Source: an uncultured Thermoplasmatales archaeon (GTDB lineage: Archaea > Thermoplasmatota > E2 > DHVEG-1). Taken from it: a stretch of DNA of 45,002 nucleotides. The notes below the pieces were generated by a model. That model did not search any database and was not told the DNA's origin. It was given only the letters and a program-made list of their open reading frames with translations. Where the stretch lies: NCBI GenBank assembly GCA_964628575.1, contig CAZVNH010000002.1, positions 1 to 45,002 of the forward strand, read 5' to 3'. Of this stretch, positions 1-45,002 are shown piece after piece; the first letter of the stretch is position 1, and each line of letters opens with the position of its first letter. The position numbers and the translations under genes were made by a program.

Positions 1-55
1 TATAATAAAACTTAAAACTAATACACCAGATTTTGCGAAATTTGGAGATTCAAAT
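1..55. repeat. Contig-end overlap: bases 1-55 are identical to 44948-45002 (circular closure of the assembly)
   Basis: Both ends read TATAATAAAACTTAAAACTAATACACCAGATTTTGCGAAATTTGGAGATTCAAAT. An ORF passes through the junction in frame. Confidence 0.9.
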
Positions 56-388
56 GAATTAGAATGTGGAGATTTGATTTATAATATTGGAAATTCAAAT
101 GGAGTTTTGGAAAATCATGGTTCTATTGGACGAGTTAGTAAAAATCATTTTATAAGAATGGCTTTAAATGATAATGATTTTATAATGGCTAAACTAAATA
201 TTTATCCTGGATGTTCTGGTGGAGGAGTTTATAGATATAAAGAATTAGTTGGAATTGTTACTGAACGCATGAATGGTTATTCATTTATAATAAGTGAAAA
301 TGAGATTACTAAATTTCTTAAAGAGGTAGAGGATAGATTGTGGTTGCAGAATTGGTTAAACACAAATAATTGGATTAGTAATTATTAA
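2..388 (+). CDS. Trypsin-like (S1 / Trypsin_2-type) serine protease, C-terminal part; continuation of 44640..45002
   Basis: The frame is open from base 2. It contains the catalytic Ser motif PGCSGGGVY. It is in the same frame as 44640..45002 once the 55-bp overlap is collapsed. Confidence 0.8.
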   Translation: MIKLKTNTPDFAKFGDSNELECGDLIYNIGNSNGVLENHGSIGRVSKNHFIRMALNDNDFIMAKLNIYPGCSGGGVYRYKELVGIVTERMNGYSFIISENEITKFLKEVEDRLWLQNWLNTNNWISNY

Positions 389-421
389 TAAATATAATAA
401 ATTAAATAAAAGGAAAATTAA

Positions 422-796
422 ATGGCAGCCGAAGCAAGAACTAAAATATGGTTTGCTTTAACAGGTCTTGGTAGAGAATTGAATTTTAATGATAATGCTG
501 TTACAACTTCTACTCCAACTGCTGCAACATATCATTATGAAGTTTTAACTACAGCAGATACTCCAGAAGCTCTTGATTTAGGTGATGTTAGCACGGTTGA
601 GTTAATTATTATAAGAGCTATAGATTATAATATTGAAATAGATTGTGATTATGTTTCTGCATTTGATGCAGATTTAACAGTAAAAGCTGGAAAAACTCCA
701 GCAGTAATTCCAAATCCTGCTGGAACTGTTTATTGGTCAAGTGTTGAGAGTGATGAAACTCCGGCAGTTGAGTATATTGTAATAGGAACTACTTAA
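422..796 (+). CDS. Hypothetical virion-module protein (124 aa)
   Basis: AGGAAA Shine-Dalgarno upstream of the ATG. Sits in the morphogenesis gene block. TAATG coupling to the next gene. Confidence 0.6.
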   Translation: MAAEARTKIWFALTGLGRELNFNDNAVTTSTPTAATYHYEVLTTADTPEALDLGDVSTVELIIIRAIDYNIEIDCDYVSAFDADLTVKAGKTPAVIPNPAGTVYWSSVESDETPAVEYIVIGTT

Positions 797-1185
797 TGGG
801 TAAAAAGTGGCTAAAATGTAAAGATGAACAAGGCAATCTTTTAATTTTGGATTTGCCATTTGAATATTGGAGAGATAATCTTGAATGGCTTCCAGGTGGG
901 AGAGGAACTGATTGGAAGTTAAAATTAGAAGATGGGACTTATATTTATAATACGACTGAAAGAGAAGATGAAATTTTGAGATTTAGAAATAGTGGATTTA
1001 CAAATATTGGATTTAAAGATAATCCAAGATGGTCTTGGGCAATGGGAGCAAATGTAAAAGATATTCCTAAATTAATGAAAAAATATCCAGATAGAACTTA
1101 TAATCCAAAAACAGGACAATTGTTAGTTAAAAATAGAACTGAAAAGAAAAAATTAATGCGTGAGCATGGGATGGAAGAATATTAA
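796..1185 (+). CDS. Hypothetical protein (129 aa)
   Basis: Stop/start overlap (TAATG) with the upstream ORF. No family recognised. Confidence 0.6.
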   Translation: MGKKWLKCKDEQGNLLILDLPFEYWRDNLEWLPGGRGTDWKLKLEDGTYIYNTTEREDEILRFRNSGFTNIGFKDNPRWSWAMGANVKDIPKLMKKYPDRTYNPKTGQLLVKNRTEKKKLMREHGMEEY

Positions 1186-1205
1186 TTTTAATTGGGAGAT
1201 AGAAA

Positions 1206-1505
1206 ATGCGTTATTCTGAAAAAGTTGCAGAAAAATTTAAATATGAAATTGAATGTCCTAAATGTGGAACTCCTTTTATTCCATCAAAAGATGAAAGGGG
1301 GAAAAGGAAATTTTGTAAAACTTGTCAGCCAATTTTAAGTGATGAAACATTGTGTTCATCTGCTGGATTATCTGAAACTAAACAAAAAGGAAAAAGGAAA
1401 TTTAAGGAAAGAAATTGTGAGGAATGCACAACTGTTTTTACTCCTGAAGCACCAAATCAGAAATTTTGTAAAAAATGTCAAGATAAAAAAGATAAAGGAA
1501 AGTAA
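1206..1505 (+). CDS. Small double zinc-ribbon protein
   Basis: GGGAGA Shine-Dalgarno. Four CxxC dyads: CPKC..CKTC and CEEC..CKKC. Confidence 0.6.
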   Translation: MRYSEKVAEKFKYEIECPKCGTPFIPSKDERGKRKFCKTCQPILSDETLCSSAGLSETKQKGKRKFKERNCEECTTVFTPEAPNQKFCKKCQDKKDKGK

Positions 1506-1804
1506 TGGGAGTTAAATCAAGTCAATTTGGTAAAGAAATGGAGGAAGCTTTAAGTAGAGGAAAAGGGTTTGAAAAAGCTTTTGAAACTGCTTCTAAAAAA
1601 TCTAAAGTTAAAAAACTTAAAGCAAAGAAATCTAAAGCTAAGAAATCTAAAAAAATAAAAATTAATAAAAAAGAAACGAATTGGTTAAGAAGAAAGTTGG
1701 CTGAGTTGTATTATGGTGAAAATATGCCAATTAGTGAAAAACAAAAACTTTTGCGTAAGAAATTTGAAAATAAAATGAAGCTGTATAAAAAGAAAAATAG
1801 TTAG
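1505..1804 (+). CDS. Lysine-rich basic protein (99 aa)
   Basis: TAATG coupling to the upstream ORF. Contains a KKLKAKKSKAKKSKK tract. It is one of the few genes ending in TAG. Confidence 0.55.
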   Translation: MGVKSSQFGKEMEEALSRGKGFEKAFETASKKSKVKKLKAKKSKAKKSKKIKINKKETNWLRRKLAELYYGENMPISEKQKLLRKKFENKMKLYKKKNS

Positions 1805-1817
1805 GAGATAGAATAAA

Positions 1818-2888
1818 ATGGCAGAAGAAAAAAGTGAATTAAATGTTAGTCCTGAAAAGCCAAGCGGAGATTCTGACACTTTTTCTGATAACAAATCAGA
1901 TAGAGAGGAAGCTATTAACGAAATAGGTTCTGCAGTCAGAGAAACGCTTGGAAAACAAGGAACTGAATCTGTAGATGAAAAGAAAGATATAGATGATACT
2001 ACAGATGTTGATAATGAATTGAAAGATAAATCTGATTCTGATGTAGAAACGTCTGAGCTTGAGGGCAAAGAGGACGATAAATCAGATGATGAATATGAAG
2101 AAATTCCTGAATATCTTGTTAGTGCTGGAAGATATTTTGGAAAATCTGATGAAGAGATAATATCTCTTGCTGAAGATGAACCTCAGATTTTAGAGGATAT
2201 GGCTCGATTGGTGGAAGAAAAAATTCTTAATCCATTGCAGTCGAGACAAGTTTCTAAAATTAAATCTGAGGAAAAGGATAAAACTGGAAAGGAATCTAAA
2301 AAATCTTCCTTTAAGTTAGATGATGAATTATTATCTAAACTTGCAGAAGATGAAGATATGTCAGAAGTTATAGAAAAAGTTATTAAACCATTAACAAATG
2401 AGTTAAATAGGGTTAATGATGAGCTTGGTTCTTTAAAAGGAGATGTTAAAAATATTGGAACATCTTCTCAAGAAGATATAACTTTATCAAATGTTTCTAT
2501 AGCTAATGATTTGTTTGATGAAGCTTTTGGAAAATTTCCAGAACTCGGAAAAACTGACGAATTACCAAAATATTCTGATGGTTCTTATGTTCAAATAAGT
2601 GAACCATTTAGATTAAGGGGCAAAATTTTTGATATAGCTTCTGCTATTCAAGGTCAGTTTGATTGTGATTTTGGAACTGCTGTTCAAGAAGCTTTAAAAT
2701 GGTATGCTGGAGGTAAATCTGGAAAATCAGCAGATGAACTTCTTGGTGAGATAAAGTCTAAGGAAAAGAAACTTTCACCAAAACGCTCTCGAAAGAAAGT
2801 TGTTAAAAAATATGCTTCTGAGCAAGAAGAAAAGGGTGATATAGTCAGACAAGCTTATAAAGATGCTGGTGTAAAACCTCCAGAATAA
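1818..2888 (+). CDS. Putative scaffolding protein (acidic, 356 aa)
   Basis: Highly acidic, low-complexity, helical-looking sequence immediately upstream of the capsid candidate. GGAGA Shine-Dalgarno. Confidence 0.45.
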   Translation: MAEEKSELNVSPEKPSGDSDTFSDNKSDREEAINEIGSAVRETLGKQGTESVDEKKDIDDTTDVDNELKDKSDSDVETSELEGKEDDKSDDEYEEIPEYLVSAGRYFGKSDEEIISLAEDEPQILEDMARLVEEKILNPLQSRQVSKIKSEEKDKTGKESKKSSFKLDDELLSKLAEDEDMSEVIEKVIKPLTNELNRVNDELGSLKGDVKNIGTSSQEDITLSNVSIANDLFDEAFGKFPELGKTDELPKYSDGSYVQISEPFRLRGKIFDIASAIQGQFDCDFGTAVQEALKWYAGGKSGKSADELLGEIKSKEKKLSPKRSRKKVVKKYASEQEEKGDIVRQAYKDAGVKPPE

Positions 2889-2927
2889 TTTTAATTGTTT
2901 ATTAATTTGTAATAAGGAGTAAATGAA

Positions 2928-4001
2928 GTGGAAACAATTACTATAGACCAAGCCAGAGATATTTTACAAGCTACTTTGCAAGCAATTCTCAAAAAGAGAA
3001 TTCTTATGACTTATGTTTATACTTCTTATAATCTGTTTAATTCTTTATGGCAGGATAGAAGTAAAATTCAAGGTGGCGATAAAATAGAGGCTTATATTAC
3101 TCTTGAAGATGAAGGAAATTTCAAACATCGTGGTAATTGGGAAGAAGATACTCATAATGTAGAGAATACTGACCACACTATTACGGTGGATTGGAAAACC
3201 GCTTCGAGTAATTTTTCTTATAATGTTGTTGAAATGTCAATGAATCGTGGTGCTGCTCAGATTTATGACAAAATAAACAGCAAAATGAGTAACACTTTAC
3301 GAGAATTAGTAGATGGCATTTATGCTGCTGCTCCGTCTACTCCAACAAGTTCAACTGATAATGTTCGTCCATTTGGATTATCAGGTTGGTTTCCTTTAGG
3401 AACTGATAATTCTACTGGAAGTTGGAATGCAACAACTGCTGATTATGGAGATGGTAATACGTTTAATCCTGGTGGAATAAATGCTTCAACTTATCCACGT
3501 TGGAAATCATATTATGCAGACCATAATGGAGATTTGGATGATAGTTTGCTTGTTCTTTTGGATAGAGCAACTCGTAAATTGAATTTTGAAGGCCCATTAT
3601 TCCCGAAAGCTTTGGATGATACTGGTCGTGGTGGAGGTAAATTTACTTTATATTCCAATGATAATGTTATTGGAAGTTTAAATTTATTGTATGCTAAATC
3701 AGATGACCAAATGGGTTATAGAGTTGGTTCTCATTTTGGCAGACCCCCATTTAAAGGTATGGTATTTCAGTATTGTAGTATTCTTGATAGTGCTGATACT
3801 ACCCGATATGGGACTGACCCAATTTTCGGAATCAATCATGAACTCACTTATCCAGTAATTTTGAATGAGTGGGATTTCAAAGTAGGTAAACCAAGACAAA
3901 GAGACCAACAGCACTTAGTGCTTACGGTTGATATTGATTTGGTTTATGGTTATATCTGCGAATCACGGCAGTTCGGCGGTTTTCTAATTAGCCAGCAATA
4001 A
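2928..4001 (+). CDS. Putative major capsid protein (357 aa, GTG start)
   Basis: AAGGAG Shine-Dalgarno 7 nt before the GTG. Size and position directly after the scaffold-like gene fit a capsid protein. No motif-level identification. Confidence 0.5.
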   Translation: METITIDQARDILQATLQAILKKRILMTYVYTSYNLFNSLWQDRSKIQGGDKIEAYITLEDEGNFKHRGNWEEDTHNVENTDHTITVDWKTASSNFSYNVVEMSMNRGAAQIYDKINSKMSNTLRELVDGIYAAAPSTPTSSTDNVRPFGLSGWFPLGTDNSTGSWNATTADYGDGNTFNPGGINASTYPRWKSYYADHNGDLDDSLLVLLDRATRKLNFEGPLFPKALDDTGRGGGKFTLYSNDNVIGSLNLLYAKSDDQMGYRVGSHFGRPPFKGMVFQYCSILDSADTTRYGTDPIFGINHELTYPVILNEWDFKVGKPRQRDQQHLVLTVDIDLVYGYICESRQFGGFLISQQ

Positions 4002-4017
4002 AGGATTTATGTAAATT

Positions 4018-4446
4018 ATGAATACAAGAACTTGTAAAGTATGTAATCAAGAAAAACAGTTAAAAGGTTTTTATAAATCTAAAACTTTCAGAGATGGTTA
4101 TACTCCAACTTGCAAAAAGTGTATTGTGAGACGTAATGCTGTTAATAGAAAAGGAAAGGAAAGAAGGCCTGATACTTTATCTAAAACAGCAAAACGAATT
4201 GGAAAGTATGATAAAGATTATTTGGCTGATTGGTATAACAAACAATTTAAAAAACAGAAAGGATGTTGTGCTATTTGTGGTATTCATCAATCAGAATTAG
4301 GAAAAGCTTTATCGATTGACCATGACCATAATACAAAAGAGCTTAGAGGATTACTTTGCAATTCTTGTAATATAGGAATTGGCTATTTAAGACACGATGC
4401 TGAATTGTGTGTTAAAGCATATAACTATTTAAGAATAGGAGATTGA
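4018..4446 (+). CDS. HNH homing endonuclease (endonuclease VII-type), copy 1
   Basis: FKKQKGCCAICG..DHDHNTKELRGLLCNSCN motif. Paralogous to 6917..7318 and 19649..20077. Confidence 0.85.
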   Translation: MNTRTCKVCNQEKQLKGFYKSKTFRDGYTPTCKKCIVRRNAVNRKGKERRPDTLSKTAKRIGKYDKDYLADWYNKQFKKQKGCCAICGIHQSELGKALSIDHDHNTKELRGLLCNSCNIGIGYLRHDAELCVKAYNYLRIGD

Positions 4447-4548
4447 AATAAACGTGAGAACGGTCTGGATAGACTAAGTCTCAGAATCTGGGCCAGAGGA
4501 AAAACGTAACTCTGGCCTAAACGTAACTTTTATTTATAGGAGTAAAAA
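4447..4548 (+). other. Structured, GC-enriched intergenic element with an AAACGTAAC repeat
   Basis: 8-bp hairpin GGCCAGAG (4491-4498) / CTCTGGCC (4510-4517). Small GTCT/AGAC hairpins at 4464-4481. AAACGTAAC occurs at 4502 and 4519, with AAACGTGA at 4450. Confidence 0.4.
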
Positions 4549-5679
4549 ATGAGTAATGTTAGTTTTGGAACGAATGTAAGCGTTCAAAAGAAAAGAGTAA
4601 AGTTTATAAATACTAACTCAAGTGCAGAAGTAATTCTTTATGAGGGTATGCCATTTTGTTATCAGTTTGATACAACTACTAATATTCTTGGTTATGATAA
4701 AGAAAATGCTGTAGCAGGTGCTACAACTGCTGAAGGTTATTTGAATGAAGGTAAATTTCTTATTGTTGACCTTCCTGATGATGATAATATTCATGCTTTT
4801 GCTGGAGTTCTTGCTTCTGGAAGTTATGCTGGTCAAGCTGTGGCAGATGATGGAGAAATTTGGATTGATATTTATGAACCAAATGGAGCTATTGTTCCAG
4901 TTAGGGCTGACCAAAATTGCACTGTTGGTAGAACTGTTCTTTGTATTCATAATGCTGAACAACATTTAACTGGCCCTTATTCAAGTGCTGCTCGCCCTGT
5001 TGCTATTGCTTGGGAAACTAACAGCGATATTGATGGAGATGCTGGTCTTATTCTTGCTAAATTAGACCCAAATTTATTTTTATGGCAAGTTGGTGATGGA
5101 AATAGATTACTTATTGATGACCAAGATGATGCTCAGGATTTTATTGTTAATAGAATTAATGTAGAATCTGTTCAAACAAGTGGTAGATTTACTGCTCTTG
5201 ATATTACTGCTAAAGTATCTGGTGGTGGTGGATGCCATGCTTGGGGTTATGGAATTGGGCTTCAGGTTGAAGCTACTGTTGATGCGACTATTGCTTCTCA
5301 TTGTGTGGGAACTGGACTTTGGTTGAATTTTACTGATGGAACACCATCTGAGAATATAACTGCTTGTCAGATTGGTTTAATGTCAAGTGGTGATGTAACT
5401 ATGACAAGTGCTGGCAGAACTTCAGCTTTGACTTTGACTTTACAAATTACAAATGATGTTACAGCTAACAGTCTTGGTTGGTTATTTCTTGAACAGAATG
5501 GAACGCAGCAACCAGATGACCTTATTTTAGGTTCTAATTTGGCAAGTTTGCCTGCTGTCATAATGACAACGGCTGATAGAGCAATAGGAACTAATAATGG
5601 TGATTATGCTATTAAAGTTTATCTTGCTAATCAAGCAGGAACTCAGCAATGGTATATACCACTTATGTCGTCTCTGTAA
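4549..5679 (+). CDS. Abundant virion structural protein candidate (376 aa; capsid, decoration or tail component)
   Basis: AGGAG Shine-Dalgarno. Gly/Ala/Thr-rich sequence. Flanked by a structured leader and a strong intrinsic terminator, which suggests high expression. Confidence 0.6.
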   Translation: MSNVSFGTNVSVQKKRVKFINTNSSAEVILYEGMPFCYQFDTTTNILGYDKENAVAGATTAEGYLNEGKFLIVDLPDDDNIHAFAGVLASGSYAGQAVADDGEIWIDIYEPNGAIVPVRADQNCTVGRTVLCIHNAEQHLTGPYSSAARPVAIAWETNSDIDGDAGLILAKLDPNLFLWQVGDGNRLLIDDQDDAQDFIVNRINVESVQTSGRFTALDITAKVSGGGGCHAWGYGIGLQVEATVDATIASHCVGTGLWLNFTDGTPSENITACQIGLMSSGDVTMTSAGRTSALTLTLQITNDVTANSLGWLFLEQNGTQQPDDLILGSNLASLPAVIMTTADRAIGTNNGDYAIKVYLANQAGTQQWYIPLMSSL

Positions 5680-5693
5680 AATTTAATGGCTTT

Positions 5694-5724
5694 AGCCGTG
5701 TGCCAGAAAACACGGCTTTTTATT
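5694..5724 (+). terminator. Rho-independent terminator
   Basis: AGCCGTGT (5694-5701) pairs with ACACGGCT (5710-5717), followed by TTTTTATT. Confidence 0.8.
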
Positions 5725-5739
5725 AAAATCTTATAGGAG

Positions 5740-6048
5740 ATGGAAATTATGAAAGTAGATGTTGCACAAGTATTAAAAAATATTACTGGTCAACCTATGA
5801 AGGATACAGATGCTAATGGGGAAGCTACTGACGCTACTTTAAAATTAGCTATAGTTAATGCTTTACTTAGTCCAGTTCAGAAGGAAACTGGTATTGATAA
5901 AGTTAAAAAGTATGAATTAGCTAAAAAAGTTTACCAAAATGATGAAGTAGATTTAAATGAAGATGAAATAAAACTTATTAAAGATAGAGTTGGTGAGGTT
6001 TTTCCTCCTTTAGTTGTTGGTCAAATCTACGAAATTTTAAAAGTTTAA
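5740..6048 (+). CDS. Hypothetical protein (102 aa)
   Basis: AGGAGA Shine-Dalgarno. Compact ORF in the late block. Confidence 0.6.
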   Translation: MEIMKVDVAQVLKNITGQPMKDTDANGEATDATLKLAIVNALLSPVQKETGIDKVKKYELAKKVYQNDEVDLNEDEIKLIKDRVGEVFPPLVVGQIYEILKV

Positions 6049-6056
6049 TTTATAAA

Positions 6057-6142
6057 CGGAGGCAGGTTTATATATAAAGGAGATGGTTTCTGTCTCCGAG
6101 GCAGCTTAGGGCTGACGAAAGTTGGCCCTTACTGTCTTTATT
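6057..6142 (+). terminator. Tandem GC hairpins; the second is an intrinsic terminator
   Basis: CGGAGGCAG (6057-6065) pairs with CTGTCTCCG (6090-6098). GGCAG..AGGGC (6100-6112) pairs with GCCCT..CTGTC (6125-6136), followed by TTTATT. Confidence 0.55.
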
Positions 6143-6161
6143 AAAAATAAGGAGTTGAAAA

Positions 6162-6920
6162 TTGGCATCACTTCAATTAAATTTTTCCGATGTATATAAT
6201 CGTGTATCAAGTTTTCTTGGTTGGGGAAGTTCCCCGTCTGGCACAAATTTAACAAACGCTAAAAATATAGTTTATCGTGGTTATATAAATTTTTTAAATC
6301 CTGTAATTGAGCTTGCTGGAAAGAGAAAAAAATATCTTTGGAGTTTTCTTATTAAATATGGTGAATTGGTTACAAAGGATGACCAATGGGTTTATGAGCT
6401 TCCTTCTGATTATGAAAATGTGGATATTTGGTTTGAACATGATGAAGATAGTGGTTATCCAAGAATAAAGAAAATTGACCCACAAATGTTGTTAAGGAAA
6501 AGGTCAAATTGCAGTTCTTCAAGTTATCCAACTTTTTGTGCTATAAGAGCAGGGAGATATGATAAATCTGCTGGTCAAATATATGAAGTTATGTTTTTTG
6601 AAACTCCAAATCAAGCATATAATATTCCATATTATTATGTAATATCTCCACCAAAACCAGAGGATTCTACAGATGTTTTTATTGGTGGAGTTTTTGCATC
6701 TGAAGTAATTATGGAATGTGCTTTAGCTTTAGCTGAACAAGAATATGATGATATTATTGGACATCATACTGCTCTTGTTAAAGAAAAAATTGCAAATTTG
6801 ATAGAAATGGATAGAGGCCACATTCCTGAAACTGTTGGTAAAATAACTGACGGTAATATAAGAGTTATTAGTTTTGCAAGACCATTAAATACAATTAGTG
6901 AGGATACCATTTACACATGA
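6162..6920 (+). CDS. Virion structural protein (possible head-tail adaptor; TTG start)
   Basis: AAGGAG Shine-Dalgarno before the TTG. 252 aa. The role is guessed from position only. Confidence 0.55.
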   Translation: MASLQLNFSDVYNRVSSFLGWGSSPSGTNLTNAKNIVYRGYINFLNPVIELAGKRKKYLWSFLIKYGELVTKDDQWVYELPSDYENVDIWFEHDEDSGYPRIKKIDPQMLLRKRSNCSSSSYPTFCAIRAGRYDKSAGQIYEVMFFETPNQAYNIPYYYVISPPKPEDSTDVFIGGVFASEVIMECALALAEQEYDDIIGHHTALVKEKIANLIEMDRGHIPETVGKITDGNIRVISFARPLNTISEDTIYT

Positions 6921-7318
6921 TAAAAACTAAAGTTTGTTCTAAATGTAAAAAGAGAAAATTTTTATCTAAATTTGCCAAACAAAAAGCTGGTAAATATGGT
7001 GTTACTCGTATATGTAAAGAATGTTGTAAAAAGTATCAAAAAAAGCAAAGGAAGCGAAATCCTGTTCCAGATATGAAATATAATTTAGGTAAAAAATTTG
7101 GAATTACACCAAATGATTATTTTAAATTATTTAAAAAACAAAAAGGCAAATGTGCTATTTGTGGTAAACATCAAATTAATTTTAATCGAAGATTAGCTGT
7201 TGACCACAATCATAAAACAAATGAAATTAGAGGACTTCTTTGTGTAAATTGTAATAGTAAGTTAGGTTGGTTTGAAAAAAGAAAAAATAAAATTTTAGAT
7301 TATTTAAAGGAGCGTTAA
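6917..7318 (+). CDS. HNH homing endonuclease (endonuclease VII-type), copy 2
   Basis: FKKQKGKCAICG..DHNHKTNEIRGLLCVNCN motif. ATGA overlap with the upstream gene. Confidence 0.85.
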   Translation: MIKTKVCSKCKKRKFLSKFAKQKAGKYGVTRICKECCKKYQKKQRKRNPVPDMKYNLGKKFGITPNDYFKLFKKQKGKCAICGKHQINFNRRLAVDHNHKTNEIRGLLCVNCNSKLGWFEKRKNKILDYLKER

Positions 7319-7319
7319 T

Positions 7320-7631
7320 ATGTCAATGGGAAACATAAATTTTGAATTGCAAAAAGGAACAAACATGCTTATTGGTTCTGCTTCAAGAAGTTCTGCTGAA
7401 ATTGGTGATGGTGCTGATGAACAAGTAGAAGTTGCTGTTACTGGAGCGGAACTTGGTGATTATGTTTTGGCTGTTAGTTATAGTATTGATGCAGCTAATA
7501 TTACTTTAACTGGTGATGTTACTGAAGATGATGTTGTAACCGTGAATTTTATCAATTGCACAGGTGCAGCAATTACTCTTGGTGCTGGAACAGTTAGAGT
7601 TCTTGTAGCAAAAAGATATACTGACCTTTAA
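7320..7631 (+). CDS. Hypothetical small structural protein (103 aa)
   Basis: Compact ORF in the late block. No family recognised. Confidence 0.6.
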   Translation: MSMGNINFELQKGTNMLIGSASRSSAEIGDGADEQVEVAVTGAELGDYVLAVSYSIDAANITLTGDVTEDDVVTVNFINCTGAAITLGAGTVRVLVAKRYTDL

Positions 7632-7643
7632 TGGGAGCTTATA

Positions 7644-7964
7644 ATGAGTAAATATAAAAACACACGGTTGGATATTGTTCCAGGTCAAGGCGGTTCTGTT
7701 CGTGTAACTATTGATGATAATGTTGGACAAGGAAATGATGGAGATAGTTTACCTTGTAAGAAATGTTGGATTATTGCAGATAGTTCAAATACTGGAAATG
7801 TTCGTGTTACTATAGGAACTGATTGCACAGCTACAACTGGAATTCCTGTCCCTGAATTTGGAACAAATCATTTTATCTTGGAAATTGAAATAGATGATGT
7901 ATCAAGTCTTTATTTCTATGACTCTGTTGATGATGATATTGTAGATATTCTTTATCGTGAATAA
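7644..7964 (+). CDS. Hypothetical small structural protein (106 aa)
   Basis: GGGAG Shine-Dalgarno. No family recognised. Confidence 0.6.
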   Translation: MSKYKNTRLDIVPGQGGSVRVTIDDNVGQGNDGDSLPCKKCWIIADSSNTGNVRVTIGTDCTATTGIPVPEFGTNHFILEIEIDDVSSLYFYDSVDDDIVDILYRE

Positions 7965-7985
7965 AAGGTATTTAAATTAAATATT

Positions 7986-8276
7986 ATGGCTAATGAAAAT
8001 CAAAATAGTGATTTTGCAAAAAAGGGCGATATTTTAGAATTGAGATTGTATTTTCCAATAAAGGGATTTAACAGAGCTACATCTTATGTTGACCAACAGT
8101 TAATAACTACTCCATTATGTAGTAATATTAGGTTAGTGGATGTAGCAGAAGAGAGGTCAAGGGGTGGGCAAAGACCAGGATTGGATAAAGCATATACAAC
8201 ACAAGTAAGTGGTGCAAGCCATCCAGTATTGGTTATGACCTCTATTGTTTCAACTTATCTTGAAGCGGAGACTTAA
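7986..8276 (+). CDS. Hypothetical protein (96 aa)
   Basis: ORF in the late block. No clear Shine-Dalgarno. Confidence 0.5.
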   Translation: MANENQNSDFAKKGDILELRLYFPIKGFNRATSYVDQQLITTPLCSNIRLVDVAEERSRGGQRPGLDKAYTTQVSGASHPVLVMTSIVSTYLEAET

Positions 8277-8277
8277 T

Positions 8278-8673
8278 ATGGGTAGTTTTTCAAATTATCT
8301 TGAGAATAAAGTTCTTGACCACGTTACAGGTAAATCGTCCTATACAGCACCTACTGTTTATGTTGCATTATCTACAGCAGACCCAACAGAGGATGGAAGT
8401 GGTGTAGCTGAACCATCTGGGAATAATTATGCAAGAGTAGAAACTTCATCAGCTACTTGGAATTCTGCATCATCTGGTGCAACAAGTAATGCTAATGCAA
8501 TCACATTTCCAGTAGCATTAGGTTCTTGGGGAACGATAACACATTTTGTTTTATATGATGCTGCTTCAGGAGGCAATATGCTTGCTTATGGTTCTTTGGC
8601 TTCTTCACAAAGCGTCTCTGCTGATGAGAGACCAAAATTTGCCTCAGGGGAGTTGGATATTACTTTGGATTAA
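8278..8673 (+). CDS. Conserved phage tail/fibre-associated protein (131 aa)
   Basis: The start is taken at ATG 8278 (GGAGA Shine-Dalgarno), not the upstream track start. The N-terminal pattern NYLENKVLDH..VYVALST.DP..DG.G..EP..NNYARV resembles a widespread phage tail-associated family, recalled from memory. Confidence 0.6.
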   Translation: MGSFSNYLENKVLDHVTGKSSYTAPTVYVALSTADPTEDGSGVAEPSGNNYARVETSSATWNSASSGATSNANAITFPVALGSWGTITHFVLYDAASGGNMLAYGSLASSQSVSADERPKFASGELDITLD

Positions 8674-8678
8674 AAATT

Positions 8679-9356
8679 ATGGCTGATTGGATTGGTATAG
8701 ATGGTTCACATCTTCATTCCCTTTGTGGGGAAGCTACTCCAGGTGGAGAATTGGATGAAGCTTTAGATGGGGATGAAGGCCATCCTTGGATTCATTATAC
8801 AAATCACGTCCATTGGTTCATATTGGATTTGGGTGACTCTTACAATATTACACAGGTAAGAGGAAGGTCAAATACGTTTGACGACCCAAAAGATGTTGAC
8901 ATTTATGTTAGTGATGATGTTGAAAATTTTGGTGATGCAGTCGTAGAAGAAATTTCCACTTTCCGAAATAGAGCAAATTGGTCAACTGTCGAAGTAACCC
9001 CTAAAGTTGGCAGGTATATTAAAGTTAATATTTTGGACACAGAAGATGGAAGTAGAGTTATTGGTTGGGGTTTTGAAGGTCCACTATACACAATATTTGA
9101 TGTTTATGGGGCTGTTCCTGTTGATGTTGAAATATCAGGCTCTTTATCAGCGACTTCATCTTTGTCGGGTAATATGATAGCTACTGTAGTTCCTCCGATT
9201 GATGATAGACCTCCAACTTATGACCCTGATGCGAGTTGGGATGAAGATACTGGAGCGTGGGTTAGTCTTGAAGTTTATGGTGGAGATATATATAAAATCA
9301 ATCTTGTTATTATTGGCCAAGATGATAATGGAAATGGTGTAATCTATTATGGGTAA
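8679..9356 (+). CDS. Structural protein with a discoidin / galactose-binding-like domain
   Basis: The pattern HWFILDLGDSYNITQVRG...VDIYVSDD..NFG...VGRYIKVNIL is typical of F5/8 type C-like carbohydrate-binding modules. Confidence 0.5.
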   Translation: MADWIGIDGSHLHSLCGEATPGGELDEALDGDEGHPWIHYTNHVHWFILDLGDSYNITQVRGRSNTFDDPKDVDIYVSDDVENFGDAVVEEISTFRNRANWSTVEVTPKVGRYIKVNILDTEDGSRVIGWGFEGPLYTIFDVYGAVPVDVEISGSLSATSSLSGNMIATVVPPIDDRPPTYDPDASWDEDTGAWVSLEVYGGDIYKINLVIIGQDDNGNGVIYYG

Positions 9357-9362
9357 TTTAAA

Positions 9363-9779
9363 ATGTCAATAACCTTTCCTGGATATGTAATGGTTGTTAT
9401 AGAAGAGCTTGCTGAACCTTATGATATTTATAATGAAACATATTTAATGGATTTTTGGCAAGATGGGCAAGAATATGGATATTGGTATTCTTCTGAAGGA
9501 GTTTGGGGGCCAGATGGATTATGGGTTCAAGCTTTTCTTGGTGGTGTTGAAACTCCATTTTTTGAATTAGCCCTTGATGGGGATACTTTCTTTTATAGTG
9601 AATTAACAGATTTTCTTGACGACCCTGTAACTTTTTATTTTGAAAATAATATAGCAATTCCAGCTATAGGCGGTAGTTGTGTTTTAATGTGGGTAAAAGC
9701 TGCAAATCCAACTCCTTCTAACAACGCAACAGGTGTATCAAAATACTTAATTAATCTTACTTGGGAGCTTCCTTCATAA
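9363..9779 (+). CDS. Structural protein (138 aa)
   Basis: ORF ends in TAATG coupling. The C-terminal PTPSNNATGVSKYLINLTW looks like the first strands of an FN3-like module. Confidence 0.6.
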   Translation: MSITFPGYVMVVIEELAEPYDIYNETYLMDFWQDGQEYGYWYSSEGVWGPDGLWVQAFLGGVETPFFELALDGDTFFYSELTDFLDDPVTFYFENNIAIPAIGGSCVLMWVKAANPTPSNNATGVSKYLINLTWELPS

Positions 9780-10162
9780 TGGCATTGTATAGTAGAGTAT
9801 ATTTTAATATTGGTAGTGAATGGATTTATCAAGGCGAAACTGAGGAAACTTCTTGGTCAGTTAGCAAATTTAATTTACAGTATGCTCAAGCTTATCAATG
9901 GAGAGTTGATATTTATGATTCTGAAACAGGAGTAACTACTACTGGAGATGAGTGGGCATTTACAATAAAGAATTGTCCAGCCAGTTTTGATTTGGATAGA
10001 CCAGAAGATTATGATGAAGAAAAGGTTTGGGGATGGGATGGCGAAGATTATAATTGGATTAGTGTTTATGATGGATTTGATGTTGTGAAATTTGGTGGTG
10101 GAAGATATAAACAACAGTTAGTTGTTGTAGGATATAATACTGTTTATTTTGGAGAAACTTAA
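9779..10162 (+). CDS. Structural protein (127 aa from ATG 9779)
   Basis: The start is taken at the TAATG overlap. YSRVYF...YQWRVDIYD...GDEWAFT looks like the remaining strands of the same FN3-like module. Confidence 0.6.
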   Translation: MALYSRVYFNIGSEWIYQGETEETSWSVSKFNLQYAQAYQWRVDIYDSETGVTTTGDEWAFTIKNCPASFDLDRPEDYDEEKVWGWDGEDYNWISVYDGFDVVKFGGGRYKQQLVVVGYNTVYFGET

Positions 10163-11679
10163 TGCCTACATTAACACAATTAGGTGCAACTCACGGATTT
10201 ACTGCTGGTGATTTAAATACTGATGGCTATGTTGCAGTTATTCCTGCATTTCAGAAAGTTTACTTTGCTGATGGTAGAACAGAAGGAGATGGAGGTTATA
10301 ATAAATTAGATTTTATAAATACAAGATTAGTTGGTGAAGCATCTGGAACATTTACTGCTGAAGAGCTTGTTGAACAAGCTACAAGTGAAGCAGCAGGAAT
10401 TTTTATTGAAACAATAGGAACTGGAGCAACTGCTTGGCATTTAGTTTATAGAATAACTACTACTGAATTTGATAGTGAACATGTTGTAACTGGTGCTGAT
10501 TCAGAAACGACTGTAACTCCAACATCTGTTGTTGCTCCTCCACATTGGACACCTTGGACTTTAACAACTGGAGATTTTCCTGATGGTGGAAGCAATATAG
10601 GTTCATTATATCTTGGAAGAATTTTTTTAAATGATATGTATCATCCCCATCAATGGATTTGTAGTCGTGCTGGAGACCCATTAGATTTTGATACATCAGA
10701 AGATGATGTTGGTGCAGCAATATCAAGTCAAACATCTGGATTAGCAGGTAAAATTGGAGCACCATTAATAGGATTTATTCCATATAAAAATTATTATCAA
10801 ATTTTTGGGTGTATTGGAGAATTGTGGATAATGAGGGGGGACCCTGCAACAGTAATATCATTTTCAAATTTAAGTTATGCTGATGGGCTGTTTAGTCCAA
10901 CAAGTTGGTGTTTTGATGATAAAGGAAATTTGTATTTTGTTGGAAATAGTGGATTTTATAGACTTCCTGCGGAAGCTGCAACATCAAATGTCGGCCCCGA
11001 AAATTTAACCTTATCAAAATATCCAAATTTATTTAATCAATTAAATTTAAATAGAAGAACCGACAGAGTTGTTGTTGCTTATGATAAAGATAGATTTGGA
11101 ATTATTTTTACTGCTGTTATGATGGATGGAGCTTGGTCATTTTCATTTTTTTATGATATAAGAAATAATTCTATGTGGCCTGAAGAATATGCTACTAATG
11201 CAATTCCAGCTTCAGCATATTATTTTGATTCTTATAGGGGAGATTATAGAAAATTACTTCTTGGGGGGCAAGATGGATATGTAAGAGCTTTTGATGAAGA
11301 TGCAAAAGATGATGATAATGGAGCTTCTGATTCAGCTATTGATAGTTATATAATTTTAGGCCCAATTGATTTATCTCCATTAGTAGCTGGAGAAGGAAAA
11401 CTCCAAGAGTTGATAATAGATTTGTCAGAAGATACTGATGGATTAAGTTGGTCTCTATATTCTGAGGATTCAGCAGAAGCATTAATTGATGGAATAGAAG
11501 AAGGAACTTTATCACCAATAGATAATGGAACATTTAGTAGTGGAGGACACCAAAATTCAATACGAACACATGTTAGGGGAAAATATTTGGCAATAGAATT
11601 AAATAACGATTCATCTGGAGAATCATGGGGATTGGAAACAATTGAATGTAAAATTAAGGTTGTTGGAAGAAAAAAATAA
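10162..11679 (+). CDS. Large tail/baseplate-type structural protein (505 aa)
   Basis: TAATG coupling. Size and position precede the fibre gene. Repeat-like GNLYFVGNSGFYRL segments. Confidence 0.55.
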   Translation: MPTLTQLGATHGFTAGDLNTDGYVAVIPAFQKVYFADGRTEGDGGYNKLDFINTRLVGEASGTFTAEELVEQATSEAAGIFIETIGTGATAWHLVYRITTTEFDSEHVVTGADSETTVTPTSVVAPPHWTPWTLTTGDFPDGGSNIGSLYLGRIFLNDMYHPHQWICSRAGDPLDFDTSEDDVGAAISSQTSGLAGKIGAPLIGFIPYKNYYQIFGCIGELWIMRGDPATVISFSNLSYADGLFSPTSWCFDDKGNLYFVGNSGFYRLPAEAATSNVGPENLTLSKYPNLFNQLNLNRRTDRVVVAYDKDRFGIIFTAVMMDGAWSFSFFYDIRNNSMWPEEYATNAIPASAYYFDSYRGDYRKLLLGGQDGYVRAFDEDAKDDDNGASDSAIDSYIILGPIDLSPLVAGEGKLQELIIDLSEDTDGLSWSLYSEDSAEALIDGIEEGTLSPIDNGTFSSGGHQNSIRTHVRGKYLAIELNNDSSGESWGLETIECKIKVVGRKK

Positions 11680-11690
11680 GGAAAAAATAA

Positions 11691-12326
11691 ATGGCAAGAA
11701 TTAAAAGAAAAGAAACAAGAAGTCAAGAATTTTATCGGAAAGCTCTTAGTGAATATGGTGGAAGATATGGGCAAGCGATGGGAGAAATATATCAAGCAAA
11801 AGAAACTGCTGCAAAACCAATTAGTTCTGCCTATGGACAGTTAGTTGGATTATTTGAATCAGAGGGAGGTTATGGTGCTGGACAAAGAGCTTTAATTGAA
11901 GAAGAAAGAAAAAGAAATATTGCATCAGCTTTTGGACAAGCAATACAATCTGGAATGTGGTCAGGGACAATGGCTGCGGGAGCACAACAAAGGGCGGGAA
12001 GGTATGCAACTCAACAATTGCTTGGGGTTGAAGATATAAGAATAGAGAAGTTAGCACAATCATTAGAAGCTATGGGGGCTGCTGAGGAAGCAAGAACTTT
12101 AAGAATGACACAAGCAGGACTTACTGGAGCACAAACTATAGGACAACTTGCTGCTGCTGCTCCAACTTATTCACAATATTATGACCCTGGAGAGACAGCA
12201 AGATATACAGCAGGTATGCAATATTTAACCCAAAAAATGCTTGCCGATAAAAAAGCAGAAGAAGCTGAAAGAGAAAGACAATTTGAAACTGAGCAAGAAA
12301 GAAGATTTCAATATAAAGTTTATTAA
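11691..12326 (+). CDS. Virion protein, Ala/Gln-rich (211 aa)
   Basis: AGGAAAAAA Shine-Dalgarno. No family recognised. Confidence 0.6.
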   Translation: MARIKRKETRSQEFYRKALSEYGGRYGQAMGEIYQAKETAAKPISSAYGQLVGLFESEGGYGAGQRALIEEERKRNIASAFGQAIQSGMWSGTMAAGAQQRAGRYATQQLLGVEDIRIEKLAQSLEAMGAAEEARTLRMTQAGLTGAQTIGQLAAAAPTYSQYYDPGETARYTAGMQYLTQKMLADKKAEEAERERQFETEQERRFQYKVY

Positions 12327-12338
12327 TGAGATTTTATA

Positions 12339-13988
12339 ATGTCAAGAAAATTAACACCTGTAATATCTGGTGATTGGGTAACGGTAGAAAACAATTTTAA
12401 TATAATTTCAAGAGAACTTAGTGAAGTTTCTTCTCCAATATTTTCTGGATTAACTTTATCTGGATTAACTTCAAATAGACTTTTAAAAACTGATTCAGAT
12501 ATAGAATTAAAATCTGTTTCAGATTTAACAAATTGGGTTGCTGGAACTACAAATCAAATTTCTGTTTCTGATGATGGTGATGGAACTGTTACTTTAGCAA
12601 TAACTAATCCACTTGACATTCCAGGAAAATTAACTGCTGGCTCGTTTAGTTCTCCAATAGATGTTACTGATGTAAGAGAATATGGTTTTGAAATTCATTA
12701 TTCTGGAAATAATTATAATGCAACTGGAATTAGGTCAAGAGCTTCTGCTGTTACAACAGACACATCTACACAAATTCAAGGTGGTTTATTTCAAGCAGCT
12801 AATAATGATGGAATAAATGTTGGAGTTCTTAATGGTTTAATTGCTGAAGCTATAGGAAAATCAGATTCTACTGCTGCTACAATATCTATGATGAGAGCAG
12901 GGATATTTAATGCGGAATGGAATTCAAAAGATACCGTTACAGATTTAAGAACTTTGCATGTTAGAATTCATACAAGAAATAATGCAACCGAAGGATACAT
13001 TTCAAATTCTGGTTATGGAATTTATATTGAAAATGAAGCTGTAGGTGGAAATGGTCAAGCATTAAATGCTGGAATATATTTTAAAGCTACGAATTTATCT
13101 GGTGGAAATAAGGCATTTGATTATGGAATAGATTTTAGTGGTGGAACTTATAATACTGCTGAGATTAAGCTTTCAAGTGGGGACACTATTGAAAATCTTA
13201 CAATAGGTCAGTTGAATATAAATAGTGATTTAGTAGTTTTTTCTGGAGAGGTAGAAGCAACTACTTTTACTATTGAAGAAACTACACTTTCGATTGATGA
13301 ATGGACATACCTTGATGGATTAGACCAAGCATTAAAAACCAGCGATAGCCCAACCCATCCAACCATAACTTTGACTGATATAGATGATGGAAGAATACCT
13401 TATAGTTCTGCTGGAACATTAGTAGATACAAGTTTATTGACTTGGACACCAGCGACATCTACTTTTGGAACTGGCAGTATAGATATGACTGGTTCATTAA
13501 AATTAGGGACTAACGCAATTATTACACTTCCAAGGGCAAGCAATTACGGATATATATTACAACATTCGGGGGGTGCTACATCAAACGGGGCAAGAGGAAG
13601 TTTTTATCCGCAAAACGATGATAGTGGAATGGTTTTTTATATTATTCCAAAAGGGACTTCAGGATGGAATACTCAAACTGGATTAGCATTATGGAATACT
13701 GATTTTATAAATGATTCTTCTAATTGGGAAAGGTTATATCTTACTGCTTCTAAAAGTTATTATAGTATAGAAATTGCAAAAGCAGGGACAGGAACAAATT
13801 TATATCCCTTATATTTTCAGATGGGTGGAAACAATGCTCTTGTAATAGACACCAATGCAGATGTAGATATTCCTAATGATTTAACGGCTGGAACAATTCA
13901 AGCAGATAATGGTTATACAGGAAGTTGGGTAAATGCAGAAGCAAATACAGTAACAGTTGTTGGAGGAATTATAACAGATGTATCATAA
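12339..13988 (+). CDS. Tail fibre / receptor-binding protein (549 aa)
   Basis: The N-terminal motif TNWVAGTTNQISVSDDGDGTVTLAI is common in phage fibres. The rest is long, beta-rich and Gly/Asn/Thr-rich. Confidence 0.6.
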   Translation: MSRKLTPVISGDWVTVENNFNIISRELSEVSSPIFSGLTLSGLTSNRLLKTDSDIELKSVSDLTNWVAGTTNQISVSDDGDGTVTLAITNPLDIPGKLTAGSFSSPIDVTDVREYGFEIHYSGNNYNATGIRSRASAVTTDTSTQIQGGLFQAANNDGINVGVLNGLIAEAIGKSDSTAATISMMRAGIFNAEWNSKDTVTDLRTLHVRIHTRNNATEGYISNSGYGIYIENEAVGGNGQALNAGIYFKATNLSGGNKAFDYGIDFSGGTYNTAEIKLSSGDTIENLTIGQLNINSDLVVFSGEVEATTFTIEETTLSIDEWTYLDGLDQALKTSDSPTHPTITLTDIDDGRIPYSSAGTLVDTSLLTWTPATSTFGTGSIDMTGSLKLGTNAIITLPRASNYGYILQHSGGATSNGARGSFYPQNDDSGMVFYIIPKGTSGWNTQTGLALWNTDFINDSSNWERLYLTASKSYYSIEIAKAGTGTNLYPLYFQMGGNNALVIDTNADVDIPNDLTAGTIQADNGYTGSWVNAEANTVTVVGGIITDVS

Positions 13989-14018
13989 TATTATATATAA
14001 TAGTAGAAAGGAAATGTA

Positions 14019-14207
14019 ATGCCTACAATATCTGATGAATGTGGATTTGAAGTAACTTCTGATAATTTACAAGTTAGAACTACTGGAAATAATGATAAAA
14101 TTATTATAACCAAGGATTTGTCAGCAGATGAAGCAGCTTCCTTGGTTTATTTGGCTCAACAAGAAGGTATAACACTTTCAATTTCAATTAAATTAAAAGA
14201 ACCATAA
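14019..14207 (+). CDS. Small hypothetical protein (62 aa)
   Basis: AAGGAAA Shine-Dalgarno. Lies directly downstream of the fibre gene, so it could be a fibre chaperone. Confidence 0.5.
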   Translation: MPTISDECGFEVTSDNLQVRTTGNNDKIIITKDLSADEAASLVYLAQQEGITLSISIKLKEP

Positions 14208-14230
14208 TATTTTAAAATTAGGAAAATAAA

Positions 14231-15226
14231 ATGAATAAAAATCCAATAACAGGTTATGCTTATACTAAAGAAAAAGGATATGGTTGGATTGACCCTGAAA
14301 CTGACGAAATTGTTTATAGCAGAGAAAAACCTCCTGGTTTTGAAAGGCAAATCCCTGAAGGTGTTTGGCCTGAAGGAATAAAACATTTAGGGGGTAAATT
14401 GTGGGAAGTTCCAAGTGCTTATGGTATGGGATTGGCTCAAGCTCAAACGAGAGGAGCTATCTCAATTACTCCTGAATATGGTTCTTCTAAATGGGCTGAA
14501 CAAGAAAAGGAATATTTATGGCAAAGTGAATATGATAGATTGAGACAGGAGTGGAGTGCTGCTGATGATAGAGTTATAAAATCGGGATTACCTGATTGGA
14601 GAAAGCAAGTAATAGCAGCAGAGAATTTTTCAGAATTTAAATTAAATAGTCAGAAAGTAAAATCTAAAGTATATGATATAGAAAGAAAATTAGAACAAAT
14701 AAATAATGCAACTAACTTGGATGAAAGAACTAAATCAAATGCAAGAATAAATTTACTTACTCAGAGTATGCCAAGAATTCCTCAATTAACATCTGCTCAA
14801 AAACCTGGTGCTCCAACTGCTATAACTACTTTGGAAAAAGATATTGATTGGATGGTAGGTAGATTGGAAGATGCTTCTTCTTGGAGACCTGGAGCTTATA
14901 ATTTAAGCGGAGTAGAGGCAATTTCTATGCTTAAAAAATATATTCCTGAAGCTGGTTGGTTTGCTAAAAATACAACTCAAAAAATTCAGATATTTTCCGT
15001 GTTGGATAGAGTTTTAAGAAAACATAAAGAGATAGAATGGACTGATAAGGAAAGTAAACAATTTGCAGAAGAATTAGGATTACTTCCTAAATTAGCTGAA
15101 ATCCCGCCTATGGAAAATATGGTTCGGATTCAATCACCAACTGGTGAAATAATGGATGTATCTTCAGATGAATGGGAATCAAAACAAAAAGAAGCGGAAT
15201 CTGAGGGTTGGAGGGTGATGGAGTAA
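14231..15226 (+). CDS. Hypothetical virion/internal protein (331 aa)
   Basis: AGGAAA Shine-Dalgarno. TAATG coupling to the downstream giant ORF. Confidence 0.6.
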   Translation: MNKNPITGYAYTKEKGYGWIDPETDEIVYSREKPPGFERQIPEGVWPEGIKHLGGKLWEVPSAYGMGLAQAQTRGAISITPEYGSSKWAEQEKEYLWQSEYDRLRQEWSAADDRVIKSGLPDWRKQVIAAENFSEFKLNSQKVKSKVYDIERKLEQINNATNLDERTKSNARINLLTQSMPRIPQLTSAQKPGAPTAITTLEKDIDWMVGRLEDASSWRPGAYNLSGVEAISMLKKYIPEAGWFAKNTTQKIQIFSVLDRVLRKHKEIEWTDKESKQFAEELGLLPKLAEIPPMENMVRIQSPTGEIMDVSSDEWESKQKEAESEGWRVME

Positions 15227-18200
15227 TGGCTATAGAATTTAAAACAGCAAAACCTGTTACAGAACCAAAAGTATCTTTTGAATCGGCAGTTCCAATTGAA
15301 GAAGCTGAAGTGAGAAAAACTTCTTCTTTGTTTGGAACTTTTGCATCAGCTTTTGGTCAAAGTGTAATTAATAAGCCTGCTGTAATGTTAAGAGGAGCAG
15401 AGGTTTATACTCCTGGAAAAGCTTATGGTCTTGACCCATTACTGGAAAAGGCAAGCATAACTTTACAGTCATTACAAAATCCAGAAGAAGTTGAAAGAAT
15501 TGCAAAAATTGCTGGTGGGAAATTGTGGCCTACTGGTGAAGATAGAAAATGGTATCAAATTGAAACTAAATATATTCCAGAAGTTTTAAATACTTGGGCT
15601 GCAAATGTTGGAGACCAAATTCCTCTTTTACTAACAACCTTTGCTGGAAGAGCTTTAGGAAGAATTGCTGGAGCACCTTTGGCTGCTGCTGCTGGAGCAA
15701 CGGCAGCTTTAGTTACTGGGGGGCCTGACCCAACAGACGTGGCAACTGCTCCATCTGTAGCTGCAATAACCTCTGAAGTTACAGCACATATTGGAGGGGC
15801 TGCTCCATTAGTTGCTATGGAAGCGGGTTCTTTTTTAGATGATGCAAACCTTCTTGGAATAGATAGAGATATAGCAGAAAGATATGCAAGAATGTATGGT
15901 ATAGGTTCTGGAGTTATTGAATATGCTCAACAATTATGGATGTTAGGAAGGTATAGAGCTTTATCTAAACCAGCACAAAAAACAATTATTAAAAAAATAT
16001 TATCTCATGTTGGAGGTTCAGTAGTTGAAGGTTTGGAAGAAGTTTCACAACAAGGATTAGAAAATAAACTTCTATTAAAAGCTGCTGAAGAAATGAAAGA
16101 AAGAAATCCTGATTATGAGATTCCAAATTTAGCTACTTGGCAGGGAGCAAAAAGGGCTGGAATTATTGCTACAGGTGTTGCTGCCATAACTACTTTACCT
16201 GCAACTACACTATCTGTAACTCAACAAAAAGCAAAACAATTAAGAGAAACCAGAGCATTAAAATTGTATGATAATCAGCAAACAGAAATTGATAATCAAG
16301 TTAAAACTAATGATACAACTTTAAATCCTGAAAAAATAGCTCAACAAAAAACAAATACTCCAACTTCAAGACAAAGAATAGATGTTCAAACAAAATCAAG
16401 ACAATTAGGATATACAAGAGACCAAAGACAAAATTTATATAATGAACTAACTGGAAAATCCTGGGAGGAATTTAATCAAAGAGATGCTCAAATTATAGTT
16501 GACTATTTTGATAATCAACTAAATGCAATAACACAATCTGATAAAATTGGAAAAACTGGATTAAAGGATAGAGAACAAAGGATATTAAGAGGTCTTTCAA
16601 GAACAGAAGATAATTTTAATAAATTAATTGATTTTATGATTTCTGGAAATCCTTTATCAGAAAATTCAAATATCAGAGAATTCCAATTTGACAAATATCA
16701 AACAATGGCAGAAAGAATTTATAAGAGGTCAAAAAAGCCTAATAAACCTTTTATAAGTTGGGCAAGAGAATTACAACCTGCTCGAAATGTTTTATATGAT
16801 ATAGAGATGGAAACAGGAACAAATCTTTATAAAAATTTTAAAGCAGCAATTTATGATTCAACTATTGCAAATCAATCTGCTACTAATCTTGTAAATAATG
16901 TTTTGGAAAGAACTGGAATAAAAAGAAGATTAGAAACAATTTCAGTTAAACAAAATGAATATTTAAGATGGTGGCTACATGACCCGACAGATGAAGTCGG
17001 AAAATCATCTTGGGAAAACATGAATGAAAAAACTCGTAATATTGGAGTTGCTTTAAGAAATTTATATCAAAGTGAAGGTAAATATAGAATAGGTTTGCTT
17101 CGTTTTAAATTATGGGCTGAATATAACAAAAAACCAAAATCTGTAAAAAAAGCACAAGCAGATGTAATTTTGAAAGAAGGAAAGGAAGCTTTAGCAAAGG
17201 GGAATTTTAAAGATTGGATAATGAAACAAGATTGGGTTGCAAGGGAAAATTATTATCCATCAGTAAGAGAGGCACAAAGTTTAGTTGATGAAATAGTTAC
17301 TTCTTTAGCTCCAAAGGATATATTAAAGAAATTTAGAAGATTGCCTTCTACAGTTCCATTTGAAGCTTATTCAAGAGAAGGAAAAGGTTCACCAATTGAA
17401 GGTTCTGTAATAAGAAATACAGTAAACCATTTTACTCGAATAAATACTGCATTGCTTACAATGGATAATCTTGTCAATTTTTGGAAAACTTTTGAAGGAA
17501 TAAATCCCCAACAATCTGATATAGATATAATGAGAGATTATGTAAACAATATTTTGGGTAGAGGAACAAAACAAAAACTACCTATACGATGGGCTAAAAA
17601 GGCTTTAAGAGTTTTTTGGAAATTTTACTTTCTTAATCCATTTAAAGGGGCTTGGTTTTTTACTCGAAATATAATGCAATCCCCCGCTTATGGAGCAACA
17701 CAATTAAGTTGGAAGGAATCTGCTATTTCATTAAAAGATATAGCATTAAAAAAAGGAGCTACTGAAAGAGTTGAAGATAAAGAATTAATGTGGAAATCTG
17801 GTATTTCTGAAAGAATGCCTGTATATCAAGAATGGATGATGTTAGAAGAGAGTAAAATAAGAGACCCTGTTCGTGGATATTTTGCAAATCTTGCTGAAGA
17901 ATTTGGGAAAGTATTTATTTATTCAGATGAAATAAATAGAACAATAACCTGGCTTCCAATCCATAGGGCTGCTCAGAGAAATATAGAAAATTTAAGAGCA
18001 GGAAAAATAAATTTTAAGCAATTTGTTCATAGATTAAAATTAGACACTCTTCACCCAAAACAACAAATTGATTTGGTAAATCTTATTGAAGAAGGAAATG
18101 ATAGAGAATTTATAAGACAAGTTGCGGAATACAAAACAGAAAATATTCATTTTAGATATAGAACTGGATTACGTTCTCCTTCCGAACAAACTTTAGGAGG

Positions 18201-18789
18201 TAGAATATTAGTAGGTCTTATGGTATATCCAAGAGGGGTTTTTAACCTCGCTTGGCAAAACTCTTTAAAACCTATGTATGAAGGAATAAAAACAGGAAAT
18301 TTAGGTCAAGCTTATAGAGGATTAGGAAATTTAGTTGCTTTATATATTGGAGCTTCACTTGCTCGAAGGTTGCTTTATAAACTAACTGGAAGAGAAGCTT
18401 ATGGATTAACTCAAACAATATTTGGTTATTCTCCTTTAGCTCCTGGCCCTGCTTGGTTAATTGAAAAAATGAACAGATTTAGTTGGACAGTTCAAGAAAA
18501 AGGAATGAGTGCTGCTACAGTAAATGAAATTGGTTCTACAATGGGAGATATGGCTGAATTTTTAATTCCATTTTGTGATATAGCTATTAATAGATATGAA
18601 GCTAAAAAAGATGTTCGTGGAGTAACCTTTTGGAACTTAATGAAAAAAGAATTAATGAGAAAATATTATCAAAGAACTGGAAAAAGATACACAAAAACCA
18701 ACCGTGATGATTGGCAGAAAATAGTTCATGTTTTATTTTCTGGTGGTTATGAAATTCCAGAAAAAAAGAAAAAAAGGAAGATTTGGTAA
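15226..18789 (+). CDS. Giant internal virion / ejection or tape-measure-like protein (1187 aa from ATG 15226)
   Basis: It is the largest ORF. It has Ala/Gly-rich hydrophobic segments (GAPLAAAAGATAALVTGG..., IIATGVAAITTLPA). The start is taken at the TAATG overlap rather than the upstream TTG. Confidence 0.6.
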   Translation: MAIEFKTAKPVTEPKVSFESAVPIEEAEVRKTSSLFGTFASAFGQSVINKPAVMLRGAEVYTPGKAYGLDPLLEKASITLQSLQNPEEVERIAKIAGGKLWPTGEDRKWYQIETKYIPEVLNTWAANVGDQIPLLLTTFAGRALGRIAGAPLAAAAGATAALVTGGPDPTDVATAPSVAAITSEVTAHIGGAAPLVAMEAGSFLDDANLLGIDRDIAERYARMYGIGSGVIEYAQQLWMLGRYRALSKPAQKTIIKKILSHVGGSVVEGLEEVSQQGLENKLLLKAAEEMKERNPDYEIPNLATWQGAKRAGIIATGVAAITTLPATTLSVTQQKAKQLRETRALKLYDNQQTEIDNQVKTNDTTLNPEKIAQQKTNTPTSRQRIDVQTKSRQLGYTRDQRQNLYNELTGKSWEEFNQRDAQIIVDYFDNQLNAITQSDKIGKTGLKDREQRILRGLSRTEDNFNKLIDFMISGNPLSENSNIREFQFDKYQTMAERIYKRSKKPNKPFISWARELQPARNVLYDIEMETGTNLYKNFKAAIYDSTIANQSATNLVNNVLERTGIKRRLETISVKQNEYLRWWLHDPTDEVGKSSWENMNEKTRNIGVALRNLYQSEGKYRIGLLRFKLWAEYNKKPKSVKKAQADVILKEGKEALAKGNFKDWIMKQDWVARENYYPSVREAQSLVDEIVTSLAPKDILKKFRRLPSTVPFEAYSREGKGSPIEGSVIRNTVNHFTRINTALLTMDNLVNFWKTFEGINPQQSDIDIMRDYVNNILGRGTKQKLPIRWAKKALRVFWKFYFLNPFKGAWFFTRNIMQSPAYGATQLSWKESAISLKDIALKKGATERVEDKELMWKSGISERMPVYQEWMMLEESKIRDPVRGYFANLAEEFGKVFIYSDEINRTITWLPIHRAAQRNIENLRAGKINFKQFVHRLKLDTLHPKQQIDLVNLIEEGNDREFIRQVAEYKTENIHFRYRTGLRSPSEQTLGGRILVGLMVYPRGVFNLAWQNSLKPMYEGIKTGNLGQAYRGLGNLVALYIGASLARRLLYKLTGREAYGLTQTIFGYSPLAPGPAWLIEKMNRFSWTVQEKGMSAATVNEIGSTMGDMAEFLIPFCDIAINRYEAKKDVRGVTFWNLMKKELMRKYYQRTGKRYTKTNRDDWQKIVHVLFSGGYEIPEKKKKRKIW

Positions 18790-18793
18790 AATT

Positions 18794-18982
18794 ATGGCAA
18801 AGAAAAAAAATATGACAACTAAAGAGTATCTTATCTGTATAGATACTAAATTAAAAAATTTAAAAGAACAATTTGATAATCATTTAAAACATCATTGGGC
18901 AATAACAATAGCTTTAATAACTATTATCGGAACTGGTGTTATTAAAATAATTATAGAGTTAATTTGTAAAATAGTTAAATAA
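18794..18982 (+). CDS. Small membrane protein (62 aa), holin-like candidate
   Basis: A single C-terminal TM segment, WAITIALITIIGTGVIKIIIELI. It is the last gene of the late unit. Confidence 0.4.
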   Translation: MAKKKNMTTKEYLICIDTKLKNLKEQFDNHLKHHWAITIALITIIGTGVIKIIIELICKIVK

Positions 18983-18985
18983 AAA

Positions 18986-19018
18986 TAGCCCATAATAATT
19001 CTGACTTACTATGGGCTA
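18986..19018. terminator. Hairpin terminator between the convergent late and early units
   Basis: TAGCCCATA (18986-18994) pairs with TATGGGCTA (19010-19018). The T-run lies on the minus-strand side and an A-run on the plus-strand side. Confidence 0.65.
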
Positions 19019-19148
19019 AACAAAGAAAAGGAGTAAATAATGGTTTAGTTAAAAATAAATAATAAGTGTAGGTTTTTTTAATTTCTTTGCTTTATTTATA
19101 GAATCTTTTGTTCCATTAGATTTTCCATCCCAAAAAGCAAGTTTCATA

Positions 19149-19319
19149 TCAATCTTTTTTTTCTTCAATTTTTTCGAGAAGTATAGTATTAAGTAATGAA
19201 AAACAATGAGGGCAAAAAAATGATGGTATTTCAAAAATATTTAAAATATTCTTTTGAAGTTCTACTATTTTTGAAAATCCACAAGAGCATTCTATTTTTA
19301 ACTTTATCGTTTTTAACAT
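19149..19319 (-). CDS. Small zinc-ribbon protein (56 aa, below the track cutoff)
   Basis: Hand translation gives MLKTIKLKIECSCGFSK...FFCPHCFSLL...EEKKD. It ends in an A8 run. Confidence 0.4.
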   Translation of the reverse strand: MLKTIKLKIECSCGFSKIVELQKNILNIFEIPSFFCPHCFSLLNTILLEKIEEKKD

Positions 19320-19331
19320 TTTAATCCTCTA

Positions 19332-19643
19332 TTATCTCACATCTTCTAAATTTTTAGCATCTAATTCTGATACCCCACCATTAGTCAGCCTTTTTTTATT
19401 TTCATATTTTGCTACAACCATACGATACAATTCTAATTTAACCCCTTCTAAAACTCCAATTACTTCATTTAAATTATGATATTTTAATCCAACTCTCATT
19501 ATATAATTATGAATCATTGAAATAATTATATAATTTAATTCACCCGATGATGGAAGTTGAAATTCAAATTCACCATCAATATGATTCAACAATTCTTCCC
19601 ATCGAGTTTTATCTTGTTTTTTAATATAAGGAATAATAATCAC
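19332..19643 (-). CDS. Conserved phage protein of unknown function (103 aa)
   Basis: GGAGG Shine-Dalgarno. The GELNY...EVIGVLEGVKLELYR pattern recalls a recurrent phage family whose name I cannot give. Confidence 0.6.
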   Translation of the reverse strand: MIIIPYIKKQDKTRWEELLNHIDGEFEFQLPSSGELNYIIISMIHNYIMRVGLKYHNLNEVIGVLEGVKLELYRMVVAKYENKKRLTNGGVSELDAKNLEDVR

Positions 19644-19648
19644 CTCCT

Positions 19649-20077
19649 TTATTTATTATGTTTATAATATTTTAAAGCTTTATTTTTATACTTTTCAAAC
19701 CATCCATAGCAATGATTACAATATTTACACAACAATCCTCTCACTTTTCCAGTTTTATGGTCATGGTCAACACAAAACTTAATTTTAAATTCAGATTGAT
19801 GTTTACCACAAATGGCACAACAACCCTTTTGTTTTTTAAACAAAGAATTATAATCTTTCAAAGATAAATTATATTTACTTTTTAAAAACCTGGCTCTTCT
19901 TTTAATAAAACTTGGTTTATGTCTTTTGTAATATTCTTTTCTTTGTTCCAACTTTCTTTTTCTATTCCTTTTATAATATTTTTTATGATAGATTCTTTGT
20001 TTTTCACGAATATTATTTCTATTTTCTTGATAATATTTTTTCATATATTCTCTATGATGTTTCTTTTTATCAAACAT
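19649..20077 (-). CDS. HNH homing endonuclease (endonuclease VII-type), copy 3
   Basis: FKKQKGCCAICGKHQSE..DHDHKTGKVRGLLCKYCN motif. It abuts the 3' end of the polymerase C-terminal gene. Confidence 0.85.
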   Translation of the reverse strand: MFDKKKHHREYMKKYYQENRNNIREKQRIYHKKYYKRNRKRKLEQRKEYYKRHKPSFIKRRARFLKSKYNLSLKDYNSLFKKQKGCCAICGKHQSEFKIKFCVDHDHKTGKVRGLLCKYCNHCYGWFEKYKNKALKYYKHNK

Positions 20078-20848
20078 CTAATCACCATATTTTTTAACAA
20101 TAGAAATATCTACTTTAAGAGGAACTGAAAGAATTACACTATTCTCCATTATATTTTTAATTTCTTTAGCAACCCATTTCATATATTTTTCATCCACTTC
20201 ATAAACAATTTCATCATGAACAGTTAAAACTGGTTTTATTTCAATAGTTGGATATTTTAAATACCAGGTTCTAACATTATTCATTGCAATTCTTAATATA
20301 TCTGCACAAGCACTTTGAATTAAAAAATTGAATGCTTGTCTAAATGCTTTATTTCCAGTAAAATCTAATCTTCTAATTCTACCAAATATTGTTTTAATTG
20401 GTTGATGATTTTGAACTCTAAATCTTGTTTCATTTATTTTCTTTTGAACTTTTGGGTATAATTTAAAAAATGAATAAAACCATTTTTTAACTTCATCTTC
20501 ATCTCTATTCAACCTTTCTGCAACTCCCCAAGGAGAAGAGCCATAAAGAATTGGAAAATTTACTCCATTCTTACCTATATATCTTTCTTCTTTATATTTC
20601 TCTAAATGTTTATTATATTCTGGATGAGATTTATATAATTCTGGTTCAGGTATATTTAAATTAAAACAAGCATTAGCAGTTGTTAAATGTAAATCCTTGT
20701 TCTGTTTTAATGCTGTAATCATAGCACCATCTTGACAAACAGAAGCACAAACTCTAAGTTCCTGATTATCAAAATCTGCTTTTATAAAGACTTTACCTTT
20801 TGGAGCAATAAACAAATTTCTAAAATTTGTTTTCATTTCTTCCACCAT
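20078..20848 (-). CDS. Family A DNA polymerase, C-terminal half (palm/fingers motifs A, B, C)
   Basis: Motif A is KADFDNQELR, motif B is RYIGKNGVNFPILYG and motif C is LTVHDEIVYEV. Confidence 0.85.
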   Translation of the reverse strand: MVEEMKTNFRNLFIAPKGKVFIKADFDNQELRVCASVCQDGAMITALKQNKDLHLTTANACFNLNIPEPELYKSHPEYNKHLEKYKEERYIGKNGVNFPILYGSSPWGVAERLNRDEDEVKKWFYSFFKLYPKVQKKINETRFRVQNHQPIKTIFGRIRRLDFTGNKAFRQAFNFLIQSACADILRIAMNNVRTWYLKYPTIEIKPVLTVHDEIVYEVDEKYMKWVAKEIKNIMENSVILSVPLKVDISIVKKYGD

Positions 20849-21015
20849 TTATTTGTTTTTTCTAATTGTTCTCTTTTTCTCTTATAATCAATAAGAGAAA
20901 TTTTACCATAAGCAAGTTTCCATTGCAAATCCTCAGCTTCTTTTGTTATTAAAGTCGGTCGTCTTTTTGACCCTTTACCCATCGTATAAATCTTCCAATT
21001 TTTCATTAAATTCAT
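20833..21015 (-). CDS. Small ORF between the polymerase halves (probably starts at MGKGSKRRP, 20982)
   Basis: GKGSKRRP..W..AYGK is a recurrent small phage peptide pattern. It overlaps both neighbouring ORFs. Confidence 0.45.
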   Translation of the reverse strand: MNLMKNWKIYTMGKGSKRRPTLITKEAEDLQWKLAYGKISLIDYKRKREQLEKTNKWWKK

Positions 21016-21133
21016 CTTCTATAAGAAGATTTTCTTTAATAAACCTCACAACTCGCTCAGCTTCCTGCTTATCATCAAAAACCAAAACATGTTCTCCTAT
21101 AAGTTTTACTTTATTAGCTTCAACTATTTTCAT
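20975..21133 (-). CDS. Small ORF (52 aa) between the polymerase halves
   Basis: Hand translation gives MKIVEANKVKLIGEHVLVFDDKQEAERVVRFIKENLLIEDEFNEKLEDLYDG. Confidence 0.4.
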   Translation of the reverse strand: MKIVEANKVKLIGEHVLVFDDKQEAERVVRFIKENLLIEDEFNEKLEDLYDG

Positions 21134-21135
21134 TT

Positions 21136-21306
21136 TTATTCCTCATCTATATATTTTAATAAATCTTCTTCACTAAATTCTCTTAAAGTATTGTGATTAT
21201 TCATTTTAAAAATGGAAGCTGCTTCCTTTTTATTTTTAGCAACGCATTCATCTTCAAAATCTGGAAAGTAACAATGTGATTTAATTAATAAATTATATTT
21301 TTTCAT
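21136..21306 (-). CDS. Small ORF (56 aa) between the polymerase halves
   Basis: Hand translation gives MKKYNLLIKSHCYFPDFEDECVAKNKKEAASIFKMNNHNTLREFSEEDLLKYIDEE. It starts 1 nt after the stop of the polymerase N-terminal gene. Confidence 0.4.
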   Translation of the reverse strand: MKKYNLLIKSHCYFPDFEDECVAKNKKEAASIFKMNNHNTLREFSEEDLLKYIDEE

Positions 21307-21307
21307 T

Positions 21308-22378
21308 TTAAAATTCTCCTGGTCTCGGTAAATTTTGTAAATTAGGATTCCTTGAACTTAATCTTCCTGTAACTGTTCCAGTATTTTTATAATCAGTTCT
21401 TATTCGTCCATCCAATTGCACCCAATCTTCAAATGGATTAACAGATTTTTGCATAAAATCAGTAACTTTATTATATTTCCTAAGTAAATCTATAAACTTG
21501 TGTTGTCCAGCGAGTTTCTGTAATGAACTCTTAGAAACACTTAAATCTCCTCCATCAGTAAGTTCAGTTATTTTTAATCCAAGATACTTAGTTATAATTT
21601 CAACTAATTGCTTTGGGCTATTAAAATTAAATGATATAACTTCTGAAGTATCATCAAATAAATTCTTTTGAATTCCATAAGGCAATTTAGCAGATTTAAC
21701 CATCTCTAATTCTAAATTAAAAATCAAATCTTTCAACTCTTTCTTCAATGGCTCAACTTTATCCTTATCTGCAAGTATTCCATTAACCGCCAAATCTCTT
21801 AAACTAAATTGAAAAGGCATTTCTATTGAATAAAATAATTCATCTAACTTCTGATGTTGTAATTGAGGAGCAAATACTTCATAAAGTTCCCAAGTATTAA
21901 TACTATCATTAATTGCATATTCATAAAATTTTGGATGATTCTTAGGTAAACCTTCAACATCTTTATAATCAATAACTTTCTTCTTCTTTAATACATATCT
22001 TGCTAAATATTTTAATCCAGTTGGTCGATTTTCATCTAAAAGATGTGCAGCAGTTTTTGTGCAAAATATATTCTTTGTTAAATTTTTTAGTCCACATTTC
22101 CAAAAAACCATTAAATCAAATGGTGCTGAATGAAAAACAATCTTTTTTATATTATCCCAAAATTGTAAATTTATAAATCCAATTATATCTGCATATTCTT
22201 TATTCTCAAATAAATCTATATAACAAGCATTCTCTCCATTACAAAATGATATTCCAACTAATCTTAAATCATCATATCTTAAAGATGTTGTTTCAGTATC
22301 GACAGCAAATTTATCTGATTGATTATTATCAAACCAATCTTTAGTTTCTTTAAATATTGTTATAAATTGTCTATTCAA
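21308..22378 (-). CDS. Family A DNA polymerase, N-terminal half (3'-5' exonuclease + thumb)
   Basis: ExoI is AVDTETTSL, ExoII is HSAPFDLMVF and ExoIII is YAINDSINTWELY. It ends at TGRLSSRNPNLQNLP, which lies just before motif A in intact enzymes. Confidence 0.85.
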   Translation of the reverse strand: MNRQFITIFKETKDWFDNNQSDKFAVDTETTSLRYDDLRLVGISFCNGENACYIDLFENKEYADIIGFINLQFWDNIKKIVFHSAPFDLMVFWKCGLKNLTKNIFCTKTAAHLLDENRPTGLKYLARYVLKKKKVIDYKDVEGLPKNHPKFYEYAINDSINTWELYEVFAPQLQHQKLDELFYSIEMPFQFSLRDLAVNGILADKDKVEPLKKELKDLIFNLELEMVKSAKLPYGIQKNLFDDTSEVISFNFNSPKQLVEIITKYLGLKITELTDGGDLSVSKSSLQKLAGQHKFIDLLRKYNKVTDFMQKSVNPFEDWVQLDGRIRTDYKNTGTVTGRLSSRNPNLQNLPRPGEF

Positions 22379-22412
22379 ATTTTATATCCTTTATAAAATT
22401 TAGCAACTATGT

Positions 22413-22958
22413 TCATAATTCAATATCACTTTCAACCTCATTTCCCCAAACATCCCAACCAGGAGTTTTTTGTCGAGCAAAAAGTTCTATTTTAGACTGC
22501 ATTGGAAACATTTCTGTTATTCTATTTCTAATAGTATTTGGTTTCTGACTATGTTTTCTTTTTCTTTCAGATAAAAATTGTTTAATATTTCTACTTCCTC
22601 TTGGTTGTGGAATCTTTCCCTTCTTAGCAATTAAACAAATCTCAACAGATGATAATGTATAATATCCTGGATTTGTTATTTCTTTTTCCCAAACAAAAGC
22701 AATAGTAGAATATTCAAATCCCCATTTTTCCATTAATGGAAATGCTTCATTTAGTTTTGGACCTGTAGTCCATAAAAATAACAAACAATTCTTATCTGCA
22801 ATCAACCAAATTGGTAATTTATATAAATCTTTCATAGACATATACTTATATGGAGTTTGATTTTCTCCAGATAATAAACTTTCTGGAGTTAAACATCTAC
22901 CAGCATTATATTCCCAAGGCGGGTCAGCGTATATAATTTGATATTTTTTATTATTCAT
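22413..22958 (-). CDS. MT-A70 family DNA N6-adenine methyltransferase
   Basis: IIYADPPWEYN (the DPPW catalytic motif), with typical size. Confidence 0.85.
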   Translation of the reverse strand: MNNKKYQIIYADPPWEYNAGRCLTPESLLSGENQTPYKYMSMKDLYKLPIWLIADKNCLLFLWTTGPKLNEAFPLMEKWGFEYSTIAFVWEKEITNPGYYTLSSVEICLIAKKGKIPQPRGSRNIKQFLSERKRKHSQKPNTIRNRITEMFPMQSKIELFARQKTPGWDVWGNEVESDIEL

Positions 22959-23199
22959 CTTCTAAAAATTCTTCTTTACAATATGTATCACAAAAATAAA
23001 ATCCAGTCTCTTCATCACATTCAATACAATCTTCACATCCTATCCGACCACAGTTCTCACACACTTCAAAATCTTTAAAACAACTATAACAAAAAGCATT
23101 TAAACAAAGTTCACACATACAAAAATTAAGTTCATCTTCACTTAAATAATTATCACAATGTGGATTAGAACATTCTATTTTAGGATATTTCATTTTCAT
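22951..23199 (-). CDS. Cysteine-rich zinc-binding protein (82 aa)
   Basis: Many CxxC dyads (CELC, CYSC, CENC, CEDC...). Overlaps both neighbours. Confidence 0.6.
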   Translation of the reverse strand: MKMKYPKIECSNPHCDNYLSEDELNFCMCELCLNAFCYSCFKDFEVCENCGRIGCEDCIECDEETGFYFCDTYCKEEFLEDE

Positions 23200-23389
23200 A
23201 CCGCCAGATTTCTAAACCAAGTTCCAAACCTAAAAACAAAAATGAAACTTCTCTACTTTTATATCTTCCTGCATTCTTAAAAGCCCACCATTTTATTGCA
23301 AAAGGAAGAGCTAAATATCCTGAATGAAGAAATGCTCTCCAATTAACACTTAACGTAATTTCTGGATTTTTACCAAATTGAATTTGCAT
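23180..23389 (-). CDS. Hypothetical protein (69 aa)
   Basis: ORF in an operon context. No family recognised. Confidence 0.45.
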   Translation of the reverse strand: MQIQFGKNPEITLSVNWRAFLHSGYLALPFAIKWWAFKNAGRYKSREVSFLFLGLELGLEIWRYENEIS

Positions 23390-23395
23390 AATAGT

Positions 23396-23539
23396 TTACT
23401 CCCAATTTAGTTGTTCCAAAGCATATTTGTTAAGAGCTTCTTGTGCTTCCTCTTCAGTATCAAATGGGCCATGTTTAAAAGCCCACGTTTCATCCCAAAA
23501 ATACCATTTACCGTCTTTTCCTTTATGAATCGGACTCAT
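23396..23539 (-). CDS. Small hypothetical protein (47 aa)
   Basis: Hand translation gives MSPIHKGKDGKWYFWDETWAFKHGPFDTEEEAQEALNKYALEQLNWE. TAATG coupling. Confidence 0.4.
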   Translation of the reverse strand: MSPIHKGKDGKWYFWDETWAFKHGPFDTEEEAQEALNKYALEQLNWE

Positions 23540-24198
23540 TATAAACTCCTATTAGTTTGTTTTGAATAACCAACCAATTTATGATAGTTCCTTTCAAGTT
23601 CTATTGCATCAGCAATATTATGATTAAGAATGTATTTTAAAGACTTTTTATTTCCCTGTAACCCCTTAACCCAATGATGATTATCAAGCCTTGTTTTAAT
23701 AGTTTCTCCAAACAAAGATTCAGCAATTATATTTTGACGATTACTATGTAAACACAACAGTCTTTTGGCTAAATAATATGTATCCGTATGCTTTAATTCT
23801 CCATAAACAGGAAATTTAAGATTATAAATTATAGCTCTTGTTCTTAAAAAAGGCAAATCAAATTTAGTTCCATAATGAGTTATAATTCTATCAAATTTTC
23901 TCATATCTTTAATACAATCAGATACAACTTTTTTATCCATTGTTTTACTTTTTAATTCTTGAGGCGTAATAACTCTATGATAAATTTTTTCACTATTCTC
24001 AACTTTAATAGAATAAGAATAAACAATTCCAAAATTAGCTTTAAGATTGCTTGTTTCAATATCAAGGAAACCAATCTTTTCTTTTATATGTTTCTCAGTT
24101 TTATAACAATTTGGATGAGCGATTCCATTATGGCCGTGTTTACATTTAAAATTAAGTCTTTCCAATAATTGTTTTTTTGTCATTTGATTATAGTTCAT
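23539..24198 (-). CDS. RNase H-fold DEDD 3'-5' exonuclease (YprB / PolB-exo-like)
   Basis: IGFLDIETSNL, ITHYGTKFDLPFL and HNIADAIELE supply the Asp/Glu/Asp/His/Asp set. Confidence 0.7.
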   Translation of the reverse strand: MNYNQMTKKQLLERLNFKCKHGHNGIAHPNCYKTEKHIKEKIGFLDIETSNLKANFGIVYSYSIKVENSEKIYHRVITPQELKSKTMDKKVVSDCIKDMRKFDRIITHYGTKFDLPFLRTRAIIYNLKFPVYGELKHTDTYYLAKRLLCLHSNRQNIIAESLFGETIKTRLDNHHWVKGLQGNKKSLKYILNHNIADAIELERNYHKLVGYSKQTNRSL

Positions 24199-24216
24199 AA
24201 ATTTTTCCTTTCTCTG

Positions 24217-24429
24217 TTAATCTTTCCCTTGGTCATTAGAGACCTCGCTTTCTAATATAGTTACTACTATTTCTCCTCCACATTTACACATTAACTTTGG
24301 TAATAGTAATAAGCTCGGAATCTTTTCAAAGAATCGCCGTGCATTCTCCCGCTTTATAGCTTTACATTTTGAACAGGAAAACTCAATTATCTCGTTTGGC
24401 TTAACATCATTTGCGTTAAAACTATTCAT
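24217..24429 (-). CDS. Small zinc-ribbon protein (70 aa)
   Basis: CSKC...CKCG dyads. Confidence 0.55.
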   Translation of the reverse strand: MNSFNANDVKPNEIIEFSCSKCKAIKRENARRFFEKIPSLLLLPKLMCKCGGEIVVTILESEVSNDQGKD

Positions 24430-24432
24430 TTC

Positions 24433-25161
24433 TCATTTCTCCTTTATTATCTCCTCGAAGTCGGGGCCAAGGGTTTGCAAAAGCACACAATCTACATCTT
24501 TTCTTCGACTATAAAAATCCCTCATATATCTCATCGCCTCACCCCTCTTGGTGAGCTTGGCCTCCAACTCCTCTATTCTGGCTGATTGGCGGTCGATACA
24601 CTTTTTAACTTTATGCATTTCTGCGACCGATACTCTTTCTTCATCCATAAGCCATTTCAACAAAATATCTAACGCTTCTTTCGCAGACTCTTTTACTCCA
24701 CTCTCCTCTTTCTCTGAGGGCTGCCTACCTATGCCCTTGCAGTCGGGACAAGGATATGTATGTGGTTTGCCTGTTTCTCTATTTACTGATGGAGGATTTT
24801 CAAATCTTTTATGACCACTTCCCCCGCACGTCTCGCACGGCTCATCGGCAGGAAGGGGTGGAATGGGCATAAAGTGAGTAATACCTATTAGTCTTATAGG
24901 TGCCAACCTTGCCGAAGGCAAAGTTAAATACCAACCATCATCCTTTGTCCAAAAAGCACAATAAAATTCTTTTTCCTTGCGAGCCCAAACCGCAGCATAC
25001 TCTTCTGGCAATCTCTCTGTAACAGGTATCCAGCCACTGGTAGGTAGGAGAGAAAGGGCTCGATTGGCAAATTCTCTTGCTGTCTCTAATGTCATTGGTT
25101 CGTTATAGTGGACAAACTTTGCGTTAGATATTCTTTCCAACAAAAATCTTATCTCGTTCAT
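24433..25161 (-). CDS. DUF551-like domain protein with a DnaJ-type CxxCxGxG zinc finger; high-GC outlier
   Basis: GWIPVTERLPEE matches the DUF551 signature. CETCGGSG and CPDCKGIG are the zinc-finger repeats. G+C is visibly much higher than in the flanking DNA. Confidence 0.6.
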   Translation of the reverse strand: MNEIRFLLERISNAKFVHYNEPMTLETAREFANRALSLLPTSGWIPVTERLPEEYAAVWARKEKEFYCAFWTKDDGWYLTLPSARLAPIRLIGITHFMPIPPLPADEPCETCGGSGHKRFENPPSVNRETGKPHTYPCPDCKGIGRQPSEKEESGVKESAKEALDILLKWLMDEERVSVAEMHKVKKCIDRQSARIEELEAKLTKRGEAMRYMRDFYSRRKDVDCVLLQTLGPDFEEIIKEK

Positions 25162-25271
25162 AATGTTATTTCTCCAATTATCTTCCTTTAATCATAGAAA
25201 TTAAAGTTCCAACAGCAAAACAAATACTTCCTATTAAATAAAATAAATTTGACAATAAACTATGTTTCATC

Positions 25272-25778
25272 TTAATACCTAAAAAATTTATTATACATAA
25301 TTGTAAGCTCTTTAGGACTTTCATCAAATTCTTTTTGAACGCTTCCAACAAATCCAGTAAGCAATAATTCTTTGGCTTTATTATTAATTAAATTTTCTAC
25401 ACCGTCTTTTAAAAGTCTTTCTATTTCTAAACAAGGTAAATTTAATTCCTCTTTTGCATATTTTATTTCTATATCAACTCCCTTACTTTTCTCCCATTTA
25501 TAGGCAATTAAGCCAGAACAAAAATCATTTATAATACTTTTATCTGCATTAAGAACAGATTTAACTAAAACATTCTTATCTTTAAAAAGATATTGAACAA
25601 CTAAATCATTTTCGGCTGGACAATAATATTTCACTTCTGGATAATAAATTCTTAGTTGATTAGTAAAATGAATAGCTCTCATACAATTATCCATCATATA
25701 ATTTGGAGAAGCACTTTTACCCCAAGCACCCGTTATTGGGGTTGATACATAAACTATTGGTTTAATATCATTATCCAT
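25272..25778 (-). CDS. Nucleoside 2-deoxyribosyltransferase-like (DUF4406-like) protein
   Basis: IVYVSTPITG at the N-terminus and ...YKWEKSKGVDIEIKYA near the C-terminus match the family pattern as I recall it. Confidence 0.45.
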   Translation of the reverse strand: MDNDIKPIVYVSTPITGAWGKSASPNYMMDNCMRAIHFTNQLRIYYPEVKYYCPAENDLVVQYLFKDKNVLVKSVLNADKSIINDFCSGLIAYKWEKSKGVDIEIKYAKEELNLPCLEIERLLKDGVENLINNKAKELLLTGFVGSVQKEFDESPKELTIMYNKFFRY

Positions 25779-26140
25779 TATTTTACCTTTATAATTTTAG
25801 GAATATCATCTAATTCCTTTGGTAAAATTCCTTTTTGAATTCTTAATTTAGTAGCCAAATAAACTAAGGCATTCCAAACTATTGCTCTATCATGTCTTTC
25901 ATCTGTTAAACCAAGTTTCTCCTGTTGTATATGCCGTTCAAGAGAGTTCATTAATTCACTCAATGGAATTCCCTTTTCCCAATTTCTTTCACCATGAAGC
26001 TCCCCGCCTTCTTCAAAGTGAATAGCCACATCTAAAACAGCGTCTGGTGGAATTAAAACTGGTGTTCCTTTTCCCTCTGCAAATTGTTTTTTTGCACCAG
26101 TCAAAAAACTTCTTCTTTTTCCAAATTCCTTTTTAATCAT
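25778..26140 (-). CDS. DUF5664 / dATP-dGTP diphosphohydrolase N-terminal-domain-like protein
   Basis: The pattern K..LIPPDA...VA..FE.G...HGERNWEKG....L..S..RH recalls PF18909-type proteins. Confidence 0.45.
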   Translation of the reverse strand: MIKKEFGKRRSFLTGAKKQFAEGKGTPVLIPPDAVLDVAIHFEEGGELHGERNWEKGIPLSELMNSLERHIQQEKLGLTDERHDRAIVWNALVYLATKLRIQKGILPKELDDIPKIIKVK

Positions 26141-26652
26141 TTTAGTTCTCTTAATTGATTAAAACACTTCACACAATATTTTACTTGATATAAGCAATCT
26201 TCTAAAGCATTATGAGTTTTATCTTCCTTTTCTTTATTATAATCTAAATTAGACAAATCAACTAAAGTTCGTATATCTCTTGCTGTTCTATAATGAAAAG
26301 GCAAATTTAAATTGCAAACTTTGTAAGCATTAGATACAATAGGAAAATCAAAAGTAGCATGAGACCAAACAGTTTTAATTTTTTTATCACAAAAAGCTCT
26401 AAAAAGTTCTAATGCAATAATCAAATCTACTGGAAGTTCTAACCAACTTTTATTTTTTTGAATTCTCTACCAATTTATTGTTTGTTCATCAACAGTTAAT
26501 CCATACATTAAACAACTACCAACAGAAATATTTTGTAAAAATGTTCTTCCTATCTTTCCTGTATATCTATCAAAATAACAAGCACCAAGTTGTGTAATTA
26601 CAGCAGTTGTTTTTACATCTAATGTTTCAATATCCAACATCAAATCTTTCAT
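26137..26652 (-). pseudogene. DEDDh 3'-5' exoribonuclease-like gene interrupted by one in-frame TAG (26467-26469)
   Basis: Track ORFs 26467..26652 (LMLDIETLD...) and 26137..26424 (WSHATFDFP...HNALEDC) are in the same frame. They are joined through ..TINW-TAG-RIQKNKSWLELPVDL... Confidence 0.65.
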
Positions 26653-26761
26653 CTTAATTTCTCCTAAAAGCTGGCATCAAATTCCCATCCACCCAATTTA
26701 ATTTTTTGCAATTACCTACACTTGTTCTAATATTGCAGCCAGCTAAATATAAAATATATTA

Positions 26762-27025
26762 TTAATCTTCATTCCAAAAGAAATGACCTAAAATTACACC
26801 AATTAAAACAATTGCAAAAACATTAGGTGTAAATATCCACCAAATCAAGCCAAGTATTCCACACAATAAAATTATATCACCAGCCTTAGGAAACCAAGCG
26901 TGAACTTTTTGGCTAATTGTTTTTTTGTTTTTGAAATATCTGTATAAATCATAAACTCCAACAGCAGTTAGAAATGCTAACAGCAATAAAGTTATTATAT
27001 TCATTCCTAAAAATATATTAGACAT
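26762..27025 (-). CDS. Small integral membrane protein (87 aa)
   Basis: Three hydrophobic segments. Confidence 0.6.
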   Translation of the reverse strand: MSNIFLGMNIITLLLLAFLTAVGVYDLYRYFKNKKTISQKVHAWFPKAGDIILLCGILGLIWWIFTPNVFAIVLIGVILGHFFWNED

Positions 27026-27143
27026 TTTATTTCTCCATTAAATCCACTTTTTCCAAAACAATAATACACCAAGATTTTTAAACTTAAAAAATCTTCTCAC
27101 AATTATAAAACTAATAATTCCACTAATAAAACCTAATATGAAA

Positions 27144-27410
27144 TTAAACACTTTTATTTTCCTTTATTAACTTTTCTATTTCCCATATACCAATATATCC
27201 TTCTTCATCAGGTTGATTATTTAAAACATAAGCCAATAATTCAGCTTTTCTTTTAGAAAATACTAAAGCATTAAATTTCCTTTGTGTTTCAGTTACCTGA
27301 ACAAGCCAAGTATTTTTAGGGTCAGATGGAAATTCATCTGCTATTTCTAACTCACACACATACCACACATAATCTTTACATATTTCGTTTTTAACTACAT
27401 ATTGTTCCAT
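27144..27410 (-). CDS. Hypothetical protein (88 aa)
   Basis: ORF overlapping the upstream gene in an operon arrangement. Confidence 0.55.
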   Translation of the reverse strand: MEQYVVKNEICKDYVWYVCELEIADEFPSDPKNTWLVQVTETQRKFNALVFSKRKAELLAYVLNNQPDEEGYIGIWEIEKLIKENKSV

Positions 27411-27886
27411 TTTATTTTCTCAACTATTTTCTCTGTTGTAGAAGATTGTTTGTTAGCTAATGTATTGTCAACATTCACTTTTTCATCTCCTACCCACCTT
27501 CTAACATTTTCAACACCAGCAATAATTTCTTTTAATGCTCTATGTTTAAGAAATATCATATATCCACATAAACCAACTCCACCAACTAAACTTGTCAATG
27601 CAATAATTTTAGCATAGAACAACATTGCAGAAGTTAAACCATACCCAACTAAAGAGCTAATCAATAATGGAATCCCAATTTTTGCAGCACCATTAAAACA
27701 AGCAAATATTGAGCTAACAATTCCAATTATTAAAATCATTTGTATCCAACTTAAATTCTTAATTACAGTTTGAACCTCTGGTGTAATTGGTTTGGTTAGA
27801 ACTACTGACTCAGATTGACAACCAATAATTAAAAAAGTTGCTATCAATAATAAAATATATAAAATTATCTCAGTAAACTTTTTCAT
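27395..27886 (-). CDS. Lipoprotein / multi-TM membrane protein (superinfection-exclusion-type candidate)
   Basis: AAGGAG Shine-Dalgarno before ATG 27886. The signal peptide carries the lipobox LIIGC, followed by several TM segments. Confidence 0.55.
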   Translation of the reverse strand: MKKFTEIILYILLLIATFLIIGCQSESVVLTKPITPEVQTVIKNLSWIQMILIIGIVSSIFACFNGAAKIGIPLLISSLVGYGLTSAMLFYAKIIALTSLVGGVGLCGYMIFLKHRALKEIIAGVENVRRWVGDEKVNVDNTLANKQSSTTEKIVEKIKWNNM

Positions 27887-27899
27887 TTCATTCTCCTTC

Positions 27900-27928
27900 A
27901 TTATAATAAATTCATTTTAGTTTGTCAA
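27900..27928 (-). promoter_or_regulatory. Consensus sigma-70 promoter (TTGACA-17-TATAAT), leftward
   Basis: On the minus strand: TTTTTTCCTTGACAaactaaaatgaatttatTATAAT. It shares the T-rich/CC upstream context with three other promoters. Confidence 0.6.
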
Positions 27929-27953
27929 GGAAAAAATTCCAATTTTATAAAAA

Positions 27954-28184
27954 TTATTGTAAGTCTTTATTTGACAAAGACTTACCATCAACAAATTTTT
28001 TCTTTAGTTCTGCTTCAAGTTTAATTGTTTCGACTTCTTCGTTTGTTAAAAAATTAAAAAACCGAATTAAGGTAACGATGCGATGCACACCCTTCCTTAT
28101 GTTTCGAGTTATCTCTTTTTTATTTTTACCATCTTTGTAGATAATATGATGTTTTTGAAAAATTGGTTTTTTATTTTTAGTCAT
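27954..28184 (-). CDS. Hypothetical basic protein (76 aa)
   Basis: ORF overlapping the primase stop. No family recognised. Confidence 0.5.
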   Translation of the reverse strand: MTKNKKPIFQKHHIIYKDGKNKKEITRNIRKGVHRIVTLIRFFNFLTNEEVETIKLEAELKKKFVDGKSLSNKDLQ

Positions 28185-28980
28185 TTAAAAAATTTCCTTC
28201 TCTATATTTTTCTATAATTTTAATATTTAATAATAATTTTTCTTTTGTTAAACCATTTTCATCCCATTTTCTTAAATCTTTCATTGGAGGAATTAAAATT
28301 GAAGCAGGATTAATATCTAATAATTTAATAGCTAATTTTTTAGCTCCTTTAATTCCAACTTCATCACTATCAGCAATAATAATTGGTCTGCATTGTTGCT
28401 TTTCTTTTAATAACTTACAAATAATTCTTTCTCCATTATTACAGCTTAATCTTCCTACTGCCTCAAATCCTAAATTTAATGCCGTAAGTGTATCGCTTGC
28501 TCCTTCACAAATTAAAAGATAATCATTAAATTGTAATCCAATAGGCCAAAATATCCCATCCTTTGAACCTTTTATAAATAATTTAGTTCTGTCTTTAAAA
28601 ATTCTTTGGATTCCTGTTATTTTTCTTTTTTCATCATAAACTGGAAATGTATATGCTTTTCCATCCCATCCAATCTCTAATTTATTCTCAAAATTATCTC
28701 CAAATTTCTCACTATAATTATCAATATAAAATTTTTGTAACACTTCCCAATTTATTTTATGATTACTCTTACTAACTTTTTTATATTTAGAAGTTTTATC
28801 ATTTTTCTTTATCCTATGTATATAACCCCATGCTCCAAATTGTCCAATAGAACCTTCTTCAGTTCTTGGACAAAAAGCAAATTCCCCTGATTCAGAAACA
28901 GAACACCAATCAGGTTTACCACAAATAGGACAAATTATATCTAAATCAGAAATTCGGATTGGTTCAAATTGGTTTTTCAT
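28177..28980 (-). CDS. DNA primase (zinc finger + Toprim domain)
   Basis: CPICGKPDWC zinc motif. The Toprim pattern is LLICEGASDTLT...IIIADSDEVG. Confidence 0.8.
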   Translation of the reverse strand: MKNQFEPIRISDLDIICPICGKPDWCSVSESGEFAFCPRTEEGSIGQFGAWGYIHRIKKNDKTSKYKKVSKSNHKINWEVLQKFYIDNYSEKFGDNFENKLEIGWDGKAYTFPVYDEKRKITGIQRIFKDRTKLFIKGSKDGIFWPIGLQFNDYLLICEGASDTLTALNLGFEAVGRLSCNNGERIICKLLKEKQQCRPIIIADSDEVGIKGAKKLAIKLLDINPASILIPPMKDLRKWDENGLTKEKLLLNIKIIEKYREGNFLND

Positions 28981-29201
28981 TTTTGCTTTTGTAAACTTTT
29001 AGCAACAATTTCTATTAAATTAAATCTTCCTTTTTTGCGTTTGTGATAAATTATAGGCAAATTACAATGATTATGATTTAAAAAATTGTAATGATTTACA
29101 CTATATCTACTATCTTTGGTTAAAGAAATTACATAAGATATATTATTTATATCTATTCTATCCGTTTCTACACCATTAATTTCAATTTTTACTGTCAACA
29201 T
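28977..29201 (-). CDS. Hypothetical protein (74 aa)
   Basis: ORF between the helicase and primase genes, with an ATGA-type overlap. Confidence 0.5.
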   Translation of the reverse strand: MLTVKIEINGVETDRIDINNISYVISLTKDSRYSVNHYNFLNHNHCNLPIIYHKRKKGRFNLIEIVAKSLQKQK

Positions 29202-29212
29202 TTTTACATATC

Positions 29213-30040
29213 CTAAAATTTCAAATTATATTCTTTAAAACTCATTGTTTCTGGTATCCATTTAACTTTTACAACTCCAGTTGCACCAGACCTATTTTTT
29301 GCAACTATAATTTCTGCACAACCAATATCATCTTCTTGTAAATTGTCTCCTTTTTGATAATATTCTGGTCGATACAATAACAAAACTTTGTCTGCATCCT
29401 GTTCTAAACTTCCTGATTCTCTTAAATCTGATAATCTTGGTCGATTATTTTCTCTCATCTCTGGAGCACGGCTTAGCTGGCTAATTGCAATAATAGGAAC
29501 TTTAGTATCATGAGCTATTGATTGTAAATTTCGACTAATTGTTGATATACGTTCATATCCTTCTCCAAACCCGCCTAAAAGCTGTAAATAATCAATAAAT
29601 ATACAATCAAATTTTTGTTCTTTCAACACATTTTTTATAAACTCACAATTTACTCCAGACTTGTCATAAAGATACAAATGTTTTTTACTAATCTTACTAA
29701 TAAATGGTTGCACATTCTCAAAAGAAACTTCTCCAGATTTCATTTCATAAAAACTTTGCCCAGATAAATGACTAATCATTCTTGTAAATAACTGAACTCC
29801 AGACGTTTCAAGAGAAATAAATAATACTTCAGATTTTTTAGCAATTCCTAAAGCAAACTGAATACAAAGAGCAGTTTTGCCCATCGATGGTCGTCCAGCT
29901 ACTAAAACAAAATCTCCAGTTTCAAAACCATACAATTTCATGTCAAGCTCTTTTAATCCAGTAGATAATTTTGGAGAACCTTTAGTAATAAAGTTCACAA
30001 CATTAGATTGTAAACTCGAAATATGAGTTATATTATTCAT
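29213..30040 (-). CDS. dnaB: DnaB-like replicative helicase (RecA-type C-terminal domain only)
   Basis: Walker A is GRPSMGKTAL and Walker B is IFIDYLQLL. Also contains SQLSR...RPRLSDLRESGSLEQDAD. Confidence 0.85.
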   Translation of the reverse strand: MNNITHISSLQSNVVNFITKGSPKLSTGLKELDMKLYGFETGDFVLVAGRPSMGKTALCIQFALGIAKKSEVLFISLETSGVQLFTRMISHLSGQSFYEMKSGEVSFENVQPFISKISKKHLYLYDKSGVNCEFIKNVLKEQKFDCIFIDYLQLLGGFGEGYERISTISRNLQSIAHDTKVPIIAISQLSRAPEMRENNRPRLSDLRESGSLEQDADKVLLLYRPEYYQKGDNLQEDDIGCAEIIVAKNRSGATGVVKVKWIPETMSFKEYNLKF

Positions 30041-30134
30041 CTTAATTAATAAAAATATATTTTATCAAAGCAACCCAAACTAAACCTAATGTAACTCCCA
30101 AAGCAAATTCAATCATTTTTAATCTCCATATCTA

Positions 30135-30524
30135 CTATATTGGACAACCATCTAAGTTTTCACTATTGTTTGATTTTTCATTTCCTAAAGTTGTTCCTTC
30201 AGGAGCGTCTCCAAGCGGTGAAGAATTTTGTTTATTTTTTTGACCTATAAATTGAAATTCATCAATAGCAACTGAATATTTCTTTTGCTCATTATCTCCA
30301 GTCCATTCTCTTAATCTTCCAACTACAAATAATGGTGAACCTTTACTTAAATACTTTGCAATAATTTCGGCTGCTTTTCCAAAACTAATACAATTTATAA
30401 ACACAGTTTCCTTTCGTATCTTATCATTAAAAGCCATTCCAAAACTTGCATAAGTTGTATTTTTTTGTCCACCTTGTCCCAATTTTACATCTGTTGTTAA
30501 ATTACCTATTCCGAAACATTTCAT
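30135..30524 (-). CDS. ssb: Single-stranded DNA-binding protein (OB fold)
   Basis: GNLTTDV...FINCISFGKAAE...KGSPLFVVGRL...W pattern, plus a low-complexity tail. Confidence 0.7.
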   Translation of the reverse strand: MKCFGIGNLTTDVKLGQGGQKNTTYASFGMAFNDKIRKETVFINCISFGKAAEIIAKYLSKGSPLFVVGRLREWTGDNEQKKYSVAIDEFQFIGQKNKQNSSPLGDAPEGTTLGNEKSNNSENLDGCPI

Positions 30525-30555
30525 CTTTTCATCTCCTAAAATTTAATTAATTTAT

Positions 30556-30765
30556 TTAATCTCTTAAAACCCATTTCTCAAAAAATTTTGCTAATTCAAC
30601 AACATGCTCCCTCTTAGCTTCATAATTAAATTTAGAAATTCTCTGCCTTTCACAAAGCATTGTTCGGGCTTGTGTTAAAGCATTCATACGAGTCATTCGT
30701 AGAGATTCTATTTCCCAAACTTCTTTTGGAACATTCGTCTCTGGCATTTTATTATTTCCTTTCAA
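30556..30765 (-). CDS. Hypothetical protein (69 aa)
   Basis: ORF in an operon context. Confidence 0.5.
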   Translation of the reverse strand: MKGNNKMPETNVPKEVWEIESLRMTRMNALTQARTMLCERQRISKFNYEAKREHVVELAKFFEKWVLRD

Positions 30766-31075
30766 TAACTTTTATTATTTCTTCAAAAATATCTGAACGC
30801 ATTTTTCTAATCTTTTGCAAGGAAATTTTTTCCCAATGATTACCTTCAAAACTTTCACAACTTCCCACAGTTTGTCCCTGATACAATCCTGAACAAAAAA
30901 GCAAAGAAAATCGACCCTTTATTAAATCATTAATCAACATGACATTTCCATATTTTGTTTCAAAAATACTTCCAACTTTATACTTCTTTTCTTTTTTTAA
31001 ACTGCTCAACAACTTTTCCGTTGTTTCCTCTGATAACGGAATTTCCTTATCACCCAAAACTAATTTACCTGCCAT
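30752..31075 (-). CDS. Hypothetical protein (107 aa)
   Basis: ORF in an operon context. Confidence 0.5.
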   Translation of the reverse strand: MAGKLVLGDKEIPLSEETTEKLLSSLKKEKKYKVGSIFETKYGNVMLINDLIKGRFSLLFCSGLYQGQTVGSCESFEGNHWEKISLQKIRKMRSDIFEEIIKVIERK

Positions 31076-31189
31076 TTTATTTCCTTTAATTAATTAAAAA
31101 AAGTATTAACTGTAAAATTACTCCAAAACCACAACCTACTGCAATACCAATAAAAATTTGTTGTAAAAATGTTTTATTGTGTATTTTCA

Positions 31190-32092
31190 TTATTTACTTC
31201 CTAACTTTTGTGCAAACTCACAAACAGACCTTACTGGACAATAATTTAAACATTTCCTACATTCACCAATTCTTGCTTCAACATAATAACCATTTGTAGG
31301 CCATTTTTTAATTTTTTTGGTTTTTTTAGCTTCTGAAATACAATCATTTTCAGTCAAAAACTTTTTTTCTCCACCACTACCAGCAAAAGAAGCAATCACC
31401 GCTTGTTTCTTGCCTTTCTTTTTTAAAGCATAAGTAGTTTCTGATTGCCATTTTTCTTCTGAAGTGCAAGGTCTATATGGATTATTTAAATGGTCAATTA
31501 ATTTATCTTGTATAAATAATTCTGTTTGGTCATAAGTCCAAACAGGCAATTCAAATGTTGGTATTCTACATTTAGGATAATCTCTTTCATTTTTCTTCTG
31601 CCAATTTGGTAAGATTCTCCAATCTTTTAACATAGGATGAATATACAATTTTTCAATACCCCAATTATGTAACTTTTTACAAAGATAACGATAAATATTT
31701 AATTGAGCTATTGCATCGGTTTGTTCAAATCTTAATGACGCAACTTTCCAAAATTTATAATCTCCAATAAAAGATTTGTCTAAACAAATTCTATCTGGAA
31801 CACCAACTAAAGTTATTCCTTTATCAAAATATAACTCCAATTTAAATTGACTTAAAATTACATCACTTTCAAATTGTCTTAAATACTTATCAACAGCAAT
31901 TCCATAAATTCTATCAACAAAATCATCAACATCTAAAACAACTTCATCCCACTTTTCAATCAATAATGTTCGCACTAATGGAGCATTTATTAATTGAGTA
32001 ACTCCAATTCTGTCTGCAACAGATTTATGAAGTCTTTCCTTTGCAGCATTTACAAAAGCTATAGGATATTTATTAATGTTTGTTATTTGCAT
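31190..32092 (-). CDS. PD-(D/E)XK nuclease, Cas4/RecB-like, with a C-terminal Cys cluster
   Basis: GVPDRI...IGDYKF gives the D...D-x-K motif. The C-terminal cluster is CRKCLNYCPVRSVC. Confidence 0.7.
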   Translation of the reverse strand: MQITNINKYPIAFVNAAKERLHKSVADRIGVTQLINAPLVRTLLIEKWDEVVLDVDDFVDRIYGIAVDKYLRQFESDVILSQFKLELYFDKGITLVGVPDRICLDKSFIGDYKFWKVASLRFEQTDAIAQLNIYRYLCKKLHNWGIEKLYIHPMLKDWRILPNWQKKNERDYPKCRIPTFELPVWTYDQTELFIQDKLIDHLNNPYRPCTSEEKWQSETTYALKKKGKKQAVIASFAGSGGEKKFLTENDCISEAKKTKKIKKWPTNGYYVEARIGECRKCLNYCPVRSVCEFAQKLGSK

Positions 32093-32309
32093 TTTTTCTT
32101 CTTGCTCTAATTAATTGAAGCTCTCTTGCATTAAAATTTACATCATACCATCTTTCCATATTTACTCTATAAGGATAAGGATGTTTCCCAGAAGAAATAG
32201 CAATAACCTTGCCTTTCTCTCCTATTAATTTTTGAGAAGGAAGCTCAACTTGCCCATATTCTCTAATTACTTTTACCTTATCGCCAACTTTAAATTTTCT
32301 TTTTGACAT
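32073..32309 (-). CDS. Small SH3/KOW-like protein (78 aa)
   Basis: KVGDKVKVI...GKVIAI pattern. Confidence 0.5.
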   Translation of the reverse strand: MSKRKFKVGDKVKVIREYGQVELPSQKLIGEKGKVIAISSGKHPYPYRVNMERWYDVNFNARELQLIRARRKNANNKH

Positions 32310-32310
32310 C

Positions 32311-32490
32311 TTATTCCTCTATCTCATAATCTCGAAAAACTTCTTTGTCATATTCTGAACATCTTTTTATATATTCTGTTTCACCACCAAAGCTTTTATT
32401 TATCCTATCTAAAGCTTCTTGTTTATTTTCAGCTTTTACATTAAAGGCATAAACTTTAGTAACAACTTCTAATACTCTAAAAGTTTCCAT
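32311..32490 (-). CDS. Small hypothetical protein (59 aa)
   Basis: Hand translation gives METFRVLEVVTKVYAFNVKAENKQEALDRINKSFGGETEYIKRCSEYDKEVFRDYEIEE. Confidence 0.4.
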   Translation of the reverse strand: METFRVLEVVTKVYAFNVKAENKQEALDRINKSFGGETEYIKRCSEYDKEVFRDYEIEE

Positions 32491-32502
32491 ATTTTATATC
32501 CT

Positions 32503-32910
32503 TCAAACAGGCCAAATATAAGGTAAATCATTTGGAACATTCCAATTAAATTGTTCATACCATTCTGGATTTTTTCTTAATAAATTTGATTTATGGCTAT
32601 TATGAAAATCTAAATTCCCAAACCAATTAGGATATTGCCAACAATGATAATGAGCAGGAAACCATATCTGCATATTATTTTTAAATCCACGTCCTATCCA
32701 TTCACAAATACACTCATTCATATATACTTTCAAACAATCTTCATAACCATTCCACATTTTTACAACAGGATGATTTTCCCATCCATTAGTCAAACCAGCT
32801 AATACTTTTAATATCGTGTAAGCTTCAACACGTTGTTTACCAAGTCTTTTATTATCAAGACATTGAACAGATATTACTAAATCAGGATATGGTAAAAATG
32901 TTTGAATTAT
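32503..32910 (-). CDS. Pyr_excise (T4 endonuclease V / DenV superfamily)-like protein lacking a canonical start codon
   Basis: The frame is open to 32910. The N-terminus reads (ATA)(ATT)QTFLPYPDLVISVQCLDNKRLGKQRVEAYTILKVL..GWENHPVVKMWNGYE, which matches the family N-terminus. The first ATG lies 39 codons inside the conserved domain. Confidence 0.55.
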   Translation of the reverse strand: MIQTFLPYPDLVISVQCLDNKRLGKQRVEAYTILKVLAGLTNGWENHPVVKMWNGYEDCLKVYMNECICEWIGRGFKNNMQIWFPAHYHCWQYPNWFGNLDFHNSHKSNLLRKNPEWYEQFNWNVPNDLPYIWPV

Positions 32911-33082
32911 TTATTTCCTCTTAATTTATCATCACATTCTATACAAATAAAATCACCATTAGGATAAGGTTTACCATTTTCTTCCCGTGTTGTTATATTA
33001 TCTAAATCTCTTACTCGATTAACAAACAAACCACTTCCTTGTTTCACACTTCGACCACATTCATTACAAATTTCAACTTTCA
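32907..33082 (-). pseudogene. Small zinc-ribbon gene disrupted by a 1-nt frameshift
   Basis: MKVEICND runs into a stop. The next frame, offset by 1 nt, continues CGRSVKQGSGLFVNRV...GDFICIECDDKLRGNK. Joining them restores a CxxC...CxxC ribbon. Confidence 0.4.
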
Positions 33083-33252
33083 TTATTTATTCTCCAATTT
33101 ACAACCACTTCGTAAATTATTTTTACCTTTTGATTTTATATAATAATCTTTTAATCTCATTCTATAATCTCTTTTATCAATTATAAAACGATGATTAAAA
33201 CTTCTTAAATCATCACTTAAAAATGCTGGTCGTTCACAACTATTATTCAACA
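33082..33252 (-). CDS. Small hypothetical protein (56 aa)
   Basis: Hand translation gives MLNNSCERPAFLSDDLRSFNHRF.... Overlap-coupled on both sides. Confidence 0.35.
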
Positions 33253-33412
33253 TCCTTTTTTACTCCGCTTTTACAATTAGTAAATTCAGAAGTAAACATA
33301 GATTTACCATTTTTATTAAAATCTAATAAAGTGCAACGTCCTGCAGGGTAAAACTGGTTTTTCCTTTTAGGGATTTCCCGTTTTTCCCAAAGCTCACAAT
33401 CTCTACAAATCA
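33242..33412 (-). CDS. Small Cys-containing protein (56 aa), first gene after the promoter at 33438
   Basis: Hand translation gives MICRDCELWEKREIPKRKNQFYPAGRCTLLDF.... GGAAG Shine-Dalgarno. Confidence 0.4.
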
Positions 33413-33437
33413 TTTTTTTCTTCCATTTTCAAGTAAC

Positions 33438-33466
33438 ATTATAACATATTGAAACTGGTTTGTCAA
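33438..33466 (-). promoter_or_regulatory. Consensus sigma-70 promoter (TTGACA-17-TGTTATAAT), leftward
   Basis: On the minus strand: TTTTTCCCTTGACAaaccagtttcaatatgtTATAAT. Confidence 0.65.
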
Positions 33467-33530
33467 GGGAAAAATTAGATTTTTTCAATTTTTTATAAGT
33501 CTTTATCATTAAAGCAGTTATCTCACTCAA

Positions 33531-34364
33531 TCAATCCAAATCTGTTGGCACAAGCCAGCCACTATCAACATCTATTCCACAATTAGAACATTTATCATCA
33601 ATAATTTCCACAATGTTTCCACAATAAAAACATTCTGCTTTTTTATATTTTGCTTCTAAAAGATTTTTACAGCTTTCACAAACTAATAAATTTCTATCTT
33701 CCAGCAAGTCTAATTCTTCCTCTGGATAAAATCCATTACAAATATCACAACTATTCCAAATTATTTTCTCATCTTCTTCTGTATTTTCTAAATCATACAC
33801 ATATCCATTATATCTCCAAGTAGAATTGGAAAATCCATTGGAAAACCAAACTCCATTTTTCCAATATCCCATATCTTCATTTATTATAATATAATGATTA
33901 TTTGAATTTAGAAAAATAAGTTTATTATACCATCCACAATACTTGCTTATAAACTTCATAGCTTCAACGGAATACATAAAAGATTTTGGCATAGTTTTTA
34001 ATACTCTGTAATTAAAATCCATTGTATCAGAATAAAAATTATTCCCCAATCCACTAAAAATCCCATTGTGAGCAAAGCCAACTTCTTCATTATTTTTAAC
34101 AAGAAATGGATGACAGTTTGCACTATCTTTTTTGCCAGAAGTAGCCAATCTAAAATGAATTACAAAATTACTTTTCGGATTTTCTCTTTCAGCTTGTCTA
34201 AAAGCTTTGTAGAATTTTCTAAATCCAAAATATCCTTTTTGAATTACAAGCTTTCTATTTTCAGTAAACATAAAACCTGCACCATCATCATTAGTATCAA
34301 ACCCATTTTTAAGCTCTCTACGAGTAATTACTGAATCAGCAGTTTTTAATATGGCTAAACACAT
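33531..34364 (-). CDS. Class-II (Ntn) glutamine amidotransferase with a C-terminal zinc-ribbon array
   Basis: Starts MCLAIL (the Cys2 nucleophile). Contains HFRLATSG..NCHPF..GFAHNGI. Four C-terminal CxxC dyads: CDIC, CESC, CFYC, CSNC. Confidence 0.75.
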   Translation of the reverse strand: MCLAILKTADSVITRRELKNGFDTNDDGAGFMFTENRKLVIQKGYFGFRKFYKAFRQAERENPKSNFVIHFRLATSGKKDSANCHPFLVKNNEEVGFAHNGIFSGLGNNFYSDTMDFNYRVLKTMPKSFMYSVEAMKFISKYCGWYNKLIFLNSNNHYIIINEDMGYWKNGVWFSNGFSNSTWRYNGYVYDLENTEEDEKIIWNSCDICNGFYPEEELDLLEDRNLLVCESCKNLLEAKYKKAECFYCGNIVEIIDDKCSNCGIDVDSGWLVPTDLD

Positions 34365-34367
34365 ATT

Positions 34368-35561
34368 TTAATAAAATCCCTTATTTTTTAACCAGCGATA
34401 TAGATTATTAAATTCTTTAGAATAATTTTTAACATAATCTAAAAATGATGCTACATTTACATATCGAGACGGAGTTTCGAATGTATAATTTACTAAAGCT
34501 TGTAAAAATTCAATGTTTTTCCAAAAACTTAAAGGATTCAAAGTTCCCCTAAAAATTCTAATCTCTATTGTATCAGGATTTTGCAAATTTACTGCACAAT
34601 GTCGTTCATGATTTCCATTTTTATTTTTCGCTTTATAAATCAAATCTCTTCCTTTATTTTCATCAACAACTTTATCTAAAGTCGCCCATTGGTTTAAATT
34701 ACTTTTGTTTCTTTGACTAATCTTTAAAATAAATTCTGGATTTTCGTAGAAAAACTTTAACAACCTATATAAATGCCACGTTCCAAAATAATTTTTAGAT
34801 AAATGTATATGGATTCCACAAGAATCCGTCTTAAAACTTATAAAACCACGTTTGCTAATAGTTAAAATCTTTAACCATTTATCAGCATTTTCCTTTAACC
34901 ATTGATAAGTAGCAGGATGAGACACAATTTCAAAACCATTATATAAACTGCCATCTTCTTTAGCAAATACAAATTCAGGTAAATTATCTGTTTCTTTTTT
35001 AATATCTCCACTGCTTTTTTCAACTTCTAATTCAATACCAAAAAATAATTTTTTTTCTGATATTGTTTTTTCGTATTTTCCTAAATAAAAATTAAAACAA
35101 GGTCTATAATTATATGAGTGCAAATTTTCAATAATCTGATGTCCTTCTATTCTATCCATACATCTTTCGCATAGATGACATTGTTCCTCACTACTCCAAT
35201 GTATCTCACCAGCAAGATAATACTCATCACAGTTTTCGCAATAAGCAAAATAACTTTCAAAACAGTTATTGCAATAATAATGAGAGTGCCATAATACCAT
35301 ATCATCGAAAGAACAAATATCCCCACAATTAACACATTCTCTATAATTTTCTGCACAGGGTTGGCACAAAAATCTTCCATCTATAATAACACAATCATTT
35401 TTATAGAACAGTTCTCCACAATCTTCACATTCTACTAACAATTCTTCTGCACAATTATCACAGTAAATTTTACCATCAAATTCTGCTTTATCAGTTTCGC
35501 TAAAAATGGAAGTATGACAATTATCACAGTAGCATATTATTTTTTCTTTATTATCGCTCAT
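34368..35561 (-). CDS. Amidoligase_2 (glutamine synthetase/GCS2-like COOH-NH2 ligase) with an N-terminal zinc-ribbon array
   Basis: Contains FFGIELEVE, EDGSLYNGFEIVSHP and CGIHIHL. Eight N-terminal CxxC dyads. The start is taken at ATG 35561, because the upstream part of the track ORF overlaps a 26-codon TM peptide ORF in another frame. Confidence 0.7.
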   Translation of the reverse strand: MSDNKEKIICYCDNCHTSIFSETDKAEFDGKIYCDNCAEELLVECEDCGELFYKNDCVIIDGRFLCQPCAENYRECVNCGDICSFDDMVLWHSHYYCNNCFESYFAYCENCDEYYLAGEIHWSSEEQCHLCERCMDRIEGHQIIENLHSYNYRPCFNFYLGKYEKTISEKKLFFGIELEVEKSSGDIKKETDNLPEFVFAKEDGSLYNGFEIVSHPATYQWLKENADKWLKILTISKRGFISFKTDSCGIHIHLSKNYFGTWHLYRLLKFFYENPEFILKISQRNKSNLNQWATLDKVVDENKGRDLIYKAKNKNGNHERHCAVNLQNPDTIEIRIFRGTLNPLSFWKNIEFLQALVNYTFETPSRYVNVASFLDYVKNYSKEFNNLYRWLKNKGFY

Positions 35562-35813
35562 ATAACTTAATAACCCGCTAACGTGCAAGCTATGAAAATG
35601 GCTATAAAAATAACTATTATCCAAACGAACCAATCGTAATGATACATTATTTTGATTCCTAATTATTTTTTCTTAAAACTATCACAAACTTTATAGCGAC
35701 TTGTTACTACATTATATTTTTTACACACAGCGTCAATAAGCAATCCTTTATACTTAAAATATCTACATATTTCACATAATTCTAATCTATGGTTAGGTGG
35801 TTTTTTCACTACT

Positions 35814-35990
35814 TTAATCTTCAATTTCTATATTTTCAGTATCGCAGAAATCAGCAAATCCGCAATTATAAGCTGTCGGGTCTAATTCTTTTAATATCTC
35901 TGATGAAGTAAAACTAATCCCCATTACGTCAATATCTCCTTCTCCGTTAAGATACTCATCATACAGTTTTAATGCTTCATATTCAGTCAT
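35814..35990 (-). CDS. Small strongly acidic protein (58 aa)
   Basis: MTEYEALKLYDEYLNGEGDIDVMG...DFCDTENIEIED. Lies at the early end of the leftward unit. Confidence 0.45.
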   Translation of the reverse strand: MTEYEALKLYDEYLNGEGDIDVMGISFTSSEILKELDPTAYNCGFADFCDTENIEIED

Positions 35991-36224
35991 TTTAAAAATA
36001 CCAAACAAATTTTATTAACCTAATCCAAATAAAAAGAGAAATAATTAAGGAAAAAGCAATAAAACATAATACTAATAACTGACCTAAAACTTGTAACCAT
36101 TCTTTCATCCTAAAATTTCCCCAATTTTCTGTTTCCCTTTTTATATTTATTTTCAAATAAACTACAGGTTGAAGATATTGATAAATTTGTTTTATGTGAT
36201 TTTTCTGTATTTTAAAATATAATT

Positions 36225-36259
36225 GCTGGCCGTTGTTGTTCTACCAGTATCGGCCAAGC
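36225..36259 (-). terminator. Hairpin downstream of the 75-aa gene (probable terminator)
   Basis: GCTTGGCCG pairs with CGGCCAGC (one bulge), followed on the minus strand by AATTATATTTTAAAA. Confidence 0.4.
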
Positions 36260-36268
36260 TGGTTTGTG

Positions 36269-36496
36269 TTAATGACGATCAAACCTAAATCCCATATCTT
36301 CCTGTTTGTAATGCTGTTCAAAACGTGCTTCCATTTCAGCAATTCCGTTTTGTAAAGCATTAACAATTTGTGTAACTTCATCTTTGGTATGTTCATAGTT
36401 ACCAGAAGATAAGTTACCAATTAGCCGAATCGCATTTAGTGCTTTTGATACTCTTTTTTCAGCTAATCTCCTAAATCGGATGTTACGTTCAGACAT
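36269..36496 (-). CDS. Hypothetical 75-aa protein, monocistronic, higher GC than the genome
   Basis: GGGGTAAAGAG Shine-Dalgarno region. Sequence MSERNIRFRRLAEKRVSKALNAIRLIGNLS.... It has its own downstream hairpin and a long structured leader. Confidence 0.6.
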   Translation of the reverse strand: MSERNIRFRRLAEKRVSKALNAIRLIGNLSSGNYEHTKDEVTQIVNALQNGIAEMEARFEQHYKQEDMGFRFDRH

Positions 36497-36723
36497 ACTC
36501 TTTACCCCTTAACAATTTGAAAAAACTTTTACAAGACTTAACATTAAACAAAATATAAAAATCACGATTGTTAAAAGGTGTTTTTGCCTTACCGTATTCC
36601 TTAACACTATTGATATTTGAAAGAACTTTATAATTGCTGCTGGTTTTTTTAAGGTAAACCAGCAAACCTTACCGAAGAGAGGGGTGTGAATCATTTTACT
36701 TTTTTACTCTATTTTATAATAAC

Positions 36724-36748
36724 ACGGGGGATTTATTCCCCCGTTTTA
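36724..36748 (+). terminator. Perfect 7-bp GC hairpin followed by T4
   Basis: ACGGGGG (36724-36730) pairs with CCCCCGT (38-44), followed by TTTT. Confidence 0.45.
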
Positions 36749-37075
36749 AGGAGGAGAGAGTAAATGATGACAATTCACTTGTCAAAGAACTACAGTATTA
36801 GTATAACACTACTATATTATACAAATCCAATCCCACCATAACACAATCCAATGACCGCCATAACCTTTTATGACACAAGGCAGGTATCTACGACTTGTAT
36901 AGTATCGTTTAAAAATTTTCATATCCCCACTATACCAAATCGGAATTAACAAATCAAGAAAAAACTGAGAAAAATTAAAAAATTGTTAAAAACTTTTGAA
37001 TTTGTTAGTTATCTATTTAACAAATAATGAGGATTGCGTAGTATTAGAGAATCTTATAATAGTATAAGCAGGAAT

Positions 37076-37111
37076 AACGAGGGTTGGTATAATCCCCCCT
37101 TGTTGTTTTTT
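37076..37111 (+). terminator. Orientation-specific rho-independent terminator (plus strand)
   Basis: AACGAGGG (37076-37083) pairs with CCCTTGTT (37097-37104), with one G.U pair that would be a C.A mismatch on the other strand. Followed by G + T6. Confidence 0.55.
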
Positions 37112-37422
37112 GTAAACATCAATGTTGATTTTTTACAACATTGGCCTGCCTTTACTTAAAATCTATGCCACAATACAACACACTACATATAGTGTGCCCA
37201 TTTAATCAACAATACACAAGATATAGTATGTCTTTATTTACTTAAAATCAACGGGGGAGGTAGGTTGGATTATCGGACATTATGGGCAGGGGTGGTATCC
37301 ACCAAGAAAATTATTTTTAAAATTTTGAAAACTTTTCTTAAATAAAAAATCTCCATTTTTAAGTCAATATTCCAGATTTTTAAACTTTTTTAAAAAATTC
37401 TTAAAAAATCCAAAGATTTTCC

Positions 37423-37451
37423 TTGACAAATGACTTTAAATATGGTATAAT
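37423..37451 (+). promoter_or_regulatory. Consensus sigma-70 promoter (TTGACA-17-TGGTATAAT), rightward
   Basis: TTTTCCTTGACAaatgactttaaatatggTATAAT. Confidence 0.7.
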
Positions 37452-37529
37452 ATATAGGTGAAATGGAAATAAAAATAAAATACTTTAAAATTTTTGGGAA
37501 CTTTTTTATTAATTATTTGTCTAATATAT

Positions 37530-37709
37530 ATGTATTGCCCTAATTGTGGACAACCTGTTGATGAGATAAAATGTAATTCTCCAGTAGAGATTTTTTGTCC
37601 AAATTGTAATGAATCCTTCTGGATTGAAGAAGAAACTCCCTATGGTCAAATGCTCCAGGATGGATTTGAGCTTATTAATCCTTATGAGGAAAATAGTAAT
37701 TATAACTAA
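37530..37709 (+). CDS. Small zinc-ribbon protein (59 aa from ATG 37530)
   Basis: MYCPNCG...FCPNCNESFW. Confidence 0.55.
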   Translation: MYCPNCGQPVDEIKCNSPVEIFCPNCNESFWIEEETPYGQMLQDGFELINPYEENSNYN

Positions 37710-37721
37710 TTTAATGATTAT

Positions 37722-37826
37722 ATGGATTATTTTACTAAAATACTGTTAGTATCATTAATTATTTCAGCTATAGTAATTATACCGATTGTAGCAATTATAT
37801 TAGCTATAATAGCTATTTTTAAATAA
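37722..37826 (+). CDS. 34-aa hydrophobic peptide
   Basis: Hand translation gives MDYFTKILLVSLIISAIVIIPIVAIILAIIAIFK. Confidence 0.3.
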   Translation: MDYFTKILLVSLIISAIVIIPIVAIILAIIAIFK

Positions 37827-37862
37827 ATTTTAAAAAATATTCAAATTTTTATGATTTTTTCC

Positions 37863-37891
37863 TTGACTTTTAACTTATAATATGTTATAAT
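37863..37891 (+). promoter_or_regulatory. Consensus sigma-70 promoter (TTGACT-17-TGTTATAAT), rightward
   Basis: TTTTTTCCTTGACTtttaacttataatatgtTATAAT. Confidence 0.7.
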
Positions 37892-37897
37892 ATAAGG

Positions 37898-38087
37898 GTA
37901 AAATCAAATGTTCTTTTTTAAGTAAATAGAGTGAAAAAGTGCGTCCAGGAAATCCCGAATACCTCGCAATACAGGATGCCCTGTTCTCATAAGCGTAGTG
38001 CTGAAATCTGGCAGGGTGTGAGGATGGAAACAGAGAATTTTTAAATAACCATCGCTAATAAGGGATTTTAAAGGAGAAAACAGGGTT
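37898..38087 (+). ncRNA. Candidate structured RNA / leader (unclassified) at the head of the late operon
   Basis: GC-enriched with no credible ORF. Nested helices: 37949-56 with 38062-69, 37962-68 with 38017-23, and 37971-75 with 37980-84. Confidence 0.35.
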
Positions 38088-38298
38088 ATGAAAAACAAGC
38101 CTTTAACCCACTCGACCTATATATTATTAATATATAATTATTACTTATTCAAAATATTTAATATTATATATATCTCTGTTAAAAATCCTGTATTAGATAG
38201 AAGTTAAGTAAATCAAAAACTATTTAATCTTGTTAAGTGAATATCTAACAAATACCTGAAATTAGCTAAAAAATAAGGGTAAGGATAAAAAATAATAA

Positions 38299-38484
38299 AT
38301 GATTTGCTCTTTTTGTGGTGAAAACAAGCCTTCCTCCCAATTTTGGGATAGGGAAGATAGAAATGAGAAATATAGCTGGTGTATTGAATGTTGTTTAAAA
38401 CAAAATCGAAATAAGAATTATCCTTCAATTAAAAAAAGAGGGTTTGGACAATTTTATCCTGGATTTAAGAATTTTAAAATTTAA
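38299..38484 (+). CDS. Small zinc-ribbon protein (61 aa)
   Basis: CSFCG...CIECC. Confidence 0.5.
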   Translation: MICSFCGENKPSSQFWDREDRNEKYSWCIECCLKQNRNKNYPSIKKRGFGQFYPGFKNFKI

Positions 38485-38490
38485 AAGTTT

Positions 38491-38754
38491 ATGAATACTG
38501 AAAAAACAATTCGAGATTTTTTAGATTTTTGGCTTCCAGAAGGGGAACTTCGGTTGTCAAAAACTTTTGATAAAAAATCCTTTCAATTTACACATAATAT
38601 TGGTTCTCGATTTTTTATACGAAAAGATACGAAATTAACTCAACCTGAGCTTGAAAATCAAATTTGTGTATTTTTCTTAAAATGTTTAGAAGATGAATTT
38701 GTTGTTTTAGATGAATTAAAAAAGAAAATTGAAGTTATTTTAGATAATGATTAA
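38491..38754 (+). CDS. Hypothetical protein (87 aa)
   Basis: ORF in the rightward unit. No family recognised. Confidence 0.55.
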   Translation: MNTEKTIRDFLDFWLPEGELRLSKTFDKKSFQFTHNIGSRFFIRKDTKLTQPELENQICVFFLKCLEDEFVVLDELKKKIEVILDND

Positions 38755-38808
38755 AATTTTAGCTATTATTATTGCAGTTTGTTGTATTTTTAGGATAATT
38801 TATTTAAT

Positions 38809-39024
38809 ATGGAAAATTTTGAAAAATTACAAAAAACAATAAATTGGCTTAATAGACATCCAAGAACTTTGTCAGGAACTATTTTTAATTTTAGAAGAAT
38901 TGGACGAAATGAAATTTGTCCATTATGTGATAGTGGATTGAAATATAAAAAATGTTGTTTGGTTTCGGAAAATCTGAAGAATCGGTATATTGAAAACAAA
39001 TATAAAGAAAGTTTAAATGGCTAA
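38809..39024 (+). CDS. SEC-C motif small protein (71 aa)
   Basis: CPLCDSGLKYKKCC matches the SEC-C metal-binding motif. Confidence 0.55.
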   Translation: MENFEKLQKTINWLNRHPRTLSGTIFNFRRIGRNEICPLCDSGLKYKKCCLVSENLKNRYIENKYKESLNG

Positions 39025-39601
39025 AGGTGGAGGAAAAATTAGAACAGGTTCGATAGTTCATAATTCTGATTTACTTCCTATGGCAGAGAAATTGGCAGAA
39101 TTAGGAATTCCAAGAAAGACTATAGCATTTGTTTTGGGTTTAAATGGAAAAGCTTTTGCTAAATTATGGGATTCTTCTGGTGATTTGCGTAAAGCAATAG
39201 AATCTGGTGAAAAGTTAGCTCAGACTGATTTTATTGCTACAATTATTAAAGAAGCTGCTGGTTATGATTATAAGTTAAAAAAAACTACTTATAAATATTT
39301 AGACCCTACAGATGAAAAGCCAATAAGAGTTAAAGTTGGAGAAACTATTGAAACTCGACATCAACCAGCAAATGCTGCCCTTGCTACTTTTTTGGCTTGT
39401 AATTTAATGCCTAATGATTTCCGTAAGGAAACTCAAATTAAAATTGATAAGAGAACTCAATCTCTTATAGTTGGAGGAGATTTAGGAACAGAACATTTAC
39501 GTAAATTGGCTGGCTCATTTATGGAATTAGCTGATAAACAAGATAAAAAGCAAATTGAATCAAAAGAAGTAGAGAATGAAACTAAGTCTCGAAAATCCTA
39601 A
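39017..39601 (+). CDS. Putative terminase small subunit
   Basis: 194 aa. Overlaps the TerL start. HTH-like segment IPRKTIAFVLGLNGKAF. Confidence 0.45.
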   Translation: MAKGGGKIRTGSIVHNSDLLPMAEKLAELGIPRKTIAFVLGLNGKAFAKLWDSSGDLRKAIESGEKLAQTDFIATIIKEAAGYDYKLKKTTYKYLDPTDEKPIRVKVGETIETRHQPANAALATFLACNLMPNDFRKETQIKIDKRTQSLIVGGDLGTEHLRKLAGSFMELADKQDKKQIESKEVENETKSRKS

Positions 39602-40499
39602 AGATTTCTATAAAATTATTCCAAAAGATATAGGAGAAAATTTATCTTTTCGTAAAGATTTATACAATCTTCTTGCTGTCGATGGTGGATTTAAAGAAGC
39701 ATTTTTGGAATTATGTTGGCAAAAACCATCAATATTTTTTAGTTCTTGTATGTTTACTTTTAATCCTAAAAATGCACCAGGATTTAGAAATCCCCCATTT
39801 ATTTTAAGACCTCAACAAGTTATTGTTGTTGATGAGTTGCACAAAGCAATTATTGAGGGATATGATTGTGCTTTAGATAAAACAAGGGATGAAGGAGCAA
39901 CTGTAATTTTATGTAGTTTATTTGATTTTCATTGGCTTGTAACAAATCAATCAATGTTTTTGCTTGGTTCTCGAAAAGAAGAATATGTTGATAAGTCAAC
40001 TGAAATTCAAGGAGACAGGGTTATAGGAGACCATAAATGTCTATTTCATAAAGTTCTTTATGGAATTATGACTCTTCCTAAATGTTTAAGACCAAAATAT
40101 TTTAAGAAAACTCATTTACATTTTGAAAATTTAGAAAATGGTTCTTGTATTGATGGTGAAGCAACAAATGAATCGTTTGGTGGTGGAGATAGAAGAACTG
40201 CTGTTGGAGTTGATGAATTTGGTTTAATAGAATCAAGAATTGCAGAAACTATTCGTCATACGTTATCTGATGTTTCTGATTGTATTATTTATAATTCTAC
40301 TCAAGGACCAGCAGCAGGACATCCATATACGAGATTGTTAAATTCTGGAAAATTAAAAATATTGGAATTGCCTTGGGAAAAAAATCCTGAAAAAAATCAG
40401 GGACTGTATCGAAGTAATGCTTATGGAGAAGTTGAAATAGTAGATATTCCATATTGGGAAAAAAGAATTCCAAATTTAAAAGAATATGCTAAAAATTAA
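39576..40499 (+). CDS. terL: Terminase large subunit, ATPase domain (first of two frames)
   Basis: Walker A-like DKTRDEGAT, Walker B AVGVDEFG and coupling motif NSTQG. Confidence 0.8.
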   Translation: MKLSLENPKDFYKIIPKDIGENLSFRKDLYNLLAVDGGFKEAFLELCWQKPSIFFSSCMFTFNPKNAPGFRNPPFILRPQQVIVVDELHKAIIEGYDCALDKTRDEGATVILCSLFDFHWLVTNQSMFLLGSRKEEYVDKSTEIQGDRVIGDHKCLFHKVLYGIMTLPKCLRPKYFKKTHLHFENLENGSCIDGEATNESFGGGDRRTAVGVDEFGLIESRIAETIRHTLSDVSDCIIYNSTQGPAAGHPYTRLLNSGKLKILELPWEKNPEKNQGLYRSNAYGEVEIVDIPYWEKRIPNLKEYAKN

Positions 40500-41562
40500 A
40501 CAACAAAATTTACCAGAAGAATATCAAAATTTGCTAATTTTTGATGGTGGGGAAAGTAATTTTGGTGGATATAGGTCTCCTTGGTATGATGCAGAATGTA
40601 GAAGAAGAGATAAACAGGATGTAGCTCGAAATATTGATAGACGTGCAGTAGAACTTGGAGATAGATTTTTTGATGAGAGCATTTGTAAGCAAATTGAAAA
40701 TAAATATATAAGACCCCCTGACTTTTCTGGTGAAATTATTTTTAATAAAAGTAGAAACGGCAAAATTTGTAATGTTAAATTTGAAAATAATTATGGACGA
40801 AAAAGATTTAATTGGTGGGGAGAATTAAAATCTGGAAGGCCAAGCCAGCTTTATAATTATGTGGTTGCTGTTGACCCTTCAGGAGGAACTGGAGCAGCTA
40901 ATAGTATAATTAGTGTTTATAATGTGAATCTTTTTGAAAAAGTTGGAATATTTGCTTGTCCAAATACTGCATCTGAAAGTTTGGCTGATTATGCTATAGC
41001 AATTTGTAAATGGGTTGGTGGAGCAACATCCAAATCTTTGCTTGGATGGGAAGCAAACGGAATAGGAGCTACTTTTGGAAGGAGAGTTTTATTCCATAAT
41101 TATCCTCTTGTTTATATAAGTAGAGATGAAAAAGCAAGAACTAAAAAACGGAAAAATAGATATGGATGGTGGTCAACTTCTGGACAAAATGGAACTAAAT
41201 TTGATTTATTGACTGAACTTCGTGCTGCTTTAAGTGAAAGTCTTAAAGAAAAAAATGATATTCAATATATTGCTTTAATTATTCATGATATTGAAACTTT
41301 AAGAGAATTAAGAGATTATAAATTTTTAAGTTCTAATGAGATTGGGCCTTCGAGTGGAATTGATGATTCTACTGGAGCAAGATATTCTCATGGAGATAGA
41401 GTAATAGCAGATGGAATTGGTGTTTTATTAATGACACATCAACCAAAAGCTGTTGTTCAGGAAATTAAGAATTATCCTAAAAATAGTTTTGGATATAGAT
41501 TTCAGCAGTGGAAGGAAAAGAAAGAAAAAAATAAACGAACTCAACGGAGATATTTATATTAA
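40486..41562 (+). CDS. terL: Terminase large subunit, RNase H-like nuclease domain (second frame)
   Basis: VVAVDPSGGTGAANS, LLGWEANGIG and HGDRVIADG supply the acidic residues. There is no Shine-Dalgarno before ATG 40486. Confidence 0.8.
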   Translation: MLKIKQQNLPEEYQNLLIFDGGESNFGGYRSPWYDAECRRRDKQDVARNIDRRAVELGDRFFDESICKQIENKYIRPPDFSGEIIFNKSRNGKICNVKFENNYGRKRFNWWGELKSGRPSQLYNYVVAVDPSGGTGAANSIISVYNVNLFEKVGIFACPNTASESLADYAIAICKWVGGATSKSLLGWEANGIGATFGRRVLFHNYPLVYISRDEKARTKKRKNRYGWWSTSGQNGTKFDLLTELRAALSESLKEKNDIQYIALIIHDIETLRELRDYKFLSSNEIGPSSGIDDSTGARYSHGDRVIADGIGVLLMTHQPKAVVQEIKNYPKNSFGYRFQQWKEKKEKNKRTQRRYLY

Positions 41563-43328
41563 TGGCTAAACAAAAACAATTAGCAGAAAAAAATGTTCGT
41601 ATGAGATTTCCAGTTCGGTTACAAAGAATTGCTAAAGCTTGGCAATCTCTTACTGAAGCTCCTTTAAATAATCGTGTTAGAATATTAAAATCATGGGCAT
41701 CTGGATATTTTGATAAAGGTGCTGGAAGCACTCATTTAGTGAACTTAATTGATAGAGGAATTTGCACTTTAACCCCATTTTTAGTTGAAGGAAATCCTAA
41801 AGTTCTTGTTGAAAGTGAAATTGGAAATTTAAGGTCATGGGCATATATCACAAGATTGGCTATGAACTTTTTTATAAATAAGATAAAATTGGCCGAAAAT
41901 GTTTTAATTCCTGCTGCACAAAATTCCATGTATGGGGCAGGAATTGTAAGAACTTCTTTTGTTCATAATAGAGGTTATCAAAATGATGAAACTGAAATTA
42001 GACTTGGAATTCCATCAGTTGATGTAATTGATGATTCAAATTATATTGGAGACCCATCAGCAAGTTGTATAAAGGATTTTTTGATTGAGGGGGATATTTA
42101 TAGACTTCCAACTGATTATGCAAAAGATTTTTTTCCGAGTAAATATGCAGATTATATTAAACCTGATTGTAAATTAAGATATGACCATTCTCCAACAGAT
42201 ATTGCTAAAAAGAATTTTGATAGAAATATATTTTCATTAAGGGATTTTACTACTTTTATAGATTTATATTTATATGATGAAGATATTGTTGTAACAATTA
42301 TGCCTGAAGGAAAAAAGGCAATTATATTAAATACTATTGATTGGGGAGATGTTCCTGGAAGTCCGTATGATAAGCTTGGATATAAATATTTTCCTGAAAT
42401 GCCAATACCAATACCTCCAGCTTGGGCCTGGTATGACCAAGATACAGAATTGAATTTTCTTCTACAGAAGATGAAAGAACAGGCTGCATCTCAAAAAGAT
42501 GTTTTGGCTTATGAAGGGTCTGCTAAAGAAGATGCTAAAAGAGTTGCAGCTATATCTACACAAGGAACGGCTCAGGTTGATGATGTTCAAGCATTAAAAG
42601 CTTTAAGTTTTGGCGGTGTTAATCCACAAAATTATCAATGGGCTAATTTTATTGAAAGTCATTTTGCTACTGAAATTTCTAATTTATATATGCTTGGAGG
42701 AAAGGAAGCACAATCTCCCACTCTTGGGCAGGAACAAATGTTAATGGCAAATGCTTTGAGATATGTTTCAAGTATGTCAACTAAATTTCATAATTTTATG
42801 GAATCCGTTGTGAGAAAATTAGCTTGGCATTTTTGGACAGACCCAACAGTTTATGTTCCTGTTATAAGAGAACTTCCTGGTATAGACAATTTTCCTGCTG
42901 TTTTTTCAAGAGCAGAGCAAGTTGGAGATTTTTATGATTTTGTTTTTAAGGTTATTCCATATTCTGCTCAAAGAGAAACACCTAATGTTAAATTTCAAAA
43001 AATGTTACAATTTTTAACTCAATGGATTTTACCAACATTACCTGTTGCTGCACAACAGGGAGTTACTGTTGATTTTAATATGGCAACTAAAGTTTTATCA
43101 GATTATTTTGGTATTGATACATTGAATCAATGGTATAGAAGTTTATATCCAAATGAGCTTCAAAATGTGGGTTATAAAATGTTGCCAACTCCAGCAAAAG
43201 GTGCTGGTGATAGATTTGGGGCAAGTTATGGAAGTAGAATGGCAAATTTAAATCAATTTACCAGTTCTGAAAGAGCCAATAAATCAAGTCCCCCGCAAAG
43301 TAAAGAAAGTGAATTATATAATATATAG
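41562..43328 (+). CDS. Putative portal protein (588 aa)
   Basis: TAATG coupling to TerL. The call rests on size and position, with no motif-level identification. Confidence 0.6.
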   Translation: MAKQKQLAEKNVRMRFPVRLQRIAKAWQSLTEAPLNNRVRILKSWASGYFDKGAGSTHLVNLIDRGICTLTPFLVEGNPKVLVESEIGNLRSWAYITRLAMNFFINKIKLAENVLIPAAQNSMYGAGIVRTSFVHNRGYQNDETEIRLGIPSVDVIDDSNYIGDPSASCIKDFLIEGDIYRLPTDYAKDFFPSKYADYIKPDCKLRYDHSPTDIAKKNFDRNIFSLRDFTTFIDLYLYDEDIVVTIMPEGKKAIILNTIDWGDVPGSPYDKLGYKYFPEMPIPIPPAWAWYDQDTELNFLLQKMKEQAASQKDVLAYEGSAKEDAKRVAAISTQGTAQVDDVQALKALSFGGVNPQNYQWANFIESHFATEISNLYMLGGKEAQSPTLGQEQMLMANALRYVSSMSTKFHNFMESVVRKLAWHFWTDPTVYVPVIRELPGIDNFPAVFSRAEQVGDFYDFVFKVIPYSAQRETPNVKFQKMLQFLTQWILPTLPVAAQQGVTVDFNMATKVLSDYFGIDTLNQWYRSLYPNELQNVGYKMLPTPAKGAGDRFGASYGSRMANLNQFTSSERANKSSPPQSKESELYNI

Positions 43329-43336
43329 GATATAAT

Positions 43337-43501
43337 ATGTCTAAAAAATGTAAACATAATTGGAAATATTATAAAGTTGTAAAAAATAAACCAGATTTTG
43401 TTAATAATGTTACAAGATTTTGTGTTAGATGCGGATTAAGGGAATTTGTGAGACAACTTCATTCTTGGGAATGTGAAAAAGAAGAGATTTTGGAGATATA
43501 A
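43337..43501 (+). CDS. Small Cys-containing protein (54 aa)
   Basis: Hand translation gives MSKKCKHNWKYYKVV...FCVRCGLREF.... Confidence 0.4.
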   Translation: MSKKCKHNWKYYKVVKNKPDFVNNVTRFCVRCGLREFVRQLHSWECEKEEILEI

Positions 43502-43503
43502 TA

Positions 43504-43698
43504 ATGGCAAAAAAGTGGATACAAAAAGCGATTAAACATCCAGGAGCTTTAAGGAGACAACTTAAAACTAAAAAGGGAAAGAATATTTCTTATGGTCAAT
43601 TAATGGAAGCTGCTAAGAAAAAAGGAACTTTAGGGTATAGAGCAAGATTGGCTAAAACTTTAAGAAAATTAAGTAAAAGAAAAAAGAAAGGTAAATAA
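43504..43698 (+). CDS. Very basic small protein (64 aa)
   Basis: IKHPGALRRQLK...RARLAKTLRKLSKRKKKGK. Confidence 0.5.
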   Translation: MAKKWIQKAIKHPGALRRQLKTKKGKNISYGQLMEAAKKKGTLGYRARLAKTLRKLSKRKKKGK

Positions 43699-43910
43699 TG
43701 CCAGCAAAATCACAAGTTCAACAGCAAGCAGCAGGGATTGCTTTATCTGCTAAAAGAAAAGGGAAATGTTCTGATTTACCTGAAGGTTCTGCTTCGAGAG
43801 AAATGTGTGAAAGTATGTCTCTTGAAGAGCTTGAAAAGTATGCTGGAACTAAACATTCTAAACTTAAAAAAAGAAAAAGAACAAAGAAGTTATATCGAAG
43901 AAAGAGATAA
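43698..43910 (+). CDS. DUF3008-like basic protein (70 aa)
   Basis: SQVQQQAAGIALSAKRKG......GSASREMCESMSLEELEKYA resembles the DUF3008 pattern. Confidence 0.5.
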   Translation: MPAKSQVQQQAAGIALSAKRKGKCSDLPEGSASREMCESMSLEELEKYAGTKHSKLKKRKRTKKLYRRKR

Positions 43911-43937
43911 AAAGATTGGAAATTTCGGAGCTTAGTT

Positions 43938-44123
43938 ATGTCAAAGAAATACTCTGAACTGATAAAAGAAATAAAAATTGATACATCAGACTTGGATAAA
44001 AAAGCTGAACAATTAATAAAATCTGGAATAAGCCCAAAAAAAGTGATGGCATGGAAAAGAAGTATTATTAATAGAAGAAAACTTGTCATATTAGAAGAGA
44101 GGCTTAAAAAAGAAAAAGAATAA
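43938..44123 (+). CDS. Hypothetical protein (61 aa)
   Basis: ORF with ATAATG coupling to the next gene. Confidence 0.45.
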   Translation: MSKKYSELIKEIKIDTSDLDKKAEQLIKSGISPKKVMAWKRSIINRRKLVILEERLKKEKE

Positions 44124-44638
44124 TGGATTTAAATAATAGTAAATTGTGGAAAAAACTCATTTCTTTAAGAAAAAGTAGATTAAATGAGATTGGTTGTAAG
44201 GTTTGGTTTGTGGAGACTGTTCCAATAAAAGGAGCAGATGGAATTTGTAGTGAAGATAAAATTATTTATATTGATAAAAATTGCTCTTTGATAGACCAAT
44301 ATGCTTTAATTATCCATGAAGGACAGCATTTAAAATGTTTGATAGATAAGTGTTTTTGCTGGAACAGAAAATCTGATTTTTTTACAGAATATCATGCTAC
44401 TAAATCAGAATTTATAGAACTGTTTGATTTAATTTCAATTATTAAAATACTTATTATTGCAAATAGATATGCAAAGAAATATTACAAAAATAAATGGATT
44501 GCTCATTTAAAAGCTTTAAGAAAAGTTTTAAAATTTAAAAGATTTAAAGATGCTGCAAAGACCAATTTTGAGTTAAGAAGATATAATAGTTTGTTAAGGA
44601 AATTAAATTTATATATTGATAAATTATCAAAGAATTGA
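44123..44638 (+). CDS. Putative HExxH zinc metallopeptidase-like protein (171 aa)
   Basis: KIIYIDKN...LIIHEGQHL: a HExxH motif preceded by a beta-strand, as in SprT/ImmA-type peptidases. Confidence 0.4.
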   Translation: MDLNNSKLWKKLISLRKSRLNEIGCKVWFVETVPIKGADGICSEDKIIYIDKNCSLIDQYALIIHEGQHLKCLIDKCFCWNRKSDFFTEYHATKSEFIELFDLISIIKILIIANRYAKKYYKNKWIAHLKALRKVLKFKRFKDAAKTNFELRRYNSLLRKLNLYIDKLSKN

Positions 44639-44639
44639 A

Positions 44640-45002
44640 ATGAAAAAGTGGATATTAGGAATTTTGTTTTGTTTTTTGTTTTTGTTTGCTATTTTTTATG
44701 GATACCTTTCTAATTGTATAGAGCAAAGTAAAAAATATAATATTCTAATTGAAGCAAAAGTAGAAAATATTTTTGGTGAAAATTATATAATTGGGAGCGG
44801 AGTTGTAATTGGTAATGATGGTTTGATTGTAACAGCTAAACATTGTGTTAAAAATGTTTATGATTTAAGAATAACTTTATATAATGGTCAAGTTTTTTAT
44901 GAGGATGATTTTGATTATATTTATTTAGATTATAATTCAGATATTGCTATAATAAAACTTAAAACTAATACACCAGATTTTGCGAAATTTGGAGATTCAA
45001 AT
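44640..45002 (+). CDS. Trypsin-like serine protease, N-terminal part (continues at base 56 after circular closure)
   Basis: N-terminal hydrophobic anchor MKKWILGILFCFLFLFAIFYGY. The catalytic His is in IVTAKHCV and the catalytic Asp in NSDIAIIKL. Confidence 0.8.
   Translation, partial: MKKWILGILFCFLFLFAIFYGYLSNCIEQSKKYNILIEAKVENIFGENYIIGSGVVIGNDGLIVTAKHCVKNVYDLRITLYNGQVFYEDDFDYIYLDYNSDIAIIKLKTNTPDFAKFGDSN
44948..45002. repeat. Second copy of the 55-bp contig-end overlap
   Basis: Identical to bases 1-55. Confidence 0.9.

Follow-up and report, generated by a model that had tools for sequence, protein, structure and literature searches.

The window, i.e., the whole stretch of 45,002 nucleotides that was analysed, carries on its minus strand a predicted ATP-dependent carboxylate-amine ligase and a predicted class-II glutamine amidotransferase (GATase) (Table 1). 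In relatives, the two genes nearly always follow one another in a conserved order, co-evolve and are probably coupled in translation. We tentatively propose, with a confidence that falls just short of even, that the pair makes up a self-contained, two-subunit amidoligase that depends on glutamine and is maintained as a mobile two-gene cassette of phages and other mobile elements. The pairing itself has been known since 2009 and is routinely annotated in phages, and the window represents no new kind of system; it provides a compact, minimal and high-confidence example that is suited to expression. The cassette is among the most widespread enzyme pairs of phages and mobile elements that have no established substrate, and its tight coupling, its location in presumed early or accessory regions and the parallel mutation in an evolved therapeutic Pseudomonas phage (PMC11450229) would give an answer broad relevance, since it would inform both the study of phage-host conflict and the annotation of thousands of genomes. 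The constraints added here are that the cassette is self-contained, that its zinc modules are acidic, LIM-like and typical of the family, and that the glutamine/gamma-glutamyl binding site appears intact from the sequence.

Table 1. Location of the ligase-GATase pair and of its parts in the window
Feature	Position	Strand	Description
Amidoligase_2 / COOH-NH2 ligase (predicted), 397 aa	34368..35561	-	N-terminal four LIM-like Zn(Cys)4 fingers (predicted) and C-terminal domain of predicted GS fold
Ligase zinc-finger array, residues 1-145	35127..35561	-	net charge -23, pI 4.3, tandem fingers
Ligase catalytic domain, residues ~160-397	34371..35084	-	invariant residues, predicted GS-like fold
Class-II (Ntn) GATase-like protein (predicted), 277 aa	33531..34364	-	catalytic residues 1-178 and acidic C-terminal tail
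GATase C-terminal tail, residues ~179-277	33531..33830	-	net charge -15, two Zn(Cys)4 ribbons
Spacer, 3 nt	34365..34367	-	from the ligase stop codon to the GATase ATG

Gene layout and predicted catalytic domains

The two neighbouring ORFs of the sequence-only reading were recovered at their coordinates on the minus strand with 3 nt between them, together with the motifs it had quoted, namely MCLAIL at the start, HFRLATSG at 70, NCHPF at 83 and FAHNGI at 97 for the GATase, and GIELEVE at 175, EDGSL at 202, GFEIVSHP at 209 and GIHIHL at 249 for the ligase. Such a short spacer makes translational coupling of the two genes probable. Note that the ligase ORF stays open upstream of its ATG as far as a TTG at 35633; the ATG (397 aa) was nevertheless kept as the start because homologues begin within ~10 residues of the first CxxC.

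The ligase is a predicted ATP-dependent carboxylate-amine ligase of the glutamine synthetase (GS) fold, and its proposed assignment to Amidoligase_2 holds, since it scored above the Pfam cutoff for PF12224 (29.7 vs 22 bits, residues 207-357) and its model displays the GS/GCS2/Dop-PafA fold. It also matched phrog_16683 at 5.7e-30, as well as phrog_2443 and phrog_7469, both labelled 'amidoligase enzyme', and 703 homologues were found, the majority with the same architecture; NCBIfam gave no match for the ligase. The AF2 model (pLDDT 92.8) was matched by Foldseek with a probability of 1.00 to GmaS (9qur), YbdK (1r8g/1tt4) and GS (5dm3), with TM-scores of only ~0.3, and Dop and PafA were also among the matches. 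By sequence, the catalytic domain found no relative of solved structure even at E<=10, the similarity being at the level of the fold only. When 87 ligase sequences were aligned, E177, E179, D203, E211, H251, H253, R284, E333 and R335 were invariant, so that the catalytic Glu/His set is conserved in homologues as had been anticipated. Within this set, the ExE strand, the second Glu, the HxH, the Arg and the ExR would, by analogy with GS, be the metal/ATP/acyl-phosphate residues, and the catalytic residue set as a whole appears intact.

The second enzyme is a predicted Ntn class-II glutaminase, even though its Pfam scores are low (GATase_4, the best-scoring family, 22.9 bits with a cutoff of 23; GATase_6, 19.5 bits with a cutoff of 27) and NCBIfam glmS and purF gave only ~20 bits for cutoffs >350. 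Indeed, phrog_25883 matched it at 9e-13, and its family profile matched the glutaminase domain of GlmS (1xff) at 5.6e-7, in an alignment that places R72 on GlmS R73 and N100-G101 on GlmS N98-G99; D113 would correspond, from its position in the motif, to GlmS D123. The AF2 model (pLDDT 86.4, with block means of at least 92 over residues 1-170 and 81 over residues 171-180) displays the Ntn-hydrolase alpha-beta-beta-alpha fold, and Foldseek retrieved GFAT-1 (7e-7), GlmS 1xff (4e-6), EgtC (2e-4 to 1.5e-3) and PurF. In 30 sequences, R72, T75, H85, N100, G101 and D113 were invariant and C2 was nearly so, and 72 of 77 related viral GATases start with MC. The class-II assignment of the sequence-only reading is thus borne out by the GlmS profile, the GFAT/GlmS structural matches and the conservation of Cys2, R72, N100-G101 and D113. 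The Cys1 nucleophile and the oxyanion hole N100-G101 appear intact, and so does the Arg/Asp pair predicted to hold the free alpha-carboxylate and alpha-amino groups of glutamine or of a gamma-glutamyl moiety.

Acidic zinc-finger appendages

Both enzymes carry CxxC zinc-ribbon arrays, and a count of positions confirmed the eight dyads reported earlier for the ligase and the four reported for the GATase. The ligase dyads lie at residues 12, 34, 45, 66, 76, 97, 108 and 131 (with an overlapping one at 128), and these eight functional dyads pair up into four Zn(Cys)4 sites that recur every ~32 aa (C12/15-C34/37, C45/48-C66/69, C76/79-C97/100 and C108/111-C131/134); the GATase dyads at 206, 229, 245 and 259 make up two (C206/209-C229/232 and C245/248-C259/262). 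The ligase dyads are far above chance, since cysteines 76, 79, 97, 100, 108, 111, 131 and 134 are invariant in 29 diverse homologues, and the cysteines of the array overall are invariant or nearly invariant. The GATase ribbons are kept in close relatives (P0122-P0134) and variable in remoter ones. The arrays had been called unusual, which is true when they are compared to housekeeping enzymes but not within the phage family, where such decorations are the norm (N-terminal in 52 of 80 related viral ligases, and as a C-terminal GATase ribbon in 69 of 77 related viral loci).

By profile and by modelled fold, the ligase array can be described as LIM-like. The ligase family profile matched PDB LIM proteins (CRP1 at 5.9e-5 and PINCH at 6.5e-5; CRP1, PINCH and FHL domains together at E 6e-5 to 1e-3), and Foldseek matched the array to the LIM tandems of LMO2, PINCH and Isl1. 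Like LIM domains (PF00412), it contains paired Cys4 treble-clef/ribbon fingers, but its ligands are all Cys, its four fingers are evenly spaced, and its linkers are 6-7 residues long, where a canonical LIM domain has an internal linker of 2. Consequently, with the LIM pattern CX2CX16-23(H/C)X2(C/H)-X2-CX2CX16-21CX2(C/H/D), the spacing inside each finger fits (x17-19) but the linkers are too long, and the window ligase gave no match to Pfam LIM. Some ligase homologues do score with Pfam LIM, and one homologue in BFVD is named 'LIM domain containing protein'. In addition, an exhaustive HMMER search with the zinc region retrieved other mobile-element-like proteins that join this array to an unrelated domain.

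The appendages are acidic (-23 in the ligase and -15 in the GATase) and the catalytic domains basic (+9 and +8, respectively), a pattern found family-wide. Binding of nucleic acids by the zinc arrays is unlikely, given these net charges and their acidity throughout the family, and the acidic LIM-like fingers of the ligase fit better with protein docking or subunit assembly. The appendages of the two enzymes may dock on a common partner, as the sequence-only reading had proposed.

Coupling, spread and genomic setting

The synteny of the pair in related genomes, once counted, was near-universal: the GATase lies immediately downstream of the ligase on the same strand in 76 of the 77 viral loci with room for it, the +1 gene belongs to the GATase cluster in 76/80 viral loci and 72/80 genome loci, and an adjacent GATase is retained in 39 of 42 clusters after dereplication at 50% identity. 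In viral loci a median of 2.5 nt separates the two genes, and in genome loci the median gap is -1 nt; the mirror-tree correlation of ligase and GATase (r=0.91) was reached by none of 500 permutations. No third conserved gene and no small substrate ORF emerged beside the pair, either when the neighbours at 160 loci were clustered or when the 12 flanking window ORFs were searched with phmmer. The scanned ORFs of the window, which covered the minus-strand unit and large ORFs of the plus strand, contained no ATP-grasp or GGCT partner, and GGACT was near the pair in none of the 160 related loci. PADLOC defence-system models matched neither the ligase nor the GATase.

The cassette was found on at least 595 IMG/VR contigs and in 437 stretches of cellular genome assemblies, with phages of actinobacteria (mycobacteria), proteobacteria and Firmicutes among its carriers, and reportedly viruses of Poseidoniales archaea (PMC11706807). 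In Oscillospiraceae, the pair lies on temperate or integrative elements with recombinases, relaxase-like and primase genes, and in Acinetobacter phage vB_AciJM_313 it is clustered with genes for Nampt, PRS and RNA repair. As a further example, the related phage MW202828 encodes, directly after a divergent amidoligase, a fusion protein that joins the GATase domain to GGACT, a gamma-glutamylamine cyclotransferase (65.7 bits). The closest relatives are metagenomic (45-52% identity), and members from cultured phages reach at most 42% identity with the GATase and ~30% with the ligase; no near-identical DNA was found in cultured phages, and the window genome is without a close cultured relative.

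The pair had been placed at the promoter-proximal end of a leftward unit, and it does lie ~1 kb into a long block of leftward genes at whose start there is a divergent non-coding region; in relatives, the pair is likewise found at the start of a block by a divergent intergenic region. The neighbours are also as first described, with a small TM peptide at 35992-36156 and an acidic protein (net charge -13) at 35814-36008. The only perfect sigma70 promoter nearby on the minus strand (33466-33438) is downstream of the pair, and no promoter driving the pair was identified, the strong consensus promoters being on the opposite strand or farther downstream than the pair; Rfam gave no match in the adjoining non-coding region. 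No integrase was found among the window ORFs scanned, and the window is a lytic-type genome. Early expression of the pair, or a counter-defence role, may be suggested.

Possible roles of the pair and known systems

If the pair is a glutamine-dependent amidoligase, the GATase would hydrolyse glutamine and pass NH3 to the ligase, which would activate a carboxylate as an acyl-phosphate and turn it into an amide, so that the logic of AsnB, NadE or MurT/GatD would operate on the scaffold of a glutamine synthetase. The zinc appendages would serve for protein docking, either to hold the two basic catalytic domains together or to recruit a basic or macromolecular target. A macromolecular carboxylate is our best guess for the substrate, and, as no target is encoded beside the pair, a component of the host or a conserved metabolite is the presumed target; the purpose may be host takeover, counter-defence or competitor exclusion early in infection. 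In a directed-evolution study of a Pseudomonas phage, both evolved lines had picked up missense changes in each of the two genes, the amidoligase and the GATase-like one next to it (PMC11450229). NH3 donation appears to be the simplest non-futile scheme for two enzymes, since a GATase that merely undid the gamma-glutamyl bond formed by the ligase would render the ligation futile.

Some observations go against this amidation scheme. EgtC is among the structural matches of the GATase, and it, like other class-II GATase-like proteins that stand alone, is a hydrolase and not an NH3 donor. The GATase-GGACT fusion and the presence of ATP-grasp and GGCT enzymes in other phages point to gamma-glutamyl-amine bonds rather than to simple amidation. 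To our knowledge, all characterised GS-fold ligases activate the gamma-carboxylate of glutamate, and the product of the pair could therefore be a gamma-glutamyl conjugate instead of an amide. A possible, although rather doubtful, alternative is gamma-glutamyl or peptide tagging followed by trimming, in which an amine (of a protein, a polyamine or another metabolite) receives glutamate or a gamma-glutamyl group from the ligase and the GATase is an EgtC-like gamma-glutamyl amidohydrolase. The ligase would then act as GCS, PuuA, GmaS or PafA do, and the GATase on the conjugate or on a downstream derivative. Such tagging agrees with the best structural hits for the ligase (gamma-glutamylmethylamide synthetase, YbdK/GCS2 and Dop/PafA), and also with the clear structural match of the GATase to EgtC and its best Pfam family, GATase_4, which is of the YafJ/EgtC type; EgtC acts as a gamma-glutamyl hydrolase in ergothioneine synthesis, where its partner is a GCS-type ligase. 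The position of the MW202828 fusion right after an amidoligase, and the combination of amidoligase with GGCT and ATP-grasp enzymes in other phages and prophages, argue in the same direction. However, a second enzyme that undoes the first would be futile without an intermediate enzyme, no third gene is conserved and GGACT was absent from all 160 loci; moreover, the strict 1:1 coupling and the co-evolution resemble two subunits more than a writer-eraser pair. A Dop/PafA-like 'deamidate-then-ligate' scheme on a protein C-terminal Gln is unlikely as well, because the Arg/Asp pair of the GATase needs a free alpha-carboxylate and a free alpha-amino group.

An undescribed protein-modifying cassette is unlikely in our estimate. 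Here, a glutamine-fuelled GS-fold ligase of two subunits would dock through its acidic LIM-like adaptors on a conserved basic host protein, of which specific carboxylates would be amidated or ligated to an amine, and the target would be neutralised early in infection. Example targets would be a nucleoid, ribosomal or defence protein, with modification of Glu, Asp or the C-terminus. If true, this would mean a new post-translational chemistry of host takeover or counter-defence across hundreds of phage lineages.

Modification of the cell envelope for superinfection exclusion seems improbable to us. It would consist of amidation or peptide modification of a carboxylate of a peptidoglycan precursor or surface polymer, thereby altering the receptors of competitors. 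Such a role is predicted for phiEco32-type systems in PMC10580990, PMC11318856 and PMC11706807, where the prediction is attributed to Iyer et al. 2009, and the amidation of lipid II by MurT/GatD with glutamine (PMC3267633) offers an established precedent. The temperate or integrative Oscillospiraceae elements are also consistent with exclusion, but the window is of the lytic type with no integrase among the scanned ORFs. In addition, inspection of both sequences revealed neither signal peptides nor TM segments, and both proteins carry acidic docking-type zinc fingers. The hosts of the carriers differ widely in their envelopes (mycobacteria, proteobacteria, Firmicutes and, reportedly, Poseidoniales), and Poseidoniales archaea have no peptidoglycan. 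An equally improbable role is that of auxiliary metabolic genes (AMGs), which would enhance the nitrogen, glutamine or glutamate metabolism of the host or supply phage replication with a small gamma-glutamyl metabolite, with no macromolecular target: several phage genome papers label the pair as AMGs, among them PMC10945688, in which a phage with GATase, amidoligase, glutathione synthase and GGCT stimulated growth (an effect not tied to those genes), but neither protein is a close homologue of host metabolic enzymes (NCBIfam, no match for the ligase and ~20 bits vs >350 for the GATase), conserved multi-finger docking modules are unexpected on a simple metabolic enzyme, and the same zinc array occurs on an unrelated domain in other mobile-element-like proteins.

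Compared to known systems, the window pair joins a described group. Phage COOH-NH2 ligase and GAT-II systems were reportedly described by Iyer, Abhiman, Burroughs & Aravind in 2009 (Mol Biosyst 5:1636), and the sequence-only reading was right that the co-occurrence was known and that no substrate was established, as neither an experimentally established substrate of the pair nor a biochemically characterised Amidoligase_2 member was found in the searchable literature. The pair is annotated in phiEco32, in LUZ24/tf/PaP3/TC6-type Pseudomonas phages, in Mycobacterium phage Marvin (gp105/gp106) and in the OM43 phages MEP401/402. The window shares with phage Amidoligase_2 and GAT-II systems the two families, the ligase-then-GATase order and the tight adjacency, and with MEP402 the location of the pair upstream of primase, helicase and polymerase genes. 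Unlike the extended phiEco32/LUZ24/PA11-type systems (ligase, GAT-II, ATP-grasp and GGCT), it represents, judging from the ORFs scanned, the minimal two-gene version.

At the level of the single enzymes, the ligase shares with PafA/Dop, GCS2 (YbdK), GmaS and GS a GS-type fold and a conserved constellation of acidic, His and Arg residues, but with no detectable sequence similarity and with TM-scores of ~0.3. PafA illustrates that GS-type enzymes can modify proteins; the ligase, however, has an N-terminal zinc-finger array instead of the C-terminal domain of PafA/Dop, and no Pup-like gene was found among the flanking ORFs. The GATase resembles EgtC and YafJ-type GATase_4 proteins as a stand-alone class-II domain of ~180-230 aa with Cys1 (structural match 2e-4 to 1.5e-3), but differs by its C-terminal double zinc ribbon and its obligate amidoligase neighbour, and the glutaminase domains of GlmS and GFAT outscore EgtC as matches. 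It would belong to the same Ntn class II as AsnB, GlmS and PurF. In AsnB (a class-II GATase with an ATP-dependent synthetase) and MurT/GatD, a glutaminase feeds NH3 to a carboxylate-activating partner, and the same logic may hold for the pair; its activating subunit nevertheless has a predicted GS/GCS2 fold instead of an ATP-pyrophosphatase or Mur-ligase one, and the comparison therefore means that the pair would work like these systems, not that it is a member of them.

Identity of the two enzymes

Both open reading frames of the pair, encoding an Amidoligase_2 protein (ligase) and a class-II (Ntn) glutamine amidotransferase-like protein (GATase), were confirmed on the minus strand where the sequence-only reading had placed them, with all the motifs it had listed at the expected positions. 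The ligase frame remains open further upstream, as far as a TTG at 35633; the ATG was retained as its start, since homologues start within ~10 residues of the first CxxC. The ligase stop lies 3 nt from the GATase ATG.

The proposed family assignments were likewise borne out. The ligase scored 29.7 bits against Pfam Amidoligase_2 (PF12224, cutoff 22) and matched phrog_16683 and phrog_22302 (function unknown) as well as phrog_2443 and phrog_7469 ('amidoligase enzyme'). Residues E177, E179, D203, E211, H251, H253, R284, E333 and R335 are invariant among 87 homologues, and they form an ExE / E / HxH / R / ExR series, presumably equivalent to the residues that serve metal, ATP and acyl-phosphate in GS-fold ligases. 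No solved structure related to the ligase was detectable at the sequence level; its AlphaFold2 model (pLDDT 92.8) matched gamma-glutamylmethylamide synthetase, YbdK/GCS2, glutamine synthetases and Dop/PafA with a probability of ~1 and TM-scores of only ~0.3. The GATase scored 22.9 bits against Pfam GATase_4, just under the cutoff of 23, and its family profile aligns onto the GlmS glutaminase domain, exactly across R73...N98-G99; homologues share R72, T75, H85, N100, G101 and D113 without exception, and C2 almost so. Its model (block-mean pLDDT of at least 92 over residues 1-170) matched GFAT/GlmS (7e-7), EgtC (2e-4), the YafJ-like 1te5 and PurF. Conserved residues and models together indicate that the GS-fold ligase and the Ntn glutaminase site are both intact, the latter being predicted to recognise free glutamine or a gamma-glutamyl head group.

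Acidic zinc modules

The CxxC arrays reported on both proteins were located as eight ligase dyads (C12/15, C34/37, C45/48, C66/69, C76/79, C97/100, C108/111 and C131/134), predicted to form four Zn(Cys)4 sites that recur every ~32 residues, and four GATase-tail dyads (C206/209, C229/232, C245/248 and C259/262), with two predicted Zn sites. These dyads are not due to chance, since they are (nearly) invariant across homologues. The decoration, which the sequence-only reading considered unusual, is the rule within the clade: at least four N-terminal dyads occur in 52/80 related viral ligases (the other 28 having a Cys-poor N-terminal region of ~200 aa), and at least one C-terminal ribbon in 69/77 related viral GATases. 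The ligase N-terminus is LIM-like: its family profile matches LIM domains of CRP1, PINCH and FHL, its model matches the tandem LIMs of LMO2, PINCH and Isl1, some homologues have a Pfam LIM match, and one BFVD match over the full length even bears the name 'LIM domain containing protein'. However, it is not a canonical LIM, in which fingers are paired via a 2-residue linker, whereas those of the window ligase are evenly spaced with 6-7-residue linkers.

Net charges are -23 for the ligase N-terminus and -15 for the GATase tail, and +9 and +8 for the respective catalytic domains; across the family, the ligase N-terminus is acidic in both Zn-rich (median -26) and Cys-poor forms (-36.5). Such strong acidity makes nucleic-acid binding by the zinc modules unlikely and fits protein docking; possibly, they dock the two subunits reciprocally. 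In addition, the same LIM-like array (4-9 repeats) lies C-terminal to an unrelated ~300-aa domain, itself without Pfam match, in P0153, P0154, P0161, P0171 and ~16 other metagenomic proteins. Being carried by at least two different effector domains, the array thus behaves as a portable adaptor module.

Genomic setting and conservation of the pair

The window resembles a complete, novel phage genome (~45 kb, ~30% GC), with the pair ~1 kb inside the leftward block, where four small ORFs precede it; the layout around it matches the relatives L167, L169 and L171 and the OM43 phage MEP402. The only perfect sigma70-type promoter near the pair on its strand (33466-33438) lies directly downstream of the GATase gene, implying that the pair is on a transcript separate from the following genes. 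The non-coding region between the divergent blocks gave no Rfam match and holds a strong G+C-rich hairpin with a T-rich tail (36744-36724, minus strand). Large late/structural ORFs (1-18789 and 39017-43328, plus strand), including a 1193-aa ORF at 15208-18789, had no PHROG or Pfam match, and ORF 41562-43328 (plus strand) no tblastn match among 50,697 phage records. Relatives of the late-gene ORFs were not detectable, and the virion module is very divergent. Elsewhere in the window, a family-A DNA polymerase appears split in three genes (20078-24198, minus strand), with a ~460-nt gap between its two polymerase halves. No PurZ-like gene was seen; the MazZ-like gene recurs in L167 and L171, with Metallophos in both and DUF6899 in L167 only.

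Features in and around the gene pair
Feature	Position	Strand	Remarks
GATase-like gene	33531..34364	-	277 aa, begins MCLAIL
Ligase gene	34368..35561	-	397 aa counted from ATG
Leftward block	19.3-36.7 kb	-	replication genes: exonuclease, SSB, DnaB-type helicase, primase, split PolA, methyltransferase
Exonuclease part of split polymerase	23539-24198	-	
Polymerase part	21308-22378	-	
Polymerase part	20078-20848	-	
DNA methyltransferase	22413-22958	-	between exonuclease and polymerase parts
MazZ-like dATP/dGTP diphosphohydrolase N-domain protein	25778-26140	-	
Rv2179c-like 3'-5' exoribonuclease	26137-26424	-	adjoins MazZ-like gene
Tiny CxxC proteins	35663-35824, 33243-33413, 32907-33083	-	53-71 aa, flanking pair
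Tiny CxxC protein	37494-37709	+	same group
Non-coding region between divergent blocks	36700-37450		~750 nt; several G/C-rich patches
Near-perfect extended -10 sigma70 promoters (TTGACA-N14-TGnTATAAT)	33438-33466, 27900-27928	-	two of the four exact
Same promoter type	37423-37451, 37863-37891	+	

A profile scan returned matches on at least 595 IMG/VR contigs, and on 437 stretches of assembled cellular genomes. Among the best 80 viral loci, the GATase lies immediately downstream on the same strand in 76 of the 77 with room for it, and across a 312-nt gap in the remaining one; synteny is near-universal. BLAST linkage places a GATase at +1 in 76 of 80 viral and 72 of 80 genome loci, and 39/42 ligase clusters (dereplicated at 50% identity) keep it adjacent. 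The median gap (2.5 nt in viral, -1 nt in genome loci) and the correlation of ligase with GATase pairwise identities (r=0.91, reached by 0/500 permutations) show a co-evolving, probably translationally coupled pair. No third gene is kept with it across clustered related loci, where none of the window's small flanking ORFs travels along and none of the tiny CxxC proteins stays next to the cassette. ATP-grasp and gamma-glutamyl cyclotransferase (GGCT) partners, known from some other phages, were not found among the window ORFs scanned or in 160 related loci.

Cellular pairs (L087-L166; GTDB contigs, mostly Oscillospiraceae, Ruminococcus and Clostridia) have a more canonical, PurF-like GATase without zinc ribbons, adjoin serine/tyrosine recombinase, relaxase-like and primase genes (Oscillospiraceae, Ruminococcus), and are often multiple within one genome, as in some MAGs (for example, five loci in CAZHZL01 and four in JAZQIL01). 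In Acinetobacter phage vB_AciJM_313 (L172, 1-8011), a 676-aa amidoligase and GATase share one co-directional cluster with ribose-phosphate pyrophosphokinase (PRS), Nampt, a cyclic-phosphate-processing protein and polynucleotide kinase; such genes are linked with NAD+ reconstitution and RNA repair.

Possible mechanism and known relatives

We tentatively favour, with somewhat less than even confidence, a heteromeric glutamine-dependent amidoligase with zinc fingers for assembly and/or target recruitment. The GATase would deliver NH3, the ligase would turn a carboxylate into an acyl-phosphate and then amidate it, and the acidic zinc fingers would mediate subunit assembly and/or recruit a macromolecular target encoded elsewhere. 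The main rival, gamma-glutamyl ligation by the ligase with trimming by the Ntn hydrolase, agrees with the likeness of the GATase to EgtC and with MW202828.1 (L173), a more distant phage, where a divergent 574-aa amidoligase directly precedes a fusion of GATase_4 to the gamma-glutamylamine cyclotransferase GGACT ending in a CxxC...CxxC ribbon (3218-6218); this amidoligase was detected neither by Pfam (E<=0.01) nor by the ligase HMM, its motifs being visible nonetheless. We consider this rival less likely; against it, a two-enzyme write-erase cassette would be futile. Passages on the pair in the phiEco32, LUZ24/tf/TC6-type, Marvin and OM43 phage papers repeat the co-occurrence credited to Iyer et al. 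2009, and proposed roles, all of them predictions, include modifying the cell wall or excluding superinfection, making secondary metabolites and serving as auxiliary metabolic genes (AMGs); for the window pair, amidation of the envelope as a means of exclusion and a purely metabolic AMG role both seem improbable.

A single experimental hint comes from directed evolution of Pseudomonas phage FJK.R9, in which the amidoligase and the adjacent GATase-like gene gained missense mutations in both evolved lines (PMC11450229). We found no experimentally defined substrate for the pair in the literature. The substrate question concerns the cassette generally and is not peculiar to the window, whose pair is no new kind of system, but a divergent, newly found example of a cassette already known, and widely annotated, in phages.

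Follow-up and report, generated by a model that had tools for sequence, protein, structure and literature searches.

A strong sigma-70 phage promoter and a lineage-specific untranslated leader possibly carrying one conserved cis-acting hairpin

The put RNA of phage HK022 binds the zinc-binding domain of the RNA polymerase beta' subunit and suppresses termination without protein factors. In T7, tandem strong sigma-70 promoters precede an early leader that is non-coding over several hundred nt and carries the R0.3 RNase III hairpin before the first genes, T7 RNase III sites being near-continuous duplexes of ~20 bp. The nut sites of lambda (boxA + boxB), which act with N, lie after both early promoters, boxB having a 5-bp stem and a 5-nt loop, and the leader of the lambda promoter PR' (6S RNA, 194 nt) stands behind a constitutive promoter heading the late operon and ends in the terminator tR', with Q just upstream. 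The pRNA of phi29 (RF00044), a type of phage without terS and with protein-primed DNA, is an ORF-free RNA of 120-170 nt made from a strong podovirus promoter, its paired ends closing a three-way junction, and its family keeps the structure while the sequence diverges. HK022 put occurs as two paralogous copies, putL and putR, one per early promoter, each RNA following directly on a strong sigma-70 phage promoter and no dedicated antiterminator protein being evident. It is ~70 nt long and consists of two adjacent stem-loops (PMC9378689).

The window, a stretch of 45,002 nt, is a complete phage genome recovered as a circular assembly (terminal overlap of 55 bp, G+C content of 30.6%), and the phage is a novel, 45-kb, podovirus-like one with a T7-type DNA polymerase A and primase-helicase. 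The replication genes of its leftward block encode a family A DNA polymerase, a DnaB-like helicase, a primase, an SSB, an exonuclease and an amidoligase together with a glutamine amidotransferase. In the rightward block the large terminase is split and is found between terS and a gene for a 588-aa protein which, from the gene order, is the probable portal; this protein has no Pfam or PHROG family match, and the same holds for nearly all proteins of the rightward block. The region studied here, comprising promoter P2 and its leader, is located where the two blocks diverge, and the coordinates of all features are collected in Table 1. ARAGORN detected neither tRNA nor tmRNA, and coding under another genetic code was dropped as an explanation, the structural ORFs being intact under code 11.

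Table 1. Position and description of features in the promoter P2 region and in the surrounding genome, with aligned elements of the nearest relative (L002). Helices P1-P4 are predicted RNA helices, distinct from promoters P1 and P2.
Feature	Position	Strand or direction	Description	Element in L002
Terminators	5694-5717 and 6108-6129		After the 376-aa and 102-aa ORFs	
Leftward block	19332 to ~36497	leftward	Replication genes	
Rightward block	from ~37494, wraps round, ends at 18789	rightward	Small genes, then terS, terminase, portal (probable) and structural genes	
Promoter P1	37423..37451	+	Perfect TTGACA-17-TATAAT with TG; upstream paralogue of promoter P2	
Promoter P2	37857..37891	+	TTTTCC, TTGACT (37863-68), 17-nt spacer ending in TGT, TATAAT (37886-91)	
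Untranslated leader	37898..38087	+	To the first ATG with a Shine-Dalgarno (SD) sequence; probably on to 38298	
5' hairpin	37908..37944	+	A+U-rich; prediction only (MFE, ensemble); loop holds a TTAAGTAAAT copy (37918-37927)	
Helix P1 (outer helix)	37949-56 with 38062-69	+	GAAAUCCC / GGGAUUUU; 8 bp, one G.U; encloses the core	
Inner hairpin	37962..38023	+	Two-part: helix P2, 5' loop, helix P3, apical loop	
Helix P2	37962-68 with 38017-23	+	CCUCGCA / UGUGAGG; 6-7 bp	6 bp
5' internal loop of inner hairpin	between helices P2 and P3		AAUACAGGAU; 9-10 nt	AAAGAGGGU; 9-10 nt
Helix P3	37978-85 with 38010-17	+	GCCCUGUU / GGCAGGGU; 7-8 bp; includes CCCUG 37979-83 / CAGGG 38012-16	GAAACCU / AGGUUUC; 7-8 bp
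Apical loop of inner hairpin			24 nt; AGC-N5-GCU-GA, a mini-hairpin of AGC (37992-94) with GCU (38000-02), then GA	AGC-N5-GCU-GA
Second hairpin, P4	38023..38053	+	5 bp, 21-nt A+U-rich loop	
AAGGAG and 39-codon ORF	38071-76; ORF 38088-38207, ATG at 38088	+	11-nt gap; doubtful ORF	
TTAAGTNAAT copies	38204-13 and 38233-42	+	Directly behind a (TA)-rich tract (~38108-38190)	
61-codon gene	from 38299	rightward	After the leader	
87-aa gene	from 38491		First conserved gene after promoter P2	
terS	39017-39601		phrog_309 match	

An earlier note on this DNA had described a perfect-looking TTGACT-17-TGnTATAAT promoter at the head of the late operon. The promoter was confirmed at its coordinates, where it scores 11/12 plus the TG of an extended -10 (37883-84) in the genome scan, and its sequence marks it as a genuine, very strong host-type sigma-70 promoter, one of four near-identical copies. 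Perfect 12/12 sigma-70 matches amount to 3 genome-wide for 0.15 expected from shuffles, and the pattern TTTTCC-TTGACA-N17-TATAAT is common to four sites (+37423, +37863, -33466 and -27928), all of them intergenic and oriented along their genes. Promoter P1 (37417-37464) shares 79% identity with promoter P2 over 48 nt, and the two can be aligned to a single promoter in the nearest relative (L002, 2915-3021), which shows that the family not only exceeds chance but is also conserved in a relative. The position at the head of the late operon holds topologically, but the perfect promoter P1 lies 440 nt further upstream and small genes come before terS. The leaders of the other three promoters of the family are short, that of promoter P1 being ~40-70 nt.

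From the position of the -10 element we infer that the transcript of the region downstream of promoter P2 starts at ~37898, with a leader of at least 190 nt that probably extends over ~400 nt, up to the 61-codon gene. That this stretch holds no credible ORF on either strand was borne out by the codon-usage log-likelihood, which is negative for the 37-codon GTG ORF, the 64-codon minus-strand ORF and the 39-codon downstream ORF and positive for the neighbouring real small genes. The 39-codon ORF, which is hydrophobic, has 21% G+C and an intergenic composition and is without homologue in the nearest relative, looks spurious. As for a type I toxin-antitoxin arrangement, this hydrophobic ORF has the negative coding score just mentioned, and the minus strand of the element folds worse than the plus strand (z = -0.35). 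The G+C enrichment that had been noticed by eye was verified as well: the core reaches 42-46% (0.42 in the window comparison, against 0.306 for the genome), which places it in the top 3% of 120-nt windows, and in the genome scan it is the sole such G+C-rich window outside a long ORF. Scanning for intrinsic terminators revealed none on the plus strand between 37892 and 39017, and the promoter-like and terminator-like sites of the minus strand are at background level in the region. The leader is comparable to that of lambda PR' in having a constitutive promoter at the head of a late operon and a length of ~190 nt; unlike it, the leader has no terminator, and the ORFs upstream of promoter P2 encode a zinc ribbon of 59-71 aa, the only one with matches, and a hydrophobic peptide of 34 aa. 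An invertible segment between inverted repeats of 24-30 nt (I2/I5) was also considered and dropped, such repeats being at chance level in A+T-rich DNA.

Every helix drawn by hand in the earlier note, the AAGGAG and the 39-codon ORF are indeed present in the sequence, and so is the complementarity between ACAGG (37971-75) and CCUGU (37980-84). The nested architecture attributed to these helices found no support, being no more stable than that of shuffled sequences: MFE z-scores are 0.03 (37895-38090), -1.43 (129-nt core; 18 of 200 shuffles as stable) and -1.32 (401-nt leader), and 26% of the 130-nt windows of the genome fold equally well relative to their own shuffles. The ensemble is well defined, with pair probabilities of 0.92-1.0 for helix P1, 0.98 for helix P3, 0.86-0.96 for helix P4 and ~0.5 for helix P2, which is not in itself evidence of function. 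Two pairings, either mutually exclusive or forming a pseudoknot, had been proposed within the inner hairpin, and the alternative CCCUG/CAGGG pairing dominates the ensemble (0.98) while the small ACAGG/CCUGU hairpin reaches only 0.01. The GG of the SD sequence is predicted to pair with 37945-46 (unpaired probability of 0.08-0.09). The helix of the inner hairpin contains four G.U pairs and is therefore specific to the plus strand, which favours a role as plus-strand RNA rather than as duplex DNA.

Comparison with Rfam 15 at the gathering threshold gave no match in the whole window nor in five related loci, and cmscan at E <= 10 on 37700-38400 returned three chance eukaryotic snoRNA or miRNA matches, none of which falls on the element, in agreement with the initial statement that no known RNA family could be recognised. 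Permissive E-values revealed nothing relevant in Rfam for the leader of L002, the polymerase gap or the upstream noncoding region. The element had no BLASTN match among INPHARED phages and PLSDB plasmids, its six-frame stop-free pieces taken as one query had none among 5.8 billion proteins, and exact and degenerate pattern scans of IMG/VR yielded nothing for five patterns, apart from one chance match in a high-G+C contig. One 24-nt chance match was the only one in JGI metagenomes and one 21-nt chance match, inside a high-G+C ORF, the only one in GTDB genomes. Synteny anchors used in IMG/VR (the single portal protein and the 87-aa gene) failed, terS returned no homologue besides its own sequence, and tblastx of both leaders against all loci, aimed at a decayed gene, found nothing. 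The collection of homologous intergenic regions from relatives, which had been suggested as a means of testing the element, was carried out on ~95 loci of the wider phage family (961 kb of related phage DNA): BLASTN, nhmmer and tblastx aligned nothing but the promoter, and that in the nearest relative alone, so that the leader is without homologue in these loci. A covariance model of the whole element (R1) likewise found nothing in the 961 kb, and a two-sequence model (R3) found no further member in ~950 kb of related loci or in the IMG/VR pattern match; the R3 matches obtained in L069-L072 were rejected since they lie inside TerL. A CRISPR-repeat mimic, considered in view of the resemblance of the ...GGAUGGAAAC tail to the end of a type I-C repeat, was rejected as well, the hairpin having a 24-nt loop and no match to a CRISPR-DR family.

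The nearest relative was identified through the portal, whose homologues number in the hundreds at ~50% identity, with one at 78% (P0003). The P0003 contigs (L001-L008 and L099-L108) form one clonal population, and their leaders are identical except in four samples, which differ at 1 or 2 bases, never within the hairpin; in the 10 samples from which an L002-type leader was obtained the hairpin is identical and consequently adds no covariation. The elements of L002 follow one another as in the window: two promoters, the second of them at 2994-3028 (TTGACA-17-TATAAT), flank a small hydrophobic ORF, and the leader and a gene homologous to the 87-aa one (53% identity) come next. Over its 497 nt the L002 leader contains no ORF of at least 40 aa; it folds with z = -3.0 and is an orphan. 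No significant sequence alignment exists between the two leaders (P = 0.81 for the whole leaders and P = 0.06 for the cores). On this comparison, both phages keep several hundred ORF-free nt behind the promoter while the sequence itself has turned over, and the leader occupies a rapidly evolving slot bounded by the conserved promoter on one side and the first conserved gene on the other.

Within that slot the inner hairpin, from sequence, tentatively has a structural equivalent in the leader that L002, the only related phage, carries at the syntenic position. When filters were switched off, R1 placed the inner domain on L002 3130-3256 with 7.8 bits, a score reached at the background rate on the rest of the window (~0.37 hits per kb). 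A model of the inner hairpin only (R2), built solely from window positions 37958-38027, had its best match in the 13.5-kb L002 locus within the syntenic leader, at 3143-3211 of the plus strand (12.3 bits, E = 0.12 for 27 kb), and one unrelated match scored as high in 90 kb of the window genome. The match corresponds to P ~0.004 for a 0.5-kb one-strand target, raised to 0.01-0.02 because the sub-model was picked after the whole-model alignment had been viewed. In the two sequences 97% of the cells are paired and five pairs of helix P3 are changed on both sides, in an alignment fitted to the structure; neither hairpin has a bulge on its 3' side. The double changes of helix P2 amount to a one-base shift of the same CCUC/GAGG helix, so that half of the seeming double changes do not represent covariation. 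The MFE fold of L002 differs, a window-like fold lying within 2 kcal/mol of it. Outer helix P1 has no complementary counterpart in L002, where direct, not inverted, AGGAUUU repeats occupy the matching places, and neither the second hairpin P4 nor the link to the SD sequence has a counterpart there. Thus, when the proposed helices are examined for covariation, the inner hairpin is retained tentatively (two sequences, P ~0.004-0.02) and the outer helix and P4 are not maintained. A small peptide conserved across the hairpin was not found, the translations of the two phages being unrelated.

Taken together, the locus is a strong promoter of the ordinary kind followed by a lineage-specific leader in which one conserved cis-acting hairpin is possibly embedded. 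The greater part of the 190 nt is confined to this lineage and without demonstrable fold, which holds for the outer helix and for the second hairpin too, and positions 37962-38023 are, judging from the comparison of the two phages, likely the single piece of the leader of functional importance. A function of this hairpin in elongation control, or in processing and stability, is a real possibility that falls somewhat short of an even chance. Transcription would start near the position given above and run through the untranslated leader into the small genes, terS, the terminase, the portal and the structural genes; the hairpin would serve, in cis and while the leader RNA is being made, as a site recognised by the elongating polymerase or an elongation factor (including an anti-Rho one), by a phage protein or by a processing nuclease, and would thereby set how much of the transcription from promoter P2 survives the long untranslated stretch to reach the packaging and structural genes. 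Should this be the case, the hairpin would add a new sequence family to the cis-acting leader RNAs of phages, from a clade most of whose proteins are unmatched, and would offer an entry to the timing or protection of structural-gene transcription in a phage with only consensus host promoters. A bolder version, in which the hairpin and its L002 counterpart are the first two members of a new phage leader RNA class exerting antitermination or anti-Rho activity on the host RNA polymerase, is improbable; there the hairpin would load onto the polymerase, or bring a factor to it, and license the ~26-kb packaging and structural unit, in which case an uncharacterised clade of podovirus-like phages from the environment would have a solution resembling put or nut.

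The described systems share some of these traits. Like the lambda nut sites, the inner hairpin follows a strong promoter and could recruit a factor to the elongating polymerase, and the 5' arm of helix P3, GCCCUG, happens to match what we take to be the boxB arm, with a presumably boxA-like GUUCUUUUUUAA upstream; it differs from boxB in its 8 bp and 24-nt loop, and no N-like protein was identified in the phage. The T7 early leader has in common with the window its tandem promoters, a long non-coding leader and a hairpin with an internal loop, both phages being podovirus-like, whereas the hairpin is modelled here as 6 + 8 bp broken by a 10-nt one-sided loop. With phi29 pRNA the locus shares an ORF-free RNA of comparable size behind a strong promoter, with paired ends closing a three-way junction; in contrast to the phi29 type, the phage has terS/TerL and a family A DNA polymerase, the element gave no match to pRNA in cmscan at E <= 10, and neither the outer helix nor the three-way junction is conserved in L002.

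An ordinary leader without function, located in a hypervariable accessory slot, has in its favour the z-scores within chance and folds matched by about a quarter of the genome's windows, the lack of homologues in every collection searched, the background score of R1 and the non-significant alignment in L002, and the short leaders of the other three family promoters. In that event the G+C-rich core would be a leftover or an acquired piece, and the helices and the likeness to L002 would be coincidental. This reading is rather unlikely but weighty, and it is opposed by the uniqueness of the core as a G+C-enriched window outside long ORFs, by the best L002 match of R2 falling exactly in the syntenic leader and by the retention of several hundred ORF-free nt after the promoter in both phages. 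If the hairpin is not functional, which is about as likely as its being functional, what remains is a strong promoter with a lineage-specific leader, and the lesson that hand-drawn nested helices and local G+C do not make a structured RNA in an A+T-rich genome. Terminators after capsid genes are common and leaky, a point that bears on the self-sufficient put-like antiterminator RNA put forward in the earlier note, by which the nascent leader would make the host RNA polymerase terminator-resistant over the 26-kb rightward unit. The strong intrinsic terminators invoked in the downstream unit do exist, and those at 5694 and 6108 probably follow the capsid gene and the next gene; they require no dedicated antiterminator. 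The element directly follows a strong sigma-70 promoter and heads a long unit with terminators, and, as had been claimed, no phage RNA polymerase or antiterminator domain is recognised, nor is a sigma factor, but this is weak evidence because most proteins of the phage match no family. The hairpin stem is irregular with a large purine-rich internal loop, as are put stems, but put works on early, not late, transcription (PMC9378689). The features of the put family that could be checked are absent: instead of two copies there is one 121-nt element with one 62-nt tentatively conserved hairpin, none being detected after promoter P1 or the two leftward promoters (self-BLAST, R1, R2), and instead of a ~70-nt two-stem RNA there is an element whose second hairpin is not conserved. 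Put-like antitermination is unsupported and very unlikely.

The riboswitch-type leader also entertained initially, or a thermosensor, in which a ligand or the temperature would make the outer helix sequester the SD sequence of the 39-codon ORF, is likewise unsupported, fares worse still and is scarcely credible. The core can be drawn as a three-way junction closed by helix P1, which adjoins the AAGGAG, and the SD GG is paired with a probability of ~0.9 in the ensemble. On the other hand, the arrangement of helix P1 with the SD sequence is absent in L002, aptamer families gave no match up to E <= 10, the fold is of ordinary stability, and the lack of coding signal in the 39-codon ORF, with its negative score and intergenic composition, removes the expression platform. 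A last reading concerns the DNA itself and is doubtful, although clearly less far-fetched than a riboswitch: the region ~37150-38250 would be a control region or replication origin, with TTAAGTNAAT repeats for protein binding and the (TA)-rich tract for unwinding, where the strong promoters activate or prime and the G+C-rich block is incidental or stabilises an R-loop. It owes its place to the TTAAGTNAAT repeats as candidate binding sites, since the motif has 5 copies in 37236-38242 against 0.1 expected, with none of 5000 local shuffles reaching 3, and these repeats suggest, as far as sequence can tell, binding sites for a regulator or a replication initiator. The motif was, however, defined after the sequence had been inspected. 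The region moreover lies at the divergence of transcription and of GC skew, the skew being confounded with gene direction, and strong structure (z = -5.6) marks the noncoding DNA directly upstream. An initiator protein was not identified, the hairpin's G.U pairs speak for RNA, and a control region in the DNA is in any case compatible with the hairpin acting as RNA. The three exact TTAAGTAAAT copies that the genome contains all fall in this region, two motif copies adjoin a (TA)-rich tract in the L002 leader as they do in the window, and one motif copy is found at ~+21 of the promoter P2 transcript.

Both gene blocks of the phage, the replication genes read leftward and the small, terminase, portal and structural genes read rightward, appear, judging from the sequence, to be transcribed by the host RNA polymerase at consensus promoters. 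Four near-identical consensus sigma-70 promoters sharing one extended pattern were found in the window, two in each direction.

Coordinates of the four promoters and the pattern of their family
Feature	Position	Strand	Pattern
sigma-70 family promoter	37423-37451	+	TTTTCC-TTGACA-N17-TATAAT family
sigma-70 family promoter	37863-37891	+	TTTTCC-TTGACA-N17-TATAAT family
sigma-70 family promoter	33466-33438	-	TTTTCC-TTGACA-N17-TATAAT family
sigma-70 family promoter	27928-27900	-	TTTTCC-TTGACA-N17-TATAAT family

Upstream of the first rightward promoter, a noncoding block (GGTAGGT...GGGGTGGTATC(C/A)ACC; window 37255-37305) is conserved at positions 2590-2650 of L002, the locus of the nearest relative phage, and its motif GGKTGGTAT occurs in a further copy at 37082. 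The TATCCAC core within the block is one which we take to be DnaA-box-like. The motif TTAAGTNAAT is present in five copies, compared with 0.1 expected, that cluster near both rightward promoters and within the leader (window 37150-38242), and two copies are also found in the leader of the relative (L002 3361-3415). These repeats may represent sites for a regulator or a replication initiator. In the relative, the homologous promoter is followed by a 497-nt leader devoid of ORFs (L002 3029-3525, also in L001, L003 and L099-L108 of the same clonal population) with a folding-energy z-score of -3.0 relative to shuffled sequence, for which no homologue was found elsewhere. Four of 10 samples deviate in this leader by 1 or 2 bases; the others share one identical sequence.

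The divergent gene blocks are separated by about 900 nt of noncoding DNA (window 36500-37420), of which the segment 36640-37320 (+) reaches z = -5.6 and is far more structured than the leader element that follows the second rightward promoter. In the genome scan with 130-nt windows, those at 36661 and 37051 displayed z-scores of -4.9 and -4.3 respectively, and a strong hairpin lies at 36724-36744; no Rfam match was obtained for this noncoding stretch. Among all 130-nt windows of the genome, the one at 32957-33086 (-) has the most significant structure, with z = -5.9 at only 20% G+C; it is located in the small-gene cluster behind the leftward promoter at 33466. In the initial part of the leftward block (33531-35633, -), an amidoligase-like gene (421 aa, PF12224) adjoins a class II glutamine amidotransferase-like gene (277 aa), a pair which may be a sign of a nucleotide or protein modification system.

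The DNA polymerase A gene is divided between two ORFs, 21308-22378 and 20078-20848 (-), matching adjoining parts of the PHROG profile and separated by a gap of 460 nt. Windows within the gap are strongly structured, with z-scores of about -4 to -4.5. It may be an intron; no Rfam match to a group I or II intron was obtained there. The large terminase (window 39576-41562) is carried by two ORFs, 307 and 358 aa long, that overlap, and in the nearest relative by one 691-aa ORF; the split could result from a frameshift, a sequencing error or programmed recoding. The DNA methyltransferase gene may be split or truncated: its 181-aa ORF within 22413-23538 (-) matches a profile of 329 positions at positions 119-297 only, and upstream of it lies a gap of about 580 nt that is poor in ORFs. 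Where the two gene blocks converge, a 13-bp hairpin between T-runs (18986-19018) is probably a bidirectional terminator.
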